Source: Adineta vaga
Taxonomy: Eukaryota > Animalia > Rotifera
Assembly: GCA_021613535.1 (NCBI GenBank)
Contig: CP075497.1
Location: 7,378,001 to 7,442,000 of the forward strand
Length of the DNA stretch: 64,000 nucleotides
Direction of reading: 5' to 3'
Shown here: positions 1-64,000 of the stretch, piece after piece
Position numbering within the stretch: position 1 is the stretch's first letter
How the letters are laid out: each line of letters starts with the position of its first letter
The notes under the pieces: model-generated
What the model was told of the DNA's origin: nothing
What the model saw: the letters and a program-made list of their open reading frames with translations, nothing else
Database searches by the model: none
Made by a program: the position numbers and the translations under genes

Positions 1-1002
1 CACATGTAGATAAAAATTTACTATGAGAAAACGATGTTTTCACGAATAACATGATTCAATGAAAAATCATGTATTCTCTACTACCATTCATTTTTCCGAG
101 GTGATGTCTAGTTAACATGATTTCCCAGAAGATCAACGAAAAGATTCACAATTGTACTTGTAATGAAAGAGATGACAAAAGTTGAATAGTAAAAAGATCT
201 CTTCAACAATTCGACTGATATAAAAATATAACCGAAAATGTTTCTCCGTGAATGACTTTGAAATGAAGAAAAGTCGTGTTTATCAATAGTGACTTTCTCA
301 TAAATTAGTAATTTCCAATAAAAATCTGACAAGGTTGAAAAAATAAATTTAAAAATGAAAGAACTTACTTTCTGACTTGTTGATATTAATCAATAGAAAT
401 GAAAATTTTCTAACTGTTGAAATATATTTATTGATTGAAAGAACATTTAACTATTTCTATAGAATTTAACTATATCGAGCGTGTGTATTCCGATAAACGA
501 TCGAACAGTAAACAGATGAAATAACAAAAAGAAAGAAATCAAACTATAAAATCATTGATAAAAGACTCAGATATTACTGATTTTCATTAAAAAGAAGGTT
601 CTTATTCCGAAGATCTCAAGATAAATAGCGATATACTATCAAGTGGATTTATTTGAATAATGTCAAGAAATTGTGACTATTATGGTAAGTTAATGTTTTC
701 AGATGACAAATGATGTCTTCAATAATTTGTTTCCGAGTTGCTATGAAATCAAAGTTTTAGTAACGATGATTGTCAATTAATAATATGCTTTAATAGCAAA
801 AGAAAAAAAAAGAAAGTAAAATAAAATATAATAGAAGAATTTTAATAGAAAGAGAAAATAAAATGCATATAAATTCTCGATAGTCAATGAAATCAATCAT
901 TATATTTATATCGAGCGAAGAGGGTTGATATACTTATTCTTTGCAGAATCATCACCACGTACTGTTATTCCTGCGAATAAATATCATTCAGAAGAACATC
1001 AA

Positions 1003-1654
1003 ATGGCTCGAGTGTATGTTTAGATCTATATACATATATATATATGTATCTTTACTCTATATGAATATTCTCAATTTCATTTAGAAATGTTGTTGTTATA
1101 CAACCAGGTAAAAGTGTTTGGCGTTTTGAACATTCATGGTCGCATTCACTTTATTCTTGTTGTACGGATGTTAAAGAATGTAAGTGTAGATATGAATAGA
1201 AAGAGTGAAGAGAAAATCGATTACCGTTGAAATTATTTAGGTTGTTATGCATTCTTTTGTCCATGCTGTTTCGAATGTGATATATCTAAACGTGCAGGTG
1301 AAAGTAGGTGGATATGTATGTGTCCTGGTGCAAGATTTGCACTTCGATCAAAGATTCGTACTGCATTCCGCATCGAGGTAATTTGTCTTTGTAAAGATAA
1401 TCTTAGTTGAGAAAAAAAAACATAGTTTTTCTTGCAATCATACGAAGATTAAATTCCATATAGTTAAAAGTTCTTGTCGCTGAAGTTTTGCCTCTAAATC
1501 TATCTTCTACTCTTTTATTATTTTTACCATTAATGGGATTTTCGTTGTTGTTGTTTTTTAGGGTGATTTAATTCATGATTGTTGCGCTACAACATTTTGT
1601 GGTTGTTGTGCATCCATTCAACTTAAGCGCGAACTTCATTATCAAGGTCTTTAA
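1003..1654 (+). CDS. PLAC8/cornifelin-family Cys-rich protein (4 exons, absent from ORF track)
   Basis: Manual splice gives ...WRFEHSWSHSLYSCCTDVKEC/CYAFFCPCCFECDISKRAGE...ARFALRSKIRTAFRIE/GDLIHDCCATTFCGCCASIQLKRELHYQGL*. It has the PLAC8 hallmarks W..sL.sCc.D, FCPCC, R.kiR..f.I.G...DC and Q..REL. The start codon is uncertain. Confidence 0.85.
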
Positions 1655-1821
1655 TAAAATATTCACGTATGATTATCTTTATCTAAGTCCACTTCTATGT
1701 CTACCAAATAACAAGTCCTTATTTGATGCAAACAAATTCTGTTTTACAATACTTTTATTTTAATGTACAGAGTATATATTTATATAAAAATAAACATGCT
1801 CGATTACTTGATGTCTAGTGT

Positions 1822-4800
1822 TCAAAGTTGATTCAGACATGATTGTGCATCATATAATGATTGAGAACATTGTCGTTGAAAAAACAATTTCTTTAAATTA
1901 AGTTCGACAGATGATAATATGCGTTTATTAAACAATGTTTCCAAAGCTGTCCACATATAAGTTTGATAGAATTCATTTTTTGGTAGTTTGAAAGCTGTTG
2001 AGTTAAACCAAAGAAGTAAATGAATACAATCACTCACACGAGATATAGATGGACGCTAAAAAGAAATATATTTTCAGATGAAATAAACTGAAAAAGAAAG
2101 CTGATAAACGTACTTCTTTTGGATTTTTACGTAACATTAAATGAACAAGATTTTCAATAGTTGACGATGCTAATGGTGAAAGAGAAGGTAATTGTTGATC
2201 ATTGTACGTTTCCTGTCGAAGTGTACCATGAAAAAACGGATTTGGTAGAGAGAAAAACTCATAACATAATGCTCCACTTGCCCAAAGATCAGCTTTTGTA
2301 TAATCCAGAAAACTTTTCGGGCCTGGCTGACAGGCGATGATCTAAACACAAGAGTATTATTTCATATTTCATTCCAACAAACATTTTCCTGAAACTTACT
2401 TCTGGTGCCATTAATGCCAGATTTCCGCCTTTACAAATTTCATCCGTAGGATATGGTACTCTTAAATTTGGTGGATGATGTAATGCACAGCCAAAATCAG
2501 CTAATACTAATTCACCTGTTGAACTACATATTAATAAGTTATCACTTTTTAAATCTCTATGAACAATTGAATGACGTTTCAAATATAATAATGCTTCAAG
2601 TAATTGTGCAAAAAGTACTAAACGTTCGTGATTAGTTGGTTTATTCAATCGAATATATTCACTTAATGTTAGATCATATCGTCGCATAACAATAAATAAT
2701 GTTTTATTTCTTCCACAACCGTCTGGTGATAGACTTGATGGTATAGCCATTGGATAATATTCATGTGCTTCATTTAACAATGGAAATGAATCAACAAAAC
2801 ATGAATACATCCGAACGACATTTGGATGATAGGAACATTTACGTAATGGTAATAATTCTTTATCCATTGCTTTTTCTAGTGCTTCAGCATTGGATTGTAT
2901 ACCATAGTTAAATAACATTTTAATTGCTAAATTGAACTTACCAGCTAGAAATATGACAAAATATGAGTTTTTAAAGATAGTTTGGTTAAAAGAATTTATA
3001 CCTGGTAAAATATCTGAATCAGTAGTAGATGTTTTATGCATATTCATTGAAGCACGATATCGAACTATAATTAAGGGGAAAAAAAGGAGATAAGACGATT
3101 ATCTAAATGTGATTTGACATTAAGACTTAAAGAAATCATTGTTTTTCTTTCTTCATTCATTCTATTCATAGTGTCAATATATTTACCATTTCAATCTTTT
3201 CATAGACATTGGAAAATGATTTGATTTATTACATTTCTCATCAAAATAAAACATCTGTTAAGCGTATAATATACTGATTATATCAATAGTTACATAAAAA
3301 AATAACAAAAGATATCTCCAAGATAATAACAATAATGTTTCATTACAGTCGTATTAGGAAATGACCTTTCATTTCTTGTCTGTAAAAAGTCTTTTCTCTT
3401 ATCATATATTTTTCTTTGACAAACTATTTTTATTGACACTTCTAGTTGCTCATTGTGAGACCTTATATCAAGGTGAATAGCTGTTAAAATAAAAATCCTT
3501 ATGAATGTAGCCTTGTCTATATAATTGTAATTATTAGTTCGAGTAGTTAGTAAATAGAAAATACAAGATCTTCAAGTCTAGTCGATACATACCTTCTTTT
3601 AATGTCAATTCATTGAGTTGTTCTTCATTATCAAATGTATCTTCATATAATGAAGAAATCGTCGATGATTGCCGTGAAAGAATTTCAATATCACTATCAG
3701 TGTGATTTTCTTCAGTAAAACTAAAATCTCTTGATAAACGAGATGTTCTTTCAGATGATCTGCGTAATCTTGCTTCGTAGACAGCAGCATTGCAACCATA
3801 ACCAAGTAAACGACCTAATTCGAAATCATCGAGCGATGCTCGATTATATTGATCGTTTTCATCATGTAATGAATCCATGTTTGTAGTTTTTGATAAAAGA
3901 TCGCCAATTTTATTGATATTTTGATCCAAACGATGATGATCAAATGTATTTTGTGGAAGAAGTGAATAACCAAGAAGACCTAATATAAGTCGGGAACTAG
4001 TCGGAGCTATAACAAAAGAAGAGTTACAATAGTATGATTGATTACCATATTCGTTAGAGAAATACGAGAACGAAAAACAAACGGAAGGAAGAAAAAACGC
4101 ACTTAGTACAGGAAATTTCTTTCGACTTGTGTCAGTCTAAACATTGACAACTATGTCGAACTGACGAATGGAAACATCGCATGTTTATAACAGTCAGTTT
4201 CTTTTATTACTTTCACTGATATTTAAATATACTATGACGGATGTGATTGAAGACTTAGACGTTTACAACTTGATATAATCTTCTGCTTAATAAGAGCTAT
4301 CGAAACGAAAGAATAATAGATGCCTATATTGGAGGTCAACTAATCTTCAAGAAGAAAGAGAATGTACGTATGCGTAGATGCAGCTCAATAAAGATTATAA
4401 TTCGGTTGAAATTGGTCGATGAACTATGATGGGAGGCAAAACTTGTAACAGTTGTTCCGTGTGTCATCTCGTATCATTTTATCTCATCACATCATCATTG
4501 ATGTCTGTTTTTTCTCTTTTCTGACAGACATTTACTACAACATTTGCTTTTCTCTTTAGATCAGTAGTCCATTGATAGAAGAAAGAAAGAGAGAAGGAGA
4601 GAGAGAGAGAACGAGAAAGAAAAAGAAACGTATTTGCTCGTTCGTTCACCTCATTTGCAACTACACAAATGTTGAACAGAGACGACATGCACTTGTCTTG
4701 GCCTGCTTATTGGTGATTTGTGCTATGTACTTGTACAAGATGAAAAAAAAGAAAAGAATTCATTTTCTCTCTTGCTTTCTCTTTCATTGGTTTTATGATT

Positions 4801-5300
4801 GCTACCTTTCCTCGTCAATGTAGTACGAGTTCGTTTTTTTATTTAATTTCATAGCAGGACAACTGCAAGAAGTCTTCGTTTTTCTTCTATTGAATTCTCA
4901 TTATTTTCGAGGGTGTCAAAGAATTAAAAATAGCGATATGCATAAATGTATACGAAAGAGTGTATAACAAGAAGAAGAAGAAGAAGAAGAAAAAGAAAGA
5001 ACAAAAATACTAACCAGCAAAGAATAGCCGTCGTTTGATCTCATTGAGTGCCGCCCGAAATGGTAATAAATTAGAGAGATTTTGTTGATAATGACCAATT
5101 GATGGTCCATTATGTGCAAAAAATGACCGATAAATCGATGGAAATAAATAAAAGCGCACGGGAGATTTTGGATTAACTTGTATATCTTTATTAATATGTG
5201 TAAGATCATAATTTCGAGGAATAAATACGGGTTTTAACGGACGTGAAATAATTGCTCGACTTATTCGAACAATCATAGTCGCTGCTCCTTTCAAAGCCAT
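1822..5300 (-). CDS. PINK1: PTEN-induced kinase 1 (mitochondrial Ser/Thr kinase)
   Basis: Arg-rich presequence-like exon 1 (MALKGAATMIVRISRAIISRP), GYGCNAAVY Gly-loop, AIKMLFNYGIQSNA, GRNKTLFIVMRRY, HRDLKSDN, ADFGC, GGNLALMAPE, DYTKADLW. These match PINK1-specific motifs. Confidence 0.93.
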
Positions 5301-6224
5301 TGTAAACCTGAACAATGATAAGAAAAGAAGGAGAAGCAAAATATCTACAACAGAAAAAAAGATTGCGACATTTCGACATATGAATAATCACATGAAATGC
5401 ATTTCATCATCTAAAACAAAATAAATAGTAGGATAAAAATAACCCTAGTCAGGTATCTCGTCACATACATTTTCTTTACAAAGAGAAGAGGAAAAAAACA
5501 AATCTAAAATCTTTTTCGTTCAACAAAATTTCGAAATTTCAAAACAAACTATTCGTTGTTAACTAAAACAAGAATGAGATATGAATTGTTCAGAAAAATA
5601 ATCTCAAATATTATCCTACTCAAAGTAAGGATCAGTATCTTAGAGCAAAAGTAATGTCACGTGTGTATAATTGTGAAATACGAAATATCGTAGAACTAAA
5701 GATACTAATATTACTTAAATCTCATATATCAAAGCTTTATGGAAATAATGTCAAATTCTATCAGATCGAACATATCAGTCTAATAAAATTGACACAATGA
5801 ATGAAGCTTTTCCAATTAATCATCGATTGTTTTTCTATTTCCTAAAACTGAAATCATCCTCTTGGTTATTCATGACTCAATATTCACAATAAAGATTCGT
5901 TGTTAACAATAGCCAATCAAAGACAAGACATTCGACATCTACTTCAAACTTCCTATCGTTTATGTTTCTCTACTCAATAACAATATGGTTTATTCTGATA
6001 AGAATAGAGAGATTTAACTTTATATGATTAAATTCGACTATAAAACCATTTTGATATTGAAGAGCGACATCAATTTTTTTGAGAAATACGTCAGTTTTTT
6101 TATCGTTGAAAATATACATATGTAAAATAGTCATTTTTTTTCAGGTAGTTGTTCTGTTCTTTTGATGGACTATTGTCAATATTAGTATATAAAATTGCAT
6201 CACGAATTGAAATCAAATAGAACT

Positions 6225-7983
6225 ATGACAGAAAAATCATCTGATTTGATTGATAAACAAATAAAAATGTTTGATAATGATCCACCGTCCAATTTACATG
6301 AATTTCGAGTAAATAAATTCTTTCAATCACATATTTTTTATCTAAAAATTTATTTTATTTTTCTTTCCAAGGAAATGGTTGATGTCGCACTTCAATTAGA
6401 TGTAACTTCACAAACGAATAGTGAAAGTAAGCTGAATAATTCTATGTAATTGATTGTTTTATTTTTAATTCATTCTTTTAGATCTCTCAGTTGATGAACA
6501 AAATATCAATGAAGCCTTGTTATCATTAGATAGTTGTGAAGAAAATTCATCTGTCAATGGAAGCAACACGTCAACTGCTGTATCAGTTGCTGAATTACCA
6601 AGTGGAATTACTGATAGTTTAAATGTTGCTGCTAAACAATTATCTTTTCTATATGATAGTGTTGTTAGTACAGTAACAACTGAAACTGGTGTAGAATTGA
6701 ATGACGGTATAGCTGAAAGAGGCCAAGAAATTTCCGATGGTTTTGTTGAAGTTTATACAGAAGAAGAAGAAGAAATTGGTAAAGAGAATATAATACTTTC
6801 GATTAGATGTCCAAAAGACGGGGATCTTTTTGTCTTCTAGATCTATTTGAATCTTCATCAACGATTCCTAAAACAACGACAAATAGTAATCAACCTCATA
6901 AACGACATATCATGATTAGTTATAATCGTTCATCCCGTGAAACATGTCAACGAATTTATGATGGTCTTGTGGTAATTATTGATGTTTAGATGACTAACTA
7001 AATGTTATTTTTTATTCTAATTCTTTTAGAATCAAAATTATAAAGTTTGGATGGATTTAACAGATATGGCTGATGATATTCTTGCTAGTATGGCACGAGC
7101 TGTAGAAAATTCTTATATTGTTCTTCTTTGTATTAATCAACAATATTATGAAAGTGAATATTGTCGATTAGGTAAATAGAAAAATTTTCATCTAAAGGTT
7201 TATCAAAAAATCATATTGTCTCATTTTTCTAGAAGCTGAATATGCAGCTGAAAATCGTATTAAATTTATTCCATGTCTAATGGAAAAATCTTTTCGTGCT
7301 CAAAGTTGGTTGGGTATAATTAAAGGTTCAAATGTTCATATTGATTTCTCTTCATTGGATGATTTTGATCAATCATTCGACGAATTAGTCCGTCAAATTA
7401 CATATGTAGAAAAAAAATTATCTTTACAACCTCGTAAGTTTATCGTTTTTGTTCCTCAACAACTAAACTCAATCTTTTCATTTTGAATAATCAAGGTCGA
7501 ACACCTGCGCCCGGACCAATGATCAATCCAATGAAATTTGCGGTGACGTCTTCAAAACCTACCGCAGCATCAACATTGACAAATGATGTTAATTCTCGTC
7601 GTTTTGATGCGATTATTCATCAATATAAACAATCGATAAAAAAGAAACGACATCATATAAATCGTCTAAAACGAAATGAATTATCGGATATAATTTTAAA
7701 ACTTCGCCAAGAATTATTTACTGAAACTTCTCAAGTATTAACAGATGGTGAACAATCAGAGGAAGAAGATGACAAACAACATAATGACGAACGATTTCTT
7801 CAACAACTTTTAAATCGATCGTTAGATCAAAATGAATTTTTATTGAGATTAGTCGATCGTTTAACCACACCACAACCAATGGAAGCAAGTAATATTCAGA
7901 ATTTGAATATGGATGGAATTTTTAAAGTGATAATAGCGATCATGCTTTTATGGACATTAAATATATTATGCCAAAAAGAGTAA
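6225..7983 (+). CDS. TIR (TIR_2-type) domain protein with acidic N-terminus and C-terminal transmembrane anchor
   Basis: Spliced HIMISYNRSS...KVWMDLTDMADDILASMARAVENSYIVLLCINQQYYESEYCRLEAEYA...IPCLME...SWLGII...IDFS is a typical invertebrate TIR_2 domain. C-terminus IFKVIIAIMLLWTLNILC is hydrophobic. Confidence 0.88.
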
Positions 7984-8573
7984 AGAAATGTTCTATTGTT
8001 TTTTATAATTAGTTAATGGAATCTTTGTTTTATTTTTAAAACCTGTGATAATATCAATAAAAGATTACAACGGAAGTTTATGTGATTGTAAAAATAAATA
8101 TTCGAGCTAAATGCTTTGATTAAAACTAGATCTTTTCGCATTTTTAATACAAACAACTACAACTTGATATATCATTTCTGAGACATTTATGAAACGAAAA
8201 AGATCATATTTATTTATTATACTAACACATTAATGAGTATTGATTCTAAGCTGTAATTTGATCGTCTATATCAAATATCTCCAATCACGTATCGTTTTCA
8301 TAAGAACCAAGTACTCAATGACATTGAAACATGTTTTTCTTTCTCATATATGCAACTGAACACACGTGTATCATGAAAAATAAGTCATAGTATTCTATAA
8401 AGTCATTATAATATATTCTTGAAAGTTTTTCTGATCAGAAAAAATATAAGACTGATAAAAAAAAGAGACACTCTATCTTAAGTAGTGAGAACACTCATAC
8501 ATACAAATATATAGGTACATTCAATACACAACAAATGAAAAAGAAAGAAAGAAAATGATCAGTTAACAAATCA

Positions 8574-9416
8574 TTAACAAGTGTTTAAATTGAGTGCATT
8601 CGACATGTTACAAGTTCCATGTGGTTGTTTAAGTACGATCATTGTTACTCGGAAATAGATGATCGAAAAAACAATAGTACTAATAAGTACAATTACAGCA
8701 GCAGATATTTGAATGAGCAGAATTTGACAATAGAAAGTCATTTCACGTGTTGGTTCATTGACCTTTGTTAGACATCGTTTTCGATATGATTCGCTATGTA
8801 AGAATAGTTCAGTAATCGTAAACATCAATGCTACAAGGTGATAGAAAGAAAAAAAGAAATCTAAATCAAATATTGATTGTTATGTCCTTACCAACTAATT
8901 GAAAAATCAATACAGCTGACGTCTGATGACGTTCGCGATCGGTACCAATAACTAAAATGATAGGAATAGTTTATATGAAATAAAGAATATACATTGTTGT
9001 AACAAACCAAGCACAAGAATAGATGCACCGGCAAGTGCATAGATAACTCCACACCAAAGTCCGAGAGCAATATCGAAAATCAATAATTCAAGTGTAAGAA
9101 CAATTAATCCAGATAGAAATTCAAAAAGGCCGAGAATAGCTACTGATGCGATGGGAAGTTTTCTTTGAAATGATGGTGTAAGTGATTTTAAATTAGTTTT
9201 AAGTTGATCCAAAGAATTACATTCCAATGATATATAGACGGACGCTTGTTGTGTATTGTTGTTAGATAATGATTGTACAGGTGACGAAGGGATCGTCTCA
9301 TAATGATAAACACTTGGTTTAGTTAGAGTAGTATCTATTAGAAGATGAAAGATTTCAATGAAATTTAACGAGTAAATTTTGAAAAAAAAAGCAAACTAAA
9401 ACGTACTTTCATACAT
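8574..9416 (-). CDS. Four-TM membrane protein, MS4A/CD20-like (4 exons)
   Basis: Four hydrophobic segments with LGLFEFLSGL and GLWCGVIYALAG (MS4A-type G.W.G....iaG motif), plus a Cys pair in the second outer loop. Confidence 0.65.
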
Positions 9417-10403
9417 TGAACAGTAAATTTAAAATTTGCACTGATACAAACAGCATGTTCATGTCGAACGAACGAAAGATACGAATGATCATGAATAAAA
9501 CTGAAAGAAATAGAATTTCGAATGCACACGTGTTTTTACGAAGGATTGAACTAAGAAATACAATTAAGAAACAAAAATGCACATGTTATTATTAAGGAAG
9601 AACGTTTCTACTATAAACTTTATCCCTCGATTTTATGACCAGTATAAATCACAACTTTAACCTTGAAATATAGTTGAATATTCAAATGTAAATATCAAAT
9701 CAGAAAGCATCTGTATGTTTATGAAAGGATACTATTTCATATCACTGTTTTCGTGATGATACTTATTCTAATATCAGTAATGGAAAAACTAAATTCTATG
9801 TAAGAAAAGATTTACATTTGTAATTTGATGCTTTATTTTTTAATGACAATATGTCCGTTTTCTTAAAATGCACTTTATCATTTATTAAGACGGTGCGACG
9901 TTAGGAGCATCGTATTATTGAGTTTCTTTGCGTCTTTTTATTCTTTTTACTATTTCTAACGCGATGATCTAGAAAACTGAATGTTGCTCAACTGTCACAC
10001 AAACGTTATCGAGAAGTTCGGGTATTGAATATGATATATCTTTCGTTCGATTTTCTATACGTATTCGGTTTGTCAAAAATAAAACACAAGTGCTAAGTGC
10101 CTGACAATTAGCTGAAAAAAGAATTAATCGACACAGCGACATCGTTTATTTCATTGAAGTTCATAAGTATTCGCAGAGATTCTCAACTTTGTCGCATGTA
10201 TTTCGCAATCGAGCTATGCTCGAATGCCTCTCTAGTTGAAAGAAAATAGTCATGCATCGACCATTCGATCGCTTATTTTTTAGTATATTTTTATTTTGTA
10301 TTTCGTTCGTTTTTTATTGATTGTAAAGTGCTATTTAACGAGCCACAGTTACCGAATAATATATATATATATATATATAGGTACTCGTCATTGGTGTTTC
10401 AAC

Positions 10404-11567
10404 ATGCCATCATTAAAAGTAATAGTGTCTGACGAAAAAGAAAACGAAGATGATCTAGAACGTGTATGTACTCCGGATGAACCATTAATTTTCCTTCCAT
10501 CAGCAATATCAACAGTTAGTATTACTGATCGGCCTGTGGAAAAAGGTCATGTATCGGAAAAATTCAATCGATGTACTCAATTTTCTGGTGCTTTCTATAC
10601 ATTATTAGGATCATTTCTCTTTACATGTACAGCTTTTTCGATTAAACAATTAGGTGTCGATCTACTTGATGCATTACTTTTACGTTTTGTTATTCAAACT
10701 TTAATCACATTTTCATATGTACGTTATAAACAATATCCAATATTCTTTGGTAATCGTACTCAAATATTTCTACAATTTCTTTGTTGTGCAACAGGGGCAG
10801 CAGGACTTTACTTATGCTTTATTGCTATACGTTATGTTGAATTATCTGATGTAACAACACTAAGTTATACACGTGTAGTATGGACGGTGGTTTTTAGTAT
10901 ATTTATTTATCGAGAAAGACCATCATGGAGTACATTAGTAGCTTTACCAATAACACTTCTCGGTGTTGTTTTTGTTGCTCAACCAAGTTTTCTTTTCTCA
11001 TCAACAGTATCTTCTATGAATGGTAAACTTCGTATACTTGGTTTAAGTTTATCAATGTTGAGTTCGTTTACGGCTACAACAAATGTTTTAACATTCAAAA
11101 AATTAGTTTGTACTTCGAAAGATATTAAACCAAGTGTTATTAATTTTCAATATTGTGTTGCTGTTCTTATTTCGTTACTGATCAATCAATTCTATAAAAC
11201 ATTTATTCTTCATACTGGTCTTACATTAAATTTCATACTTTCATGGCGATATATTCTAGCATCATTGGTTTGTTTAATTATGATTTTAGTGAATATTATA
11301 ACACAAAAAGCAATGAAACGCGAACACCCAGCAATATTTTCACTTCTTGGTTCAGCTGATATTATTTTTTCTTTAATTCTTCAAAATATTTTTACTTCAA
11401 AACATTCAAATTTATTTGCTTTACTTGGTTCAACATTAGTCATTTTTAGTGTAGTCATTATTGGCATGGCAAAAATTCTCAACGAAAATTCTGCACATAA
11501 AAAGATCAAATTAGTTAATAATGATCTAACTATGAAAGATTTCGAAGAAAAGATTGGCAAATGTTAA
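10404..11567 (+). CDS. SLC35G-type EamA/DMT transporter
   Basis: About 10 TM segments with LLLRFVIQ, YVELSDVTTLSYTRVVWTVVFSIFIYRE and LLGVVFVAQPSFLF, typical of SLC35G1/TMEM20. ATG at 10404 follows an acceptor near 10380. Confidence 0.85.
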   Translation: MPSLKVIVSDEKENEDDLERVCTPDEPLIFLPSAISTVSITDRPVEKGHVSEKFNRCTQFSGAFYTLLGSFLFTCTAFSIKQLGVDLLDALLLRFVIQTLITFSYVRYKQYPIFFGNRTQIFLQFLCCATGAAGLYLCFIAIRYVELSDVTTLSYTRVVWTVVFSIFIYRERPSWSTLVALPITLLGVVFVAQPSFLFSSTVSSMNGKLRILGLSLSMLSSFTATTNVLTFKKLVCTSKDIKPSVINFQYCVAVLISLLINQFYKTFILHTGLTLNFILSWRYILASLVCLIMILVNIITQKAMKREHPAIFSLLGSADIIFSLILQNIFTSKHSNLFALLGSTLVIFSVVIIGMAKILNENSAHKKIKLVNNDLTMKDFEEKIGKC

Positions 11568-11910
11568 GATGTTTTTTGTTTCTCTTTAGATTTTTATCTT
11601 ATTTAAGCAAATAAAAATAAATCAGAAGGAAATTAACAGTCGTTCTTCAACGAAATGGTTTTAAACATGAATTTATTATCAAATTCAAACTTAAAAAAGA
11701 ACATCCAAACTTAATAAAAAAAAACCTTTTTTCTCTCATACTAATTTTTTTTTCTTAACTTTAACACATAACATAAACGAGTAATATTCGAACTCTACAA
11801 ATATAATAAATAGGTAAAGAATCATAAAAAAAAACAACACAACAACAATAATAATGAAAAGAAAAATTAATAAATTTTTCTTTTCTTGTTTTGTTTTGTT
11901 CTCAAATCGT

Positions 11911-14244
11911 TCAATCCGATTCATAAAATGAAATAGCATTTTCAACAAAATAATCAGATATACGTCTACGCATAGCATCGACATCTTGTCCAAAACCAAC
12001 TAATGTTAGTTGATTTTGTTTGACTTGTAAAAGTACACGTCGTCGTCGAAAACCACCTGGATTAGAATAAAGTTCACGTACATATGCATGCCACGATTCA
12101 CTTGCTAGACAACGTTTATCATCTTTGTCTAACATTATCGAACGAACACGTATATCATGACGAAGTATGTCATAGACACGATCACACCCATCACGTGTTA
12201 AACCATATAAAACGAGTTTATGATGAGTATTGATTGACGATGACGAATTATGATTGGGTATTTGTCCAAGACTATTCACATTCGGTGTTGGAGATACTGC
12301 ACTTCGTCGATGATTATTACTAATTCGTTCAATCTCATAAGCACATACATGATCCGTATTAGTTAAATAGGAAATTATTACTCCGACTAAATAAAATAAA
12401 AAGAAGATTGACAGTAACTTGTTCATTTTGTTTTTACTTTGAAAATTCACTTACCAGTATCAGGATTCGATAAGAACACTGCCATTTCTTTGCCTATACT
12501 ATAATGTTTATGAACAATTCCATTAAGAATTGATTCGAAATAATTTTTACAAACAGCGACTTGATCAGGTGGACCACGTAGATGAACACGTCGTCCAACT
12601 CGATCAATATCAATCGTTAAATCCATATAAGTTCGTCGAGCTAGATCAACAAAACGCATTGATAATAAATCAAGTTGATATAAACGTAATTTATCAATAT
12701 GATCATCAATTGTTACATTTGATAATGGTGGTGGTAATTCAATATCAGGTGTACTTTGTGTTAATGGTGATGAACGAAGTAATAGCGATGATCGTTGATT
12801 ATTGACTTTGGGATCACGTGTTGTACTCACTGGTTTACTACGATAGACAGCATCATTTAAAGGTATATTATTATTTGAAGTATGTGTTGTTCGTGGTCCA
12901 GAAAGCATATCGGTTAGTTCATTTAAAGCTCGATCAAGATGTTCTTTCAATGCTGTTACAACAATATGATTGGGTTGACCTTCTGCTGGAGTTAATTGCA
13001 TTAAACGAGTATTATCTTTCAATGAAAGATCAGCTAGTTGTTCTTGACCAATCGCAGGAATTTTATTATTATTCCACGGTACTTTTTGTATAGCCAAACG
13101 TTCCGTAAGAAAATGTTCAACTAATTTTTCGACATCTTTTGTCCATTGAAAACGTTGTTTCACTGTTGAACGTGGGCCATTAAAGATGATTTCTAAGAAT
13201 CCTTCAGTTTGTAAACTAACAAAACCATTTAATGGTTTCAATTGTTCGCGAAGTTCATTAAGTAATGGACGATTTTTAAGTAAAAATAAATAGCGACTAT
13301 CATCACATATACGATAACGAATCGGATCAGGTTGTTTACCTACATTTGATGCATCTGTAAATGGTTCGATACCCATATGTTTATAATAAATACGGACATC
13401 GAGTCGATGACCATGTATCAAATGTTCACGTTTTGTTACTCGACGTACATCTTAAATATATGAAAGAGAAAAAAAAATTGATTTAGTAAAAAACGAAATG
13501 ATTCGTCAAGAAAATGTTTTCATTAAGAAACCTTTGTGATCAGAAAATGTGACAAGTGCATGTTGATGTTCAGCGTCCAATGTGACATCAATAACTCGTC
13601 CACCATCACTACGACGTCGATTGGAAAAATACAATTCAAGTACATCACGCGATACATCCGATGGTAAATTTCGTATCATTACAGTTGCTGGTGGAGTGAC
13701 TTCTGCTAATGAAATCTCTGATTCATGTAATTTTGAACGAGTTGAATGGCGACGACGTACTTCTGCCATATCTGAATAAATAATAGTATTAAGATCATTA
13801 AGAGAGAAAAAAAATGAATATTCTTATTCAAAACTAACCAAGTTCAGTTTTAAATGTAACCATTACAGTTGTATCATCAAGATTAGAATAATCAATACGT
13901 TCTATTTCTGCTTCACCTGACAAATGTTCGATATAAAGTTCAAGATATTCACGAATAAGATCAATAGGTACGTTAAATAAAATTAAACGACGAAAATCGA
14001 CATCGTTTGAACGTGGTAAAGATAAAGAATTATTTATTTTTGAACTTTTAAATGGTGGTACACTTGGTCCAAATACTGTTGCATCAATAGAATTAATTGA
14101 TTGAGGACTATTCATGGCTGAATATTGAGGTATTAACAGTGATGATGATGAAGATGTTGATAATGACGGAACAGTTGGATATTGATGATACGGTGGAGGA
14201 TAACGCGTTTGTATTGGTGGTGGTGGGGACACTTGCTGCATCAT
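11911..14244 (-). CDS. PARP14/PARP10 N-terminal-like RRM + KH-like protein without catalytic domain
   Basis: Two RRM/NID-type repeats (EYLELYIEHLSGEAEIERI; DVLELYFSNRRRSDGGRVIDV...ALVTF), then KH-like units (VHLRGPPDQVAVCK; LTLVGFGQDVDAMRRRI). Four exons; stop at 11911. Confidence 0.6.
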
Positions 14245-14818
14245 GACGAGCTAAAATGTATCAAATGAAAGTAAAAAGAAAGAGACGTTGTACTACACGT
14301 ATGTGTTTTTTTCCTCCATATCGACTATAGATGAAGATGAAAAAGAAAAGGGGACGTATATTCTTTCTCTCTCCTTCTCTTACAGTGAACAACGAAAACG
14401 GATGCACACAATCTATGAACCGTGTCGCAACAACGCATCTCAACATAGTTGACTCTCGTCTGCCTACTCTTTCGTTTCATTTTTTTTTCTTGTACATAAA
14501 AAAAAAATGACGCGTCTTGTAAAAGAAACCGATCGCTCGACTGGCCTGGCAAATGTACATCCACCTACATATGCCTACCTATCTGATTGATAATTGGAGG
14601 ACATCGACGAGAATATTCATTATCATGACACGTTTGAGTGACAATATCCATTTTGTATCAATCAAAGACACATCAATCTAATCAATATAGATAGTTGTAC
14701 ATTTTTACATCTGAATGTGTACGTTAAATGCCTATTAATTGATTCAAGGTAATAACATGGCAATTAAATGTATATATTTTTCGCTCTTCTATGAACTCAA
14801 TTTGATGTTTTCCTTTAA

Positions 14819-15688
14819 TTAAAATAAATTAATTAAAAACACAATTAATAGAAAAATAACCACTATAAAAACGAACAATTTTGTTATTTTATTATGTCTC
14901 GTACGATTTCGATATGTTTGTAAATCAACAATTCGACGTGTTAAATCTCGTCTATCTTTTGATCCATTATAACCACATTCATTCGGAGGATAAATCAGTC
15001 GTATTTTTCCACTATCTCCATCATCTGTTATAGCAACAAATTTTTCATTACGTAATGAAGTATATTTACCAATTGGATAATCACCATGTGCACATCCATT
15101 TGATTCGATATCATATCTTTCTAATAACTGTTCCGCACGATCAACATAATCGAGATATCGATCTAGTGGAATTTCATCCTTTTCAGTTAAATCATGCATT
15201 GCATAGATATCGTTCGACGATGATAAAGTCCAATCAATCATTTCTATCGGTTTATATGAATCTTGACATGAATAGAGCATTGTTTGCTTGGGTTTCAAAA
15301 GCGTATTTTCATAGAGAAGTATATAAACAGTAATTTCTCTTCCGCGCATATGGTCCGGCCATACATTTTCATAATCTTTCCAATGATCAGGATATCGAGC
15401 CTTTAAACCCACGGGTAATTTCATATCAAAATACAATTCTGAAAGTAGATTAAACGCAAGAGGGATATCACGTGGTCGAATTGAAAAATGAACTTTCCAG
15501 TCAGCTGTTATATGTTCACTAGTCGCTTGTGCTAGCCAATAACGTCGGGCAGTAAGAGTAAACAAGCGAACAAATGAATTCGATGCACCTAAATAATAGT
15601 CTGATCGATGAAGCATTCGATTTTCTTCTAATAATCGTGTATAATCAAAGTAGAATTCTTCTTGCATTGTTTCGTTATCCTGTTTCAT
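14819..15688 (-). CDS. Putative phosphothreonine lyase (OspF/SpvC/HopAI1; LanL-lyase fold), intronless, C-terminal TM anchor
   Basis: Motifs WKVHFSI, PLAFNLLSEL, GLKA, GREITVY, GCAHGDY and KYTSLRNE occur in the same order and similar spacing as SpvC DKFHISV, PQAFQALSGL, KWKV, GAQFTLY, QCPESDV and KYLSYRNE (SpvC recalled from memory). Confidence 0.75.
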   Translation of the reverse strand: MKQDNETMQEEFYFDYTRLLEENRMLHRSDYYLGASNSFVRLFTLTARRYWLAQATSEHITADWKVHFSIRPRDIPLAFNLLSELYFDMKLPVGLKARYPDHWKDYENVWPDHMRGREITVYILLYENTLLKPKQTMLYSCQDSYKPIEMIDWTLSSSNDIYAMHDLTEKDEIPLDRYLDYVDRAEQLLERYDIESNGCAHGDYPIGKYTSLRNEKFVAITDDGDSGKIRLIYPPNECGYNGSKDRRDLTRRIVDLQTYRNRTRHNKITKLFVFIVVIFLLIVFLINLF

Positions 15689-15836
15689 TTTTTTCCGTCA
15701 ATGATACGTAGATTTCGGTTTGTTTTATTATTTCATTTCTTTTCTCTTTTCTTTTATTTATGCCAAGAACAAAAAAACGTAACAATGATGAGTCAACAAT
15801 GACACACAGAACAAAATTTTTCTTTTTTTCTCTCTT

Positions 15837-18800
15837 CTATTCATCCGAATCATCGAACTTAATTGAAAACGTGTTCACTGAATCGATTTTTCCACCATGA
15901 TATGAACCACGTTTCTTTTTCGTTTTCTCATGGCGAAAACTTTTGCCACGAGTATTGATTAAATCAGCATTCGCTTTCTCACCCCATGAGCCACGTGCAC
16001 CAGCCTATTTAAATGCCGAAAGTATTATAAACAAAAGTTTCAAGATCATGCTTACTTTTTGATCGAAAGCGTTTTTACCAATTTTTTTCAAATATTCTGG
16101 ATCAGCGTCTTCTTCTCGAACACGTCGAAAGGGTGATGTTTTACGCTAAAAAATTAAGAAAATACAAATTTCTATTTGAGGATATCGATGAATCATTCGA
16201 CATACCTTTTGTCTATTATTTTCTTCTGCAACAGTCACCTAAATAAATATTTATCATTCGAATACAGATAAATAAAAAGTAGATCAAAACTAACATCATT
16301 CGTGTGAACGTTTTTCATTGGTTTTTCATCGTCTGAGTCAGCACTTGATGATGACGATGCTTTACGTTTCGTACTACCATTTCCATTAATTGTTGTTATA
16401 GATGATTTATTGAGACCTGCACCTGAAGGAAAAAGTAAATGACCTCAATTTAGGGAAGCAATCAAAATTAATTGTACATACCATTGACGGCAGGTTTTTG
16501 CAGTGATTTATTATTGATTTTTGGTTTATCATCGTCTGAATCACTGCTACTGCTACTACTTGATGCCACAGGTTTCTTGTTAGTTGAGAGATTCACGGAT
16601 TGTACCGTTGGTTTAGTGAGAGTAGCAGACTTTTTTGTTGTTGGACTATTACCCTCATCTGACTCAGAATCACTACTACTTGATGGTGCAGCTTTTTTGA
16701 CCGCTTGTTGAGTAGGTTTAGCAGGAGTTGTTGTTTTGGCTGGTACAACTGATGTTTTCTTACTTTTATCATCATCAGATGAATCAGATGATGATGAATC
16801 TTTTTTCTTATTATTATTGAGCTTAACAGATGATGGCACTGTAGTTTTGGGTGCAACTAGAACATGAAATAGTAGATATATAGAAGAGGAAAAAACCATA
16901 TGTAACTACTTTTAGTTGGTGTTGATGGAGGTTGTTTTTTATTTGCAGTTGGTGCAACATCATCTGAATCTGAACTTGAACTACTGGATGAAGGTGCCTT
17001 GCGTTTGATTGGTTGAGCAGAATTTGTAACAGTTGGTTTGCTTGGTTTTTTCTTTGTGTCTTCATCAGAAGAGTCTGATGAAGATGATGTATCTTGTTTT
17101 TTCTTATTTGCTTGAACAGCAGGCTTGGCGATCGATGCAGTGACAGGTGTTTTAACTGTTGAAGTTTGTTGAACTGTTTTTTTCTGAGCAGACTTATCAT
17201 CATCTGAATCACTGCTACTACTTGAACTAGCAGTCTTTTTTACTATCGGTGCTGATTTAATAGTTGTAACTGGTTTCTTCTTGTCATCATCGGATGAAGC
17301 AGAATCTGAAGATGATGTATCTTTCTTCTTGTTATTTGTTACAGCAGATTTCTTGACGACTGGTGTTACAACAGCTGTGATAGACACATACAATTCGTTA
17401 TTCAACTAAAATTTCACAAATCAATCTTACCAGGTTTTGTTGAAGCTGCTTTTTTTGTCGTAGTGTCATCATCTGAATCACTACTACTACTACTCGATGG
17501 AGCAGGTCGCTTAGCCGAAGGAACAATTGGTGTGGATGTTAATATTGGTTTCACAGCTGCTGCTGCTGCTGCTACAGTCGGTTTCTTCTTAGTCTTTTCA
17601 TCTTCACTTGATGTATCACTACTATCAGATGAACTTGCCTTCTTTTTATTCACCACTGCTGCTGTACTTTTCGCCACTGGTGTTGTTGTTGCTACTACAA
17701 ATCCAAAAGAAACTATCATACTTGATCATCAAAGATTTCTACTACCTTTGGCAACAACTGGTTTCGATTTTACATCATCATCGGAGTCAGAATCACTACT
17801 GCTTGACGGTGCTGCTTTCTTGACTGGTTGTGGAACAGTTTTAGCAGCTGGTGTTGATGCTGGTGCTTTTTTCTGTGTACTAGCGTCGTCTGATGAACTC
17901 GAATCGGATGAACTATCTTTCTTCTTGGTTGTTGTCAAACTAGCTGGTGGTGGTATCGCAGCTTTTGGTATAACTGAAATGATGGTAGAGATATTACATT
18001 CTTGTCAATCAGTTGAAACAAGATTGATATACCTTTCGAAACTAATTGTGTTTTCTTCTGTGGTTGATTGTCATCGTCTGAATCAGAATCACTACTACTT
18101 GATGGTGCAGCTTTTTTGACCGGTTGTTGAGATGGTTTAGTAGTAGGTACTGATTTGACGGGTGTTTGTTTTTTGATCTTGTTCGTATCATCGTCAGATG
18201 AATCAGAATCTGAAGATGAATCTTTTTTCTTGTTACTTGTTTTGCTAGCTGGTGGTGGTACATTAGCTAAAGAAAGACGAGTGAATATAAGTGATGTATG
18301 ATAAATATCCAATCATATACCTTTTGAGACTATTGGTGCTTTATTTGTAGGTTTTTTATCATCATCTGAATCACTGCTGCTACTCGAAGAAGCAGCTTTC
18401 TTGGCCACTGGTTGAGATGGTTTAGCAACTGTTGTTGGTTTAACTGGTGCTTTTTTCTGAGCATCATCATCTGATGAATCAGTATCAGAAGATGAATCTT
18501 TCTTTTTAGCAGTAGCTACAGTTGCTGGTGGTGGTACAGCAGCTCTTTTTATAGGTGAAGTTGTAACTATGATAAAGCAAAGATACTCAAAGAGTTCATT
18601 TGAATGATGTTTTTATGTACCTTTTTTGACAGTAGAAGTCTTATCATCTGAATCACTACTACTCGAGCTACTTGATGCCTTCGCTTGGATCTTTGGAACA
18701 ACAGCAGCTGGTTTAACTGCCAAGGTTGGTTTCTTTTTATTATCATCTGACGAATCAGATGATGATGATGATGATGAATCTTGTTTCTTCTTGTTGGCAG

Positions 18801-20884
18801 CATTTATTGGTGTTGTTGGAACTAAATGTTCGCATAAAGTATATTTTACAGAAAATTTAAACTAATACCTTTCGCAGCTGTTACAGTTGATTGTTTCTTA
18901 TTTATTGCTGGTTTAACATCAGAATCACTACTGCTAGAACTGCTAGATTTGCTTGATTTCTTTGCAACAACTGGATTCACTTTAACTGGTTTTTTGTCTG
19001 TACTATCATCTGAAGAATCTGAATCCGATGATTCTTTTGTTTTTTTATTAACCAAAGTAGATGATGGTGTTACAGCATTCTTCTTCACTGGTGTTGTAGG
19101 AACAGCAGCTATAACATGAAATACTATGATTTAAACTTAAATTTGATAAATATATACCTGGAACTTTCACTTGTTTCTTATTGTCATCCGAATCACTGCT
19201 ACTGCTACTACTTGACGCTGCTGGTTTCTTTGCTGAAATAGGAGCAGCACTTTTTGGTTTAACTGAGACTGCTATAACTGGTTTTTTAACATTGTCATCT
19301 GACGAATCCGAATCAGACGAAGAAGATTTAGCTGCCTTTTGATTCTTATTCACTGTAGCGCCTATCGGTTTTACGGTTGATGTTGTTGCTAGTGCTGAAA
19401 AAATAGATAGCAACGAAATTCATTCGCATCATTGAACATTTGATCGTTACTTTTAAGTGGACTCTTTTTTGTCGCAGGTGATGTTTCTTCTTCGGAATCA
19501 CTGCTGCTTGAACTGCTAACCTTTTTGATTGTTGATGGAGTTACATTACTTTTCGCTGCCGCTGGTGTAGTTTGGACTTTTTTCTTATTATCATCTGATG
19601 AATCAGAATCTGAAGACGATGTATCCTTCTTCTTATTGTTGGTTACAGCAGGCTTTTTCGCGACTGGTGTGGATGTTAATGCTACAGTCGGTTTCTTCTT
19701 AGTCTTTTCATCTTCACTTGATGTATCACTACTATCAGATGAACTTGCCTTCTTTTTATTCACCACTGCTGGTGTACTTTTCGCCACTGGTGTTGCTGTT
19801 GCTACTACAAATCCAAAAGAAACTATCATACTTGATCATCAAAGATTTGTACTACCTTTGGCAACAACTGGCTTCGCTTTTGCATCATCATCGGAGTCAG
19901 AATCACTACTGCTTGACGGTGCTGCTTTCTTGACTGGCTGTGGAACAGTTTTAGCAGCTGGTGTTGATGCTGGTGCTTTTTTCTGTGTACTAGCGTCGTC
20001 TGATGAACTCGAATCGGATGAACTATCTTTCTTCTTGGTTGTTGTCAAACTAGCTGGTGGTGGTATCGCAGCTTTTGGTATAACTGAAATGATGGTAGAG
20101 ATATTACATTCTTGTCAATCAGTTGAAACAAGATTGATATACCTTTCGAGACTAATTGTGTTTTCTTCTGTGGTTGATTGTCATCGTCTGAATCAGAATC
20201 ACTACTACTTGATGGTGCAGCTTTTTTGACCGGTTGTTGAGATGGTTTAGTAGTAGGTGCTGATTTGACGGGTGTTTGTTTTTTGTTCTGGTTTGTATCA
20301 TCGTCAGATGAATCAGAATCTGAAGATGAATCTTTTTTCTTGTTACTTGTTTTGCTAGCTGGTGGTGGTGGTATCGCCGCCTTCTTAACAACTGATGCTC
20401 CGTTAACTATAAGAATAAGTGAATTCAGTAAGAAAAGAGATAGAAAATTGATTATCACCTTTGGTTGGTGTTGATGGAGGTTGTTTCTTATTAGCAGGTG
20501 GTGCAACATCATCTGAGTCTGAACTTGAGCTACTTGATGCTGCTGCTTTTCGTTTCAAATCAACTTTGACTGGTTGAACAGTTGGAGTAGTTTTTGAATT
20601 TGTCGATGGTTTCTTGGTATCTTCATCAGAGGAATCCGACGAAGATGATGAATCTTGTTTTTTCTTATTTCCATTTGTAAATGGAACAGCCTTTGGTGCC
20701 GAAATTGGGACCTTTTTTTGAACTTGAGTAGAAACTAAATTATCATTTGTCAATATCCTTATCAAAGTACAAAGAAATATTTCTTACTTCCTTTCTTTAT
20801 TGGTTGATCATCATCGGAATCATCACTGCTAGATGATTGCCTTGATGGAACTGTTTTTGTTTGTGAATCAGCAAGTTTAACCAT
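15837..20884 (-). CDS. NOLC1: Nucleolar and coiled-body phosphoprotein Nopp140 (SRP40 C-terminal domain), many exons
   Basis: Alternating SSSDSDSDD acidic and K/P/A/T basic repeats. C-terminal SPFRRVRE...[37 protein letters not shown]...SIKFDDSDE* is SRP40_C. Confidence 0.93.
17571..20369. repeat. Intragenic duplication in NOLC1: about 17571-18259 repeated at about 19681-20369 (offset 2110), introns included
   Basis: Near-identical ORF pairs 17608/19718 and 17729/19839. Intron sequences are near-identical, e.g. caaatccaaaagaaactatcatacttgatcatcaaagattt. Confidence 0.92.
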
Positions 20885-21064
20885 CTAAAACTTTCAAATA
20901 TATGCATATATTTGTGTGCTTAGGAAATAAATAAATAAATAAATAAATCGACATTCTTTATGCCATAGAAATATAAACTAATTAAATAAAAATAAACGAA
21001 CAAAGAACCAAAAATTTTCAACAAACACAAGATCCATCTGACCCTAACAAATTGGTCACTTCGA

Positions 21065-23046
21065 TCAAAAATATTCGCATTTCATTATAAACAATTGATT
21101 TTCTTCACGTTTGATATATGTTAATATTCGATCTATACATACAGTTACTGTTTCCAATGTAACTAACGGCGAAAAGACGGCATGCATTTCAAAACCTGGT
21201 GCTAACTAAAATGAAATAGAAAACATTATTTTGAATAAAATTATTTTGTTTCGTATTACTAACCCATCCTAATAATGATTCATGTTCTCCACTAAAGTAC
21301 ACAATTTTTAATTGATGATTTGGATCATGTAAACGACCGTACACATATCGAATCAATTCAAATAATCGAACATGTTGTTCTTTAGTGGTATAAGGAGTCA
21401 ATAGTTTTGAGGATGTATATTGACTCAAACCACGTGATTTATAAGCGAAGTATCGTAATTCACTGCAGCCGATTTCTTCCGTTAATGAACGATCTTTTTC
21501 CAAGGCATTTTTAATTTGTACAAGTGCATTGAGTTTCTTTAATTTCTAAAATTAACACAAAGAATAACAAAATTCTGATAAGGAAATATCATATGATATT
21601 TACATCTCCAATCTTCTGTTTAAAGTCTGAAAGTATTTGAAAATGTTCTGGATTCACTGTCATTAATACCAAACATACATCACAACCATCATCAAGATAT
21701 GATATATGTGCATGAAGACAACCTCTGAAAACAAATCACGAAAAGAAAGAAAATTGAACGATTATTTCATAGGATTTATTTCAATCTACAAACCCAGAAT
21801 CAAATCTTGGTAAACATACTGGTACCCATGATTCTACACCTTTGAATGCATCAGAACTATTGACAAGATTAATAAGAAGATAAAGATCAGATGGATGTAA
21901 ATGATAATTTTTTAAACGTGCTATAGATACGAGATGACCATGAGCGAGAATAATGGCGAATATCATATCCTAAAGAAATCGTTATATATATATTTTTGTT
22001 TTTTGAGAAGTCAAACTAAGATACCTTTTGACCGCGAATGATTTGTGCGACTGTGTGTCCAATTTGACTTCGAATATGAGTTGGTAACATTAAACATTTT
22101 GCACAAGTCATTACCATTCCTAGATCACGTTCATACATATCAATAATATTATGTAAAAGTTTTTTTTCTGCATTTGACAACCAACGACGTAAATCAAAGT
22201 TTGGTTGCACAGTAAATTTATGTTGAATACGACTTAATGTTAGAGTACTAATGATTTGATGATAAGTATAGGTTAATTGTTGGGTTAAACATAATGGATG
22301 TTCATTTGTATGAGAAATTAAAACGAATATTAAAGGTTCTCGATGTAAAAATGCAATACGACAACGACCCGCTTTTATATAATTCAATTGATTGGAATCC
22401 GTTAATTCAGAAATAGAAATTAGAGTTTGCACTACACCCACTAATGTTATTAAATGTTCTTCATCACCGTATCTACATAAACATATACTCAGAGTAAGTA
22501 TTTGATAAACTTTACGAGGAACTTACCTTGTAAAAACTGGTTTTCCATTTTCGCTGAGAACAAATAAATGTTTTATTTTACTTTTTAATAAATTGATATT
22601 TATTTCTTCATCATTATCTTGATTATTTTCCGCTTCTTCTTCTTCTTCGTCATTGTTTATGTTCGAAGCAATTGGTGTTGAATTAGTTCCACTAGTTGTT
22701 GTATCATCATCCGCAGAATAATAACTTGTTGTATCATCAGCTGCTATCTATATATCACTGAGGAAAACTAACAATTTAATTCCCCAAAAAATTTTTCGAT
22801 TAGAATCACTCTTACGGTATTCGATGAATCATTGGTAGTTATTGTTTGTGATGGACGTACGGAATTTCTTCGTATTAAATTAATTAAACCACTGGATGGT
22901 TCATTTTCATCATCGAATATAGCTGATTCTTCTCGATTTTCTTGTAGATTTTCATATGATGGCAATGATTCCAGTATACTTGTTAATTCTTCAACACTTT
23001 CATTATGTTTTGGTTGTAAGAGATTAACAACAGAACTCGTCATCAT
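21065..23046 (-). CDS. MON1: Vacuolar fusion protein MON1
   Basis: KHLFVLSENGKPVFTRYGDEE, LTYTYHQIISTLT, NFDLRRWL, LHPSDLYLLINLV, ESWVPVCLPRFDS and LRYFAYKSR are MON1 longin-domain motifs. Confidence 0.92.
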
Positions 23047-23112
23047 CTACAAAGACAAAAAAAAACAAACAAATGAATGAATTTCTTTTCTTTTTAAAAA
23101 AATATGTATATG

Positions 23113-23691
23113 TTAATCTGTTGATGTTTTATGACGTGTTCTTCGTTTACGTTTTGTTACACGTGTTCTATTATCGAATTGTAAACGTGAAAAAGGTTTT
23201 TTATTGAATTTTTTTCGTATTGTTTTTCCTAATGTTGTGCCATGTTTAGGTTCGTTATCTTCATTTATCGATTTCGTTTTATTTTCATCATCATTATCAT
23301 CATCTTCTGGATCTATTTCACCATCTTCTAAAGGATTTACATCTTGTTTGAGACCATATTTGATCATTAATGGTTCGATGCGTTTATTGTAATTTTGAAA
23401 AGATAATCGTGTATAGTTACGATCATAAATTGAAAAGACACTATTGCGATAGATTATTGATGGATGATTGGAATTTATCGTGGAGATTTGTGGAGATGAT
23501 GTGAGTTCATTTTTAATAATACGCCAACAACCTGGATGATTAGGTGTGCTGATGAAAGCATTTGATGGCGGAAGAGAAGGAACTGATTGAGATGATGTTG
23601 TTGATGGTTTTTTTAAAGATTTTTTTCGAGATTCTGAAGTTCGCTGCATGAACTTCATATTTCGAAGGGTATTAGATAGATCCGACATCAT
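23113..23691 (-). CDS. MPHOSPH6: M-phase phosphoprotein 6 (exosome cofactor MPP6), single exon
   Basis: N-terminal LSNTLRNMKFMQR and central RLSFQNYNKRIEPLM match the MPP6 LS..L..MKFMqr and R.SF..fN..iE.lm motifs. Confidence 0.75.
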   Translation of the reverse strand: MMSDLSNTLRNMKFMQRTSESRKKSLKKPSTTSSQSVPSLPPSNAFISTPNHPGCWRIIKNELTSSPQISTINSNHPSIIYRNSVFSIYDRNYTRLSFQNYNKRIEPLMIKYGLKQDVNPLEDGEIDPEDDDNDDENKTKSINEDNEPKHGTTLGKTIRKKFNKKPFSRLQFDNRTRVTKRKRRTRHKTSTD

Positions 23692-25342
23692 TAGAAAAGA
23701 TAACAAATCAAAAGAAGAATTACTAAGAAAAGAAAATTGGAAATTTGTACGAAGATCAATTCGTGCACTTGCGCATGTTGTAAGTTATTTATTTATTCAT
23801 TGAAAAGGACCAAATTCCAATTGATCATAAGAAAATTCTTAGAACGAATCAATAAATCTTGTTTTATTATCAGAAAAGAATTTATTTTTAAAAAGATTTC
23901 TTTTTAAAAAATAGATTAAAGAAATAACTTATTTTTGAAATTGTTTATTGATGAAATAGAGACTTTATAGATGTCACTCTATTACAGATTCTTATTTTTA
24001 TTCTCTCTATATAGTGAAGCGTACAAAACAATTTCATCATGTTTTCGTGTCTAACAATGTTTTTTTGTGGCATTGTTCTTTTTTTAGCTGATTATTTCAA
24101 GTGAAAATTGCAAAATCAATACGAAAAACAGTATTTGGATTTAGGCAAATGACCGCTTTGTACTTAACGTTGAAATTAAACGTCGATGACTTTTTGTCTT
24201 TAAATTAGATAAACGAAATACGCAATCTATCTTCATTATTTTTCGATGAAGTCAATAATTTTGAAACAGTATGCTTTAATGATATTCTTCTCAGTCGTCA
24301 TTATCGAAAGGTGAATCTAAATGCTATATTGTGTTATTTCTCAATGAAATGACAATGATATTTAAGAAGATGCATATAAAATCATAAATTATTCTAATAC
24401 TATTTTATCTTAGTATTACTATGAAATATATATATATATAGAAGAAATTCAGTTAGTTATTGAAAAAGTTTCGTTCGTATGATGTTGATATGAGTTAGAA
24501 AAAAAGGCTTTCTTTTTTAGCCTGAGGTCAAAGACAAAAAGTGAATGTCATTTTTATTTCGAACTACGCAAAACGTTTTATAGTGACTTATTCGATGTCA
24601 TGTGAAAAAAAAAGAACTTTTTGTACAGTGCGATGTTTTCCGTTATGAAGTATTTCGATATCTGTAGTATAAACGATATGGAGTATATCATCTCATTAGT
24701 TGCATAAGAGTTAGTTTTGTTTTTCAGAAGAAATATAATATTCGAGTATCATTCATCGCCGTTCTTCTAAATGAGATTACTATTTTCTGTTAGTAGGAAA
24801 ACTGATAAATCTTCTTGTTCGTAATAAATAGTTGCAGCACAAAATAACCTTATGGACAAGACAAAGCACTGACAGTCAAAGGCTAAAATACTATTTGCTT
24901 TTTCAACCGAAATCTTTTCAAACACATACCCTGTTTTTCTTAATCGAACAAAATTGTTTTTGTCAAAACATATTTTCATAAAATACAACGTCTTATACAA
25001 TCTATTTGTAATTTACCACGTACAGAAGGAAACACTGAAGAATATTTTAGAGGATTTAAATCAGAAATTTTCTTTTTGTTTAGCAATTTATGTCTTTCCA
25101 TACGATATTCGTACGAATCGTGGTTGATTCTAGTCATCTGAACAGTTAATAGTACACTACTTGATTGTGTAATTAGTAAAAATAACAAATGTCTAATCGT
25201 TTCTTTTCTTTTTTTTCTTTACCTCTCTTCGTTTTCTTTTCTTATTCTCCTCGTCTAACATACATGTAAAAAACATTAGCATTCATTTTCGGTAAGTGAA
25301 ACATTCTTCAAAGTATTCTCAACGTTCTTAATCATTAACAAA

Positions 25343-26487
25343 ATGTTTCCTAAACAACGACCTGTGCCACCAGAAGTATCCGGTTGGATGGAGAAAGATC
25401 TAGCTATGGGAGAATTACAGGCAGCTACGCGATTTATAACTAATGATGCACGACAAAATATGATTGTTAGTCGACGCTTTTTTTCGGACTTATTAAGTTT
25501 ATCATTTGAACGTTATCGAAAAATATTAACATGTAATTTTGACAGGAAAAATTTCCTTAGAAATCAACGTGCAAAATCAGAAACATCCATGCCCGGTCTT
25601 CGTCCGTAAGTTGTTTTCTTTTTTCGAAGAAATTCCTTTCACAAAAGATCTTATTTATTCAGATATGTTGAACAATTAATATTTGAAACTGATGGAGTTG
25701 TACCAGGTGGAAGTCAAACGAATAGAAATGATGGAAATTCATTTACAAGTCCATCAACTCAATCACTATTCTATCGTCCTGAAACAAAATCTGATTTAAC
25801 ATTTAATCGAAGACCAGAATCTTCAATTACACGAGTAAAAACAGCACAAACAGTAAAATCTCAACCGGAAATGCTAACGAGTTCCATACCGATTAAACCT
25901 CTAAGTCAAAGACCTTTGACTGGAATTCAAACATCACGTGAACGATTCAGTTTGTCAACTCAAGGAAAAAAACCTCCTATTGATTTAACACCAGTTATTG
26001 CTTCAAAGAAACCCACACATCCACGATCGTAATACGTCAACAAATATCTCGTGAACGACTTGATTATTTAGCTCAACCAAAAAACTATCGATTAAAATCA
26101 GCAGGTATAAATCAGATTCGTCCGAATACTGTTGAACAACACCTCCCATCCAATGAAATACTTGGAGAATTTGATAAGATATCAAATGCTACACTTTCAC
26201 GAATGCAAAGTGCTTTACCCGACAAAACGAAACATGCAGTTCATGACGAACGTTTTCAACAATTAATGGATGTTTTTTCTGAAGTACATCAAGCGAAAAC
26301 ATTCAAATCCCAAACAGTTAAAAGTATTATTCAAAGTAATTCATCATTACAAGATGATAAAGGACGTTGGCGAACGATACGTCCAACGATTGCAAATTCT
26401 AAACCAACATTTCGCAATCGTCGTCAAAATCTTGCTGGTCAATTAAACAATAAATTAGATATATTTGTAATTGATGTTGGTGCATAA
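25343..26487 (+). CDS. Hypothetical protein (2 exons, intron about 25606-25662)
   Basis: ORF 25343-25605 splices to a continuous frame ending at 26487. The middle is S/T/P-rich; no domain recognised. Confidence 0.6.
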
Positions 26488-26556
26488 ATTCCGACTCATT
26501 TTATTTTTATTCTATACAAGCAGAGATTAATATATATATGTATTGAAAAAAAGAAA

Positions 26557-28234
26557 TCAATCAGATGATACATTATATGTAAAACAAATAGGCGGCATCT
26601 AGAAAATGAAAAATAAGATTTTACGTTTTGTTAATCGAGGAAGAAATCACGTACTTTATGACGCCATTTAGTCAAGGAGATAAAACGCATTGTATGATCT
26701 TTGCCTAGGATCTGTTCATCCAAATAGATGTCAATCTATTCCAGAAAAAGAAGAAAAAAATTCTATTTACTTTGTATTAGTCATCCTTGACGTCGTCAGA
26801 TTCCTTTTTTCCTGTTTTTATCTGACTCGTTCTTTTCTGCGACAAAGAACATAAAATAAGGTCATAAAGAAGAGAAAATATTACAACATTAACGTACTTT
26901 TATTTTTTTAGTCACATTTTTCATTAAATAATACTCTCATTTTCTCTTTAACTTATGTATCCCTCATATTTCTAGCATTTCTTCAAATACTGTCATCGAT
27001 ACGTGTTCTATTTCTCTCAATCATAATTGTCAGGACCGGTATTTTTTCTTTTTACAAAAAGAAAAAGAAAGAACAATCGATTATATTATTTACTCTTTTT
27101 TCTCTTGTAGGTTTGGTATATTATTAGAATGCCATCGTTTTTATACAAATGTATTCCATGTGCTCGTAGTGGTAAAGTACCAATTAGTGAACGCCATGAA
27201 GAGTCTCAACCAGAACGATTGTATAAGAAAAAATCCAACGAACCTGTCGAAGGACGACTCTATCAAACATCGATTCAACAGACTCCTCTACCACTTCGTG
27301 CTCGTGGTTATGAAACAATCGAAATGGATACAATAGGAACGGGAAATACTCTTTCTACAGATACAAAATAAACGAAATAATTTACTTTTCTATATTGACA
27401 TGGATCTTCGAAAATCATTTTGGCTAATAATTTTTTTAAATGTGTGACTGTTGCATTACTTGAACAGATAATAAATTTACGTGGAAGTGGCTGCAAAACA
27501 AATATTTATTATAGACATAGATTTGAGAATGATGAATCATCTGTTTACTTGAAGATCTTTTACTCTTGTTTCAATACAAATTGCAACTTGATCATCATAG
27601 ATATGTAAATCTGAATTTGATGGAATTATTTGTTGTTCTTCTTCATCACGTTTTTCTTGTAATTTTTCTTCAAAAAAACAAACAAAAACAAAACACATAT
27701 AATTTTCAATTTATCTCTTTGATCTTACCAACTAATGCAGGTGGGTATGGCAAATCTCGTTCTTTGTAATAGGCAATTTGTCGTTCAATCTCTTCTGAAA
27801 AATATTTCAAAAGAAAATAGTTCAAAAATATTTCTACAATTTCTCAAACCTTTATAAAGATGAGGAACTAATTTATAAGCAATTGATTGTAATGTACGAT
27901 CAAATACTAAAACACGCCATGGATTGACATGATCAATAACCGAATCACATTTAGGACCTGAAAAAAGATACAGATGATAATGACAATTATTTTTCATGAA
28001 ATGTTCTCACATCGTGTATTATCTTCTTCGTCATTGTCCAAATAAGCTGCTATACATGTTTTGCAAACTTTAAGAAAAAAAAAAGGTTTTTTTTTAAAAA
28101 TAAGTTATCAAATTTTCGAACATACAAGTATGTAAACATTCCGGTATTGTCGCTGCATCAATTAAATAGCCATTGCAAAGAGAACATGTTATGAACACAT
28201 TGATATCTTTATAATGAATTGTTTTTTCTCTCAT
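26557..28234 (-). CDS. Polycomb group RING finger protein (PCGF3/5-like)
   Basis: RING: [28 protein letters not shown]...CPKC; DRTLQSIAYKLVP. RAWUL: RKFIICSSNATVTHLKKLL...ILGKDHTMRFISLTKWR. Confidence 0.9.
27129..27371 (+). CDS. Candidate 80-aa nested antisense gene inside PCGF intron
   Basis: ATG-to-stop ORF lies within a 650-nt PCGF intron (26736-27385). It is preceded on + by an intron-like GT(27039)..pyrimidine tract..AG(27110). Confidence 0.5.
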   Translation: MPSFLYKCIPCARSGKVPISERHEESQPERLYKKKSNEPVEGRLYQTSIQQTPLPLRARGYETIEMDTIGTGNTLSTDTK

Positions 28235-29197
28235 CTAGAAGAAAAACAAGGACAACAACACATAATAAATGAATCAAAATATTTGAAAATAATTTCTTTG
28301 TATACAAAAATACAAATCATATAATTGATAAAGATTCAACTAGTAATAATATATATTTCGTTTGTAAATAAAATAGATGAGAACGATTGAAGAGGAGAGA
28401 AGAGAAGAGAATTTGTATTGTATGTATATATATATATATTGATGTTCGATAATAGAAACCAATAGGAATGAAAGATGCAGAGGTCACTGAACAACTGATG
28501 ATATGAATGAGAATGAGAAAAAGAATGTCTTTGTTACTATTTGAACATAGTAGCTGGACGACGAATCAAGTACATAAAACATCTGTGACACTTCAAAAAA
28601 ACACATTAGTTGATTTTCTCTTTTTCTTTAAGAAATAAAACATCTGGGGTCTGTTCTGTTTTTTACAGTGAAACATAGTTTTGGCATATTTTATTATTTC
28701 ATGATTTCTTTCTATATCATTAAAATATAAGACTCAATGTAGCATACTGAACGGGTTATTTCTTAACACATTTATTTTAATTTTCATTTGGAAAGATTAG
28801 TCTATATTGCTATCATGCGAAAATAAGTACATTTGTTTTTGATTGAATTTGTTTCTAAAGAACAAAACATAGAAATGTAATTAAACAGTTTTGAATTTTC
28901 AATGATCTTTTGTGTTCTTAACATAGTAAACACAAGTGTCATGTCATATTTTCATTCAATATTGATTTACATCATTTGATATCTAATGATTTATGAAGAA
29001 CTAGTTGCAAAATATCGAATACTCATGAATTTGATTTTCATTATGTGTTATTGTTATTAATTTTCAAAACCAACAAAAATGATACTTGATAATAATAAGT
29101 CTATTGATCACAGAATAACAAGCACGAAAACAAAACATAAATTATCACTGTTATATAATATTCGAATGTAAATGGAACACAAACGAGAAGAAAAAAA

Positions 29198-30487
29198 TCA
29201 CGTTGCTTTGCCAATTTCAAGTTTCTTTCGGAATAAAGAACCACCACGATAGATAAATGCATCGATTAGACCAGATACTGTAAAAACTCCACCCTAAAAT
29301 TAATTGAAATTATTTCAAAGAAAACAAGAATAAAAGAAATATTTACAATAATTGCACATGATGAGGTTAAAAATTGAGCTAATGATCGTTGTCGTTCAAC
29401 GAATTTCACCATAATAGCACTGATTTCATATGTAAAAAAGGCACCAGGTAATTGATGATTATTTCCTTCAAGTACATTTTGAATAATTTTACGATGTTTT
29501 GTAACAGAATATTGATTTGTTCGTACTTCAGTTTTATTTAAAAATAAATATGTTGATGGAACGATTTTGACATAATAATGAAAAAGTACAGCCCCTTCTT
29601 TTGGAATTTGTTTCGTATTCGATAATGGATTGATTTGATTAGGAAAATGTTGTCCAAATGATAAATCAGTGATATAATGAGTAGTATTCAATAAATCTAA
29701 ACGTATATTTCGTAAGGAATGAACATGAAGGTGTTGTTGTTGATATGATTGACCAGGTGCAATGTGAAAATTACCAGCAACTTTATTTACTTCTAAATAA
29801 CCATGTACACGACAACCTTCTTTTATATCAGTAAGAGTTTCATTAGAAGTAGCACTAATCATACCAATTGTTTGACCTTCTCGAACACATTGATGAACAC
29901 CAGCTAAATGTTTTTGCAAAAAATGATTAAAATTGATCGAAATCGAAACAAGAAAAGTGTTTACTCGCATCGAATGACCATCCTTTTAACCGATATGCTG
30001 TTTTTACTTCATCACAAGTTGGACAACATTTTCTTGTTTCCGATTCTGCTCCGTAACACGATTCACAATCGGATACTGTTGTTGCATTCTCCTGTGTATT
30101 ATTCAATTTTGGTAATGGTTGAAGAGATACTTTAACAATATCATTTGCAATTATATTTCCATCTAAATCTATTCTAGTTTTATATAAATTATGTATTACA
30201 TCTGTTTGTGATTCTCCTGAGATATCCATTGCATCAATTGTCAAATAACTACATGGTAAAATTGGAAATTGAATATCCATTGTAATATTCATCTTCTCCT
30301 GTCGACTTGTATCAACAAATAAAATTTGTTCAACATCAATTGTTAAATAGTATTGTAATTGAAGAAAAAAGAGGATAAAGATAATACATGTACTAATGAT
30401 TGTAACTAATCCACCACTAATTGTTCGAACACGGAAATCGTCTAAAGTTTTTGCATATGCATCAAATTGTTTAAGTTGACCAGACAT
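29198..30487 (-). CDS. ERGIC3: ER-Golgi intermediate compartment protein 3
   Basis: LKQFDAYAKTLDDFRVRTISGG, CESCYGAE...CCPTCDEVKTAYRLKGW, EGCRVHGYLEVNKVAGNFHIAPG, C-terminal KLEIGKAT*. Confidence 0.95.
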
Positions 30488-30695
30488 TGATGAATATGAA
30501 ACATAAAAGTAAAGAAAAAAACGTTATTATCAATATGATTTTTCTAGTTTTTATTCGATTGGTTATTCTTTTATACGAATGAAAAATTAACATTTCAATG
30601 GTGTACTTCATCAATTGGTTAAATAAGAAAAGTACAAGTGTTCTTTTTTTTTCTACACTTTTGTTGATTATATTTTAATTGAAAATAAAAAGAAA
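30488..30695. promoter_or_regulatory. Probable bidirectional promoter between ERGIC3 and ACTR1
   Basis: Only 208 bp separate the head-to-head ATGs. Two ATTGGTT (reverse CCAAT) motifs lie near 30558 and 30614. Confidence 0.5.
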
Positions 30696-32123
<1,428 letters not shown>

Positions 32124-32339
32124 TCCAGATTGTCTCTACTTTTTTTTTGCATTTGTTTTTTTGTGGTATTTAGGTTTTATTTTTACTGTTAAAACAGAGC
32201 ATTCTTTTTCCTATATATATATACATGTGTGTATCGAATGGTTTAATTGTATTTTTAACGCGCTGGTTCGTGTGTATTTAGACACTTTATCATTTAATGG
32301 AATTGAAAAGGAATGAAAGAAATATTTGTTCAGTTTTAG

Positions 32340-35296
32340 ATGACTGAAAAACTAATTCAACGTCGGCAAAATGTTAAAGATAAACGTTTGCTTGATAAAC
32401 AGAAAAATGACCATACTACTGAAACAACACAAAAACGAAAAGAATCTCGTCAAAATTTATCTTCATCAAAAACTGGACATAAGAATAACAAATCGTCTAT
32501 TCGAATCTTTGCATTATTTATTATCAGTCTTACTATTATAGTTGTTTTGTATAAACTTGTTACTGGAAATATTTATACTGAACATACAAATATTCCACTT
32601 GATTTACCAAAACTTACTGATGTTAATCAATCTATCTCGGAAAGATTTTGGGGAACATATAGGTAAAGAGCAATACTTTATATAGTAGGAAGAAAACTTA
32701 TATTTGATGAATAGATCAAATTTATATTTTGGTTTAAAACATCGAAGTGCACAATCGTTAAGTGCAGGATTAATGTGGTTTGATTATAGTACATTACAAA
32801 AGTCACAAGATCGATTTCTTCGGTAAAATGAAAAAAAAGAAATATTATTTTCCGAAAGGAAATTATTTTGTTTTTCTAGACATTGGTGTGATCAGAATGA
32901 TCGATTAAAATATGGATGGATATATCATGATGGAGAAAAGTTTGGAATTGAAAATATTACAGATACTAATTTACAAATGAAAATCGAATGGATCAGAGAA
33001 AATATTGGCAAGCATGGTGGAGATTGGACGAGCCGTATTAATGTTCTACCTCAAGTATGAATAGTTAACACATTTGATAGCCTGAAAGTTTTGCATATAG
33101 AACGACCTATAATAAATGATGAGTGATTGTTCATAGCATAGACATACTCTATCATTCTTTACAATATTCTTTTATATAAAACAAACCAAGATATGTATTT
33201 TGAATTTCTAGTCTAATAATTATTCTGTTCCGGTTTCTTTATTCTTCTATTTTCATCATGATTTTCCATGGATCAAACAAATTACATCAATTTCCAAACA
33301 ATCACCTCATCTTCTCACTGTTCGTGGTCAAACCAATGAACTCGATCAATTTACTATTAAAATCAAACTGAATACATTAACTCATAAACCAATCGTTCGT
33401 ACACTAACGGATGTGTTTCAACTCGATACAATTCATCAACATATTCTCTCGAAATTAACATCGAATCGTCCTGAACAACCATATTTTGTGTTAGCCGATC
33501 AACTCTTCAAATCTTCCGAACATAATACATTTTTCGTACAAATAACTTTACCAAAATTATTACCCGATGAAAATTTCTCATTTGATATTATCTATCAATC
33601 AGATTCATCTGATAATGAACGCCAACAAGATTTAGCAGATACTCATTTTAGTGAAGAAATTCTTCGTTTACAAAAACAATTTGATCAACGATTTGAAACT
33701 ATATTTCAATTGAAAAGTAAACAAAATATCTCGGCTAAAAAACTTCATTTTGCTCGTTCAACATTAAGTAATTTAATTGGTGGAATTTCATATTTTACCG
33801 GTAATATTAATCTTACAATTTTCATATAGCAAAAAAAAGAGAGTTTCTCTTCTCGATCTATCTTTAGGTCAATCTTCGGTAGCTCAATCAAATCAAAAGA
33901 TTCCCGATAAATATTGGACAACAAACTTATACACAGCTGTTCCATCACGTTCATTTTTTCCACGTGGTTTTCTTTGGGATGAAGGTTTTCATAATCTTCT
34001 TATTGCTCGATGGAATGAAAACATAACTATTGATATACTTTCACATTGGTTTGATATGTTAAATGATAATGGATGGATACCTCGAGTAAGATTTCAATTG
34101 ATTGGAATTTATAGTTATTTTCGAAAAACTCGCTTCATTCATTCATAGGAAATCATTCTTGGTGACGAAGCACGTGCTCGTGTTCCATCTGAATTCATCG
34201 TACAATATACGAACAATGCCAATCCTCCGACATTTTTTCTAACGATCGATTATTTATTAAAGAAAAATCGAACCAATCATCTTTTTACATTACCATTTAT
34301 TCAACGTTTAGAAAAATGGTATCAATGGTATAATCGTACTCAATCTGGTCCAATACCTTTTTCATTTCGTTGGCGTGGTCGAAATGCTTCGTCAATATTT
34401 GAACTTAATCCTAAAACACTCACAAGTGGTCTTGATGATTATCCTCGTGCATCACATCCAACCGATTCTGAACGTCATTTAGATTTACGTTGTTGGATAA
34501 CATTAGCATCATCAGTACTTGGTAAACTTTACTCTCTCATAGACAATAAACAAACAAACAAATATTTAACTTATGCACAATTACTTGCAAATAATGAACT
34601 ACTCGATCGATTACATTGGTCAGAAGACGATGAAATGTATGCTGATTATGGATTACATACTGATTATGTTAAATTAAAAAATGTTTTAGTACCGAAAACA
34701 TCACCATCACAACAGTATCAACAAAAACAAATGATTCGACAAATAACAAAAGAATCAGATCTTCAATTGAAATATGTTAAACATTTTGGTTATGTTTCTC
34801 TTTTTCCATTAATGACACGAGTTTTAGATCCACAATCAAAAAAACTTGAGAAAATTCTAGATGATTTACGAAATTCAACATTATTATGGACATCCTATGG
34901 TCTAAGATCATTAGCACAATCAAGTCCATTGTATGAAGCAAGAAATACTGAACATGATCCACCTTATTGGAGAGGTAAACATATCTTAGTTTGATGAATG
35001 AAAGAAAGTTTCTTAAATCATTTTCTACAGGTTCTATTTGGATTAATATGAATTATATGGTTTTATCAGCTTTACAACATTATGCAAAAACGTCTGGTCC
35101 ATATTCGGATAAGGCTAATGAAATTTATAATCAACTGCGTACAAATATTATAAATAATATGTTTCGTATTTATGAAAAAACAGGTCATATTTGGGAACAG
35201 TATGATGATCGTACTGGTAACGGTAAGGGTAGTCATCCATTTACGGGTTGGTCATCATTGATTGTTTTAATTATGTCGGAATTATATGATGAATAA
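32340..35296 (+). CDS. MOGS: Mannosyl-oligosaccharide glucosidase I (GH63)
   Basis: Type II TM; FWGTYR, PSRSFFPRGFLWDEGFH, GWIPRE, NPKTLTSGLDDYPRASHP, PPYWRG, WEQYDD...HPFTGW. Confidence 0.96.
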
Positions 35297-35712
35297 GTAA
35301 TGAATCTTCTCTTCCTAAAGAGAAGTAAGTAACTGAATGTGATGATGTGATAATCAGTGAAATTCTTCATGACTTTTGTTTCGCTTATTTTGTGTATGCG
35401 TATAGAAGTAATATTTGCGTTTTCTTTCGGTAATGGGCGTGACTTTTTTGTTTGTAGATTAATGTGAAAGATCATGATCGAATAATTTGAGTTTTAATAA
35501 GATAGATAAAAAGTCATTTTATTTCTTTTAGATTATTCTCTTTGTTTATATGACACGTATTTATCTGTGATTTCTCATGCATTCCTAGCGATATACATAA
35601 CATTCTTTGTCAAAAAAAAAACAAGTAAGATATTTTTTATCTAATATTTTCATTAATACATCTTTAACTTCTAGATTTAAGTCAAATTTAATTTGAATTA
35701 GAATTATTTCCA

Positions 35713-36716
35713 ATGGCTATTTCAAGTCGTCTCTTATTATTAATTACTTTTATTACTCTTTTTATATTAAGTATTTCAATTTACATTTATTCAAAAGATT
35801 ATTATCAAAATGGACGATATTCAAACATACAACTTACCCTACCGAATGGAACAAAAATTGTTTCGAACAAAAAAGATGATTCATTGTCTTCGAAAACCGA
35901 TCGAGGCGAAATAAAAACAAATAATCCTGGTTTTATTCAAGGATTTATTGCTTCACTATTCATTATTTTAATTACTGAATTAGGTGATAAAACATTTTTC
36001 ATTGCTGCGATTATGGCTATGCGCCATGCACGTCTAACTATCTATGTGGGTGCAATGGGTGCTCTTGGAACAATGACGATTTTGTCTGCTTTGTTCGGAG
36101 TTATGATAACGAAGTTTCTGCCAAGAATTTATACATATTATCTTTCAGGTATATTATTTGCATGTTTTGGTATTAAAATGTTGAAAGATGGATATGGAAT
36201 GTCACCAGATGAGGGTACAGAAGAATATGAAGAAGTTCAAAATGAAATTGAAAAAGCAGAAGCTAATGAAGATGTAGAGTTAGGTAATGGAGAATCAATA
36301 GATAATTCATCCAAAGGTAATCAGTCACAACAGAGATTACCACAAAAAAGTATGGGCGTTCGGATTGTGGCAATGATTCGTCGTTATATCTCACCAATTT
36401 TTATTCAAGCATTTATCATGACATTTCTTGCTGTGAGTAATTATTCTTTGATCAAATCAATTCTATTTTCAATCTGTTTCATCATTAGGAATGGGGTGAT
36501 CGTTCTCAGATATCAACAATTGTATTAGCTGCTGGTGAAAATCTTCTAGGGGTTATTGTAGGTGGTATCATAGGTCATGGTTTTTGTACTGGATTAGCTG
36601 TTCTTGGTGGACGTTTTGTTGCTCAATGTATATCACCTAAAACTGTAACACTTGTTGGTGGTGTTGTATTTTTATGTTTTGCTCTATCAACATTCTTTTT
36701 CCGTCCCGAAATTTAA
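35713..36716 (+). CDS. TMEM165: GDT1/TMEM165 Ca2+/Mn2+ exchanger
   Basis: ELGDKTFFIAAIMAMRH and spliced FLAEWGDRSQISTI are the two UPF0016 signature motifs. Confidence 0.95.
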
Positions 36717-37005
36717 CTCAAGTAAATGATCAACTATTTATCGATCAGATTTCTTCTTTCTTCGAACAACACAAAACCGATAGAAGAGTTTTCAACAACC
36801 GGTTCATTCGATCAAGTATTCATTTCTTTTGTATGGATGAACTTTTCCAGCATATATGTATCTTTAATTTAATCATTGTTTTTTTTCCCTAGAAATATCA
36901 CTACTCTGTAGTAATAACAAAAGGATTTGAAAACTATAAAATAACGACATGTTTTGTTTTTGCATTCTTAGAAAAATAAATCTAAGTTTGTTGAATGAAT
37001 TGTAT

Positions 37006-37028
37006 GAGAGAGAGAGAGAGAGAGAGAG
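37006..37028. repeat. (GA)n microsatellite
   Basis: About 11 GA units, read directly. Confidence 0.9.
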
Positions 37029-38003
37029 TGATCTTAAAGTTTATCTGAAAATGATCGACAAAGATGCGAGGTAATGAGATTTTTCTATGACTTCAAGAGA
37101 AAATAATTAGTTTGCTAGAGAATACTTCTTTATAGAAGATTAAAAAAGAATTTAGTAAAAGTCATATCGATCTTGATAATTATTCTATCTGTGTTTTGTT
37201 TATTTGAGTTACTGTTATCAATCAAAAAGAGGTTTAGTAAAGACTAGATCAATTGGTATCTCAGATGTCGAACAAAAATAAATTGATCTCGTGTCCTTTG
37301 TTATTAAAATAGCATGATCAAATTATGAGCTTATTGTAGTAATATCGTGACGTGCGAATCGCTATAGAATTTGAATATGTAACTGCTGTGCGTATTGAAT
37401 AATCATATGCTTAATCTACTCTTGAGTAGATGCAAAACCGAGACATCTATATAATAACATTTTATACTAAATCGAATTTCATGATTTAGAACTCACTCTA
37501 TCAAAATGTTGTCAGATATATCGAGAATACGTTCATTTCAATTCATTTTTAACACAGAAAAGAGCAGGAAATCTCGTTGAATATTTGTTTTTTCCTTCTC
37601 TCAAACAATACAACAACAGAAAGTTAATATTAGTCGTTTTTTTTACTTCAAGAAATGCTTATTCCAATCAACAACTTTCTTCATTTTATTTTCTTCTATT
37701 TAATTAATAATTCTATGCATGAATAAGCTTAGAAAATCTCTTGGAACCATATTATAAACTTTGAATATAGAAGAAACATGCATATTTGCTCTTATTTCTA
37801 ATAAAAACTTGTTTTTGCAATGTCATCGTCATAACAATATATACGCTTGAAGATGGAAAAGAAAAAGGTGTTGAAATTATTTTTTATTTTTACTTTAGTA
37901 TTAATATTATGATTCTTTGAGCGTAGAAAAGAAAAAGGAAAATGATATACGAACATACGATTCACACCTTGTTTCTTGATAAGCTTATTCTTCAATTCAA
38001 GGA

Positions 38004-38801
38004 ATGTCTTGCATAGAAGATTCGCATCCTTATTGGAGTTATGAAAAGCCATCAGAATGGTGTAAACGTTTTCCACATGCAAATGGATCATGGCAATCAC
38101 CAATTGATATTGATTCGATTGATACTATTCCTCAAATGTATCCACCTTTTGTATTCTCATCAAAATATGATTCAGATCAATTATTCACATTGAATAATGA
38201 TGGTCAACAAATAACAGCAACATTATCGACAACATGTATGAATGATATTAATAAAAATGAACTATGGTTTAGTGGAAGTGGTCTACAGGGACGATTTCAT
38301 TTTGTTAATTTTCATTTACATTGGGGACGAAATAATCGACATGGATCCGAACATGAAATCAACGGACATCGATTTCCAGCGGAAGCACATTTCGTTCATA
38401 AAAATCATGACAATGGCCAAATCGCTGTATTAGCATTATTTCTTACTATTATCGAGGATACAGACAATATAAATACTAAACATAATGAATGGGAAAAATA
38501 TGCCGACGTTGCTAGTCAATTGAATAAAATTCAGAAAACAGCGACATGTACGTTTAATTTAAGTCAATTAATGCAAATTGATGATCGAGATTTCTTTCGA
38601 TATGTCGGCAGTTTAACAACACCACCTTGTACAGAAGGTATTATTTGGACTATATTTTCTCATGCAATTCCAATGAAAGGAAAAAGTTTAAATTTACTTC
38701 GTCAAAATATTTTGAAAAAAGTTCATCGACCTATTCAACCAATAAATGGTCGAACAATTTTTCGAAATTATTATCATTATTATTATTCAAAAACGATTTG
38801 A
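38004..38801 (+). CDS. Alpha-carbonic anhydrase, cytosolic type, intronless
   Basis: QSPIDI, FHLHWG..GSEH, EAHFVH (three Zn-ligand His), YVGSLTTPPCTEGIIW, RPIQPINGR. Confidence 0.95.
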   Translation: MSCIEDSHPYWSYEKPSEWCKRFPHANGSWQSPIDIDSIDTIPQMYPPFVFSSKYDSDQLFTLNNDGQQITATLSTTCMNDINKNELWFSGSGLQGRFHFVNFHLHWGRNNRHGSEHEINGHRFPAEAHFVHKNHDNGQIAVLALFLTIIEDTDNINTKHNEWEKYADVASQLNKIQKTATCTFNLSQLMQIDDRDFFRYVGSLTTPPCTEGIIWTIFSHAIPMKGKSLNLLRQNILKKVHRPIQPINGRTIFRNYYHYYYSKTI

Positions 38802-38952
38802 ATTTATGCAGACATACTTACACACATGAAAAATGATGATCTTGCAATTGACGATTAATAATTAAATTAACAATTGCATTTTAATAAATAAAAAAATACA
38901 TGTAAATGGTTTTCAGTTAGTTTATCAAATTTAATTGAAAATATATAACATA

Positions 38953-39310
38953 TCAGGTTCGATTGATTTTTTTTCTTAGCACAGTAGTTTTAGTGATAAG
39001 TCTTGGCGTCTCATTGTCGTCTTCACTGTATGTGCCATGAAGCGAACAGCAGCAACAACAAAAGCAGAAACTATTATTTGAAAAACGAGTTGGACCAGTA
39101 AAATCTGCATTGGTATGTTCAGTCTGAAAATAAGAACAACATCAATTATATTAATCATTGAGAAATTAAAAAGAGAATGAAATGATATTAAACCTTTCTA
39201 TGATATTGAATATTTCCATTCATATCGATTTGTAATTCAGTATATTGATCATCGGTCCATAGTCCAACAAATTTTTCAGGAGGTTTATTTCCACAACAAC
39301 AAGTACCCAT
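38953..39310 (-). CDS. 95-aa Cys-rich, probably myristoylated/palmitoylated protein (2 exons, absent from ORF track)
   Basis: Exon 39310-39194, a 70-nt GT-AG intron and exon 39123-38953 join in frame: MGTCCCGNKPPEKFVGLWTDDQYTELQIDMNGNIQYHRK/TEHTNADFTGPTRFSNNSFCFCCCCCSLHGTYSEDDNETPRLITKTTVLRKKINRT*. Confidence 0.65.
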
Positions 39311-39933
39311 AATAATAATAGTTTGTAATATTGCTCGTATATTTTGTCAAATAAGTTTATTGTTTATATATACATATTCGGTCATGCATAAAGAATCTTA
39401 TGGGTGTATGACATTAGTCATACAAATTAGCATATTTATTGCACAACAAATTGTTTTTTGATTGAGTCAACTATTTATCATGAGTAACGCTATGGGATTT
39501 AAGAGAACTCCTCTTCAAATTTTGTTTTCTTTTTCGTTCTATCAAAACCATATGTTGCTCATTGATTCACTCTTTTTTAGAAACTCTATGTCAAGCTGAA
39601 ACACAGTATAAAAGAATCTTATCCTATTTGAAAATATGTACTGGACATTTCGGAATAGTTAATAAAGGCAAAAATTGAGAACGGTGTAACGGAGAGGTAA
39701 ATAGTGAATTACTTGAATACTTGACTCTTCATTTCATTATTATCAGTGAAATACGAGATTTGCATACACGTATAAGATTAGTATCAAATTTAAAATTATA
39801 AACAAAACATAGATAACAACGATGTAGTTTGTATTCAGGTCACATAAAAACATATTTTAAAAACATATATATCTTGCATTCGATTAACTTTTTATTCAAG
39901 TGAAGCAGCAAGGATTTCCTTGGATTAATAAAT

Positions 39934-41393
39934 ATGTTTCAAACAAGTTTCATCTTATTAACTATATCTCTTACGATTACTCAAGGTTTTATTCCACATC
40001 CATCTATTCGTGTAGGAGGTCAAGCAGGTGGCAGTAAGTTTTAGACTTTTCGATTGATGACATGTTCTTCAGTATATTTCTAGGTATTACTCATACTGAA
40101 ATAACTCAAATTGCGTTTGTTCGTAGTCTTGCTCGTTATCTTTTAGAAACGAAAGCAATTCAAAAATATGAAATTGAAAATAAAGAGTATACCATTGATG
40201 AATTATATACTTTAACATATCCAGATTGGTCGGAAGAAAAGCTTCATATTCAAACTTATCCATTAAAAAGTATTCTTGATACATTACTAGTTGAAAACGC
40301 AATGGTTGATATTGATCGTTCGACAAAAAAACTACCCGCTGCACATTTTGATAGTGAAGCATTTAGTAATGCAAGTCGACGAATGATTAAAATGCGACAA
40401 ATAAGTAATGTATTTTCCTTTTGAAAATATTTAAAAGAAAGTTCATCTATTTCAAGTTATTAACGATGTTAAAAATGAAACAAAAGAGTTAATACAAGCA
40501 CGTCAAGTACTTGGTCAACTTTTACATACTTTACAAGATTTTTATTCACATTCAAATTGGATTGAATTAGGTAAAACGAGTATTAATGAACGATTAGGAA
40601 TTTATGAAGATATTGGACCTGTGGCTTCACCTAATCAATCGACTTGTAGAAGCGAAGGATGTATTGCAAAAAAAGTGAAATGTGTAAGACAGAATTTCAG
40701 TGCATTTTCTATTAATATATTTCTTTTTTAAGAGTATCTTACAAAAAGTAACATTAAATAAATGTCCATTGAAATATTATGAATGTAAAGATAATATTCA
40801 TCCTGAAATTATTCAAAAAGGTTTATTAACTAGTGGTTATTCAGTGAATCAATTCAATGAAGATAATGAACCAATATTTAAACCAACTCATGTAGAAAAA
40901 TGTTCACATGGATCTGTTCTAGATACATCATCACATTTGCCAGCAATTGGAGGAATTAATAAAGATACAATCACTTCTATTTATTCACCACGTTCTGATC
41001 TTCAGTAAGGAATAGAATGATGAAAGGAAATCTTTATCATATTCTTATTCTTCTAGTTTTGAAGCAGCAACAATGGCTGTTCTTGCAACTGAAAGATATT
41101 TTAATGATCTACGAAAAGATTTAGGTGATGATAATTTCGATCGTCTTTTTGCAATACATCCAACCATGAATGAATTGAATGCAGCATCAAAAGCAGTTGC
41201 ACATATGAGAAAATTTCGTTTTTTTACTTCATCAATTTCAAGTGGAATTTCTATGGGTAAACGTCTTGTAAACAATATTCGACAAATAGTAAAGAAACGT
41301 TTGAATAAATTTCGATGGGCATTATTTCCAAATTCAAATGATTTAAAAATTGAAGATATCTCATTTCGTCGTCGAAGATCATTAAATTTTTAG
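39934..41393 (+). CDS. Secreted VWA7 N-terminal / HET-C-like domain protein lacking the VWA domain
   Basis: Signal peptide MFQTSFILLTISLTITQG, then ITHTEIT, AAHFDSE, ARQVLGQLLHTLQDFYSHSNWIELG, LLTSGY, KCSHG, GGINKD. Confidence 0.85.
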
Positions 41394-41440
41394 ATACTTT
41401 CACTCCTTTTTTTTCTTCTTATATTCTTTTATGAATAAAA

Positions 41441-41577
41441 CGCCTCCGAAGAAGCAGCAAAAATTGCAACAATCGACACAAGGCCGACGTGCGGGATATT
41501 GGGTTTTAGTTTTCAACTAGCAATAACCTCTCCTCGCGAAACGCTCATTGGATAAGGTACTGCCGCTGCGCAAAGAT
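41441..41577 (-). ncRNA. U4: U4 spliceosomal snRNA
   Basis: Reverse complement reads ATCTTTGCGCAGCGGCAGTACCTTATCCAATGAG...TTATTGCTAGTTGAAAACT...CCCAATA, then Sm site AATTTTTG and a terminal stem-loop, matching metazoan U4. Confidence 0.95.
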
Positions 41578-42510
41578 AACTTTATTGACACATTTACTTC
41601 TATTTATAAAGTGAATTCTATGCGAAACAAATCGGTGAAGGGATGATGAATAGAAATTATATGATTCATCTTATGCTGTCAAACAGAGAAAGAAACGATT
41701 CTTCTTTTTCCTCTGTTCGTAGGAAAAAGTTATCGGTGTTTTGTTTTGTCTTTCTTTGCTTGGTTTTTTCCAATTTTGAAAAATAATTATTAGAACAGAG
41801 ACAAATAGTCGATTGTTATAATATAATTTATATTAAATTTATCATTCGATATGTATAAGGTATTTTTTCCAACTAAAAAGAATAAATTCAAGTTCTTTTT
41901 GTAAAATATAGAATTTCTTTAAAATTTATATTGTTATTTCTAGGAAGAATAAATAGACTAAAACAATAAGACAGTCATTTCCTTTCTTTCTTTCTTTCTC
42001 TATTCGATGACACAGAAATTAGTCATCAAACATAAAGATATTAGCGATAGTGATTGAAATGCATATTGAGGTTTTATGTATGAGGACCATAATATACACG
42101 GTTTGATTGACATATTTCTTTTGAGAAATAAATAAATGCCTAGAAAATGCGAAATCTTATTCTTTAGAATAGTGAAAAATCGATAGAAAATTTTTTGTAG
42201 AGCGGTTGAAAAGCAAATTTCAAGTTCGACAATAATGCATTAGTTATGGAAATTATAAAATCTATCAATGAATTTTTTTCTTCCACAACGTGAAATATAA
42301 TGTAACAACAAACATGTATACACTAGTAAAAACATTCGCCTACTCTTCTCCTATAGAAAGCGTTGTTTTTTTTCTCCGTCGATATAATCTTTTCTCTTGT
42401 GTCTGATGCAGACAGAGTTGTTTTTTTCTCTGCGTAGATTGTTTTTGAGATTTTACAATTTTTAAAGCCTTGTGCTAGATTTAATTTAAACGATTTATTT
42501 TCAAAGCAGT

Positions 42511-45355
42511 ATGTTCAAAATAAGATGTGACGGAGTAGTTCCGATGATGGATGCTTTATCTACCGATAATGACTCAGCATCAATGGATTCTGTTGTACCG
42601 GACGAAGATTCATCCAATGACGAATACGTTGAAGTAGTTACAAAACGTAGTAAGAGCTTTATATTTTTTTTCTTCTACTCAACAATAAATGCATTTTATC
42701 ACTAGATGCTGTGAATAAAAGTGAGAAACAGGTTAAAACTAACAAACGTACAAAAAAACGTAATAATACGAAATACAAAAAGGAGAGAAATGAGCCAATG
42801 TACACAATCATAAAGCAGGTATTTATTCGTATTGTTTTAATATACGTATAATAATAAATCTATGGAATAGACTTCATATTTTCCTCCTGAATCTATGTGT
42901 AAATTAACGGGGTGGCATCTATATAAAATCAAAGTAGCAAATTATGATTATTTTGGCTTTATTGTACCTTGCATACTAGGAAAGGTAAATTTTTGTTTGA
43001 TAAATTTATTCTTACAATGAAGAATTTATTCTAGATACCACCGTTCACCTTTCCTCGAAACAATGTAGAATCAATTGTAAAAGTGGAATATGTAGAACCA
43101 ATTAATTACAATAAATACAAAGATCAGTTTGAAAAATTTTGTCGATATATTTTCGAAGAAGATTTCACTGATATGAATACAGGACCAGAAGCAATTCTCA
43201 AGTTTGATATTGAATCTTCACCTTTCAAATTACTACCATGTCTATTAACAAGTAAGACTCTTGACTTACTTATCTATTATAAAATCAATTATTTTTAGAT
43301 TTGGGCAGTATAGATTATCGACAAATGCATTTGATATGTAGTAAAACAAATAGATTGGACCAGAATTTGCAGGAAATAGATGATGATGATGATGATGTTG
43401 ATGTTCAATCAAGTTCATCAGTGGTACAGTTCCATGCGTGTCTACCTCAAATTATCTCATCAAAGAGAAAAGCTGTTCAAAGGATGTCTTCAAAACGATC
43501 GAATACGGGTACATGCGAATATTTTGATAAAACAACTATAATGACAGCCACGAAAGAAGATGATATCTGTTATTCACATGAGAAATCCACGATAAAAGAT
43601 GAACAATCAACTCTTCAATCATCTCATGCTCCGCTTCCTGTTTCGGATCGTGATATATCCAATCACAAAAAATCGCAATTCGCTCCTGAATTACCAAAAA
43701 TTCTTGATCTTATTTCTCAAGTGTTTTATAAAAATAAATTAAGAGAACTATTAATTGATGCTACTGGCTCACATTCGGTAATATTTACAAATGCAGACAC
43801 ATACATGAACATGTACAATTCTTATGTATTTTTCTTTTGTAGACAAATGATCTTGACGGCATGTCACCTGTCACTTTTACTAATTCTCTTCCAACTATAC
43901 TTTCATCGGTAAGATTCTCAGAAACTGTATACTGTATACACTATAGCTTTATTTTTCTGTATATACAGCCAAATGTATTGCCCCTAACCAGTCTTTCTCA
44001 TGATTTGGTATCGGAGAATAACTGCGGGTTACATCCAAAATTTGATCTACTTTTTCAAGCGACTACTTGTCATTTAGCTGATGAAAATAGTAATATGGAG
44101 AATTTAGAAACGCTTGGAGATTCTTTTCTTAAAACAACAAGTCTATCTGTTTCTTACCAGTGTCCCGTGGGTGAGGATAAGAAACTGACAGTCGAAAGAG
44201 ATAAACATGTCGCAATGAGAATCTCTGTCGGTTGGCTCGCGAAAAAGGTTTACACAATTACTTAAACGCTCATAAATCAATCTATAGTGGAAAACAAGCG
44301 AATTGGCTACCACCTGGTTATAAAGTTCATGATGAGAAAAATGCAGAAAAGTATATGAAAGGAAAAGTGAAAGAAAAAGTTATTGCTGATATGGTTGAAG
44401 CATTGATTGGTTGCTACTTAGTATCTAGTGATTATATAACAACTTTGAAACTTATGCAATGGTTAGGTCTAAATGTAATTCCATTGGATGAACAAAGTAA
44501 AATGCAATATTAATCATGTCAGAAGTAAAAATATTTAATTTAGGAAATGTGATAACAACATTTCCACTTCTCCGTTCAGACATTAAGATCAAAAAATCAA
44601 TTGAAGAAATGTTCTATGAAAAGTCATTCACAGAAATCGAGGAAAGACTCATCGCTCATAAGTTCAAAGAAAGAGCATATCTCATTGCTGCTTTCACTCA
44701 TCCATCATATAACAATACGGCGTCAACCATAAGTTATAACAAGTAAATGAATGTATTGTTCAAATAGTATCTTCATCTATTGTTCGTAGATTGAAATTCG
44801 TGGGTAATCCATTGTTCGAGTTCTTGTTAACTCGTTATATTTTTGTCGAAAAGAAATTAACAACTCCACGTAAGAATGTTTTGTCAGTCTTGTATTTAAT
44901 CAAACATATTTTTTATAGATGAGGTAACACGCATTCGAAACAAACTAGCAAATTCGGATCACAAAGCCAGTATTATGAAAGACCATAGGCTGTATACTAA
45001 ACTTCTTTTTTGTGAAGCAGAACATGCTAAAACAGTGTCTGATTCTGACTCTGAGCAGTCATCGATGGATCATAATGTATGTTGGTTATAGCTTCTGAGA
45101 AAAGATATCATTTTTTCTTTTACAGAATATCGCAAAACCGTCACTTCAGGAGACAAAAGAAGTTCAAGCGTCTATTTTTGATGCACTTATAGGTGCTATA
45201 TTTTTCGATACAAATTGCTCACTAAATATTGTTTGGGATGCTATATGTTTCTTGATGCAATCACATATTGGTGTGTAAATGTAACTCTTAATGTTAAAAA
45301 TATATATTTTTCTTTATATTTGTTAGATGATGCTATTAATAATCTGAATTTATAG
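42511..45355 (+). pseudogene. Dicer-like A: no helicase, degenerate PAZ, RNase IIIa motifs intact, RNase IIIb inactive, no dsRBD, one frameshift at about 44212
   Basis: Platform exons are homologous to Dicer B (FKLLPCLLT). IIIa has ENLETLGDSFLK and IADMVEALIG. IIIb has KLKFVGNPLFEF and QASIFDALIG. Intron positions are shared with B. It may be functional if the frameshift is an assembly error. Confidence 0.75.
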
Positions 45356-45451
45356 TCAATACATTCATCTAATTACCTATCACCAACATCTCAATTTAAA
45401 GAAAAAATAAACACTCTGGTATTGCAACTTATTCCATAAAACCAACGCAGT

Positions 45452-45554
45452 ATTGGATATTACAATAATGTGTATATCTTCGGTATAAACTGTTCAATAC
45501 GGATTGAACCGTTGATATCAAAGATATATAGATATTATTGTAATATCAGGCAAT
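45452..45554 (+). ncRNA. Pre-miRNA-like hairpin (about 40-bp stem, 4-nt loop)
   Basis: gatattacaataat/attattgtaatatc (14 bp perfect), tgtatatctt/aagatatata, gttcaat/attgaac around loop acgg (45499-45502). The structure is seen; expression is unknown. Confidence 0.45.
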
Positions 45555-46083
45555 TTCTATATAAGAGTTTAAATGCAAACCGATTTTTATGCATGTCTGT
45601 AGAGTACTGTCCCTTCTATCGTTATCTCGTGGTTCAGTATCGTGCGTAGTTGAGAAACGAAATGAGATCAAATTTCAGTAACTCGATAGTAATACTCTAC
45701 CTTTTAGTTAGGAGAGTTGTAGATTTTTCATTCACAGGTTCCAATAACGAGTGGTTTTCCATGAGGATTTTGTTCTAGAAGAATCAATGCTATTTGGATA
45801 GGTCTATTCCGAATCGCTCTCAATCAGTTTTTTTTTCAACAGAATGGACATTGAAGAACGACTTCAGTGTCCTACTTCATACTCTTTTGAGAAAACTTGA
45901 GTGAGAATGACTTGAAATTAGCCTAACGAAAAGTCGTTGGTCTTTTCAACATTAAGTTCTCTTGGCAAGTAACTCGCGATTAATACTTTTGAAGGAAAAA
46001 TCCCCCTGTTTATGGAATGATATTTTTTATGCATTCAAAAGAAAATATGTATTCCATTACCTTCCAATAATCATATAGCGTAG

Positions 46084-46587
46084 GTAAGCAGTCTTTGACG
46101 ATTAATCTTTGCAGGCATTCGAACTTTCATCATGGTACAAGCTCCAGTAGACATGAACATCTCCAGAATGACAAGTATCTATCGATGTTCCTTGCAAAGT
46201 GATAATCATTTTACTGAACATCATCGAATCCGCGTCACAATAGATTTTTCAAAGAGTTTTATGATGAAATTTCAACTTGGTATTACAGTCACAGAGATAT
46301 GTATTTGACAGTTGAATACGCTCTAAAGTTTGACTACTTTTCAGGATTCATAGCAATATAGAGATATCTCCGTGAGTTTAATGATACCAAGTTGAAATTT
46401 CATTATAAAACTGCTCGAAATCGATTGTAACGCGAACCCGATAATATTCAGCAAAATGATTATCACTTTGCAAGGAACATCGATAGATACTTGTCATTCT
46501 GGAGATGTTCATGTCTCACTGGAGCTTGTTTTATGAAGAGAGTTCGAGACAGGCAATGATTCATCATCTGAGACTGTTTTCTTGTAG
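46084..46587 (+). repeat. Long fold-back inverted repeat (about 240-nt arms) bounded by GTAAG and TTTTCTTGTAG
   Basis: 46149-46212 is the exact reverse complement of 46453-46516 (64 bp). Imperfect pairing extends out to 46084/46581 and in to about 46330. Confidence 0.92.
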
Positions 46588-47231
46588 AAGAGAAAGAGAG
46601 GACCTTTCATTTTTGTCAGTAATAGTCAGCCATGTATAACTATCGAGTTAATGAACTATGATTCTTATTTCTTTTTGAAAACACGCATGATTCAACACGA
46701 TGAGGTCGCGATCAGCAGTTTTTTGTTGTTTTCTATTGTTTTCGATTTATGTTTGTCAATGAATCTTTTTTTTTGTAATAAAAAATATTCAATCGTCGAA
46801 AAAACCAGTATTGGTTCACGTAAAATTCTCATTTTGTTAAAATGATAATATAAAATTCAATATTTACATGAGAACGATGTGTTTATGAGCAATTGTATCA
46901 TTTCTGATTGTTCGTTCTTGTTAAACATTATGCAGTTTGACTACTATGAAACGAAAAAAACCCAGTAACCACGTGTGGATTTCGAGATGTTTTCTTTTCT
47001 GATTCAAATAAGAAAGAGAATCAAATGCAGCCACCAAAAACATCAACAGAACGCAAAATTTCCATTCTTTTTTTAAGTATTTTGGTGAGTTAACATTAGT
47101 CGAGCATTTTCATGTAGTAATCATATTGCTGTAGGTTTAACAACCATACATTCGTTAATGGTTACAACTACAACTTCGCAAGTTATATAGATTAATTTTT
47201 TTCTGAATAAATTTCGCATTCTGGTAGCACG

Positions 47232-50200
47232 ATGACTGATAGAAATAGAGTCGATCTTGATCCTCGGTCATATCAAGTAGATACATTCTTTTTTCACTTC
47301 AAATATATCATAGATTTAATTTACATAGACGGAAATAGTGGAACAAGCAAAATCAAAGAATTTGATTGTTTGTCTTCCAACTGGCAGTGGAAAAACGTAT
47401 ATTGCTGTTATGCTTATTAAAGAACTATTGCCCATGACTCGACAATCTCTCGCTGATGGAGGAAAACGAACTATTATTCTCGTGAAAACAGGTATTTAAT
47501 TTTCTTGAATCGGATCATAAAACTTCTTAATTTTATTTTTATTCAAGTCGAACTTGGTCGACAGCATTATAATACAATAGATAGCCATCTTAAATTAGAA
47601 ATTATAGCTTATGCTGATTCCCCGCAAATTCGATTACAAGATAGAGAAAAATGGATGAAAATATTTGAAAAGTATAAAATCTTGATTTTTACCGCACAAA
47701 CATATGTTAATCTACTTCAACATGGTCTTTGTTGTAAGATAAAGGCAATGGATTTTTCAGCAAATTGTAATTGTTTCTTTTTCAGCATTAAATCAAGTGA
47801 ATTTATTAATTTTTGACGAATGTCATCATGCAAGTGGTAATGATCCTTATACGACAGTAATGAAACAGTATGATGCACGTTCCGATTCGCCTCGTATACT
47901 CGGATTAACTGCATCGATTAGTGGACAAAAGCTTAAACCGAAAGATCTACAAAAAGCTGCTGGTGAATTAGAAAAAATGTATCAGTAAGTTTCAGTATAA
48001 TATTGAAAGTGATTTGTATAACAGCAATGATTTCTAGTGCACAAATTGAGACTGGATCTGATCGAGATGTAATCATTCAAAATAGTACATCAGTAAAAGT
48101 GCAACATGATCGTTGTGATAACTATAAACAATACATCACTGTCAAGAAAAGAACGGAAGTTATGAATATCTTTAAAGTTAGTTTTCGTTGTTTGTTATAC
48201 GATGATAGTTTGAGCTTGTATTTAATTTAGATAGCCGAATCGCTTCGTGATGAACTCGATAAGTATTTAAAATCCAAAACGCAAGAAGTCGAAATGAAGA
48301 ATGATACATCAAAAATAGCAGATCAATCAGTGTTTATTTCTTTACATTGTCGAACTTTGAAACAATTGAAATCTCATCTAGATAATATTATACATATTGG
48401 TGATGATCTTGGTTTCCAAGGATTTCTTCACGGAATAATAGCATTAAACAAGCATTTGAAAGCAAATCCTTTGTATGGAATAATAAGTGATGAAGTTGGA
48501 AAAAGCGTATACAATAATATCAAAGATAAACTTAATTCTATTATCAATACCAATACAGAAGCTTTTACCAATGATCAAAAAATTAAATATAGTGATAAAG
48601 TTATGAAAGTAAAAGAATACATAATAAACAATCAAGATAGTCAATGTATTGTCTTTGTCGAACGAGTTTATACAGCTGCTTTTTTATGTCAAGTGTTACG
48701 CGAAATTTTCGAAGGAACTAAGAAAATACAATATATTTCTGGTTCAAAAGCTTATATTGATGAAATCAGTGTTTCAAAAGCTTCGAATGCTGGAATCAGT
48801 AATCCGACAACAGATGAAGTCCGTGAATATCACAATTGAAATCATTTTATTTAATTTTAATTTTTAGTGTGACGTAGTTAAAATGTTTAGAAAGAAAACT
48901 TGCAATGTTTTGGTATCTACAGCTATCATTGAAGAAGGTTCGAAACAAAAAATACTTAAATATCGTTTATATGTGAGAAATTTATTTTACTTTCTAGGTT
49001 TGGATGTTCCGGAATGTAATCTTGTTATTCGTTTTAATAAACCTCAAAATTTATCATCTTATTTACAATCCAAAGGACGTGCAAGAAAGCTAGGAGGAAA
49101 CGCATTATTTGTTGTGTTAAGAGATGAAGCTACTCCCGAAAGTTACGCTCTAAATAAAGAAGAATATCTCAATTACGAATGTATAGAAAAGGTTAGTAGA
49201 TTACAATGCTTCTATATTCACTTCCTATTTCCTTATTGTTAACACTACAGTTATTAAAAAACAATTTTAAAAGTGAACACGATTTCGATCCATCATCGAA
49301 TGGCGACGATAATTTACTGAAACCATATCAAACACAGAAAGTGAAAATTGATGCAATACGTGCCATTGAAATCATATATCAGTATGTACATAATTCGATG
49401 ATTGTCTATTATTTTTATTCTATTTCTTTTAAGATATTGTGCTGTTCTTGGTACTAGTACATTTTTGTCACCTCAATTTTACTTTTCTTCAATTGAACAT
49501 AAAAATTTTCAATGTATTCTAACAATGCCTATCAATTGTCCAATTACTGAACCTGTTATTGTAAATTTTCGATTTCTCTCGGAAACTTCTCATTTTTGTT
49601 TTTTCATAGTGTGCAAACAAAACAAAGAAATTAGCGAAACAAGAATGCTGTTTGACAATGGTGAAAATGCTTTGCGAGAAAAGTAATGATTTTGAATAGT
49701 ATGTATTTAAAAGATTTCAGATACTTTTCATAGACGAACTCGATGAATATTGTTTACCAATTATTTTGAAGCGACGTTTAAAAACAGATCATACTTTCGG
49801 TGATGATCCAGGTAGATCAACACTTGAATCAATAGACATACAAGTATCTATTCATGTTTCGAAATACAACAAAGATTATGAATTAATTCGTTCTATTAAT
49901 TAGATTTCGTATTTATTCCATACATACAATCATGCGTCAACGGATTGGTATTTATATAGAATTAATATTTCAGACAATGATGATCTTGGTTTTGTTATTC
50001 CTGTTCAATTAAAATCTACAGTAATGATATATTTTATCCACGTGATTATTTTATAAACTTATCTTTAGTTACCACACTTTACACTCTATGGTCGTGATAA
50101 GGAATTTATCGTGGAAATTCATTGTGTGAAAGTGATTGATATTCAAGAATGTACAGATCAATTGGAGACCTTTTGTCAATATATTTTCGAAGAAGTGTTC

Positions 50201-52689
50201 GACGCAATGAATATAAAATTAGAATCTATTCTTCAATTTGATCTTCAATCTTCTACATACAAATTATTACCATGTCTTTTAACAAGTAAGAATATCGTAT
50301 TTCTTGTCGTTGTTTTACTCGGATTCATTAATAGAATCGGATGATATTGATTATCAACGAATGAGAACAATATGTGAAAGAAACAACAAGTCTATTACGC
50401 ATCCATCAGAACTCAATGATAATGAAGTTTATTATATTTCATATATGTCAGACAGACAATTTTTTCGAAGTATTTCTGATCAATCTCTATTGAAACGATC
50501 AACAGACAAACGAGAAGATAGAAAATCAGATAGCAACGATGAAAGTTATGCAGAATATTTCGAACAAAAAGTACCTGGTATTCGTGTTCAGGAAAATCAC
50601 CTGGCCACAGTGAAAGATTTTAGAAAACCAAGAATCGATTATCTGAAAGATGCGACAAGAAAGAAAGACAAAGAATCAATAAGTGGACCATCATATTTCG
50701 TAATAGAAGTTGTACGTTATGCTCCATTGAATCAAGAAGATTTTGAATTGATTTATAAATTACCAAGTATTCTTATTCGTTTATCACAATTGTATTATGT
50801 TGAACAGCTTCGACAACTATTGAGTCCTTTTCGCTCAATATCATATGCAGTAAGGAGAAAAATTTCACAATATCATCGAATTTTATACTTATTTCCGTTC
50901 TAGATGTCGAATGATGATGATAAATTACCAATAACTTTCACTGATTGCCTTGAAACTATATTTTCATCAGTAAGTTCTTTGGAAAGTCTATTTAGTACCA
51001 TCTATGATCTTTTTACTTCGATAGTCTTCATCAACAGCATTGCCACTTACTTGTTTTCGTTATGATTTTCTATTACAGAAGAAGTCTCGACTACAACCTC
51101 CACCTGAATTATTATTTCAAGCAATTACGCGACGTGCAGCAGATGAAAATACTGATATGGAGAATCTGGAGATATTAGGTGATTGTTTTCTTAAACTAGC
51201 GATGTCTTTGTCACTTTTCCATCAATATCCAACTGGTGACGCAGGAAAACTAACAACAGAAAAGGATTGGTTTGTTTCGAACTTGAATCTTTATCAATTA
51301 GCCATGAAAAAAGGTTTACAAAATTACTTAAACGCTCATAAACCAATCTACAGTGGAAATCAAGCGAATTGGATGCCACCAGGTTATAAAGTTGATGCGA
51401 ACAATGCAGAAAAGTATATGAAAGGAAAAGTGAAACGAAAAGCGATTGCTGATATGATTGAAGCATTGATTGGTTGCTACTTAGTATCTACTGATTATAT
51501 AACAACTTTGAAATTTATGCAATGGTTAGATTTGAAGGTGATTCCAATAAACGATGCAGGTAAGAATAATAATTCATTAGAATTTGAGTAATGATAATGA
51601 CAAAATAGATCAAATGGAAATACCGCCTGTTCTACGTCCGGGTCTAATTGATACCATGCCTGATGTTATAAATCAAGTTAACGCATTTTTTATCAATCAG
51701 GAGTTTGATAAAATTGAAAAAGAGATCAATTATATTTTTAAAAATAAAGCCTATCTCATTGCAGCATTCACTCATGCATCCTATGTCAATAATCGTCTTA
51801 CACAATGTTATGAAAGGTATATCGAAACTAATACGACTCAATAATAATCATATATTTTCAATAGATTAGAATATTTGGGCGATGCTGTATTAGATTTTTT
51901 AGTTATTCGGTGTTTATTTATTGAACATTACAAACATGTTACACCAAGTAAAACCTAGTCGAAATATATATATTTTTTAAATTAGATGAATTTGTTTTCT
52001 TAGGTCGAGTAACTAATCTTCGACAAGATTTATCCAATAATGGTCGTTTAGCATATATTCTCTATTCTTGTCAACTTCACAAAAAAATTCTTTATTTATC
52101 ACCACATCTTTTTTCTCAAATAGAATTGTTTCACAAAGCTATGACTGAACGTTCAGAAAAACAAGCAACTGAAGAACAAGTAAGTGAAATGATGGTTTTG
52201 AGAACCATTATAAACACGAGAATTTTTATTATATCAAGGATATTTATGAATGGGCTGATTCTACAGCACCAAAACCACTCGCTGATGTATTTGAAGCATT
52301 AGTTGGAGCGATATTCATTGATTGTGGATATTCATTAGATACTGTTTGGAAGGTTATTGAACCTTTACTACGGCAATACATTGGTATGTTATTATTAAAA
52401 AGAAACAATTTAATTTAAGTTGTCTATTACTATTTAGATCAATCTATTAAAAAAACGAATATTAATCCGATACGAACAGTTTTTGAAAAAGGTGGCAAAT
52501 ATCTCAAGTAAGTTATGTTTCCATTAATTTCATATGAAATTCTTTCTTTTGTTAAGACAAACAACCGATGGTAAAGGAAATTTTACTTATACGATAATAT
52601 TACTCAATGGAGAAAAGGTGACAGGTCATGGAAAGAATACAAAACTGGCAAAATATGATTCTTGTCGGCGAGCAATAAAACTTTTGTAG
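47232..52689 (+). CDS. Dicer B: full-length Dicer (DExD helicase, DUF283, platform/PAZ, RNase IIIa+b, dsRBD)
   Basis: [52 protein letters not shown]. IIIa: [12 protein letters not shown] and [10 protein letters not shown]. IIIb: [13 protein letters not shown] and [10 protein letters not shown]. Terminal [18 protein letters not shown]. Confidence 0.94.
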
Positions 52690-52796
52690 AGATTTTTATT
52701 TAACTTTCTTATCGCATTTTTGTTGACTATATTTATCACGTGTGATAGTTAAAACGAAGACAAATTTTTCGTCTATTTTATTTTATTTTTTCAGAA

Positions 52797-55627
52797 ATGT
52801 CCATTAAAAAACAATTATTTAAGTTATGTGATGAATTATTCGAGAAAAAAGATGAAAATACCAAAGAAATATTTTCGAAAAAGGTTGAATTTTTCTTTGA
52901 TTTGTATGAACTGATGTTTTTCCTTCTTAGACTGCTCTCTTATTTGGAAAAGCAGATCTTGCAAGAAATATCTGGTATCTTTATCAAATAAATATTCATT
53001 CAAATACAAAAGAAAATAATGAATTAGGATTTATTGTTCCTTGGAAATTAATGGAAGTAAAGATAACGATCTAAATATTTCTATCTAATTATTCATGAGT
53101 TGTACTTCTCTAGTTACCGATATATAACGATGAAGAATCGACAATAAAAGTAATATTTCAAAAAGAAGTTAATTATTTAGAAAACTGTCGTTTATACGAA
53201 CGATTTTCAAAACATATTTTCGAAAATGTGTTTGATTACATTACATTTGAATTTAATATCCATTCTTCGACTTTTAAATTACTGCCATGTTTATTAACAG
53301 GTAGAGGAAATGTTAGTTTTTTTAAAGACTTCTAGCTTTATTTTCTTAAACATAAGATCGGAATGAAATCGATTTCGATCGTATGTTGAATATCTGTCAA
53401 CGTCATAGAAAATCTCTTGAACATCCATCGCATTTATCTACTACAGAATTATATACTGTGTGGCATCTTTCAACAAAACCTTTTTACATATATCAGTCGA
53501 ATGCAACTTCTCCTATAAAACGAGCAATAGATCGCAAGACTGGCACACAGACTTACGCTGATTATTACGAGAGAATCACTCCGAATATATATATTCAAGC
53601 AGATTGGATAATGAGTTCAATGAAAGCAATTAATAAACTGAAACTATCATTAAATATACGAGAATATGAAATTTATTCATCGGATCAGACAATTTATTAT
53701 TATCCAATCGAAGTTCTATATTATGCTCCATTAAATCAACGAGATTTTCAATTAATATCGATGTTACCTAGTATTCTCGTTCGAATAGTTCAACTATATC
53801 ATCTTGAACGATTGAGAAAATTACTTGCAGTTAATCTCAATTCTTATCCGGTAAAATAATTCTTTTCGTTCAATTAAATGTACAAAAATCTGTACTGTAG
53901 TTAATAAAATCGAACAAAGTAACGTTTAAAGATGGTCTTGTAGAGTACATGCAAATGGTAAGTTTGAATATCTTTTCAATTCTATTCATTATTACTTTTC
54001 TCCATTTTTGGTTGTGTTCAATCGATTAAATTATGAAATTAGCAGTATGGATGACCATTTAATTCATCAACAACCATCAGTTGATATATTATTTCAAGCG
54101 ATAACAAGATGCGCAGCTCATGAACAAGTGAATCTGGAAAATTTAGAAGCTCTTGGTGATTGTTTTCTGAAATTTGCCGTATCTATGTCACTCTATTATC
54201 AATTTCCTTCGGCGACTGTGGGTGAATTGACAAAAGAAAAAAAATACAGAAATTACGAATAAAAATCTTTATCGATTAGTTGTGATGAATAAATTGAAAA
54301 GCTATCTTTACTCTGATAAGATTATTCTCCATGGTAATGATTCAAATTGGTTACCACCAGGATACGTTACTAAAAGCAAAGATCAGAAGAAGTACACACA
54401 TCAAATAGTAAAACGTAAAGCATTTGCTGATATGATCGAAGCATTGATTGGAGCTTTTCTTATTTCAAGTAGCTATATGACAACAATTAGATTTATGCAA
54501 TGGCTTGGATTAAATGTCATACCGTTAGATGAGAAAGGTAAACTTTTTGTTTAGAAATTATGATTCTAGTCTCGATCTTCTAAAGATTGTATCATGTCGA
54601 TACCATCAATCATTGATTCCTCATTGATGAATGAAATCAATCGCATTTTTCAAGATGAAGGATTTAGCGAGATCGAAGAGAAACTTCAATATAGCTTTCG
54701 AAATAAAGCATATCTCATTTCAGCTTTTACTCATCCATCGAAAACTATGCAGTGCAATGGTATTTCATATGAAAGGTACGATCACTTTCCATTATTAGTT
54801 CTAGTTTAAAATCTTGTTTCGTTATAGACTACAATTTCTAGGCGATGCTCTTCTCGATTTCTTAGTCATTCGTCACGCATTTCTTCATTATGATAAACAT
54901 GTTACACCAGGTAATATATTCGTACTTGTGTATTTTCAGCATTTCAAATGAATGCTATTTTATTAGGTCGATTGACCGATATTCGACAAGATCTACCCAG
55001 TAATAATCGTTTAGGATATATCCTGGTTTTATCTCAACTTCATACAAAAATTCGATATCATTCAAATGAACTTTCTCAACAAATTCAAACTTATGTAAAT
55101 ACAGTCAATACTCTGTCAAAAACTCTATCAGCAAAAGTATTATAAATCTAATAGCATTATAGCGATCTAATGAACATTTTCATTAGAATATTTCAACAAA
55201 AGCACCAAAAGTATTTGCTGATGTCTTTGAAAGTTTGATAGCTGCTATCTCTTTTGATTCGAATAATTCATTGGAAATCGTTTGGAAAGTGATTGAGCCA
55301 TTTCTTGGAAATTTTCTTGGTACACAATTGAATCTTTTCAGAATATTCAGAAATAGTTTTCTATTTAGATCGATCTATCATTGATCCTAATTTGAATCCG
55401 ATAAAATCCGTTGCAAATGAAAATGGTAAATTCCTTGCGTAAGTGTCAAATCACCATTGATTTTATTGAATAGTATTTTCATTATTGTATATAGAGAATT
55501 CACAGATGAAACTGGTGCTATTTGTTTGGTTCAAATGGCAGATGGTAGTATGTATGAAGGTCATGGGCAAAATAAAAATCAAGCTAAATCCGACGCTTGT
55601 CAAAAAGCATTGAAACGTAAAAATTGA
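52797..55627 (+). CDS. Dicer-like C: no helicase; platform/PAZ, RNase IIIa, RNase IIIb with E>Q, dsRBD; +1 frameshift in A8 run at 54237-54244
   Basis: FKLLPCLLT; TYADYYE (PAZ); ENLEALGDCFLK and [10 protein letters not shown]; ERLQFLGDALLDF and FADVFESLIA; GHGQNKNQAKSDACQKAL. Removing one A restores ...TKEKNTEITNKNLYRL. Confidence 0.8.
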
Positions 55628-57257
55628 AAAACATTCCTTTTTTTTAGAGTGACTAGATAATGGATTGCATACATTATATCAATATGATTTAAAATCATCG
55701 AATATCTGTTGCGAATAAAAAAATTTATTATTGATTTTAATTTGCATTTCATGTGATCAAGTGTCAATGACGGCAATAAAATCGTGATGTTAATGTTAAG
55801 CTATAAATGCTTGTATTGATTGGTATTTTTATGATCTATAAGAATTTACAAATGAAAAACAAGGTGCTTATTCGTTTGAAAATACAGACAAACTAGAAAA
55901 AGTTTATGCTATCCATAATGTATTGTAGTAAAAAACATTAAATATTCCGAATGTTTATTTATACATGTCTCGCCGTCTTTGTTAGCTTTTTCTGTGTTGA
56001 CATGGCATAGATGACAAATAATCAAAAAAATCATGTCAAAATACGCTGTAGTCGTTCTTTCTCTTCCCTCGATCTGATGTTTCTAATGATTAGTCAATGA
56101 CGATGTTTTTCTTCGCAGTTAATATATTCTGACAGTAAGGTGCTCTTGACTTAAAAGAAAAACAATTATTTTTAGGTACTTCATATAAACAGATGTGATT
56201 TTAATTTGTTGACGTGACGAATTCGAAAACTTTGGAACGGTTGTAACTAACGTATAGTTATCAGTAGTGAATAATCTGTTACCTTTAGATATACATACTT
56301 CTTGAGACGATATCAATATCATTTGACTTTAAAAACGTATGTAAAGACAGACATTTTTCATAAAAGATAGAGAACATTATCATTGTTGCAAAGGAAGTGT
56401 CATGAAATAAATTTTCTATTTGATTATGGTCCTGTAAATATTTGTGACTATTTTCATTGCGTAAGTATCACGGTATGCATGAATCAGTCAATAATTTCTA
56501 TTCAGGAACAATAAATAACATTCTGAGTGCACTATATGATGGTGACCTACGTTCAGATCTACCATTGTGATCCAAAGGCGCATGTAGAAAATTAAATAGC
56601 CCAAATAATAAATGTTATTATCCAAATTCCAAATAGATACAAAACATTGTAAGATATCTCAAGGTCGTGATACTAATACACTTGTGTTAGCTTTAGGTAT
56701 TACAATATGACTTCAATGAATTAATAATCGATATATTGACGAAGAAATATTTCATGCAAAGGATAGTATGCACGTTCGGATGAGATATTATTTCTATTTA
56801 AAACATACAAGAGAGATTATCATTCAAAATACGAATAATTATGCAAGAAAAGGTATATTATTTGATTCACATTCTCAAGAACATCAACAAAGATAAGTAG
56901 AATTAGACTTGATTGGCATCATGTTTAACAACTTTATATGGATCAATTGATGTTATTAGAATATTTGGTTACAAAGGATAGTTTTTCTATCATCATTTTC
57001 TTTATCGTATAATGAACGGATTTATACTATTAAAGAATATGATCAACATAAATATTTGATTGGAATAGAAATATTCGAAGCACTTTTTTCACGCGAAAAT
57101 GACGAAAACATAGCAAATGGCTAAACAATGTAATTCTAGTAGACAAATAAACAGATAAATATTTCCTTGCTTCTGTTTCTCAGTGTGATTAATTTTATTT
57201 GAAAAGAAAAAAATTCTTTTTTTCATTCAAACAAATAAAAATATTGTCATACAAATC

Positions 57258-57711
57258 TTATTCCAATTTTAATAAATGACGCACCCTTTGACGAAGAAGA
57301 CTCTATAAATGGAAAGAGAGAGAGAGAGTAAAAGAACAACACTATTCATTCATTAAACTAATTATTTTACTTACCAATCGAATTTCCTCTAAAAGTAAAT
57401 TTTTAATTAGCATTTCTTCATCTTCAGAAGTGGTCGCCATTTCGCCATCAAGATCATCAAAATTCGATCGAAGTACATCTGTTGCTATTGAAGCTGTTGA
57501 CAATTCACGTTTACCCCAATTACCTAAATTTTAACATAACATTCTTTTCAAAACAATTCAAAAACATACCACCAAAACATGAATGACCAAATTGTCCACA
57601 AAGACTACTTAAAGCAAGAGATTGAATAGGTTGAGTAAATTGAAGTAGAAGTATAACGATAAGAAAGCATGTGAAATACATAGGAGTTATATGGGCGGAT
57701 GATCGAGCCAT
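57258..57711 (-). CDS. CCHamide / excitatory peptide (GGNG)-family neuropeptide precursor
   Basis: Signal peptide, then spliced LCGQFGHSCFGGNW-GKR (C-x6-C ring, amidation and dibasic site), then an acidic propeptide. Three coding exons. Confidence 0.85.
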
Positions 57712-59543
57712 CGTCAATATAGAAATCAAGCTTATGTCGAAAATATCTAGGAAATGTAATTAAAATAAAAATAGAACCTTCATATTTATTGACTTGTTTA
57801 TAATCAATATCTGAATATAGCATGAATTATAATGAGCTTTTTCATTTTCAAAGAGAAATAAAGTATCGTTTGACACTTATTCCTCATGAGATCAGCGAAT
57901 TTATTCGAATAGAACGAGTGTAAATAACAGAAAATTTTATTGAGCTTTCCGTAACCTACCTATAAGAGAAAAGAGAGAAAAAGAGAGAAATATATGTTCT
58001 CTTGATAAATAAAACCGAACGGAAATTGTAGGAAATATTTTCTTAAAACTCATCGGCATGAGCAGATAGTTGTTCAAATATTTCTTCTCGATGCAGCAGT
58101 TTGGTCAGAAAACGAATGTATTGCTGACTAAAAGAATTCTTATTCTATTTATTAGTTTCGTAATCTTCTTTTGTAAGAGAAGAAGAAGAAGAAAAAACGA
58201 CGATAATTGTTACTTATAGTTCAAGAAAAAGAATCGGGTTATATACATATATATATATATATAGTTTTTAATTGGGAATCGAACAAAACATACGATCAAT
58301 AATTGATCACACACATCGACTAATGAATATTCACAAGAGTATATATTTTCAACAGAAAATGTGTATAAGAAATTAATTATGCTTTCGTATAGAAGAATTT
58401 CACGAACAGTTCTTGGACAATTAGTCACTTCTACCGTTAATTTCAAGCCATCAAAATGAGACAGTGATTCCATGACATATACGTTCACTAGTGACATCTA
58501 TCGGTTTATTTCGATTATATTTTGTTAAAAATTTTCTTCAAATTTCGTATTTATTATAATAGAAAGTTTATAAATAAATTTCCCAGAACATTCAAATGAC
58601 GTTTTGAATAAACCAATACCAATGATAAAAAAATAGGAAACAGAAAAAAAAGGCAAAACTAAACTAATAGCAATAGCAAGAATTATATGACCATTACAAT
58701 CATGATAGTTTGTCGTAATTTATTATATCTGATATATTGGTATCGTACATAAAGATAGAAATCTGTAAAACATTTTGTTAAAAATCTTCGTGAGAAATAC
58801 TATTCAAATGATACTAGTTCGATTAATCACACTTTTTATTGCGTTATTAATATGTTAATGAGGTTCATCATCCAATTAACTAGTGCATTAGTTCGTTTTT
58901 GATATTTAACAGATAAAATGAATTTGGCATGTGAAAAGATATTTGAATGTTGAAATATCAACTATATTCGTTTATTCATCTAATCTGTTTTTTTATGACC
59001 TTTTGTCTTTTATAACATTTTTGTTTTTTTCTTTTTATATCATTGTACTAATTTATATAGTTTTGTAATTGCAATAAGTACTAATTGAAAAGAAAAACAG
59101 AATAATAATATATCCATAGAAAAGAGATTACATCAATGATGTAGTTATGGATATGCTTGAAAGAAAAATCTGTTTTTTATTCTTGTTAATGCACTTTCAC
59201 TTAGATTTTTCTCCTTTGTGTATGATTGTGTGAGATGCATTCGTATCTGTTTATGCTAGTGCCATCCTGAGTCGTTTTTGCGGCTAGACTACAAACAAAT
59301 GAGTAGAAGAAGAAGAAGAAGAGAAACCAAACAGACTACTGGCATTACGAAGCGCGACAACATCTTTTTGTCCACAATTAGGAAAAAAAATAAGAAGAAA
59401 AGAAAAAGAACGAACAAACTAAAGGAAATAGAAAACAAGGAAAATCTGACAAATATAGTGCACTGAAAACTCACCTATTTTCATTTTTTTTCTTCTTTCT
59501 CTCCCTCCCTTCTCCCTCGTTCAGGTTTTCATTGCAACCAACC

Positions 59544-61945
59544 ATGTCGATACTTGAAACTATCAGTATAGTTGTACTACAACATAGTTACATTTCTCAT
59601 TTCTTTTCCTATTAACATTTAGAAAGCGCATTTACACAACAAGTAAGAGAAAAAAAAATCGATAAAGTGGAGAGTAAAGCTTGCTTATTGAACAAATAAT
59701 ATATCTATGTATGCCATAGACACAATTATTCCTTGTCATTTACTTCTTTTCCTTTATTTATATGCATTTCATTTGCGTGTGTTAGTTTCATTTAGATGAT
59801 TGTCATTGTCAGCTGAATGAAAGATGTTAAGAGTATAAGTGTCTTGACAACGACTCAGTAACAACCTGTTATGACATTAAAAAAATCATTTCGTTCTGTC
59901 TTCCTCTTAAGCAAATAAATCTTTCTTTCTTTTCTGTATTTTACCTCTTTTTTTCTTTCTTTTCAGACCAAAGTCCGATCAGCGAAAAAAAAATGACGGC
60001 ATTGGTGTTTTTGTTATTTCTTTTCTGTCAAAACTCAATTTAATACACTTCATACTTTGTATTTTTTTATCCATCCATCCAATTTCAACTCATTCACATA
60101 TGTGCCTTTCATCGCAAACTGTTGTTTGTTCTTGTTCTACGTCGTCAATGGGTATGGCAAAAGAATATTTCAAATATTTTCAATGTATTTAGTGCAAACT
60201 TTTTTTTTCTATTTTAATACTTTAGCATCAACAACATCAGTAGCCACAGACGATCTAATATCGAACGGTCTAGAAACAGATTTCTCTTCGAAAGATATAC
60301 TTGTTGATAAAAATTCTATGCCTGAAGATGATCCAAATGGAAATACTTTACATGAAGCTCATAATATACGTTGGGGACCTCAGCATGCCGGTGCAAAATT
60401 ACTTGCCAGTCAATATACGAATGGTAAGAGAGAAAAAGAAAAGTTCTTTTCAATAAGAAAATGATCTTGTATCAAAAAAAGAAGAAAAGAAAAGAAATTT
60501 GACACTGACAATGTATTCATATTTTTTTCTGAGTATATACTTCAAAAGGAAATATAAAGTTATTAGTCTCTCTAATGAATTGTATAGTTGGTTAAATCAG
60601 TCTTTTCTTTTTAAAGTGGTTAGTAGGTAGTCTTCTAAAATTTTATTTCTGATTAGAATATTAAAAAAAAAACAAATTAGTTCAGGCAATGTATGACTAA
60701 AATATAATTAGCATTTGAAAAATTAATCAATTTTATGCCTGGAAGAAACAAAAGAAAAGTGAAATCTTCTTATTTTATGCTCAATATTTATCAATGAACT
60801 TGCTCGAAATAACTAGAGATTCGTAGTGATTTCTTTGCCTCTTTGATCATTTATACACATAATCCAATATGAATATTAAATTTCATGGTCTAATTCAATT
60901 GATTCTATTTTTGATTGCCTCAAGGCTTATCTCAATATTCGAAAAACTCGATTTTCCTTTTCTTTTTCCTTTATAATATCAAACTAATGAAAACTTTTTC
61001 GTTCTTTGATTCTTTTAGAAAAACGTGCACAAGAATTAATCTCCATTATTCTATGTGTTTTATTAATGATGTACAATTTTTTCTTTATTTGTTCTTATTT
61101 CGATGTTAGAAATTGGTATTTAATCATTCCTTCTGCTTGTATGTTAAATTGAATTTCGTTTATATGAAAGAAATCTATTTTATTTATATAGTGCTAGGAA
61201 TTTCAACAGCGGACTTAGCATCAGGTATTGTCCATTGGGGTGCTGATACATGGGGTTCAGTTGATATGCCATTTATTGGTCGAAATTTTTTACGTCCATT
61301 TCGAGAACATCATATTGATCCAACATCGATAACACGTCATGACTTTATTGAAACAAATGGTGACAATTTTGCTGTTATTATTCCATATTTTCTCTATATG
61401 GCTTATAAGTTCACATTTTTCTCTGAAACTGATATAAGACGTTCATATAATTTTGAAGTTTACATGTTTCTTCTTGCTATATTTGTGTCAATGACGAATC
61501 AGGTAGATAAGACAAAACACTTGAAGTTTATTTTATTTATGACTCAATGTTTTAGTTCCATAAATGGTCACATACCTATTTTGGTCTACCTTCTTACATT
61601 GTCTTCTTACAACGTTATCATATTATTCTACCTCGCAAACATCATCGGATACATCACGGTAAATCTAGTACAATTCTTAGAGATTAATTTTAACGAATTT
61701 CCTTCTTGTTATTTTAGTTGTGCCTCATGATACCTATTTTTGTAGTTAGTATTTTTGATATTAAAAGTCAAAAGAAACGATTTATTCATTTGTTTATAGT
61801 TACAACTGGTTGGTTAAATCGACCATTGGAAATGATCCAGTTTTGGTCTTGTTTGGAAGCAATTGTGGAAAAATATACGGGAGCTAAACCTCGCTCAGAT
61901 GATTTTGCTTGGGCACAAAAGACAGAAAATGTTCATTATGAATAA
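59544..61945 (+). CDS. PEDS1: Plasmanylethanolamine desaturase (TMEM189/Kua)
   Basis: [80 protein letters not shown]. The first exon (MSILETI) is inferred from phase match. Confidence 0.93.
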
Positions 61946-62168
61946 GAAAAGTGTTTTATTTTTCGTCTATTTTTGTCAACAAAATCAAGTGCGATTATCA
62001 TATTCTTTCGTTTGTTTTTCTTCATTTGTTACAAATTTTTTTCTTGAGTTTGTTTTTCATCTATTCTGTTTGCATTATGATTTTGTTTCTTTAACGCTTC
62101 ATTTTTCATTTCTATTGATTTTGCCCTCAAAGTCCTTAACACTTTTTCTAGCATCTGTGATGACTATC

Positions 62169-62187
62169 TGTGTGTGTGTGTGTGTGT
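62169..62187. repeat. (TG)n microsatellite
   Basis: About 9 TG units, read directly. Confidence 0.85.
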
Positions 62188-64000
62188 ATGCATGTATGTA
62201 GAAGATAAAAAAGAACAAAAGAGCAACAGAAATTATTTATACTCTCATAGTATATATAGTTTACTTTGGTCCTTTTTTTATGTTGATAGAGAAAGAGAGA
62301 AAAATTAGTCAACAAAACAACAAGATAGTTCAAAACACACGATTGTCAGATAATCGTAGGTAAAGAAGAAAAAAAACGCTAAATAACTCATCCGGTTTTC
62401 ATTTTTCTTTCTTTCGTTCTTTCTTCTACTGTTATGCTTTTTTGTTTTTTGAAAGGAAAATAAACAAATATAGAAAGATAAAATGATCGATTTCGTTAAC
62501 AATTAATAGATATCGAAGAATATCATCAGCTTTCTTCATGATCATATGAAAATTCTATTGAACTTGAAAGAATACGAAAGAGTTTCATCTAATTGGAAAA
62601 TTTGATTTTTTTTTCCTGTCAAAAGCTCCAAGTGATATATTTATTTATTAGATAATTAGCGATAAAGGATATTTTTGTTTGTCATAAGAAAACAATTTCC
62701 GGAAATTAACTATGAACTAGCATGAAGTAAGCAAGACATTACTGAAGTTTCGTGATTGAAGAATTTCAATAAGATATATGTAGTTTTATTCGTAGAAGTA
62801 TGTAATGATGATTAAAGTTTCATGTGGATTAAAAATTTCTAAAATCAAGTTCTAGAAAACCTTATGTCTCGTTGTCGTCGATCATTTACTTCGCTTTTTG
62901 ATTAATTAATTCATTTATAAATAATAGCAAAGAAGTATAATAATTTTTCTTGTAAATTCAATCAATTTTTCTTTCAATATTTATTGTACGACATCTGGGT
63001 TCACTTCCAACATTAAGGGAAAACCAACTTCTTTTTATTCATCAAAATATCTAATTTCAAACCATATAGATCGTTCAACAGAAGTTTTCATATCTAAATT
63101 TGATATCATTGAATTCATTGGACTGATTATTGAAAAATCGTATTATTTAATTAAATTTATATATGTAACCGCTCACTCTTTACTGAGTTATTTCATGATT
63201 TCAATAGTTAAATTATGTTCTTATTCTTTGTTTGTTTTTTTCTTGTAATAAGTCAAGTATTTCATATTCATTTTCCAAATGGATATATGCTATTGAATGA
63301 CTATTATTGAGTTTATTTGAATAGGATTTTTCATCAATTTGAAGTCAAATGACTAATCAATCAATTAAAATTTCTCTCTTCTAATCTCAAGATATGAATC
63401 AACAATTTCTTCGTCAATCTTATAAGCGATTATATTGATAATCTCATATTTAATACAATATCATACAAAAATAGTCTTTCATCATTATTATTAATCTCCG
63501 GTCTTCACTTCGTCTTCAATATAGTCTATATACATTACCAACAACTAATCTGGATTAAAATCGACCGAAAGAGAGAGAGACAGAGAGAAAACGAACTGCT
63601 TCATTCTGACAATACACTAATACTCCGTTCCTAATCTCAACTCGGAAATTCCTCTTGTACTTTTTTTCCTCTCAATATTTTTTTCCTCAATAATGCATTC
63701 TATATCGGCTTAAGCTTATCACAATCCCAATGCGCTTGCTTGCCAGTCGATAAGCGAAAGCTCAATTAAATTCTTCTCCCAGTCAGGTTTCTTTTCGTTC
63801 TTTTTTTTTATTACTTATCGGCATGGTTGCCGTCCGTATTTCTATATAATCTACCTTATCAACAATCGTTGAACTAGAGCAATCTTTTTTTCTTCTATAT
63901 TGTTTGTTCGTAAATCAGAATGATGATGATAATTATAATGATGACATGGAAAGAAATTGGTAGTACTCAACTCTATCTTAGATTAACTCCAGGACAAATA

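Follow-up and report, generated by a model that had tools for sequence, protein, structure and literature searches.

A predicted tail-anchored phospho-Ser/Thr lyase of a mostly protist family in bdelloid rotifers

[quoted passage not shown] The pathogen enzymes are the type III-secreted phosphothreonine lyases OspF, SpvC, VirA and HopAI1 (PF03536, VRP3). In SpvC, K136 acts as the base and H106 as the acid, while K104 and Y158 stabilize the carbanion; the phosphate is held by R148, R213 and R220, and the phosphotyrosine is bound by F100, K134 and K160 (PMC4159009). The antibiotic enzymes include the LanKC and LanL lyase domains (PF25816). Of these, the class IV enzyme VenL requires W50, K51, H53, K80, K103, D137 and R149; it can do without its counterpart of R220, and only classes III and IV have W50 and K103 (PMC8341899). 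In the class V lyase LanY (PF17914, with HopA1), the K104/H106 pair is absent (PMC9486802). A eukaryotic lyase, BLES03/C11orf68, was proposed earlier by computation (PMC4159009). Papers from 2026 still state phosphate-elimination chemistry to be bacterial.

We analysed a window of 64,000 nucleotides from the bdelloid rotifer Adineta vaga (contig CP075497.1, positions 7,378,001 to 7,442,000). On its minus strand, as for the features of the ORF and the two flanking genes given below, lies an ORF with a phospho-Ser/Thr lyase fold (14819–15688), which runs from ATG to TAA without introns and encodes 289 residues with a predicted C-terminal tail anchor. The original prediction had described an intronless 289-residue frame among intron-rich metazoan genes, and the neighbours are indeed spliced genes of metazoan type.

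Homology to OspF/SpvC and to the LanL-type lyase fold, also claimed in that prediction, was borne out by the profile and fold comparisons that follow. Searches with the single protein sequence gave no match in Pfam or, using phmmer, in the PDB; the homology is therefore visible only by profile and fold. A family profile matched only SpvC, VirA and OspF in the PDB at E < 0.001 (E 1.8e-8 to 2e-4), with LanKC next at E 0.16. According to hhalign, the probability of the match was 96.2% for SpvC (E 2.2e-9) and 93.8% for the lyase domain of a Streptomyces LanL, the sequence of which was taken from a plasmid. The AlphaFold model (pLDDT 94, pTM 0.90) retrieved SpvC, VirA and OspF at Foldseek ranks 1–10 (E 1e-5 to 4e-4; probability 1.0 and TM by target 0.51–0.58 for the SpvC/OspF group), followed by LanKC/LanL. 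VIA, a comparison free of Foldseek, superimposed the model on SpvC with a Z of 12.7 and 3.2 Å over 167 residues, and then on ThurKC (Z 11.5), CuvL (10.9), SalKC (9.7), HopA1 (9.4) and LxmKY (9.1); a gap separated these lyases from the first unrelated fold at Z 6.8. Matches in the ESM Atlas were unnamed clusters followed by OspF, with scores at the level of leads. A search of the A. vaga genome with the PF03536 profile gave no match, and neither did its control. Profile matches to a mast cell protease and a Legionella phytase were dismissed as chance, having E > 0.3 and being absent from the fold searches. Overall, homology of the rotifer protein to the OspF/SpvC–LanKC/LanL lyase superfamily is hardly in doubt.

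Residue conservation was counted in 205 aligned homologues, whose identity to the query reaches down to ~25%. The W64-K65-x-H67 motif (15488–15499) provides the predicted carbonyl-polarizing lysine and general-acid histidine and corresponds to K104/H106 of SpvC and W50/K51/H53 of VenL; K65 and H67 are each conserved in 183 of 185 sequences and W64 in 175 of 181. The predicted general base, K96 (15401–15403; SpvC K136, VenL K80), is located on strand 94–98 of the model, is conserved in 189 of 195 sequences and aligns on K136 in a structure-free multiple alignment. In the segment G116-R117-E118-x-T120-x-Y122 (15323–15343), Y122 (192/193) occupies the position of SpvC Y158, and R117 (196/198) that of the phosphate-binding lysine of LanL (VenL K103); G116 is conserved in 196 of 196. 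The hhalign alignment likewise places R117, five residues N-terminal of Y122, on K111 of Streptomyces LanL. G202-D203 (15080–15085) contains the predicted aspartate partner of the catalytic histidine (D203, 180/181; SpvC D201, VenL D137), and S211-x-R213-N214-E215 (15044–15058) is an SpvC-like motif with a predicted phosphate-binding arginine (R213, 180/185; SpvC R213, VenL R149). With the numbering of K104, H106, K136, R148, Y158, D201, R213 and R220 confirmed on the SpvC sequence, hhalign set K65, H67, Y122, D203 and R213 on K104, H106, Y158, D201 and R213. The positions and catalytic assignments originally given for K65, H67, K96, Y122, D203 and R213-N214-E215 agree with these alignments, and in the predicted model the active-site residues are found on strands of the sheet.

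The residues required in VenL all have counterparts in the rotifer protein, namely W64, K65, H67, K96, R117 (Lys to Arg), D203 and R213, and the family alignment varies least at these columns. Of the SpvC arginine triad only R213 is retained, and R117 aligns to A153 of SpvC. The absence of exact R148 and R220 equivalents, noted in the original prediction, was thus upheld; since W64 and R117 match LanL-specific residues, the absence is explained and represents no defect. As read from the alignments, the active site has every element of the LanL arrangement, and the motif around R213 is SpvC-like. The insert that had been predicted after Y122 is also present (15173–15322). It is variable in length, its long form being common to the clade that contains Heterolobosea: the Y-to-D spacing is 80–84 residues in bdelloids, 89–101 in the rest of this clade, mostly 46–76 elsewhere and 43 in SpvC. 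A family-specific conserved motif, Y233-P-P-N ... N241 (14966–14992), was found to have no SpvC counterpart; Y233 is conserved in 170 of 179 sequences, P234 in 180 of 182 and N241 in 175 of 180. Q54, D63, E118 and E215 are further invariant residues of the family.

Like OspF and SpvC, the rotifer protein is a stand-alone single domain, with counterparts of K104, H106, K136, Y158, D201 and R213 and a common Y-x-S-x-R-N-E motif. By contrast, its identity to SpvC is at most 20%, it lacks the D-motif, the phosphotyrosine pocket, R148 and R220, and it adds W64, R117, the long insert, the YPPN motif and the tail anchor. Moreover, it is encoded by a chromosomal animal gene without a docking motif, whereas the effectors are secreted by bacteria. 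With the LanKC/LanL domains it has in common the fold (Z 9.7–11.5), the W-K-x-H motif, a basic residue five before the tyrosine (VenL K103, here R117) and the lack of the dispensable second arginine. It differs from them in having arginine for lysine, an SpvC-like C-terminal motif and a membrane anchor, and in being a stand-alone protein of 289 residues without a fused kinase or cyclase. Neither a kinase nor a LanC domain was found in the long family members, and no precursor peptide gene was seen near the rotifer gene. HopA1 and LanY have the fold (Z 9.1–9.4), the base lysine and the tyrosine in common with the rotifer protein; the K104/H106 pair, missing from LanY, is retained in the rotifer family. 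Against PF03536 the query itself was unmatched, the best relative reached 24.5 bits versus a cut-off of 25 bits, and 25 of 89 members matched weakly; the best RamC_N scores were about 19–21 bits versus a cut-off of 27. The scores lie below both Pfam cut-offs, and the docking motif, phosphotyrosine pocket, kinase and cyclase are all missing; the protein, though predicted to work like the OspF and LanL lyases, belongs to neither family. BLES03 is also a eukaryotic protein with a loosely similar core and a computed proposal of phosphate elimination. Nevertheless, it reached a Z of only 5.5, has a different connectivity and lacks the catalytic histidine, whereas the rotifer family is a homologue recognizable from sequence and has the full residue set. 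An identity with BLES03 was rejected, as it ranked 44th in VIA, behind the bacterial lyases, and gave no match in the family-profile searches of the PDB.

Residues 271–289 (14822–14878), which follow a basic stretch, are predicted from hydropathy and the model to be a transmembrane helix serving as a tail anchor. The Kyte-Doolittle mean over 17 residues is 3.39, two residues lie behind the helix, and the AlphaFold model has a helix at 256–288. In general, tail-anchored proteins have a strongly hydrophobic last helix with few residues after it, no signal peptide and a cytosolic domain. This anatomy, and the lack of a signal peptide, predict a cytosolic catalytic domain, and the substrates are therefore probably phosphoproteins, of rotifer or microbial origin, at a membrane. 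A C-terminal transmembrane tail occurs in 97 of 234 homologues (about 40%), including those of Naegleria and Willaertia (Heterolobosea), Mastigella and Pelomyxa (Archamoebae) and Anaeramoeba. The original prediction was right about a C-terminal transmembrane segment, at least as a predicted helix, but not about its addition by the animal: an anchor invented in rotifers was rejected because protist members already carry the tail. No hydrophobic tail is present in the Didymodactylos orthologue (P0037, 272 residues, L031:5228-6046) or in one metagenomic bdelloid-type copy (P0034), reflecting either true loss or a faulty gene model.

From what is known of SpvC and VenL, R117, R213 and K65 would hold the phosphate of a phosphoserine or phosphothreonine within a polypeptide, and K65 and Y122 would polarize the backbone carbonyl. 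K96 would take the alpha-proton, and H67, backed by D203, would protonate the leaving oxygen. Loss of the phosphate would yield dehydroalanine or dehydrobutyrine, closed to re-phosphorylation. The sequence of the tail further suggests that the anchor would fix the enzyme, facing the cytosol, to a membrane (probably that of the ER or secretory pathway) and may replace a docking motif as the route to substrates. In the rotifer protein, F100, K134 and K160 of the SpvC phosphotyrosine pocket correspond to T61, G94 and L124, and the short, acidic N-terminus offers no basic MAPK docking motif, as had been predicted. The absence of both pocket and docking motif makes the MAPK pT-x-pY sequence a doubtful substrate, and the substrates are probably not MAPK pT-x-pY loops. 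On this analysis, beta-elimination acting on phosphopeptides is the probable activity.

The same fold and site could alternatively serve another chemistry or substrate, such as a phosphodiester adduct of Ser/Thr (nucleotide, ADP-ribose or phospho-headgroup), a small or membrane-linked phospho-compound, or the binding of phosphosites only. The invariant family-specific residues beyond the lyase set may indicate another substrate class, and the lost phosphotyrosine pocket, the membrane anchor in about 40% of members and the occurrence of non-lyases such as eIF4E among the VIA relatives at low Z are consistent with this possibility. Against it, the elimination residues of VenL and the catalytic core of SpvC are all retained, and the characterized close fold relatives (the OspF family, LanKC/L and LanY) are all pSer/pThr lyases (PMC9486802). 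As for binding only, the base and the acid are both invariant, which better fits catalysis. We consider a different chemistry or substrate unlikely.

An exhaustive search of 1.84 billion representatives gave 180 matches at E ≤ 0.001. Over some 180–200 homologues of 25–80% identity, hardly any variation occurs at K65, H67, K96, Y122, D203 and R213. Members are spread over at least six major eukaryotic lineages: they were found in Heterolobosea (Naegleria fowleri, Willaertia, Acrasis), Amoebozoa (Pelomyxa, Mastigella, Nematostelium, Protostelium), dinoflagellates (Amphidinium, Symbiodinium, Effrenium), metamonads (Paratrimastix, Anaeramoeba) and choanoflagellates (Didymoeca, Salpingoeca), as well as in Lotharella, the cryptophyte Rhodomonas and the nucleariid Lithocolla. 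Among the matches, no named animals other than bdelloids and no vertebrate member were seen. Since most homologues were drawn from metagenomes without labels, the gene may also be present in other animals; the contigs of those unnamed close relatives that were looked up are gene-dense, with eukaryotic genes around the family member. Among 185,579 prokaryotic (GTDB) species scanned by pattern, only two MAGs had members, one of them with eukaryote-like genes nearby; metagenomes added a third bacterial one. No further full member turned up when 401 and 301 genomes around the two bacterial MAGs were sampled, and 301 Pseudomonadota searched for LanKC lyases yielded one weak match. In a tree with bacterial outgroups, the family members grouped together (SH-aLRT 98), and a long branch set them off from SpvC/OspF and LanL; because of the long branches in the tree, the root of the superfamily is unreliable. 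By its sequences, this is apparently an undescribed family of predicted eukaryotic pSer/pThr lyases; none of this kind is described in the searchable literature, which has subscription journals largely outside its scope.

Several further occurrences of the domain were observed. An uncultured gammaproteobacterium (G001) carries two near-identical full members 51 kb apart (L006:4902-5621 and L007), without a membrane tail and amid LRR, RCC1-like and small-GTPase-like genes, as in amoeba-associated bacteria. A giant-virus MAG contig holds one intact family member (L009:4836-5678). A fusion of the lyase domain to DUF1810 (PF08837), seen in Rhodomonas and related sequences (P0136, P0245, P0267), may hint at the function. 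Distant and diverse lyase-fold proteins (L016, L017, L023-L028, L033-L047) occur in bacteria with small genomes of 1.6–3.3 Mb (G001, G003-G005, G007, G185, G330 and others); they share the W-K-x-H motif, most have K or R in the position of R117, and they are present in 5 of 6 genomes of the order of G001 and 13 of 401 of its class. Together they appear to form a group of stand-alone lyases not described before.

Because a eukaryote encodes a complete active site, the idea of a native eukaryotic eliminylase can now be put to the test using a single recombinant protein and an already published peptide-library assay. If true, it would be a third kind of phospho-eraser in eukaryotic signalling, a natural source of the dehydro-residues handled by LanC-like (LanCL) enzymes, and a source of new tool enzymes. 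LanCL enzymes add glutathione to dehydro-residues (PMC9934072), and A. vaga has LanC-like loci on two contigs (G000:C5:9503595-9504750 and G000:C2:10940057-10940675); a functional link between these proteins and the rotifer lyase is conjecture. As no vertebrate member was seen, human dehydro-residues would stay unexplained by the family. It is possible, though we advance it tentatively, that phosphate elimination is a native and ancient eukaryotic modification: endogenous phospholyases, often tail-anchored, would write dehydroalanine and dehydrobutyrine into their hosts' own proteins across protists, would have disappeared from the majority of animals, fungi and plants, and would have been regained by bdelloids, whose LanCL-type enzymes could cap the products with glutathione.

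To place the rotifer copy, a 58-row IQ-TREE phylogeny was built, excluding fragments and redundant rows above 72% identity and dropping alignment columns filled in fewer than half of the rows. The bdelloid sequences grouped together (support 100/97), nested in a clade of 19 rows (100/98) to which Naegleria, Willaertia and unnamed eukaryotes also belong; the long insert after Y122 is common to the bdelloids and the Naegleria/Willaertia clade. Candidates for the immediate sister of the bdelloids, which the tree does not separate, include a sequence from a eukaryote (P0049). AU tests, for which the groups were picked after the first tree had been seen, gave p 5e-5 for a union of the bdelloids with the Didymoeca group, p 0.007 with the Salpingoeca group and p 0.028 with the bacterial pair; each union was rejected. 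Gene transfer from a protist to bdelloids is likely; on the tree, the simplest reading is that it preceded the split of the sampled bdelloid lineages, from a donor that was probably amoeba-like and related to Heterolobosea, and with the anchor included. The relatives being mostly protist and the bdelloids nesting with Naegleria and Willaertia, such a transfer is likelier than the domestication of a bacterial effector. The explanation as a whole, that of a stand-alone phospho-Ser/Thr lyase of a mostly protist family, protist-derived in bdelloids, is one that we favour with moderate confidence.

An active lyase might also have reached bdelloids by vertical descent, the family dating from early eukaryotes and the bdelloids having kept a paralogue lost from other animals, fungi and plants. 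The breadth of the family, which includes choanoflagellates and a nucleariid, would fit such a history; resolution deep in the tree is poor, and the placement of both Amoebozoa and choanoflagellates in two positions each suggests old paralogy. However, many independent losses would be required, no named animal outside the bdelloids is among the matches, and the union with either choanoflagellate group was rejected. In addition, the gene is intronless while its neighbours are spliced, and bdelloids are known for frequent gene uptake (PMC4632278). Vertical descent is accordingly quite improbable.

A captured bacterial OspF/SpvC effector that gained an anchor and erases the phosphothreonine of MAPK activation loops is less probable again. 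In the PDB, profile and fold searches both rank SpvC and OspF first, and the few bacteria with true members make a bacterial or viral carrier conceivable. Nevertheless, SpvC and OspF fall far outside the family, the pattern scan matched just 2 of the 185,579 GTDB species, the bdelloids did not group with the bacterial pair in the AU test, the anchor is common to protists, and the SpvC pocket residues and basic docking motif are missing. This origin is largely refuted and, in our estimation, very unlikely. Of the horizontal acquisition and domestication originally proposed, a foreign origin thus remains probable, while a bacterial effector as its source does not, protists being the nearest relatives.

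Within the chromosome, the ORF lies between the 3' end of a Nopp140-like gene (SRP40_C; 15855–16133) upstream and a spliced PARP14-like RRM gene (11911–14244) downstream, both of which served as context and synteny markers. The order Nopp140-like, lyase-fold gene, PARP14-like RRM, EamA is conserved in Rotaria sordida and Adineta steineri, and orthologues of 56–80% identity were identified in these two species and in Didymodactylos carnosus. A DNA contig from an independent run bridges the ORF and Nopp140, confirming the linkage to this flanking gene, on which the original prediction depended in part. Pairwise dN/dS values among four bdelloids, obtained by simple counting, were 0.25–0.32; the gene is under purifying selection. 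The checks of synteny and selection in other bdelloids thus came out in favour of a real gene. The GC3 of the gene is 0.19, versus 0.16 for its EamA neighbour.

RNA contigs from three runs, taken to be RNA because neighbouring genes appear spliced in them, cover 14847–15713 without splicing and leave 14554–14781 empty. RNA depth over the ORF is low, the contigs give neither strand nor starts, and the Nopp140 RNA contig ends near the start codon of the ORF. The gene appears to be transcribed, and the signal could include read-through from Nopp140. The gene is single-copy in the A. vaga genome (100.8 Mb, six contigs), in which no paralogue was found, the homoeologous segment included. This collinear segment, on contig 3, lacks both the lyase-fold gene and Nopp140, itself single-copy, and so reads as one two-gene loss. 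A contaminant or non-functional relic, for which the single copy, its absence from the homoeologous segment and the low RNA depth might speak, was rejected on synteny and selection and has a negligible probability, given the chromosome-scale contig, the DNA contig spanning into Nopp140, the gene order kept in two further species, the intact frame with a dN/dS of about 0.3 and the joint absence of Nopp140 from the homoeologue. The ORF is a real gene residing in bdelloid chromosomes.

Other samples of the species carry the variants G224E and S156L (window positions 15018 and 15222), which fall in variable loops away from conserved residues. The Nopp140-like gene (15763–20800) contains a near-identical internal duplication (~17460–18310 versus 19520–20510). 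The EamA transporter gene (10296–11567) is intronless, has about ten relatives in the genome and is possibly foreign as well.

Follow-up and report, generated by a model that had tools for sequence, protein, structure and literature searches.

Bdelloid rotifers, which are ancient asexuals, are believed to rely strongly on RNA silencing against transposons and foreign DNA. Among the closest described systems are those in which a transcript of the small-RNA pathway itself carries or meets pathway products: the Microprocessor cleaves hairpins in the DGCR8 mRNA (the Drosha-DGCR8 feedback), and Arabidopsis DCL1 harbors miR838 in an intron and is targeted by miR162. Closer in phylogeny, N-terminally truncated DICER2 paralogues are described in Adineta ricciae (PMC11114477). 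Published surveys required both PAZ and Dicer_dimer Pfam domains for a Dicer call (PMC7943196), and thus skip helicase-less copies such as the two described below.

The 64-kb window of Adineta vaga (the whole stretch of DNA that was analyzed) contains three paralogous Dicer-type genes in the order A, B, C, all on the + strand (repeat families D1-D13; tblastn map; Table 1), with the helicase-less copies A and C flanking one complete Dicer, B. The initial annotation had proposed three tandem Dicers with a fold-back spacer, and its account of order, strand, the 107-nt gap with TTTCAG-AA-ATG, and shared intron positions is borne out; donor sites common to the three genes include that of family D12 (at 43235, 50269 and 53284 in A, B and C). 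The B stop codon lies at 52687-52689 and the C ATG at 52797; at other loci the corresponding gap is ~93 nt (L009) or ~72 nt (L012), but 1.8 kb at L028. A conserved non-coding block upstream of B is probably its promoter or 5'UTR.

Table 1. Features of the Dicer cluster (coordinates are positions in the window)
Feature	Position	Strand	Basis or description
Gene A, "pseudo-Dicer", 12 exons	42511..45355	+	RNA joints, RNase III match, platform homology to B
A frameshift, 1-nt deletion in RNase IIIa, assembled allele	44210	+	First stop at codon 474 as assembled
A stretch 84-87% DNA-identical to B 51285-51563	44219..44500	+	Families D1, D4
Small conserved hairpin	45450..45553	+	Stem ~40-45 bp, 4-nt loop; 95 nt past A stop codon
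Left outer arm, ancestral large inverted repeat	45640..45695	+	Pairs with 46634-46662 (I6; fold)
Mid fold-back, imperfect long hairpin	45722..46012	+	-91.5 kcal/mol, z -5.3
Big fold-back	46086..46579	+	Repeat pairs I1, I2, I7; ~240-nt arms; 99-nt core 92% complementary
Right outer arm, ancestral large inverted repeat	46634..46700	+	Inverted-repeat search, homology, fold
Conserved non-coding block upstream of B	46943..47075	+	68-75% identity to L010 and L016 counterparts
Gene B, full-length Dicer, Dicer-2 type	47233..52689	+	Pfam; RNA joints in 5' part; catalytic motifs
B-C gap, 107 nt, T-rich	52690..52796	+	Final letters TTTCAG-AA before ATG
Gene C, helicase-less Dicer	52797..55627	+	Pfam; PAZ-exon model; orthologues; dN/dS
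A8 run, +1 frameshift in C RNase IIIa as assembled	54237..54244	+	One base more than seven orthologues (DNA alignment)
CAA codon: catalytic Glu to Gln, C RNase IIIb motif LQFLGD	54832..54834	+	Orthologue comparison

Within the cluster, the helicase and the Dicer dimerization domain (DUF283) are confined to B, in which Pfam finds ResIII/DEAD, Helicase_C, Dicer_dimer, a weak PAZ (E 0.0024, under the Pfam cut-off), two RNase III and a weak dsrm domain; the four RNase III motifs are intact and all eight catalytic residues are present. In both A and C, Pfam finds traces of RNase III and dsrm only, and no helicase or Dicer_dimer exons. The first block homologous to B is formed in each by the platform exons (tblastn), as the initial annotation had it. 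The A and C frames keep roughly 750 codons or more open in AT-rich DNA.

The N-terminus of A is acidic and is followed by a basic, NLS-like KTNKRTKKR, as had been read from the sequence. Ten of its 11 introns are confirmed by RNA joints; the remaining one (43909-43968) is placed by its GT..AG ends and by an RNA contig beginning at 43968. Given one extra base at 44210 (frame check with a placeholder), the ORF comprises 755 codons; both DNA run X3 and RNA run X15 carry an additional A after that position, and RNA run X16 has the form of the window. The RNase IIIb motif of A reads LKFVGN / ASIFDAL, and the LKF[IV]GN form (Glu to Lys, Asp to Asn) is kept in three A-type genes; in RNase IIIa, Glu is changed to Ala in 4 of 9 A-type genes, and the A type lacks the full catalytic Glu/Asp set of two RNase III domains. 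By these motifs, A RNase IIIb is catalytically dead through an old, conserved change, so that A is unable to dice by itself. Its PAZ is degenerate in A. vaga (the exon is 24% identical to that of B and has lost the near-invariant YAPLNQxDF motif), and it has no dsRBD. The stretch of A most similar to B (Table 1) is a probable gene-conversion tract, as protein identity outside it is ~45-50%. Selection on the A family across species is purifying (dN/dS 0.33-0.50), and where other runs have indels in A exons, their lengths are multiples of three. In A. vaga itself, constraint on A seems relaxed: among the differences listed against X3, 17 are non-synonymous and 4 synonymous, one allele is frameshifted, and the PAZ core is lost.

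Gene C consists of a conserved N-terminus, platform, PAZ with connector helix, RNase IIIa, RNase IIIb and dsRBD. A model of its PAZ exon (pLDDT 87.8) matches the PAZ cassettes of Giardia, DCL4, Dicer-2 and human Dicer, with TM-scores (by query) of 0.5-0.6. The C-type orthologues retain PAZ, both catalytic sites and the dsRBD, LEF[LF]GD being found in all seven that cover the RNase IIIb motif, and dN/dS across species (0.18-0.31) indicates purifying selection. Judged from sequence and model, the C class is thus a helicase-less minimal Dicer of the Giardia type (platform-PAZ-connector-two RNase III), of which the assembled copy carries one additional base in an A8 run. The initial annotation had pointed to Giardia as a case in which helicase-less Dicers can be active; this picture fits C only, and A, with its dead RNase IIIb, degenerate PAZ and missing dsRBD, is no active Dicer of that kind. 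Nor did that annotation include the frameshifts of A and C as assembled, both of which lie inside RNase IIIa.

The arrangement is a bdelloid-rotifer Dicer-2 gene cluster kept between species. The complete set A, hairpins, B, C is found in this order at L009 and L028; A, hairpins, B at L010 (Adineta steineri) and L016; A with hairpins at L019; and B adjoining C at L012. Beyond the two loci with the complete layout, three show part of it only, their contigs being cut. In A. steineri, A and hairpins are duplicated as one unit with the hairpins retained in both copies; downstream of the first copy lies no Dicer but an unrelated VWA7-type gene. Such recurrence suggests a functional unit rather than a chance arrangement. 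The homoeologous locus in the A. vaga genome has one full Dicer only, and its orthologue L069 likewise has a single Dicer.

The A-B spacer (1.9 kb) is full of fold-backs. Besides these, the 64-kb window has just two local inverted repeats of at least 36 nt, both weak (72-73% complementary) and with their arms nearly 1 kb or more apart. The fold-backs reported by the initial annotation are upheld by folding, with z-scores of -6.7 for the small hairpin (-38.9 kcal/mol), -5.3 for the mid fold-back and -27 for the big one (-271.8 kcal/mol; z -29 on the - strand). The mid and big fold-backs are enclosed by an outer stem (45640-45695 / 46634-46700), whose left arm has its homologue in the outer arm of the large hairpin at L016. 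Every A-type gene inspected is followed by one hairpin of ~90 nt and another of 200-500 nt, and across lineages with synonymous divergence from 0.3 to above 1 the two hairpins keep their place, their order and, in the small one, part of the sequence. A covariance model of the small hairpin matches all seven A-downstream spacers (here at 45432-45570, 112 bits), with no match in 213 kb of control Dicer loci. Double changes occur in 19 of its 32 pairs, and 89% of cells are paired (8 sequences), compared with 27-47% in slid controls; none of 500 shuffles reaches these values. In the large hairpin the sequence turns over rapidly and pairing is retained: between species, orthologous arms share 63-71% identity, yet the two arms of a locus reach 85-95% complementarity, and compensatory exceed one-sided changes at shared pairs by 24:4 and 27:2. 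Compensatory changes have therefore preserved the pairing of both hairpins from the split of the sampled species onward, and conservation of the layout, which the initial annotation had proposed as a check, extends to the hairpins as well as to the gene order. Since the small hairpin and the big fold-back are each single-copy in the 100.8-Mb genome, a MITE or foldback transposon was rejected; a canonical animal microRNA precursor, in which a hairpin of ~60-70 nt with a terminal loop would be expected, was likewise rejected for the small hairpin, given its 40-45-bp stem and 4-nt loop and the absence of any Rfam family at gathering score.

A is transcribed and spliced, as shown by GT..AG joints in three RNA studies. 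In record 9 of the X16 RNA contigs, A exons 10-12 are joined to 45326-45704, which includes the small hairpin; at least part of the hairpin region is thus on RNA that continues from the A coding exons, in agreement with the possible co-transcription raised at the outset as far as A and the small hairpin are concerned. X9 contigs extend over 45400-46233 and 46504-46818; together the contigs, which are strandless and none of which crosses the whole hairpin, cover most of 45326-46233, plus 46504-46818, and in X15 and X16 no RNA contig lies over 46200-46999. An AATAAA at 45406 and the end of an X15 contig at 45438 suggest that the main A poly(A) site may fall just before the small hairpin, in which case the hairpins would be present on read-through or separate transcripts only. 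The X16 contig and the covariation together give the feature known from DGCR8, i.e. a hairpin, conserved between species, that is carried by the mRNA of a gene of the pathway. The proposal of a small-RNA module was to fall if A and C were untranscribed or neutral, the hairpins gave no small RNAs and the layout was unconserved; in the checks run at the family level, A is transcribed, neither A nor C is neutral, and the layout is conserved.

The best explanation of the whole, to which we give a probability of roughly 0.45 and which is thus tentative, is a conserved Dicer-2 cluster in which the hairpins after A are Dicer substrates that regulate A. The hairpins would act as RNA, as built-in substrates of the neighboring Dicers, and cutting them would sever or destabilize the extended transcript of A and may also block read-through into B. 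The A protein, being non-catalytic, would likely serve as a dsRNA-binding partner or competitor, in an amount that tracks the dicing capacity of the cell, closing a feedback loop like that of Drosha on DGCR8 mRNA. As A, and perhaps C, is frameshifted in the assembled allele, the module may be partly relaxed in this lineage. That the homoeologous locus and L069 manage with one Dicer counts against this explanation, as do the possible poly(A) site ahead of the small hairpin, the want of X15 and X16 contigs over 46200-46999, the lack of a strand signal among wobble-type mismatches, the relaxed state of A within the species, and the frameshift and Glu-to-Gln change of the assembled C. In an extended version, which we regard as unlikely, the cluster would be a self-contained RNAi homeostat or sensor: the mRNA of a dead Dicer with substrate hairpins would report free dicing capacity, which heavy dsRNA load or a viral suppressor, for instance, would lower, and the A protein would tune B and C, the arrangement having been retained across bdelloids since before the sampled species split.

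The hairpins might instead be ordinary trans-acting hairpin-RNA (endo-siRNA) genes that silence other genes or transposons, their adjacency to Dicers being historical and without regulatory link to A or B. Their length and near-perfect pairing resemble Drosophila hpRNA precursors, the region is transcribed, and rapid turnover with pairing kept is what siRNA-target co-evolution would produce; yet neither hairpin has a second match in the genome, a whole-genome search for targets with extended complementarity to the arms giving self matches only, so that no extended target is visible. Moreover, the hairpins are found after every inspected A-type gene and nowhere else, and were duplicated along with A in A. 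steineri, and we consider this origin improbable.

It is still harder to accept that the hairpins have no RNA function and are DNA palindromes homogenized by intra-palindrome gene conversion, with A, and perhaps C, a decaying partial duplicate of B. Mismatches that would be wobble pairs number 64 on the + and 68 on the - strand, with no strand signal, and folding works equally well for either strand; pairing could therefore be maintained at the DNA level, via arm-to-arm conversion. Two lineages have acquired new nested inverted repeats within the loop, and the 17:4 allele differences and frameshift allele of A, like the frameshift and Glu-to-Gln change of C, are in keeping with decay. Decay does not, however, accommodate the expression and splicing of A, the purifying selection on A and C between species, their long open frames in AT-rich DNA, or the persistence of hairpin position, order and partial sequence over the divergence given above, and short perfect palindromes are unstable in DNA. 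Least probable of all is a role as fail-safe terminator or insulator dependent on RNase III, for which the Rnt1 sites that follow yeast genes would be the parallel: A read-through RNA would be cut and the B promoter shielded from transcriptional interference. The hairpins do lie between same-strand genes, with the likely poly(A) signal (45406) ahead of them and the conserved block upstream of B behind, and RNA coverage fades over 46200-47000; but termination is not measurable by contig coverage, a stem of more than 200 bp far exceeds what a terminator needs, and the first A. steineri copy precedes a VWA7-type gene and not a Dicer.

A compact active Dicer and a dead paralogue joined to a full Dicer in one conserved unit, RNA structures maintained by compensatory evolution, and the placing of these structures directly on or after the transcript of the dead paralogue would together amount to a new wiring of the pathway. 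With this cluster, autoregulation of Dicer can be put to a concrete test in an animal, and small-RNA libraries of A. vaga have been reported (PMC12256650).

As in Drosha-DGCR8 and DCL1, a component of the pathway has a conserved hairpin in its own transcript, and this hairpin adjoins genes of RNase III enzymes that could cut it. Unlike in DGCR8, the rotifer hairpins come after the coding region of a catalytically dead Dicer paralogue, one stem is longer than 200 bp, and the proposed cleavage would be by Dicer and not Drosha. With Drosophila hpRNA loci the spacer shares long inverted repeats in a transcribed region, near-perfect stems of hundreds of bp, and fast sequence turnover with pairing retained, but it has no genomic target with extended complementarity, and its hairpins are fixed beside Dicer genes in several species. 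Gene C resembles Giardia intestinalis Dicer in its platform-PAZ-connector-RNase IIIa-IIIb organization without helicase, in the match of its PAZ-exon model to 2ffl, and in the retention of all catalytic residues by its orthologues; it differs in having a dsRBD as well as a short, conserved extension at the N-terminus, in being a tandem paralogue beside full Dicers, and, in the assembled copy, in its frameshift and Glu-to-Gln change. The nearest relatives are the A. ricciae paralogues, likewise helicase-less, of Dicer-2 type and from the genus Adineta; the portion of that account dealing with them speaks of truncation only (PMC11114477), and to this the A. vaga locus adds the A-B-C order, the dead RNase IIIb of the A class and the hairpins, which are not mentioned there.

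The source of the window is a bdelloid rotifer, judging by the relatives of its Dicer exons, the closest named ones being Rotaria, Didymodactylos carnosus and Adineta steineri. The host assembly comprises 100.8 Mb in six contigs, and the window has a G+C content of ~30% with GT..AG introns of ~50 nt; the segment at 16001-20000 departs from the rest in G+C (0.37 vs ~0.30 elsewhere) and in a strongly negative AT skew (-0.18 to -0.23). Three paralogous Dicer units, from repeat families D1-D13, lie on the + strand. Protein searches and folding of A, B and C were run per exon, and exons were joined only for the frame of A (with a placeholder at the break), for dN/dS and for the tree alignment columns. 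The initial annotation had described A and C as helicase-less genes starting at the platform, which exon matches bear out, and the N-terminus of A is indeed acidic and then basic. It had also called the N-termini of A and C new and unrelated; for that of A no counterpart is detected in L009 (an ENA contig) or L010 (an A. steineri contig), both with complete A-type genes, and the N-terminus of C is conserved. The 107-nt gap between B and C closes with a pyrimidine tract and an AG, directly before the ATG of C.

Dicer-type genes and fold-backs of the cluster, in window positions
Feature	Position	Strand	Character
A	42511-45355	+	begins at platform exons; without helicase, without DUF283
B	47233-52689	+	ResIII/DEAD, Helicase_C, Dicer_dimer, weak PAZ, two RNase III, weak dsRBD
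C	52797-55627	+	begins at platform exons; without helicase, without DUF283
Small hairpin	45450-45553		stem 40-45 bp, 4-nt loop, z -6.7
Outer stem	45640-45695 with 46634-46700		surrounds mid and big hairpins
Mid hairpin	45722-46012		z -5.3
Big hairpin	46086-46579		+ strand -271.8 kcal/mol, z -27; - strand -283.9, z -29

Comparison of sequences between loci establishes a conserved three-gene Dicer cluster. The order and strand of the window (A-type, spacer, B-type, C-type) recur in full in L009 and in L028, a JGI contig, and the layout, whose conservation in other species had been put forward as a check, recurs in part in further loci: two A-type genes and then B in L010, A with spacer and B in L016, A with spacer in L019, and B followed by C in L012. 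The B-C gap measures ~93 nt in L009, ~72 nt in L012 and 1.8 kb in L028. The cluster is flanked by a GH63 glycosidase and GDT1 upstream (33239-36435) and by a lipid desaturase downstream (61266-61936); the homoeologous block on contig C3 of the same genome (8.80 Mb; G000:C3:8796000-8815999, L003+L006) has the same flanking genes and a single full Dicer only, as does its orthologue on metagenome contigs L069-L073. Two more full Dicers in the genome are without short neighbours. In the gene tree of the shared domains the C clade alone is well supported (100). Didymodactylos carnosus, of an early-branching bdelloid group, has a full and a helicase-less Dicer, each on its own short contig (L067 and L068, with no hairpin match in either); the two are tree sisters with support of 100, which suggests either that the short gene was truncated independently or that the paralogues underwent gene conversion. 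A contig from a non-bdelloid metagenome, WLWD01001312.1 (L032, L037), bears two Dicer-like RNase IIIa matches separated by ~13.5 kb; both have 31-32% identity to B, and they may represent another tandem Dicer pair.

Sequence comparison likewise establishes that two hairpin elements, conserved and with compensating changes, go with the A gene. The fold-backs claimed for the A-B spacer are real by folding statistics (z-values in the table), and the 64-kb window contains no other strong local inverted repeats of comparable size, two further pairs being just 72-73% complementary. In 7/7 available A-downstream spacers a small hairpin is followed by a large inverted repeat. A covariance model trained on four small hairpins recovered three unseen ones, in L016, L019 and L028 (E 1e-8 to 7e-7), with no match in other Dicer loci totalling 213 kb. 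Across eight small-hairpin sequences 89% of cells are paired and double changes occur at 19 of the 32 pairs; none of 500 shuffles matches this pairing, and slid partners fall to 27-47% paired. The large hairpin is orthologous among L009, L010 and L016 (63-71% identity), its arms within one locus are 85-95% complementary, and compensatory changes at shared pairs outnumber one-sided changes by 24:4 and 27:2. In the window, as in one of the A. steineri copies, ~1 kb of younger, nested fold-backs now lies between the old outer arms. A. steineri has duplicated A together with its hairpins, as a single unit, and an unrelated gene comes after the first copy; the hairpins thus accompany A, not B. The large-hairpin loop of that first copy (L010:2684-4700) carries a ~1-kb insertion that is itself an inverted repeat, with 102-nt arms. 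The pairing may instead be kept by conversion between the arms at the level of DNA, since a G:U wobble test of RNA- versus DNA-level maintenance gave no strand bias (64 vs 68).

Transcription was followed in contigs of read runs aligned to window positions 42400-48399, a segment that covers A, the spacer and the 5' part of B. Runs X9, X15 and X16, from three studies, have the character of RNA: ten A introns, plus the first introns of B, are skipped at GT..AG in their contigs. A is therefore transcribed and spliced, which for A goes against one outcome (A and C untranscribed) that would have counted against the proposed module. As assembled, A and C both shift frame within RNase IIIa, a feature that the initial annotation did not mention. 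In A one base is absent at 44210; an extra A behind this position in DNA run X3 and RNA run X15 yields an open frame of 755 codons, and RNA run X16 has the form of the window, so that the lesion is an allele or strain variant and is not fixed. In C the A8 run at 54237-54244 is one base longer than in seven orthologues in a DNA alignment, and would be either a homopolymer error of the assembly or a real null allele. The protein collection contains no same-species protein for C (best match 73% identical), and a Logan contig of a relative, checked for the C frameshift, is genomic and not cDNA. The lesion in A lies at the 5' edge of a tract of ~280 bp of RNase IIIa (A 44219-44500, B 51285-51563) with 84-87% DNA identity between A and B, outside which their protein identity is ~50%; the tract suggests gene conversion.

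Neutral evolution of A and C, a second outcome weighed against the module, is not what the codons indicate: pairwise dN/dS (NG86 on alignable codons, dS 0.3-0.9) is 0.18-0.31 for C-type pairs, 0.33-0.50 for A-type pairs and ~0.3-0.55 for B-type pairs, and by this measure the A and C families are both non-neutral between species. Inside the species, A gives a picture of relaxed or rapid evolution: among the listed differences from X3, 17 are non-synonymous and 4 synonymous. The catalytic motifs are intact in every B-type gene and in every C-type gene except window C, which reads LQFLGD. In A-type genes RNase IIIb is dead, with LKF[IV]GN in three lineages with visible exon, and the catalytic Glu of IIIa is Ala in four of nine. 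A has no dsRBD, and its PAZ exon in this species is 24% identical to that of B and is devoid of a near-invariant motif. The view of A as a plain dead pseudogene loses weight with the intact allele that X3 and X15 carry, with in-frame indels, with conserved orthologues and with dN/dS below 0.5.

Most of the spacer is expressed, as is A, in contigs that carry neither strand nor ends. Record 9 of X16 joins A exons 10-12 to 45326-45704, including the small hairpin, and X9 contigs span 45400-46233 and 46504-46818; X15 and X16 are without contigs over 46200-46999. The main 3' end of A could fall just before the hairpins, with an AATAAA at 45406 and an X15 contig stopping at 45438; scans for AATAAA and for sigma-70 promoters and terminators are uninformative in this AT-rich eukaryotic DNA. 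An X16 contig departs from the window at 45795 and resumes with sequence resembling 45838 onward (gap 45796-45837), which points to an allele that lacks ~42 nt of the spacer or has diverged strongly there. A mirtron-like giant intron finds no support, as no joint among those listed removes 46084-46587 and an X9 contig crosses 46084. Rfam comparison of 45300-47300 gave no fitting family; the miRNA and snoRNA matches that came up are generic and below threshold. A transposon or MITE is ruled out by the fact that the small and big hairpins are both single-copy in the 100.8 Mb of the genome.

For the conserved cluster and its paired elements we infer that the stems function at the RNA level, where B and/or C would cut them; dicing activity would thereby be coupled with the abundance of the non-catalytic A protein, or with read-through into B. 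Neither the order of the cluster nor the class with a dead RNase IIIb nor the hairpins turned up in a literature search. [quoted passage not shown]

What the first reader, a model, noticed from the sequence alone, without database searches (positions are those of the whole stretch)
46084..46587. 504-nt fold-back whose ends are a splice donor and acceptor: giant mirtron-like hairpin intron or introner upstream of Dicer B
Seen: AG|GTAAGC at 46084 and TTTTCTTGTAG| at 46587. The whole interval folds, with a 64-bp perfect core and a small apical loop near 46330, and G46084 pairs with C46581 to leave a 6-nt 3' tail. Most arm mismatches are transitions, split between strands, but the outermost wobble pairs favour +. 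GTAG occurs just before the donor and as the last four bases, like a target-site duplication supplying the acceptor. Known: mirtrons are hairpins released by splicing, and introners are inverted-repeat elements carrying splice sites. Inference: splicing would release a ~240-bp dsRNA Dicer substrate 645 nt upstream of the Dicer B ATG, possibly from its 5'UTR. I saw no match to the arms elsewhere in this window.
Basis: partly seen in the sequence, partly recalled or inferred. Interest (0 to 1): 0.82.

Follow-up and report, generated by a model that had tools for sequence, protein, structure and literature searches.

The report
Fold-back nested in Dicer-linked hairpin
A real, single-copy 504-base fold-back in a bdelloid rotifer genome sits inside an older hairpin that at least six rotifer lineages keep directly behind one Dicer-like gene, so it is more likely a built-in source of double-stranded RNA than a spliced intron or a jumping element, but no RNA data could be reached to prove it.

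Summary
Window 46084-46587 folds into one long hairpin (z = -27.6) with a 64-bp perfect core, GTAAGC and TTGTAG at its ends, and no other copy in the 100.8-Mb genome, which is probably Adineta vaga.

- The element is not an introner or MITE family.
- It is unlikely to be a Dicer B 5'UTR intron. A conserved poly(A) signal, a conserved promoter-like block and 17 upstream ATGs lie between it and Dicer B.

The main new result is comparative. Five other bdelloid lineages (metagenome contigs and one NCBI assembly) keep a hairpin cluster in the same place, immediately after the stop codon of the upstream Dicer-like gene: one or two stem-loops of about 40 bp plus a 316-422-nt hairpin.
- The arms of the long hairpin co-evolve and are better conserved than the neighbouring coding exon.
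- The window retains the outer arms of that hairpin (45628-45694 and 46598-46703).
- The 504-nt element lies between them and has no homologue.
- A second lineage independently carries a different nested fold-back of about 440 nt, and two lineages carry MITE-like inserts there.

My best reading is a lineage-specific, self-folding module of a conserved Dicer-linked dsRNA locus. Its transcription, strand and processing are inferred, not shown.

The parts
45135..45355 (+). End of the upstream Dicer-like gene (Dicer A): last RNase IIIb exon, a 56-nt intron (45271-45326), and a short terminal exon with the stop codon at 45353-45355. If the intron is not spliced, the stop is at 45276-45278.
   Evidence: Frame translations, the sequence itself, and homology of the exon to L007, L015, L053, L135 and L174. 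The orthologues continue into dsRBD-type exons that the window lacks.
45456..45547 (.). Small conserved palindrome: a stem of about 40 bp with a 4-nt loop. It is the first member of the hairpin cluster.
   Evidence: Self-complementary at 81% over 92-94 nt and single-copy in the genome. It is homologous to one or two such palindromes in every orthologous spacer. The ends and centre are conserved and the middle varies but stays paired.
45628..45694 (.). Left outer arm of the ancestral long hairpin. It contains the conserved block GAAACGAAATGAGATCAA.
   Evidence: nhmmer with a profile of the orthologous arms gives E = 8e-12. blastn matches both arms of the L007 hairpin and L015; alignment A1.
45696..46083 (.). 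Extra interior sequence that forms an irregular long hairpin ('hairpin X', about 45716-46010) and a small stem-loop. It includes a partial direct copy of the arm motif at 45968-45987.
   Evidence: Folding gives z = -5.3 on the + strand and -3.0 on the - strand. The direct repeat is D2. It is single-copy in the genome and has no significant match to the arm profile.
46084..46587 (.). The finding: a 504-nt fold-back. The DNA inverted repeat spans 46086-46579 and the apex lies near 46330. It is lineage-specific and single-copy.
   Evidence: for the structure and copy number. It has no homology to the interiors or arms of L007, L015, L053, L135 or L174.
46149..46212 (.). Left half of the 64-bp perfect core. 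Its partner is 46453-46516.
   Evidence: Longest perfect complementary run. The flanking arm segments carry about 19% mismatches.
46598..46703 (.). Right outer arm of the ancestral long hairpin. It starts 11 nt after the end of the 504-nt element.
   Evidence: nhmmer on the minus strand gives E = 1.9e-6 over profile positions 3-106. It is only 56% complementary to the left arm over 112 nt, with 78% over about 57 nt.
46777..46782 (+). AATAAA poly(A) signal 74 nt after the right outer arm, preceded by a T-run.
   Evidence: A + strand AATAAA or ATTAAA lies 74-106 nt after the right arm in the window, L007, L015, L053 and L174. This stretch is 84-86% identical within the L007 group.
46954..47095 (+). 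Conserved promoter-like block upstream of Dicer B, with CACGTG at 46970-46975 and an ACAGAACGCAAAATTT motif.
   Evidence: blastn to L007:6060-6193 (71%, E = 4e-13), L015, L017, L053 and L174. The short ORF starting at 47025 is not conserved in L007.
47218..47276 (+). Acceptor-like site (ending at 47226) just before the Dicer B ATG (47232), and exon 1 of Dicer B. The first intron, 47277-47327, is 51 nt.
   Evidence: The sequence. The helicase motif exon was confirmed by Pfam. A YAG lies 4-7 nt before the ATG in L007 and L015 as well.

Best explanation
The 504-nt fold-back is a lineage-specific, self-folding module inside an old, conserved compound hairpin locus. That locus begins within about 20-100 nt of the stop codon of the upstream Dicer-like gene (Dicer A) and ends about 75-105 nt before a conserved poly(A) signal.

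Shown:
- The hairpin cluster (short stem-loops of about 40 bp plus a long hairpin) is orthologous in at least six bdelloid lineages.
- Its arms co-evolve and are more conserved than the adjacent coding sequence.
- In this genome the outer arms of the long hairpin are retained, and the 504-nt element occupies what should be its inner stem and apex.
- Other lineages carry unrelated but also self-folding sequence at the same place.

Inferred:
- The cluster is transcribed on the sense strand as the 3' untranslated or downstream part of the Dicer A transcript.
- It folds into long double-stranded RNA and is cut by RNase III enzymes.
- That cutting gives small RNAs and/or destabilises the Dicer A message, which would be a feedback loop.
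- Because the hairpin has to keep folding, only insertions that fold on themselves are tolerated at its apex. This would explain why every lineage-specific interior is palindromic.

On this reading the 504-nt element adds about 240 bp of near-perfect duplex to that substrate. Its splice-like ends are most likely incidental.
For: - Reality and uniqueness of the fold-back. One search is a positive control for the copy search.
- Orthology of the locus: the L007 Dicer exon hits the window's Dicer B best (57%, next paralogues 37-38%), and the tandem Dicer-Dicer layout is the same.
- Hairpin cluster in L007/L008, L015, L053/L061, L135 and L174.
- The window's arms are homologous to the arm profile (E = 8e-12 and 1.9e-6), and the 504-nt element is not.
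- Consensus structure: 145 pairs, 18 with double compensatory changes among 4 distinct taxa.
- Arm co-evolution: within-taxon arm complementarity is 77-88% against about 69% between taxa.
- Conservation: arms are 70-82% identical across the three deep lineages, where the adjacent exon is 44-56% identical in protein. Within the L007 group the arms are 72-86% identical against 36-56% for the rest of the spacer.
- Position: the first hairpin starts 18-100 nt after the stop codon, and the poly(A) signal lies 74-106 nt after the last arm in all five taxa examined. L007 and L053 have no signal in between.
- Independent nested fold-back in L174, not homologous to the window's.
- Self-folding MITE-like inserts in L053 and L174.
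- Published precedent for conserved hairpin bases with more than 1 kb of lineage-specific, highly paired interior: PMC12553114.
Against: - No RNA evidence of any kind could be obtained. Records of the window's own species are withheld from the contig look-ups.
- Mismatches in the stems show no wobble bias to either strand: 45 G:T against 36 A:C in the outer arms and 29 against 34 in the other hairpins. Complementarity could therefore be kept by a DNA-level process.
- In this genome the ancestral outer stem has largely decayed (56% complementarity).
- Dicer A here has lost its dsRBD exons, and an extra AATAAA lies at 45406, before the hairpins. The locus may be degenerating here, and the 504-nt element may be a passenger.
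- No target or parent gene was found for any hairpin.
- Rfam has no matching family.
Confidence: 0.45

Rival explanations
1. Neutral passenger. The 504-nt element is a relic of a fold-back transposon or MITE insertion, or a local inverted duplication made during break repair. It landed in the apex of the old hairpin and has no function of its own. The host locus may itself be decaying in this lineage.
For: - The interiors of the same hairpin in L053 and L174 contain MITE-like material with the rare termini AGGGGAAA...TTTCCCCCT, related to an element on chromosome 1.
- A 4-bp GTAG direct repeat flanks the element.
- Long fold-backs occur about once per 100-250 kb in this genome, and one sampled example is a low-copy repeat.
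- The window's outer stem is decayed and Dicer A is truncated.
Against: - There is not one other copy or fragment in 100.8 Mb, although the same search finds 73% identical copies of another fold-back.
- The termini next to the GTAG repeat match poorly (3 of 5 bases) and lack the MITE family's ends.
- A 64-bp perfect core between arms with about 19% mismatch is not neutral uniform decay.
- Arm complementarity of 79% equals that of the conserved, evidently maintained hairpins of the other lineages.
Confidence: 0.25
2. DNA-level element. The palindromes act as DNA, for example as cruciform-forming or protein-binding sequences that insulate or terminate between the tandem Dicer genes. They are kept self-complementary by arm-to-arm gene conversion, with no role for a hairpin RNA.
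For: - There is no wobble (G:U) excess on either strand in any hairpin, and transversion mismatches are as common as transitions.
- The small palindromes in four of the six lineages are centred on the palindromic E-box CACGTG, which also occurs in the Dicer B promoter-like block; in L015, L174, one L135 copy and the window the centre is CAATACG.
- Folding energies favour neither strand consistently.
Against: - Gene conversion explains complementarity but not 70-82% sequence identity across deep lineages over more than 100 nt per arm.
- Arm identity of only 77-88% is low for conversion-homogenised palindromes.
- The cluster sits between a stop codon and a conserved poly(A) signal, which suggests a transcript.
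- The window's small palindrome lacks the CACGTG centre.
Confidence: 0.15
3. The element is a spliced, mirtron-like hairpin intron, either of a Dicer B 5'UTR or of the Dicer A 3'UTR. After debranching, the released lariat gives a Dicer substrate of about 240 bp.
For: - AG|GTAAGC sits exactly at the base and a pyrimidine-rich TTGTAG lies 8 nt past the last pair.
- AGGTAAG occurs only twice on the + strand of the 64-kb window, and GTAAG occurs 0.78 times per kb, so a strong donor at the base is not expected by chance (about 1%).
- A Dicer B orthologue in L009 has a genuine 677-nt intron that is almost entirely one hairpin.
Against: - No flanking exon is known.
- The 5'UTR version must read through a conserved poly(A) signal and a promoter-like block, and leaves 17 upstream ATGs.
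- Local introns are 51-56 nt long.
- The independent nested fold-back in L174 and the ancestral hairpins have no such motif pair.
- The motifs were picked after seeing the hairpin.
Confidence: 0.08

Closest known systems
Giant microRNA hairpins of invertebrates (Javad-zada et al. 2025, PMC12553114)
   Same: A conserved, sequence-constrained pair of arms at the base of a hairpin. Between them lie up to more than 1 kb of lineage-specific but highly base-paired sequence (the 'Dicer-excised region'). Elongation has happened repeatedly and independently in different lineages.
   Different: - No small RNA is known from these arms, and Rfam matches nothing.
- The conserved part is over 100 nt per arm, not a single 22-nt duplex.
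- The basal stem is far longer than the roughly 35 bp of a primary miRNA.
- Annotated A. vaga miRNA hairpins average 63 nt (PMC12256650).
- The UGAGAUCA in the arm equals the bantam seed (from memory). It would lie on the 5' arm whichever strand is read, whereas mature bantam comes from the 3' arm.
Hairpin RNA (hpRNA) loci that give endogenous siRNAs in Drosophila (for example PMC10317233; PMC12553114 discusses hp-mir-997-1)
   Same: A single-copy long inverted repeat of several hundred bases that forms a near-perfect duplex, evolves quickly and would be a substrate for a siRNA-type Dicer.
   Different: - Drosophila hpRNAs derive from, and target, identifiable genes. No parent or target was found here.
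- Drosophila hpRNAs are young and species-restricted. Here the host hairpin is conserved across deep bdelloid lineages and is fixed next to a Dicer gene.
- Expression was not tested.
RNase III genes that carry their own substrate hairpin: DGCR8 mRNA hairpins cut by Drosha, the E. coli rnc leader, the MIR838 hairpin in an intron of plant DCL1
   Same: A stable hairpin lies within or directly behind the transcript of a gene of the dsRNA-cutting machinery, which suggests self-limiting feedback.
   Different: - Those cases have experimental proof of cleavage. Here both the transcript and the cleavage are inferred.
- The position (after the stop codon), the size (300-1100 nt) and the multi-hairpin layout differ.
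Mirtrons
   Same: The hairpin has a consensus-like 5' splice site at its first base and an acceptor-like motif near its last, leaving a short 3' tail, as in tailed mirtrons.
   Different: - Mirtrons are whole short introns (about 60-100 nt) of known host genes and are defined by spliced reads and small RNAs.
- This element is 504 nt, has no known flanking exons and lies in an intergenic spacer.
Introners and MITEs (10.1101/2022.06.06.494994; PMC12130899)
   Same: Inverted-repeat structure and a short direct repeat (GTAG) at both ends, one copy of which could supply a splice site.
   Different: - Introners and MITEs are families with many copies. This element is unique in the genome.
- Its termini are poorly matched.
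- A real MITE-like family (termini AGGGGAAA...TTTCCCCCT) was found in the homologous hairpin interiors of L053 and L174, and it is unrelated to this element.

Membership tests
Introner / MITE family | Many dispersed, similar copies in the same genome | tested here: not met
   The whole element, its left arm and its 58-aa ORF hit only themselves in the 100.8-Mb genome. The same tool found 73-74% identical copies of another fold-back.
Introner / MITE family | Well-matched terminal inverted repeats directly flanked by a target-site duplication | tested here: inconclusive
   GTAG is present on both sides. The 5-7 bases between it and the paired region match only 3 of 5, and a 4-bp match at flexible offsets is expected by chance in a few per cent of cases.
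Introner / MITE family | Sits inside a transcribed gene and is removed as an intron | not testable with these tools
   No transcript data were reachable. The position is intergenic, between the Dicer A stop codon and the Dicer B promoter-like block.
Mirtron | The hairpin is the whole of a short intron of a host gene, shown by spliced reads | not testable with these tools
   No RNA data. No flanking exons are recognisable. The length, 504 nt, compares with 51-56 nt for local introns.
Mirtron | Splice donor and acceptor at the two ends of the paired stem | tested here: met
   GTAAGC at 46084 and TTGTAG ending at 46587. In the centroid fold G46084 pairs with C46581. The motifs alone do not show use.
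Mirtron | Dicer-sized small RNAs from the stem | not testable with these tools
   Public A. vaga small-RNA runs exist (SRR3185495 and SRR3187155, named in PMC12256650) but cannot be mapped here.
hpRNA (endo-siRNA hairpin) locus | Single-copy long inverted repeat forming a duplex of several hundred bp | tested here: met
hpRNA (endo-siRNA hairpin) locus | Arms homologous to a target or parent gene | tested here: not met
   No DNA or translated match in the genome. No complementarity to neighbouring genes beyond shuffled controls. No match in viral contigs.
hpRNA (endo-siRNA hairpin) locus | Transcribed and processed into 21-22-nt siRNAs by a siRNA-type Dicer | not testable with these tools
   No RNA data available.
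Giant miRNA hairpin | Conserved arm sequences at the hairpin base across species, with a lineage-specific, highly paired interior | tested here: met
   Arm profile hits in the window and in L174. The interiors are not homologous. All interiors are strongly structured.
Giant miRNA hairpin | The conserved part is one miRNA/star duplex of a recognised family, with a basal stem of about 11 bp below the cut | tested here: not met
   Conservation spans more than 100 nt per arm. No Rfam miRNA family reaches its threshold.
RNase III self-substrate (autoregulatory hairpin) | The hairpin lies within the transcript of an RNase III pathway gene | tested here: inconclusive
   The cluster starts 18-100 nt after the Dicer A stop codon. 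The conserved poly(A) signal follows the last arm in the five taxa examined. Transcript ends were not observed, and the window has an earlier AATAAA at 45406.
RNase III self-substrate (autoregulatory hairpin) | Cleavage of the hairpin by the enzyme lowers its own mRNA | not testable with these tools
   Needs experiments.

The most novel reading that the evidence does not exclude
The conserved outer stem behind the Dicer-like gene may be a standing 'platform'. Its apex repeatedly takes up new sequence in self-complementary form: unrelated fold-backs in this genome and in L174, and MITE-like inserts in L053 and L174. Each lineage would then express a different long dsRNA from the same Dicer-linked transcript. 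That would make the locus a heritable, updatable dsRNA cassette, for instance a record of past invaders or a tunable self-substrate that sets Dicer activity, and not a fixed regulatory hairpin.
Probability: 0.1. Interest if true: 0.85.

Novelty: new variant of a known kind. Interest (0 to 1): 0.6.

Why it matters
Bdelloid rotifers have unusually large RNA-silencing gene sets, and their endogenous dsRNA sources are barely described. I found no paper that mentions hairpins at their Dicer genes.

A hairpin cluster held in the same place behind a Dicer paralogue across deep bdelloid lineages would be interesting for three reasons.
- Its arms are more conserved than the adjacent coding exon.
- Its interior is replaced by different self-folding sequence in each lineage.
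- If it is transcribed, it would be a new example of an RNase III gene carrying its own substrate, and a natural case of how long hairpins grow.

The question is directly testable with public A. vaga small-RNA and RNA-seq data. If the locus turns out to be silent, the result is still useful. It would then be a conserved DNA palindrome system between tandem genes whose apex attracts or tolerates fold-back insertions.

Tried and rejected
**Organism**
- My first guess, from six chromosomes, about 100 Mb, low GC and several Dicers, was Trichoplax. I dropped it.
- Earlier notes name Adineta vaga. The six contigs and the (TGTGGG)n arrays near chromosome ends fit the AV20 assembly described in PMC8494291.

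**Transcript evidence**
- Exact look-ups of ORFs in and beside the hairpin found nothing.
- The species' own protein P0016 (99% identical) has no retrievable contig, because records of this genome are withheld.
- Spliced gene models were never joined.

**Other searches that led nowhere**
- A metagenome scan with a 25-mer from the perfect core gave 0 hits.
- Rfam gave only far-sub-threshold matches to plant long-hairpin MIR families, which is structural resemblance only.
- The arm motif with one mismatch or fewer hits 10 other genome sites. None extends beyond about 20 nt. One lies in a GPCR-like ORF, and I judged it a chance match.
- The hairpin cluster shows nothing above shuffled controls against neighbouring genes, including all three Dicers.
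- The 58-aa ORF in the left arm has no relative in viral contigs.

**Ideas tested and dropped**
- Strand from folding energy or wobble counts: differences lie within the scatter of random segments, and pooled counts are balanced.
- A conserved acceptor-like TATAG at the left base of the long hairpin, which could have been a trans-splice site: it is not conserved in L174.
- The short ORF at 47025 followed by a GTGAGT donor, as a possible upstream exon of Dicer B: the ORF is not conserved in L007.
- Bantam identity of the UGAGAUCA motif: rejected, because the motif would lie on the wrong arm.

**Limits and housekeeping**
- Among the 120 chance loci fetched by the motif scan, two are labelled human-gut metagenome (L037, L043). 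They were only part of a bulk BLAST screen, gave no hit and were not used. I took no contig for human.
Full report
**1. The observation**

Window 46084-46587 is a genuine fold-back.
- As RNA it folds into a single long hairpin of -269.2 kcal/mol. Dinucleotide shuffles average -109.9 +/- 5.8, which gives z = -27.6.
- As DNA the inverted repeat runs 46086-46579 at 79% identity.
- It contains a 64-bp perfect core, 46149-46212 against 46453-46516.
- The centroid fold pairs G46084 with C46581.

- Transitions are only about half of the mismatches.
- The minus strand folds a little better (-283.9 kcal/mol). That difference is within the scatter seen for random segments.

The perfect core is non-random. 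The rest of the arms carry about 19% mismatches. The transition mismatches also sort oddly by position: the outer arms have 6 G:T against 1 A:C, and the inner arms have 1 against 11 (Fisher p = 0.0017). I cannot explain that pattern.

**2. Genome and copy number**

The window is chromosome 6, positions 7,378,001-7,442,000, of a 100.8-Mb, six-contig genome.
- Earlier notes of this scan call it Adineta vaga.
- The six chromosomes and the abundant (TGTGGG)n arrays towards chromosome ends fit the AV20 assembly described in PMC8494291.
- I treat the identification as likely, not proven.

The element, its left arm and the 58-aa ORF in that arm match nothing else in the genome. As a positive control, a comparable 419-nt fold-back found in a random 200-kb sample (L155:2989-3407) did return 73-74% identical copies elsewhere. 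The element is therefore not a member of a MITE or introner family. That sample also gives a base rate: long fold-backs occur roughly once per 100-250 kb, so they are rare but not unique to this locus.

**3. Gene context**

The element lies in a spacer of about 1.9 kb between two tandem Dicer-like genes on the + strand.
- Dicer A's last RNase IIIb exon ends at 45270. After a 56-nt intron, a short terminal exon stops at 45353-45355.
- Dicer B starts at ATG 47232. Its first intron is 51 nt, and its exons carry helicase, PAZ and RNase III domains.
- Between the element and the Dicer B ATG there are 17 ATGs and an AATAAA at 46777.
- There is also a block at 46954-47095 that is conserved in other species and contains CACGTG.
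- An acceptor-like YAG lies 4-7 nt before the ATG in the window, L007 and L015.

This layout places the Dicer B promoter and 5' end downstream of the hairpin, which argues against the 5'UTR-intron reading.

**4. Comparative evidence**

*Where the loci came from*
- A Dicer B exon retrieved 45-59% identical fragments on environmental contigs. Their loci (L007/L008, L015-L018) show the same Dicer-to-Dicer arrangement.
- A scan of metagenome contigs with a conserved 18-mer from the arm added L053/L061 and L135 among many chance hits.
- An exhaustive protein search with a Dicer A exon led to L174, a contig of NCBI assembly GCA_905332035.1. Its accession lies in the series of the bdelloid assemblies of PMC7943196.
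- The L007 exon hits the window's Dicer B best (57%), with the next paralogues at 37-38%, so these loci are orthologous.

*What every spacer contains, in order*
1. The Dicer A stop codon.
2. Within 18-100 nt, one or two palindromes of about 85-90 nt. Each has a stem of about 40 bp and a 4-nt loop. Their ends and centre are conserved, and the middle varies but stays paired.
3. A long hairpin of 316-422 nt.
4. A T-run and a + strand AATAAA or ATTAAA, 74-106 nt after the right arm.
5. The CACGTG block.
6. Dicer B.

*How well it is conserved*
- The long hairpins align with 145 consensus pairs, 18 of which show double compensatory changes among four distinct taxa.
- Within a taxon the two arms are 77-88% complementary. 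Arms from different taxa are about 69% complementary.
- Across the three deep lineages (window, L174, L007 group) the arm is 70-82% identical in nucleotides, while the adjacent Dicer A exon is only 44-56% identical in protein.
- Within the L007 group the arms (72-86%) and the 100 nt after them (84-86%) are as conserved as coding sequence (68-81%), and much more so than the rest of the spacer (36-56%).

**5. Where the 504-nt element fits**

- A profile of the orthologous arms finds the window's left arm at 45628-45694 (E = 8e-12) and its right arm at 46598-46703 (E = 1.9e-6). It finds nothing in 46084-46587.
- The element therefore lies between the retained outer arms of the ancestral hairpin, and its right end is 11 nt from the last homologous base.
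- To its left are a further 388 nt, 45696-46083, also single-copy. They form an irregular hairpin (z = -5.3).
- The small palindrome is present at 45456-45547 and is single-copy.
- L174 has the same nested design. Its outer arms (profile E = 1e-22 and 2e-19) are separated by 1,075 nt that hold a fold-back of about 440 nt and another small palindrome.
- The two interiors are not homologous: the best local score is 26, against a shuffle maximum of 30.
- In L053/L061 the apex carries a palindromic insert of about 95 nt with the rare termini AGGGGAAA...TTTCCCCCT. The same termini bound a 300-nt element next to telomere repeats on chromosome 1 of the window's genome. A diverged copy of that element's body lies in L174's interior.

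The apex of this conserved hairpin has therefore acquired different sequence in at least three lineages, and in each case the new sequence folds on itself.

**6. Interpretation**

*Best reading (0.45).* The cluster is an RNA structure in the 3' part of the Dicer A transcript, and the 504-nt element is its lineage-specific inner module.
- The cluster starts almost at the stop codon, which leaves no room for a separate promoter.
- It ends just before a conserved poly(A) signal.
- It is conserved in sequence and in pairing.
- It accepts only self-folding additions.

Such an RNA would be a long dsRNA substrate for RNase III enzymes. It would yield small RNAs and/or limit Dicer A expression. Every step beyond the sequence anatomy is inference.

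*Main weaknesses*
- No RNA data were reachable.
- There is no wobble signature for either strand.
- No target was found.
- The locus shows signs of decay in this genome. The outer stem is down to 56% complementarity, the dsRBD exons of Dicer A are lost, and an earlier AATAAA lies at 45406.

*Rivals*
- A neutral fold-back insertion or repair-generated inverted duplication (0.25).
- A DNA-level palindrome function (0.15).

The strong donor motif exactly at the base is unexpected by chance, at about 1%. But it was chosen after the fact, it has no counterpart in L174's independent nested fold-back or in the ancestral hairpins, and local introns are ten times shorter. A genuine hairpin-filled intron of 677 nt does exist in the Dicer B orthologue on L009, where L007 has an intron of about 120 nt. 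Long fold-backs inside bdelloid introns are therefore real, but that is a different site and a different sequence.

**7. Comparison with known systems**

- The compound architecture is closest to the giant miRNA hairpins described in PMC12553114. It fails the test of a single recognised miRNA duplex.
- As a single-copy long duplex it works like a Drosophila hpRNA (PMC10317233). It lacks the defining parent or target gene.
- As a hairpin attached to an RNase III-pathway gene it recalls DGCR8, the rnc leader and DCL1-MIR838 (from my own knowledge).
- It is not an introner or MITE.
- Mirtron membership cannot be tested here.

I found no report of hairpins at bdelloid Dicer genes. PMC7943196 discusses only copy numbers, and PMC12256650 lists 129 A. 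vaga miRNAs with hairpins of about 63 nt.

**8. Verdict**

- The wider finding is a conserved, compound hairpin cluster behind a Dicer paralogue whose interior turns over. It is a new variant of known kinds and can be tested immediately with public small-RNA and RNA-seq data.

Noticed in passing
L009:5790-6466: In a Dicer B orthologue on an ENA contig, the intron before the RNase IIIa exon is about 677 nt and is almost entirely one hairpin (-253 kcal/mol, 149-nt arms at 86%). The same intron in L007 is about 120 nt. L009 also has palindromes at 1244-1340 and 1553-1763 (inside a 2-kb gap between helicase exons), 8444-8562 and 9918-9962.
   Followed up: partly
L176:1512-1817 (genome chromosome 1, about 334,100-334,420); L053:2247-2340; L174:3377-3572: A MITE-like family with the rare termini AGGGGAAA...TTTCCCCCT and an interior of short GATTCT-type units. 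One copy lies next to telomere-type repeats in the window's genome. Related inserts lie inside the conserved hairpin of two other bdelloid lineages.
   Followed up: partly
window 46954-47095: A promoter-like block upstream of Dicer B, conserved across bdelloid lineages (CACGTG at 46970-46975, then ACAGAACGCAAAATTT). The same CACGTG palindrome forms the centre of the small hairpins in the L007, L053 and one L135 copy.
   Followed up: partly
window 47218-47231: An acceptor-like YAG lies 4-7 nt before the Dicer B ATG in the window, L007 and L015. It could be a spliced-leader trans-splice site or the end of a 5'UTR intron.
   Followed up: no
window 45271-45355: Dicer A of this genome ends after a short terminal exon (nine codons, then the stop). 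It lacks the two C-terminal dsRBD-type exons present in L007 and L015.
   Followed up: partly
window 46087-46310 and 46384-46579: Transition mismatches in the 504-nt element are strand-coordinated by position. The outer arms are almost all G:T and the inner arms almost all A:C on the + strand (Fisher p = 0.0017). No such bias appears when all hairpins are pooled.
   Followed up: partly
window 45650-45658; L007:5406-5414: The most conserved arm block contains UGAGAUCAA, the seed of the bantam miRNA family (from memory). It would lie on the 5' arm on either strand, so this is probably a coincidence.
   Followed up: partly
window 11839-11899: Another small palindrome (64 nt, 84% self-complementary) far from the Dicer cluster.
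   Followed up: no
L155:2989-3407 (genome chromosome 1, 6,002,989-6,003,407): A 419-nt fold-back (80%) with two 73-74% identical partial copies near chromosome ends (chromosome 1 at about 26 kb and chromosome 6 at about 13.24 Mb). It is a low-copy fold-back repeat and served here as a control.
   Followed up: partly
L175 (NCBI GCA_965120305.2, contig CBCPMS020000765.1): A full-length Dicer gene (helicase, Dicer dimerisation domain, two RNase III domains) from another assembly has no inverted repeat in the 6 kb after its stop codon. The hairpin cluster is therefore specific to this Dicer locus, not to Dicer genes in general.
   Followed up: partly
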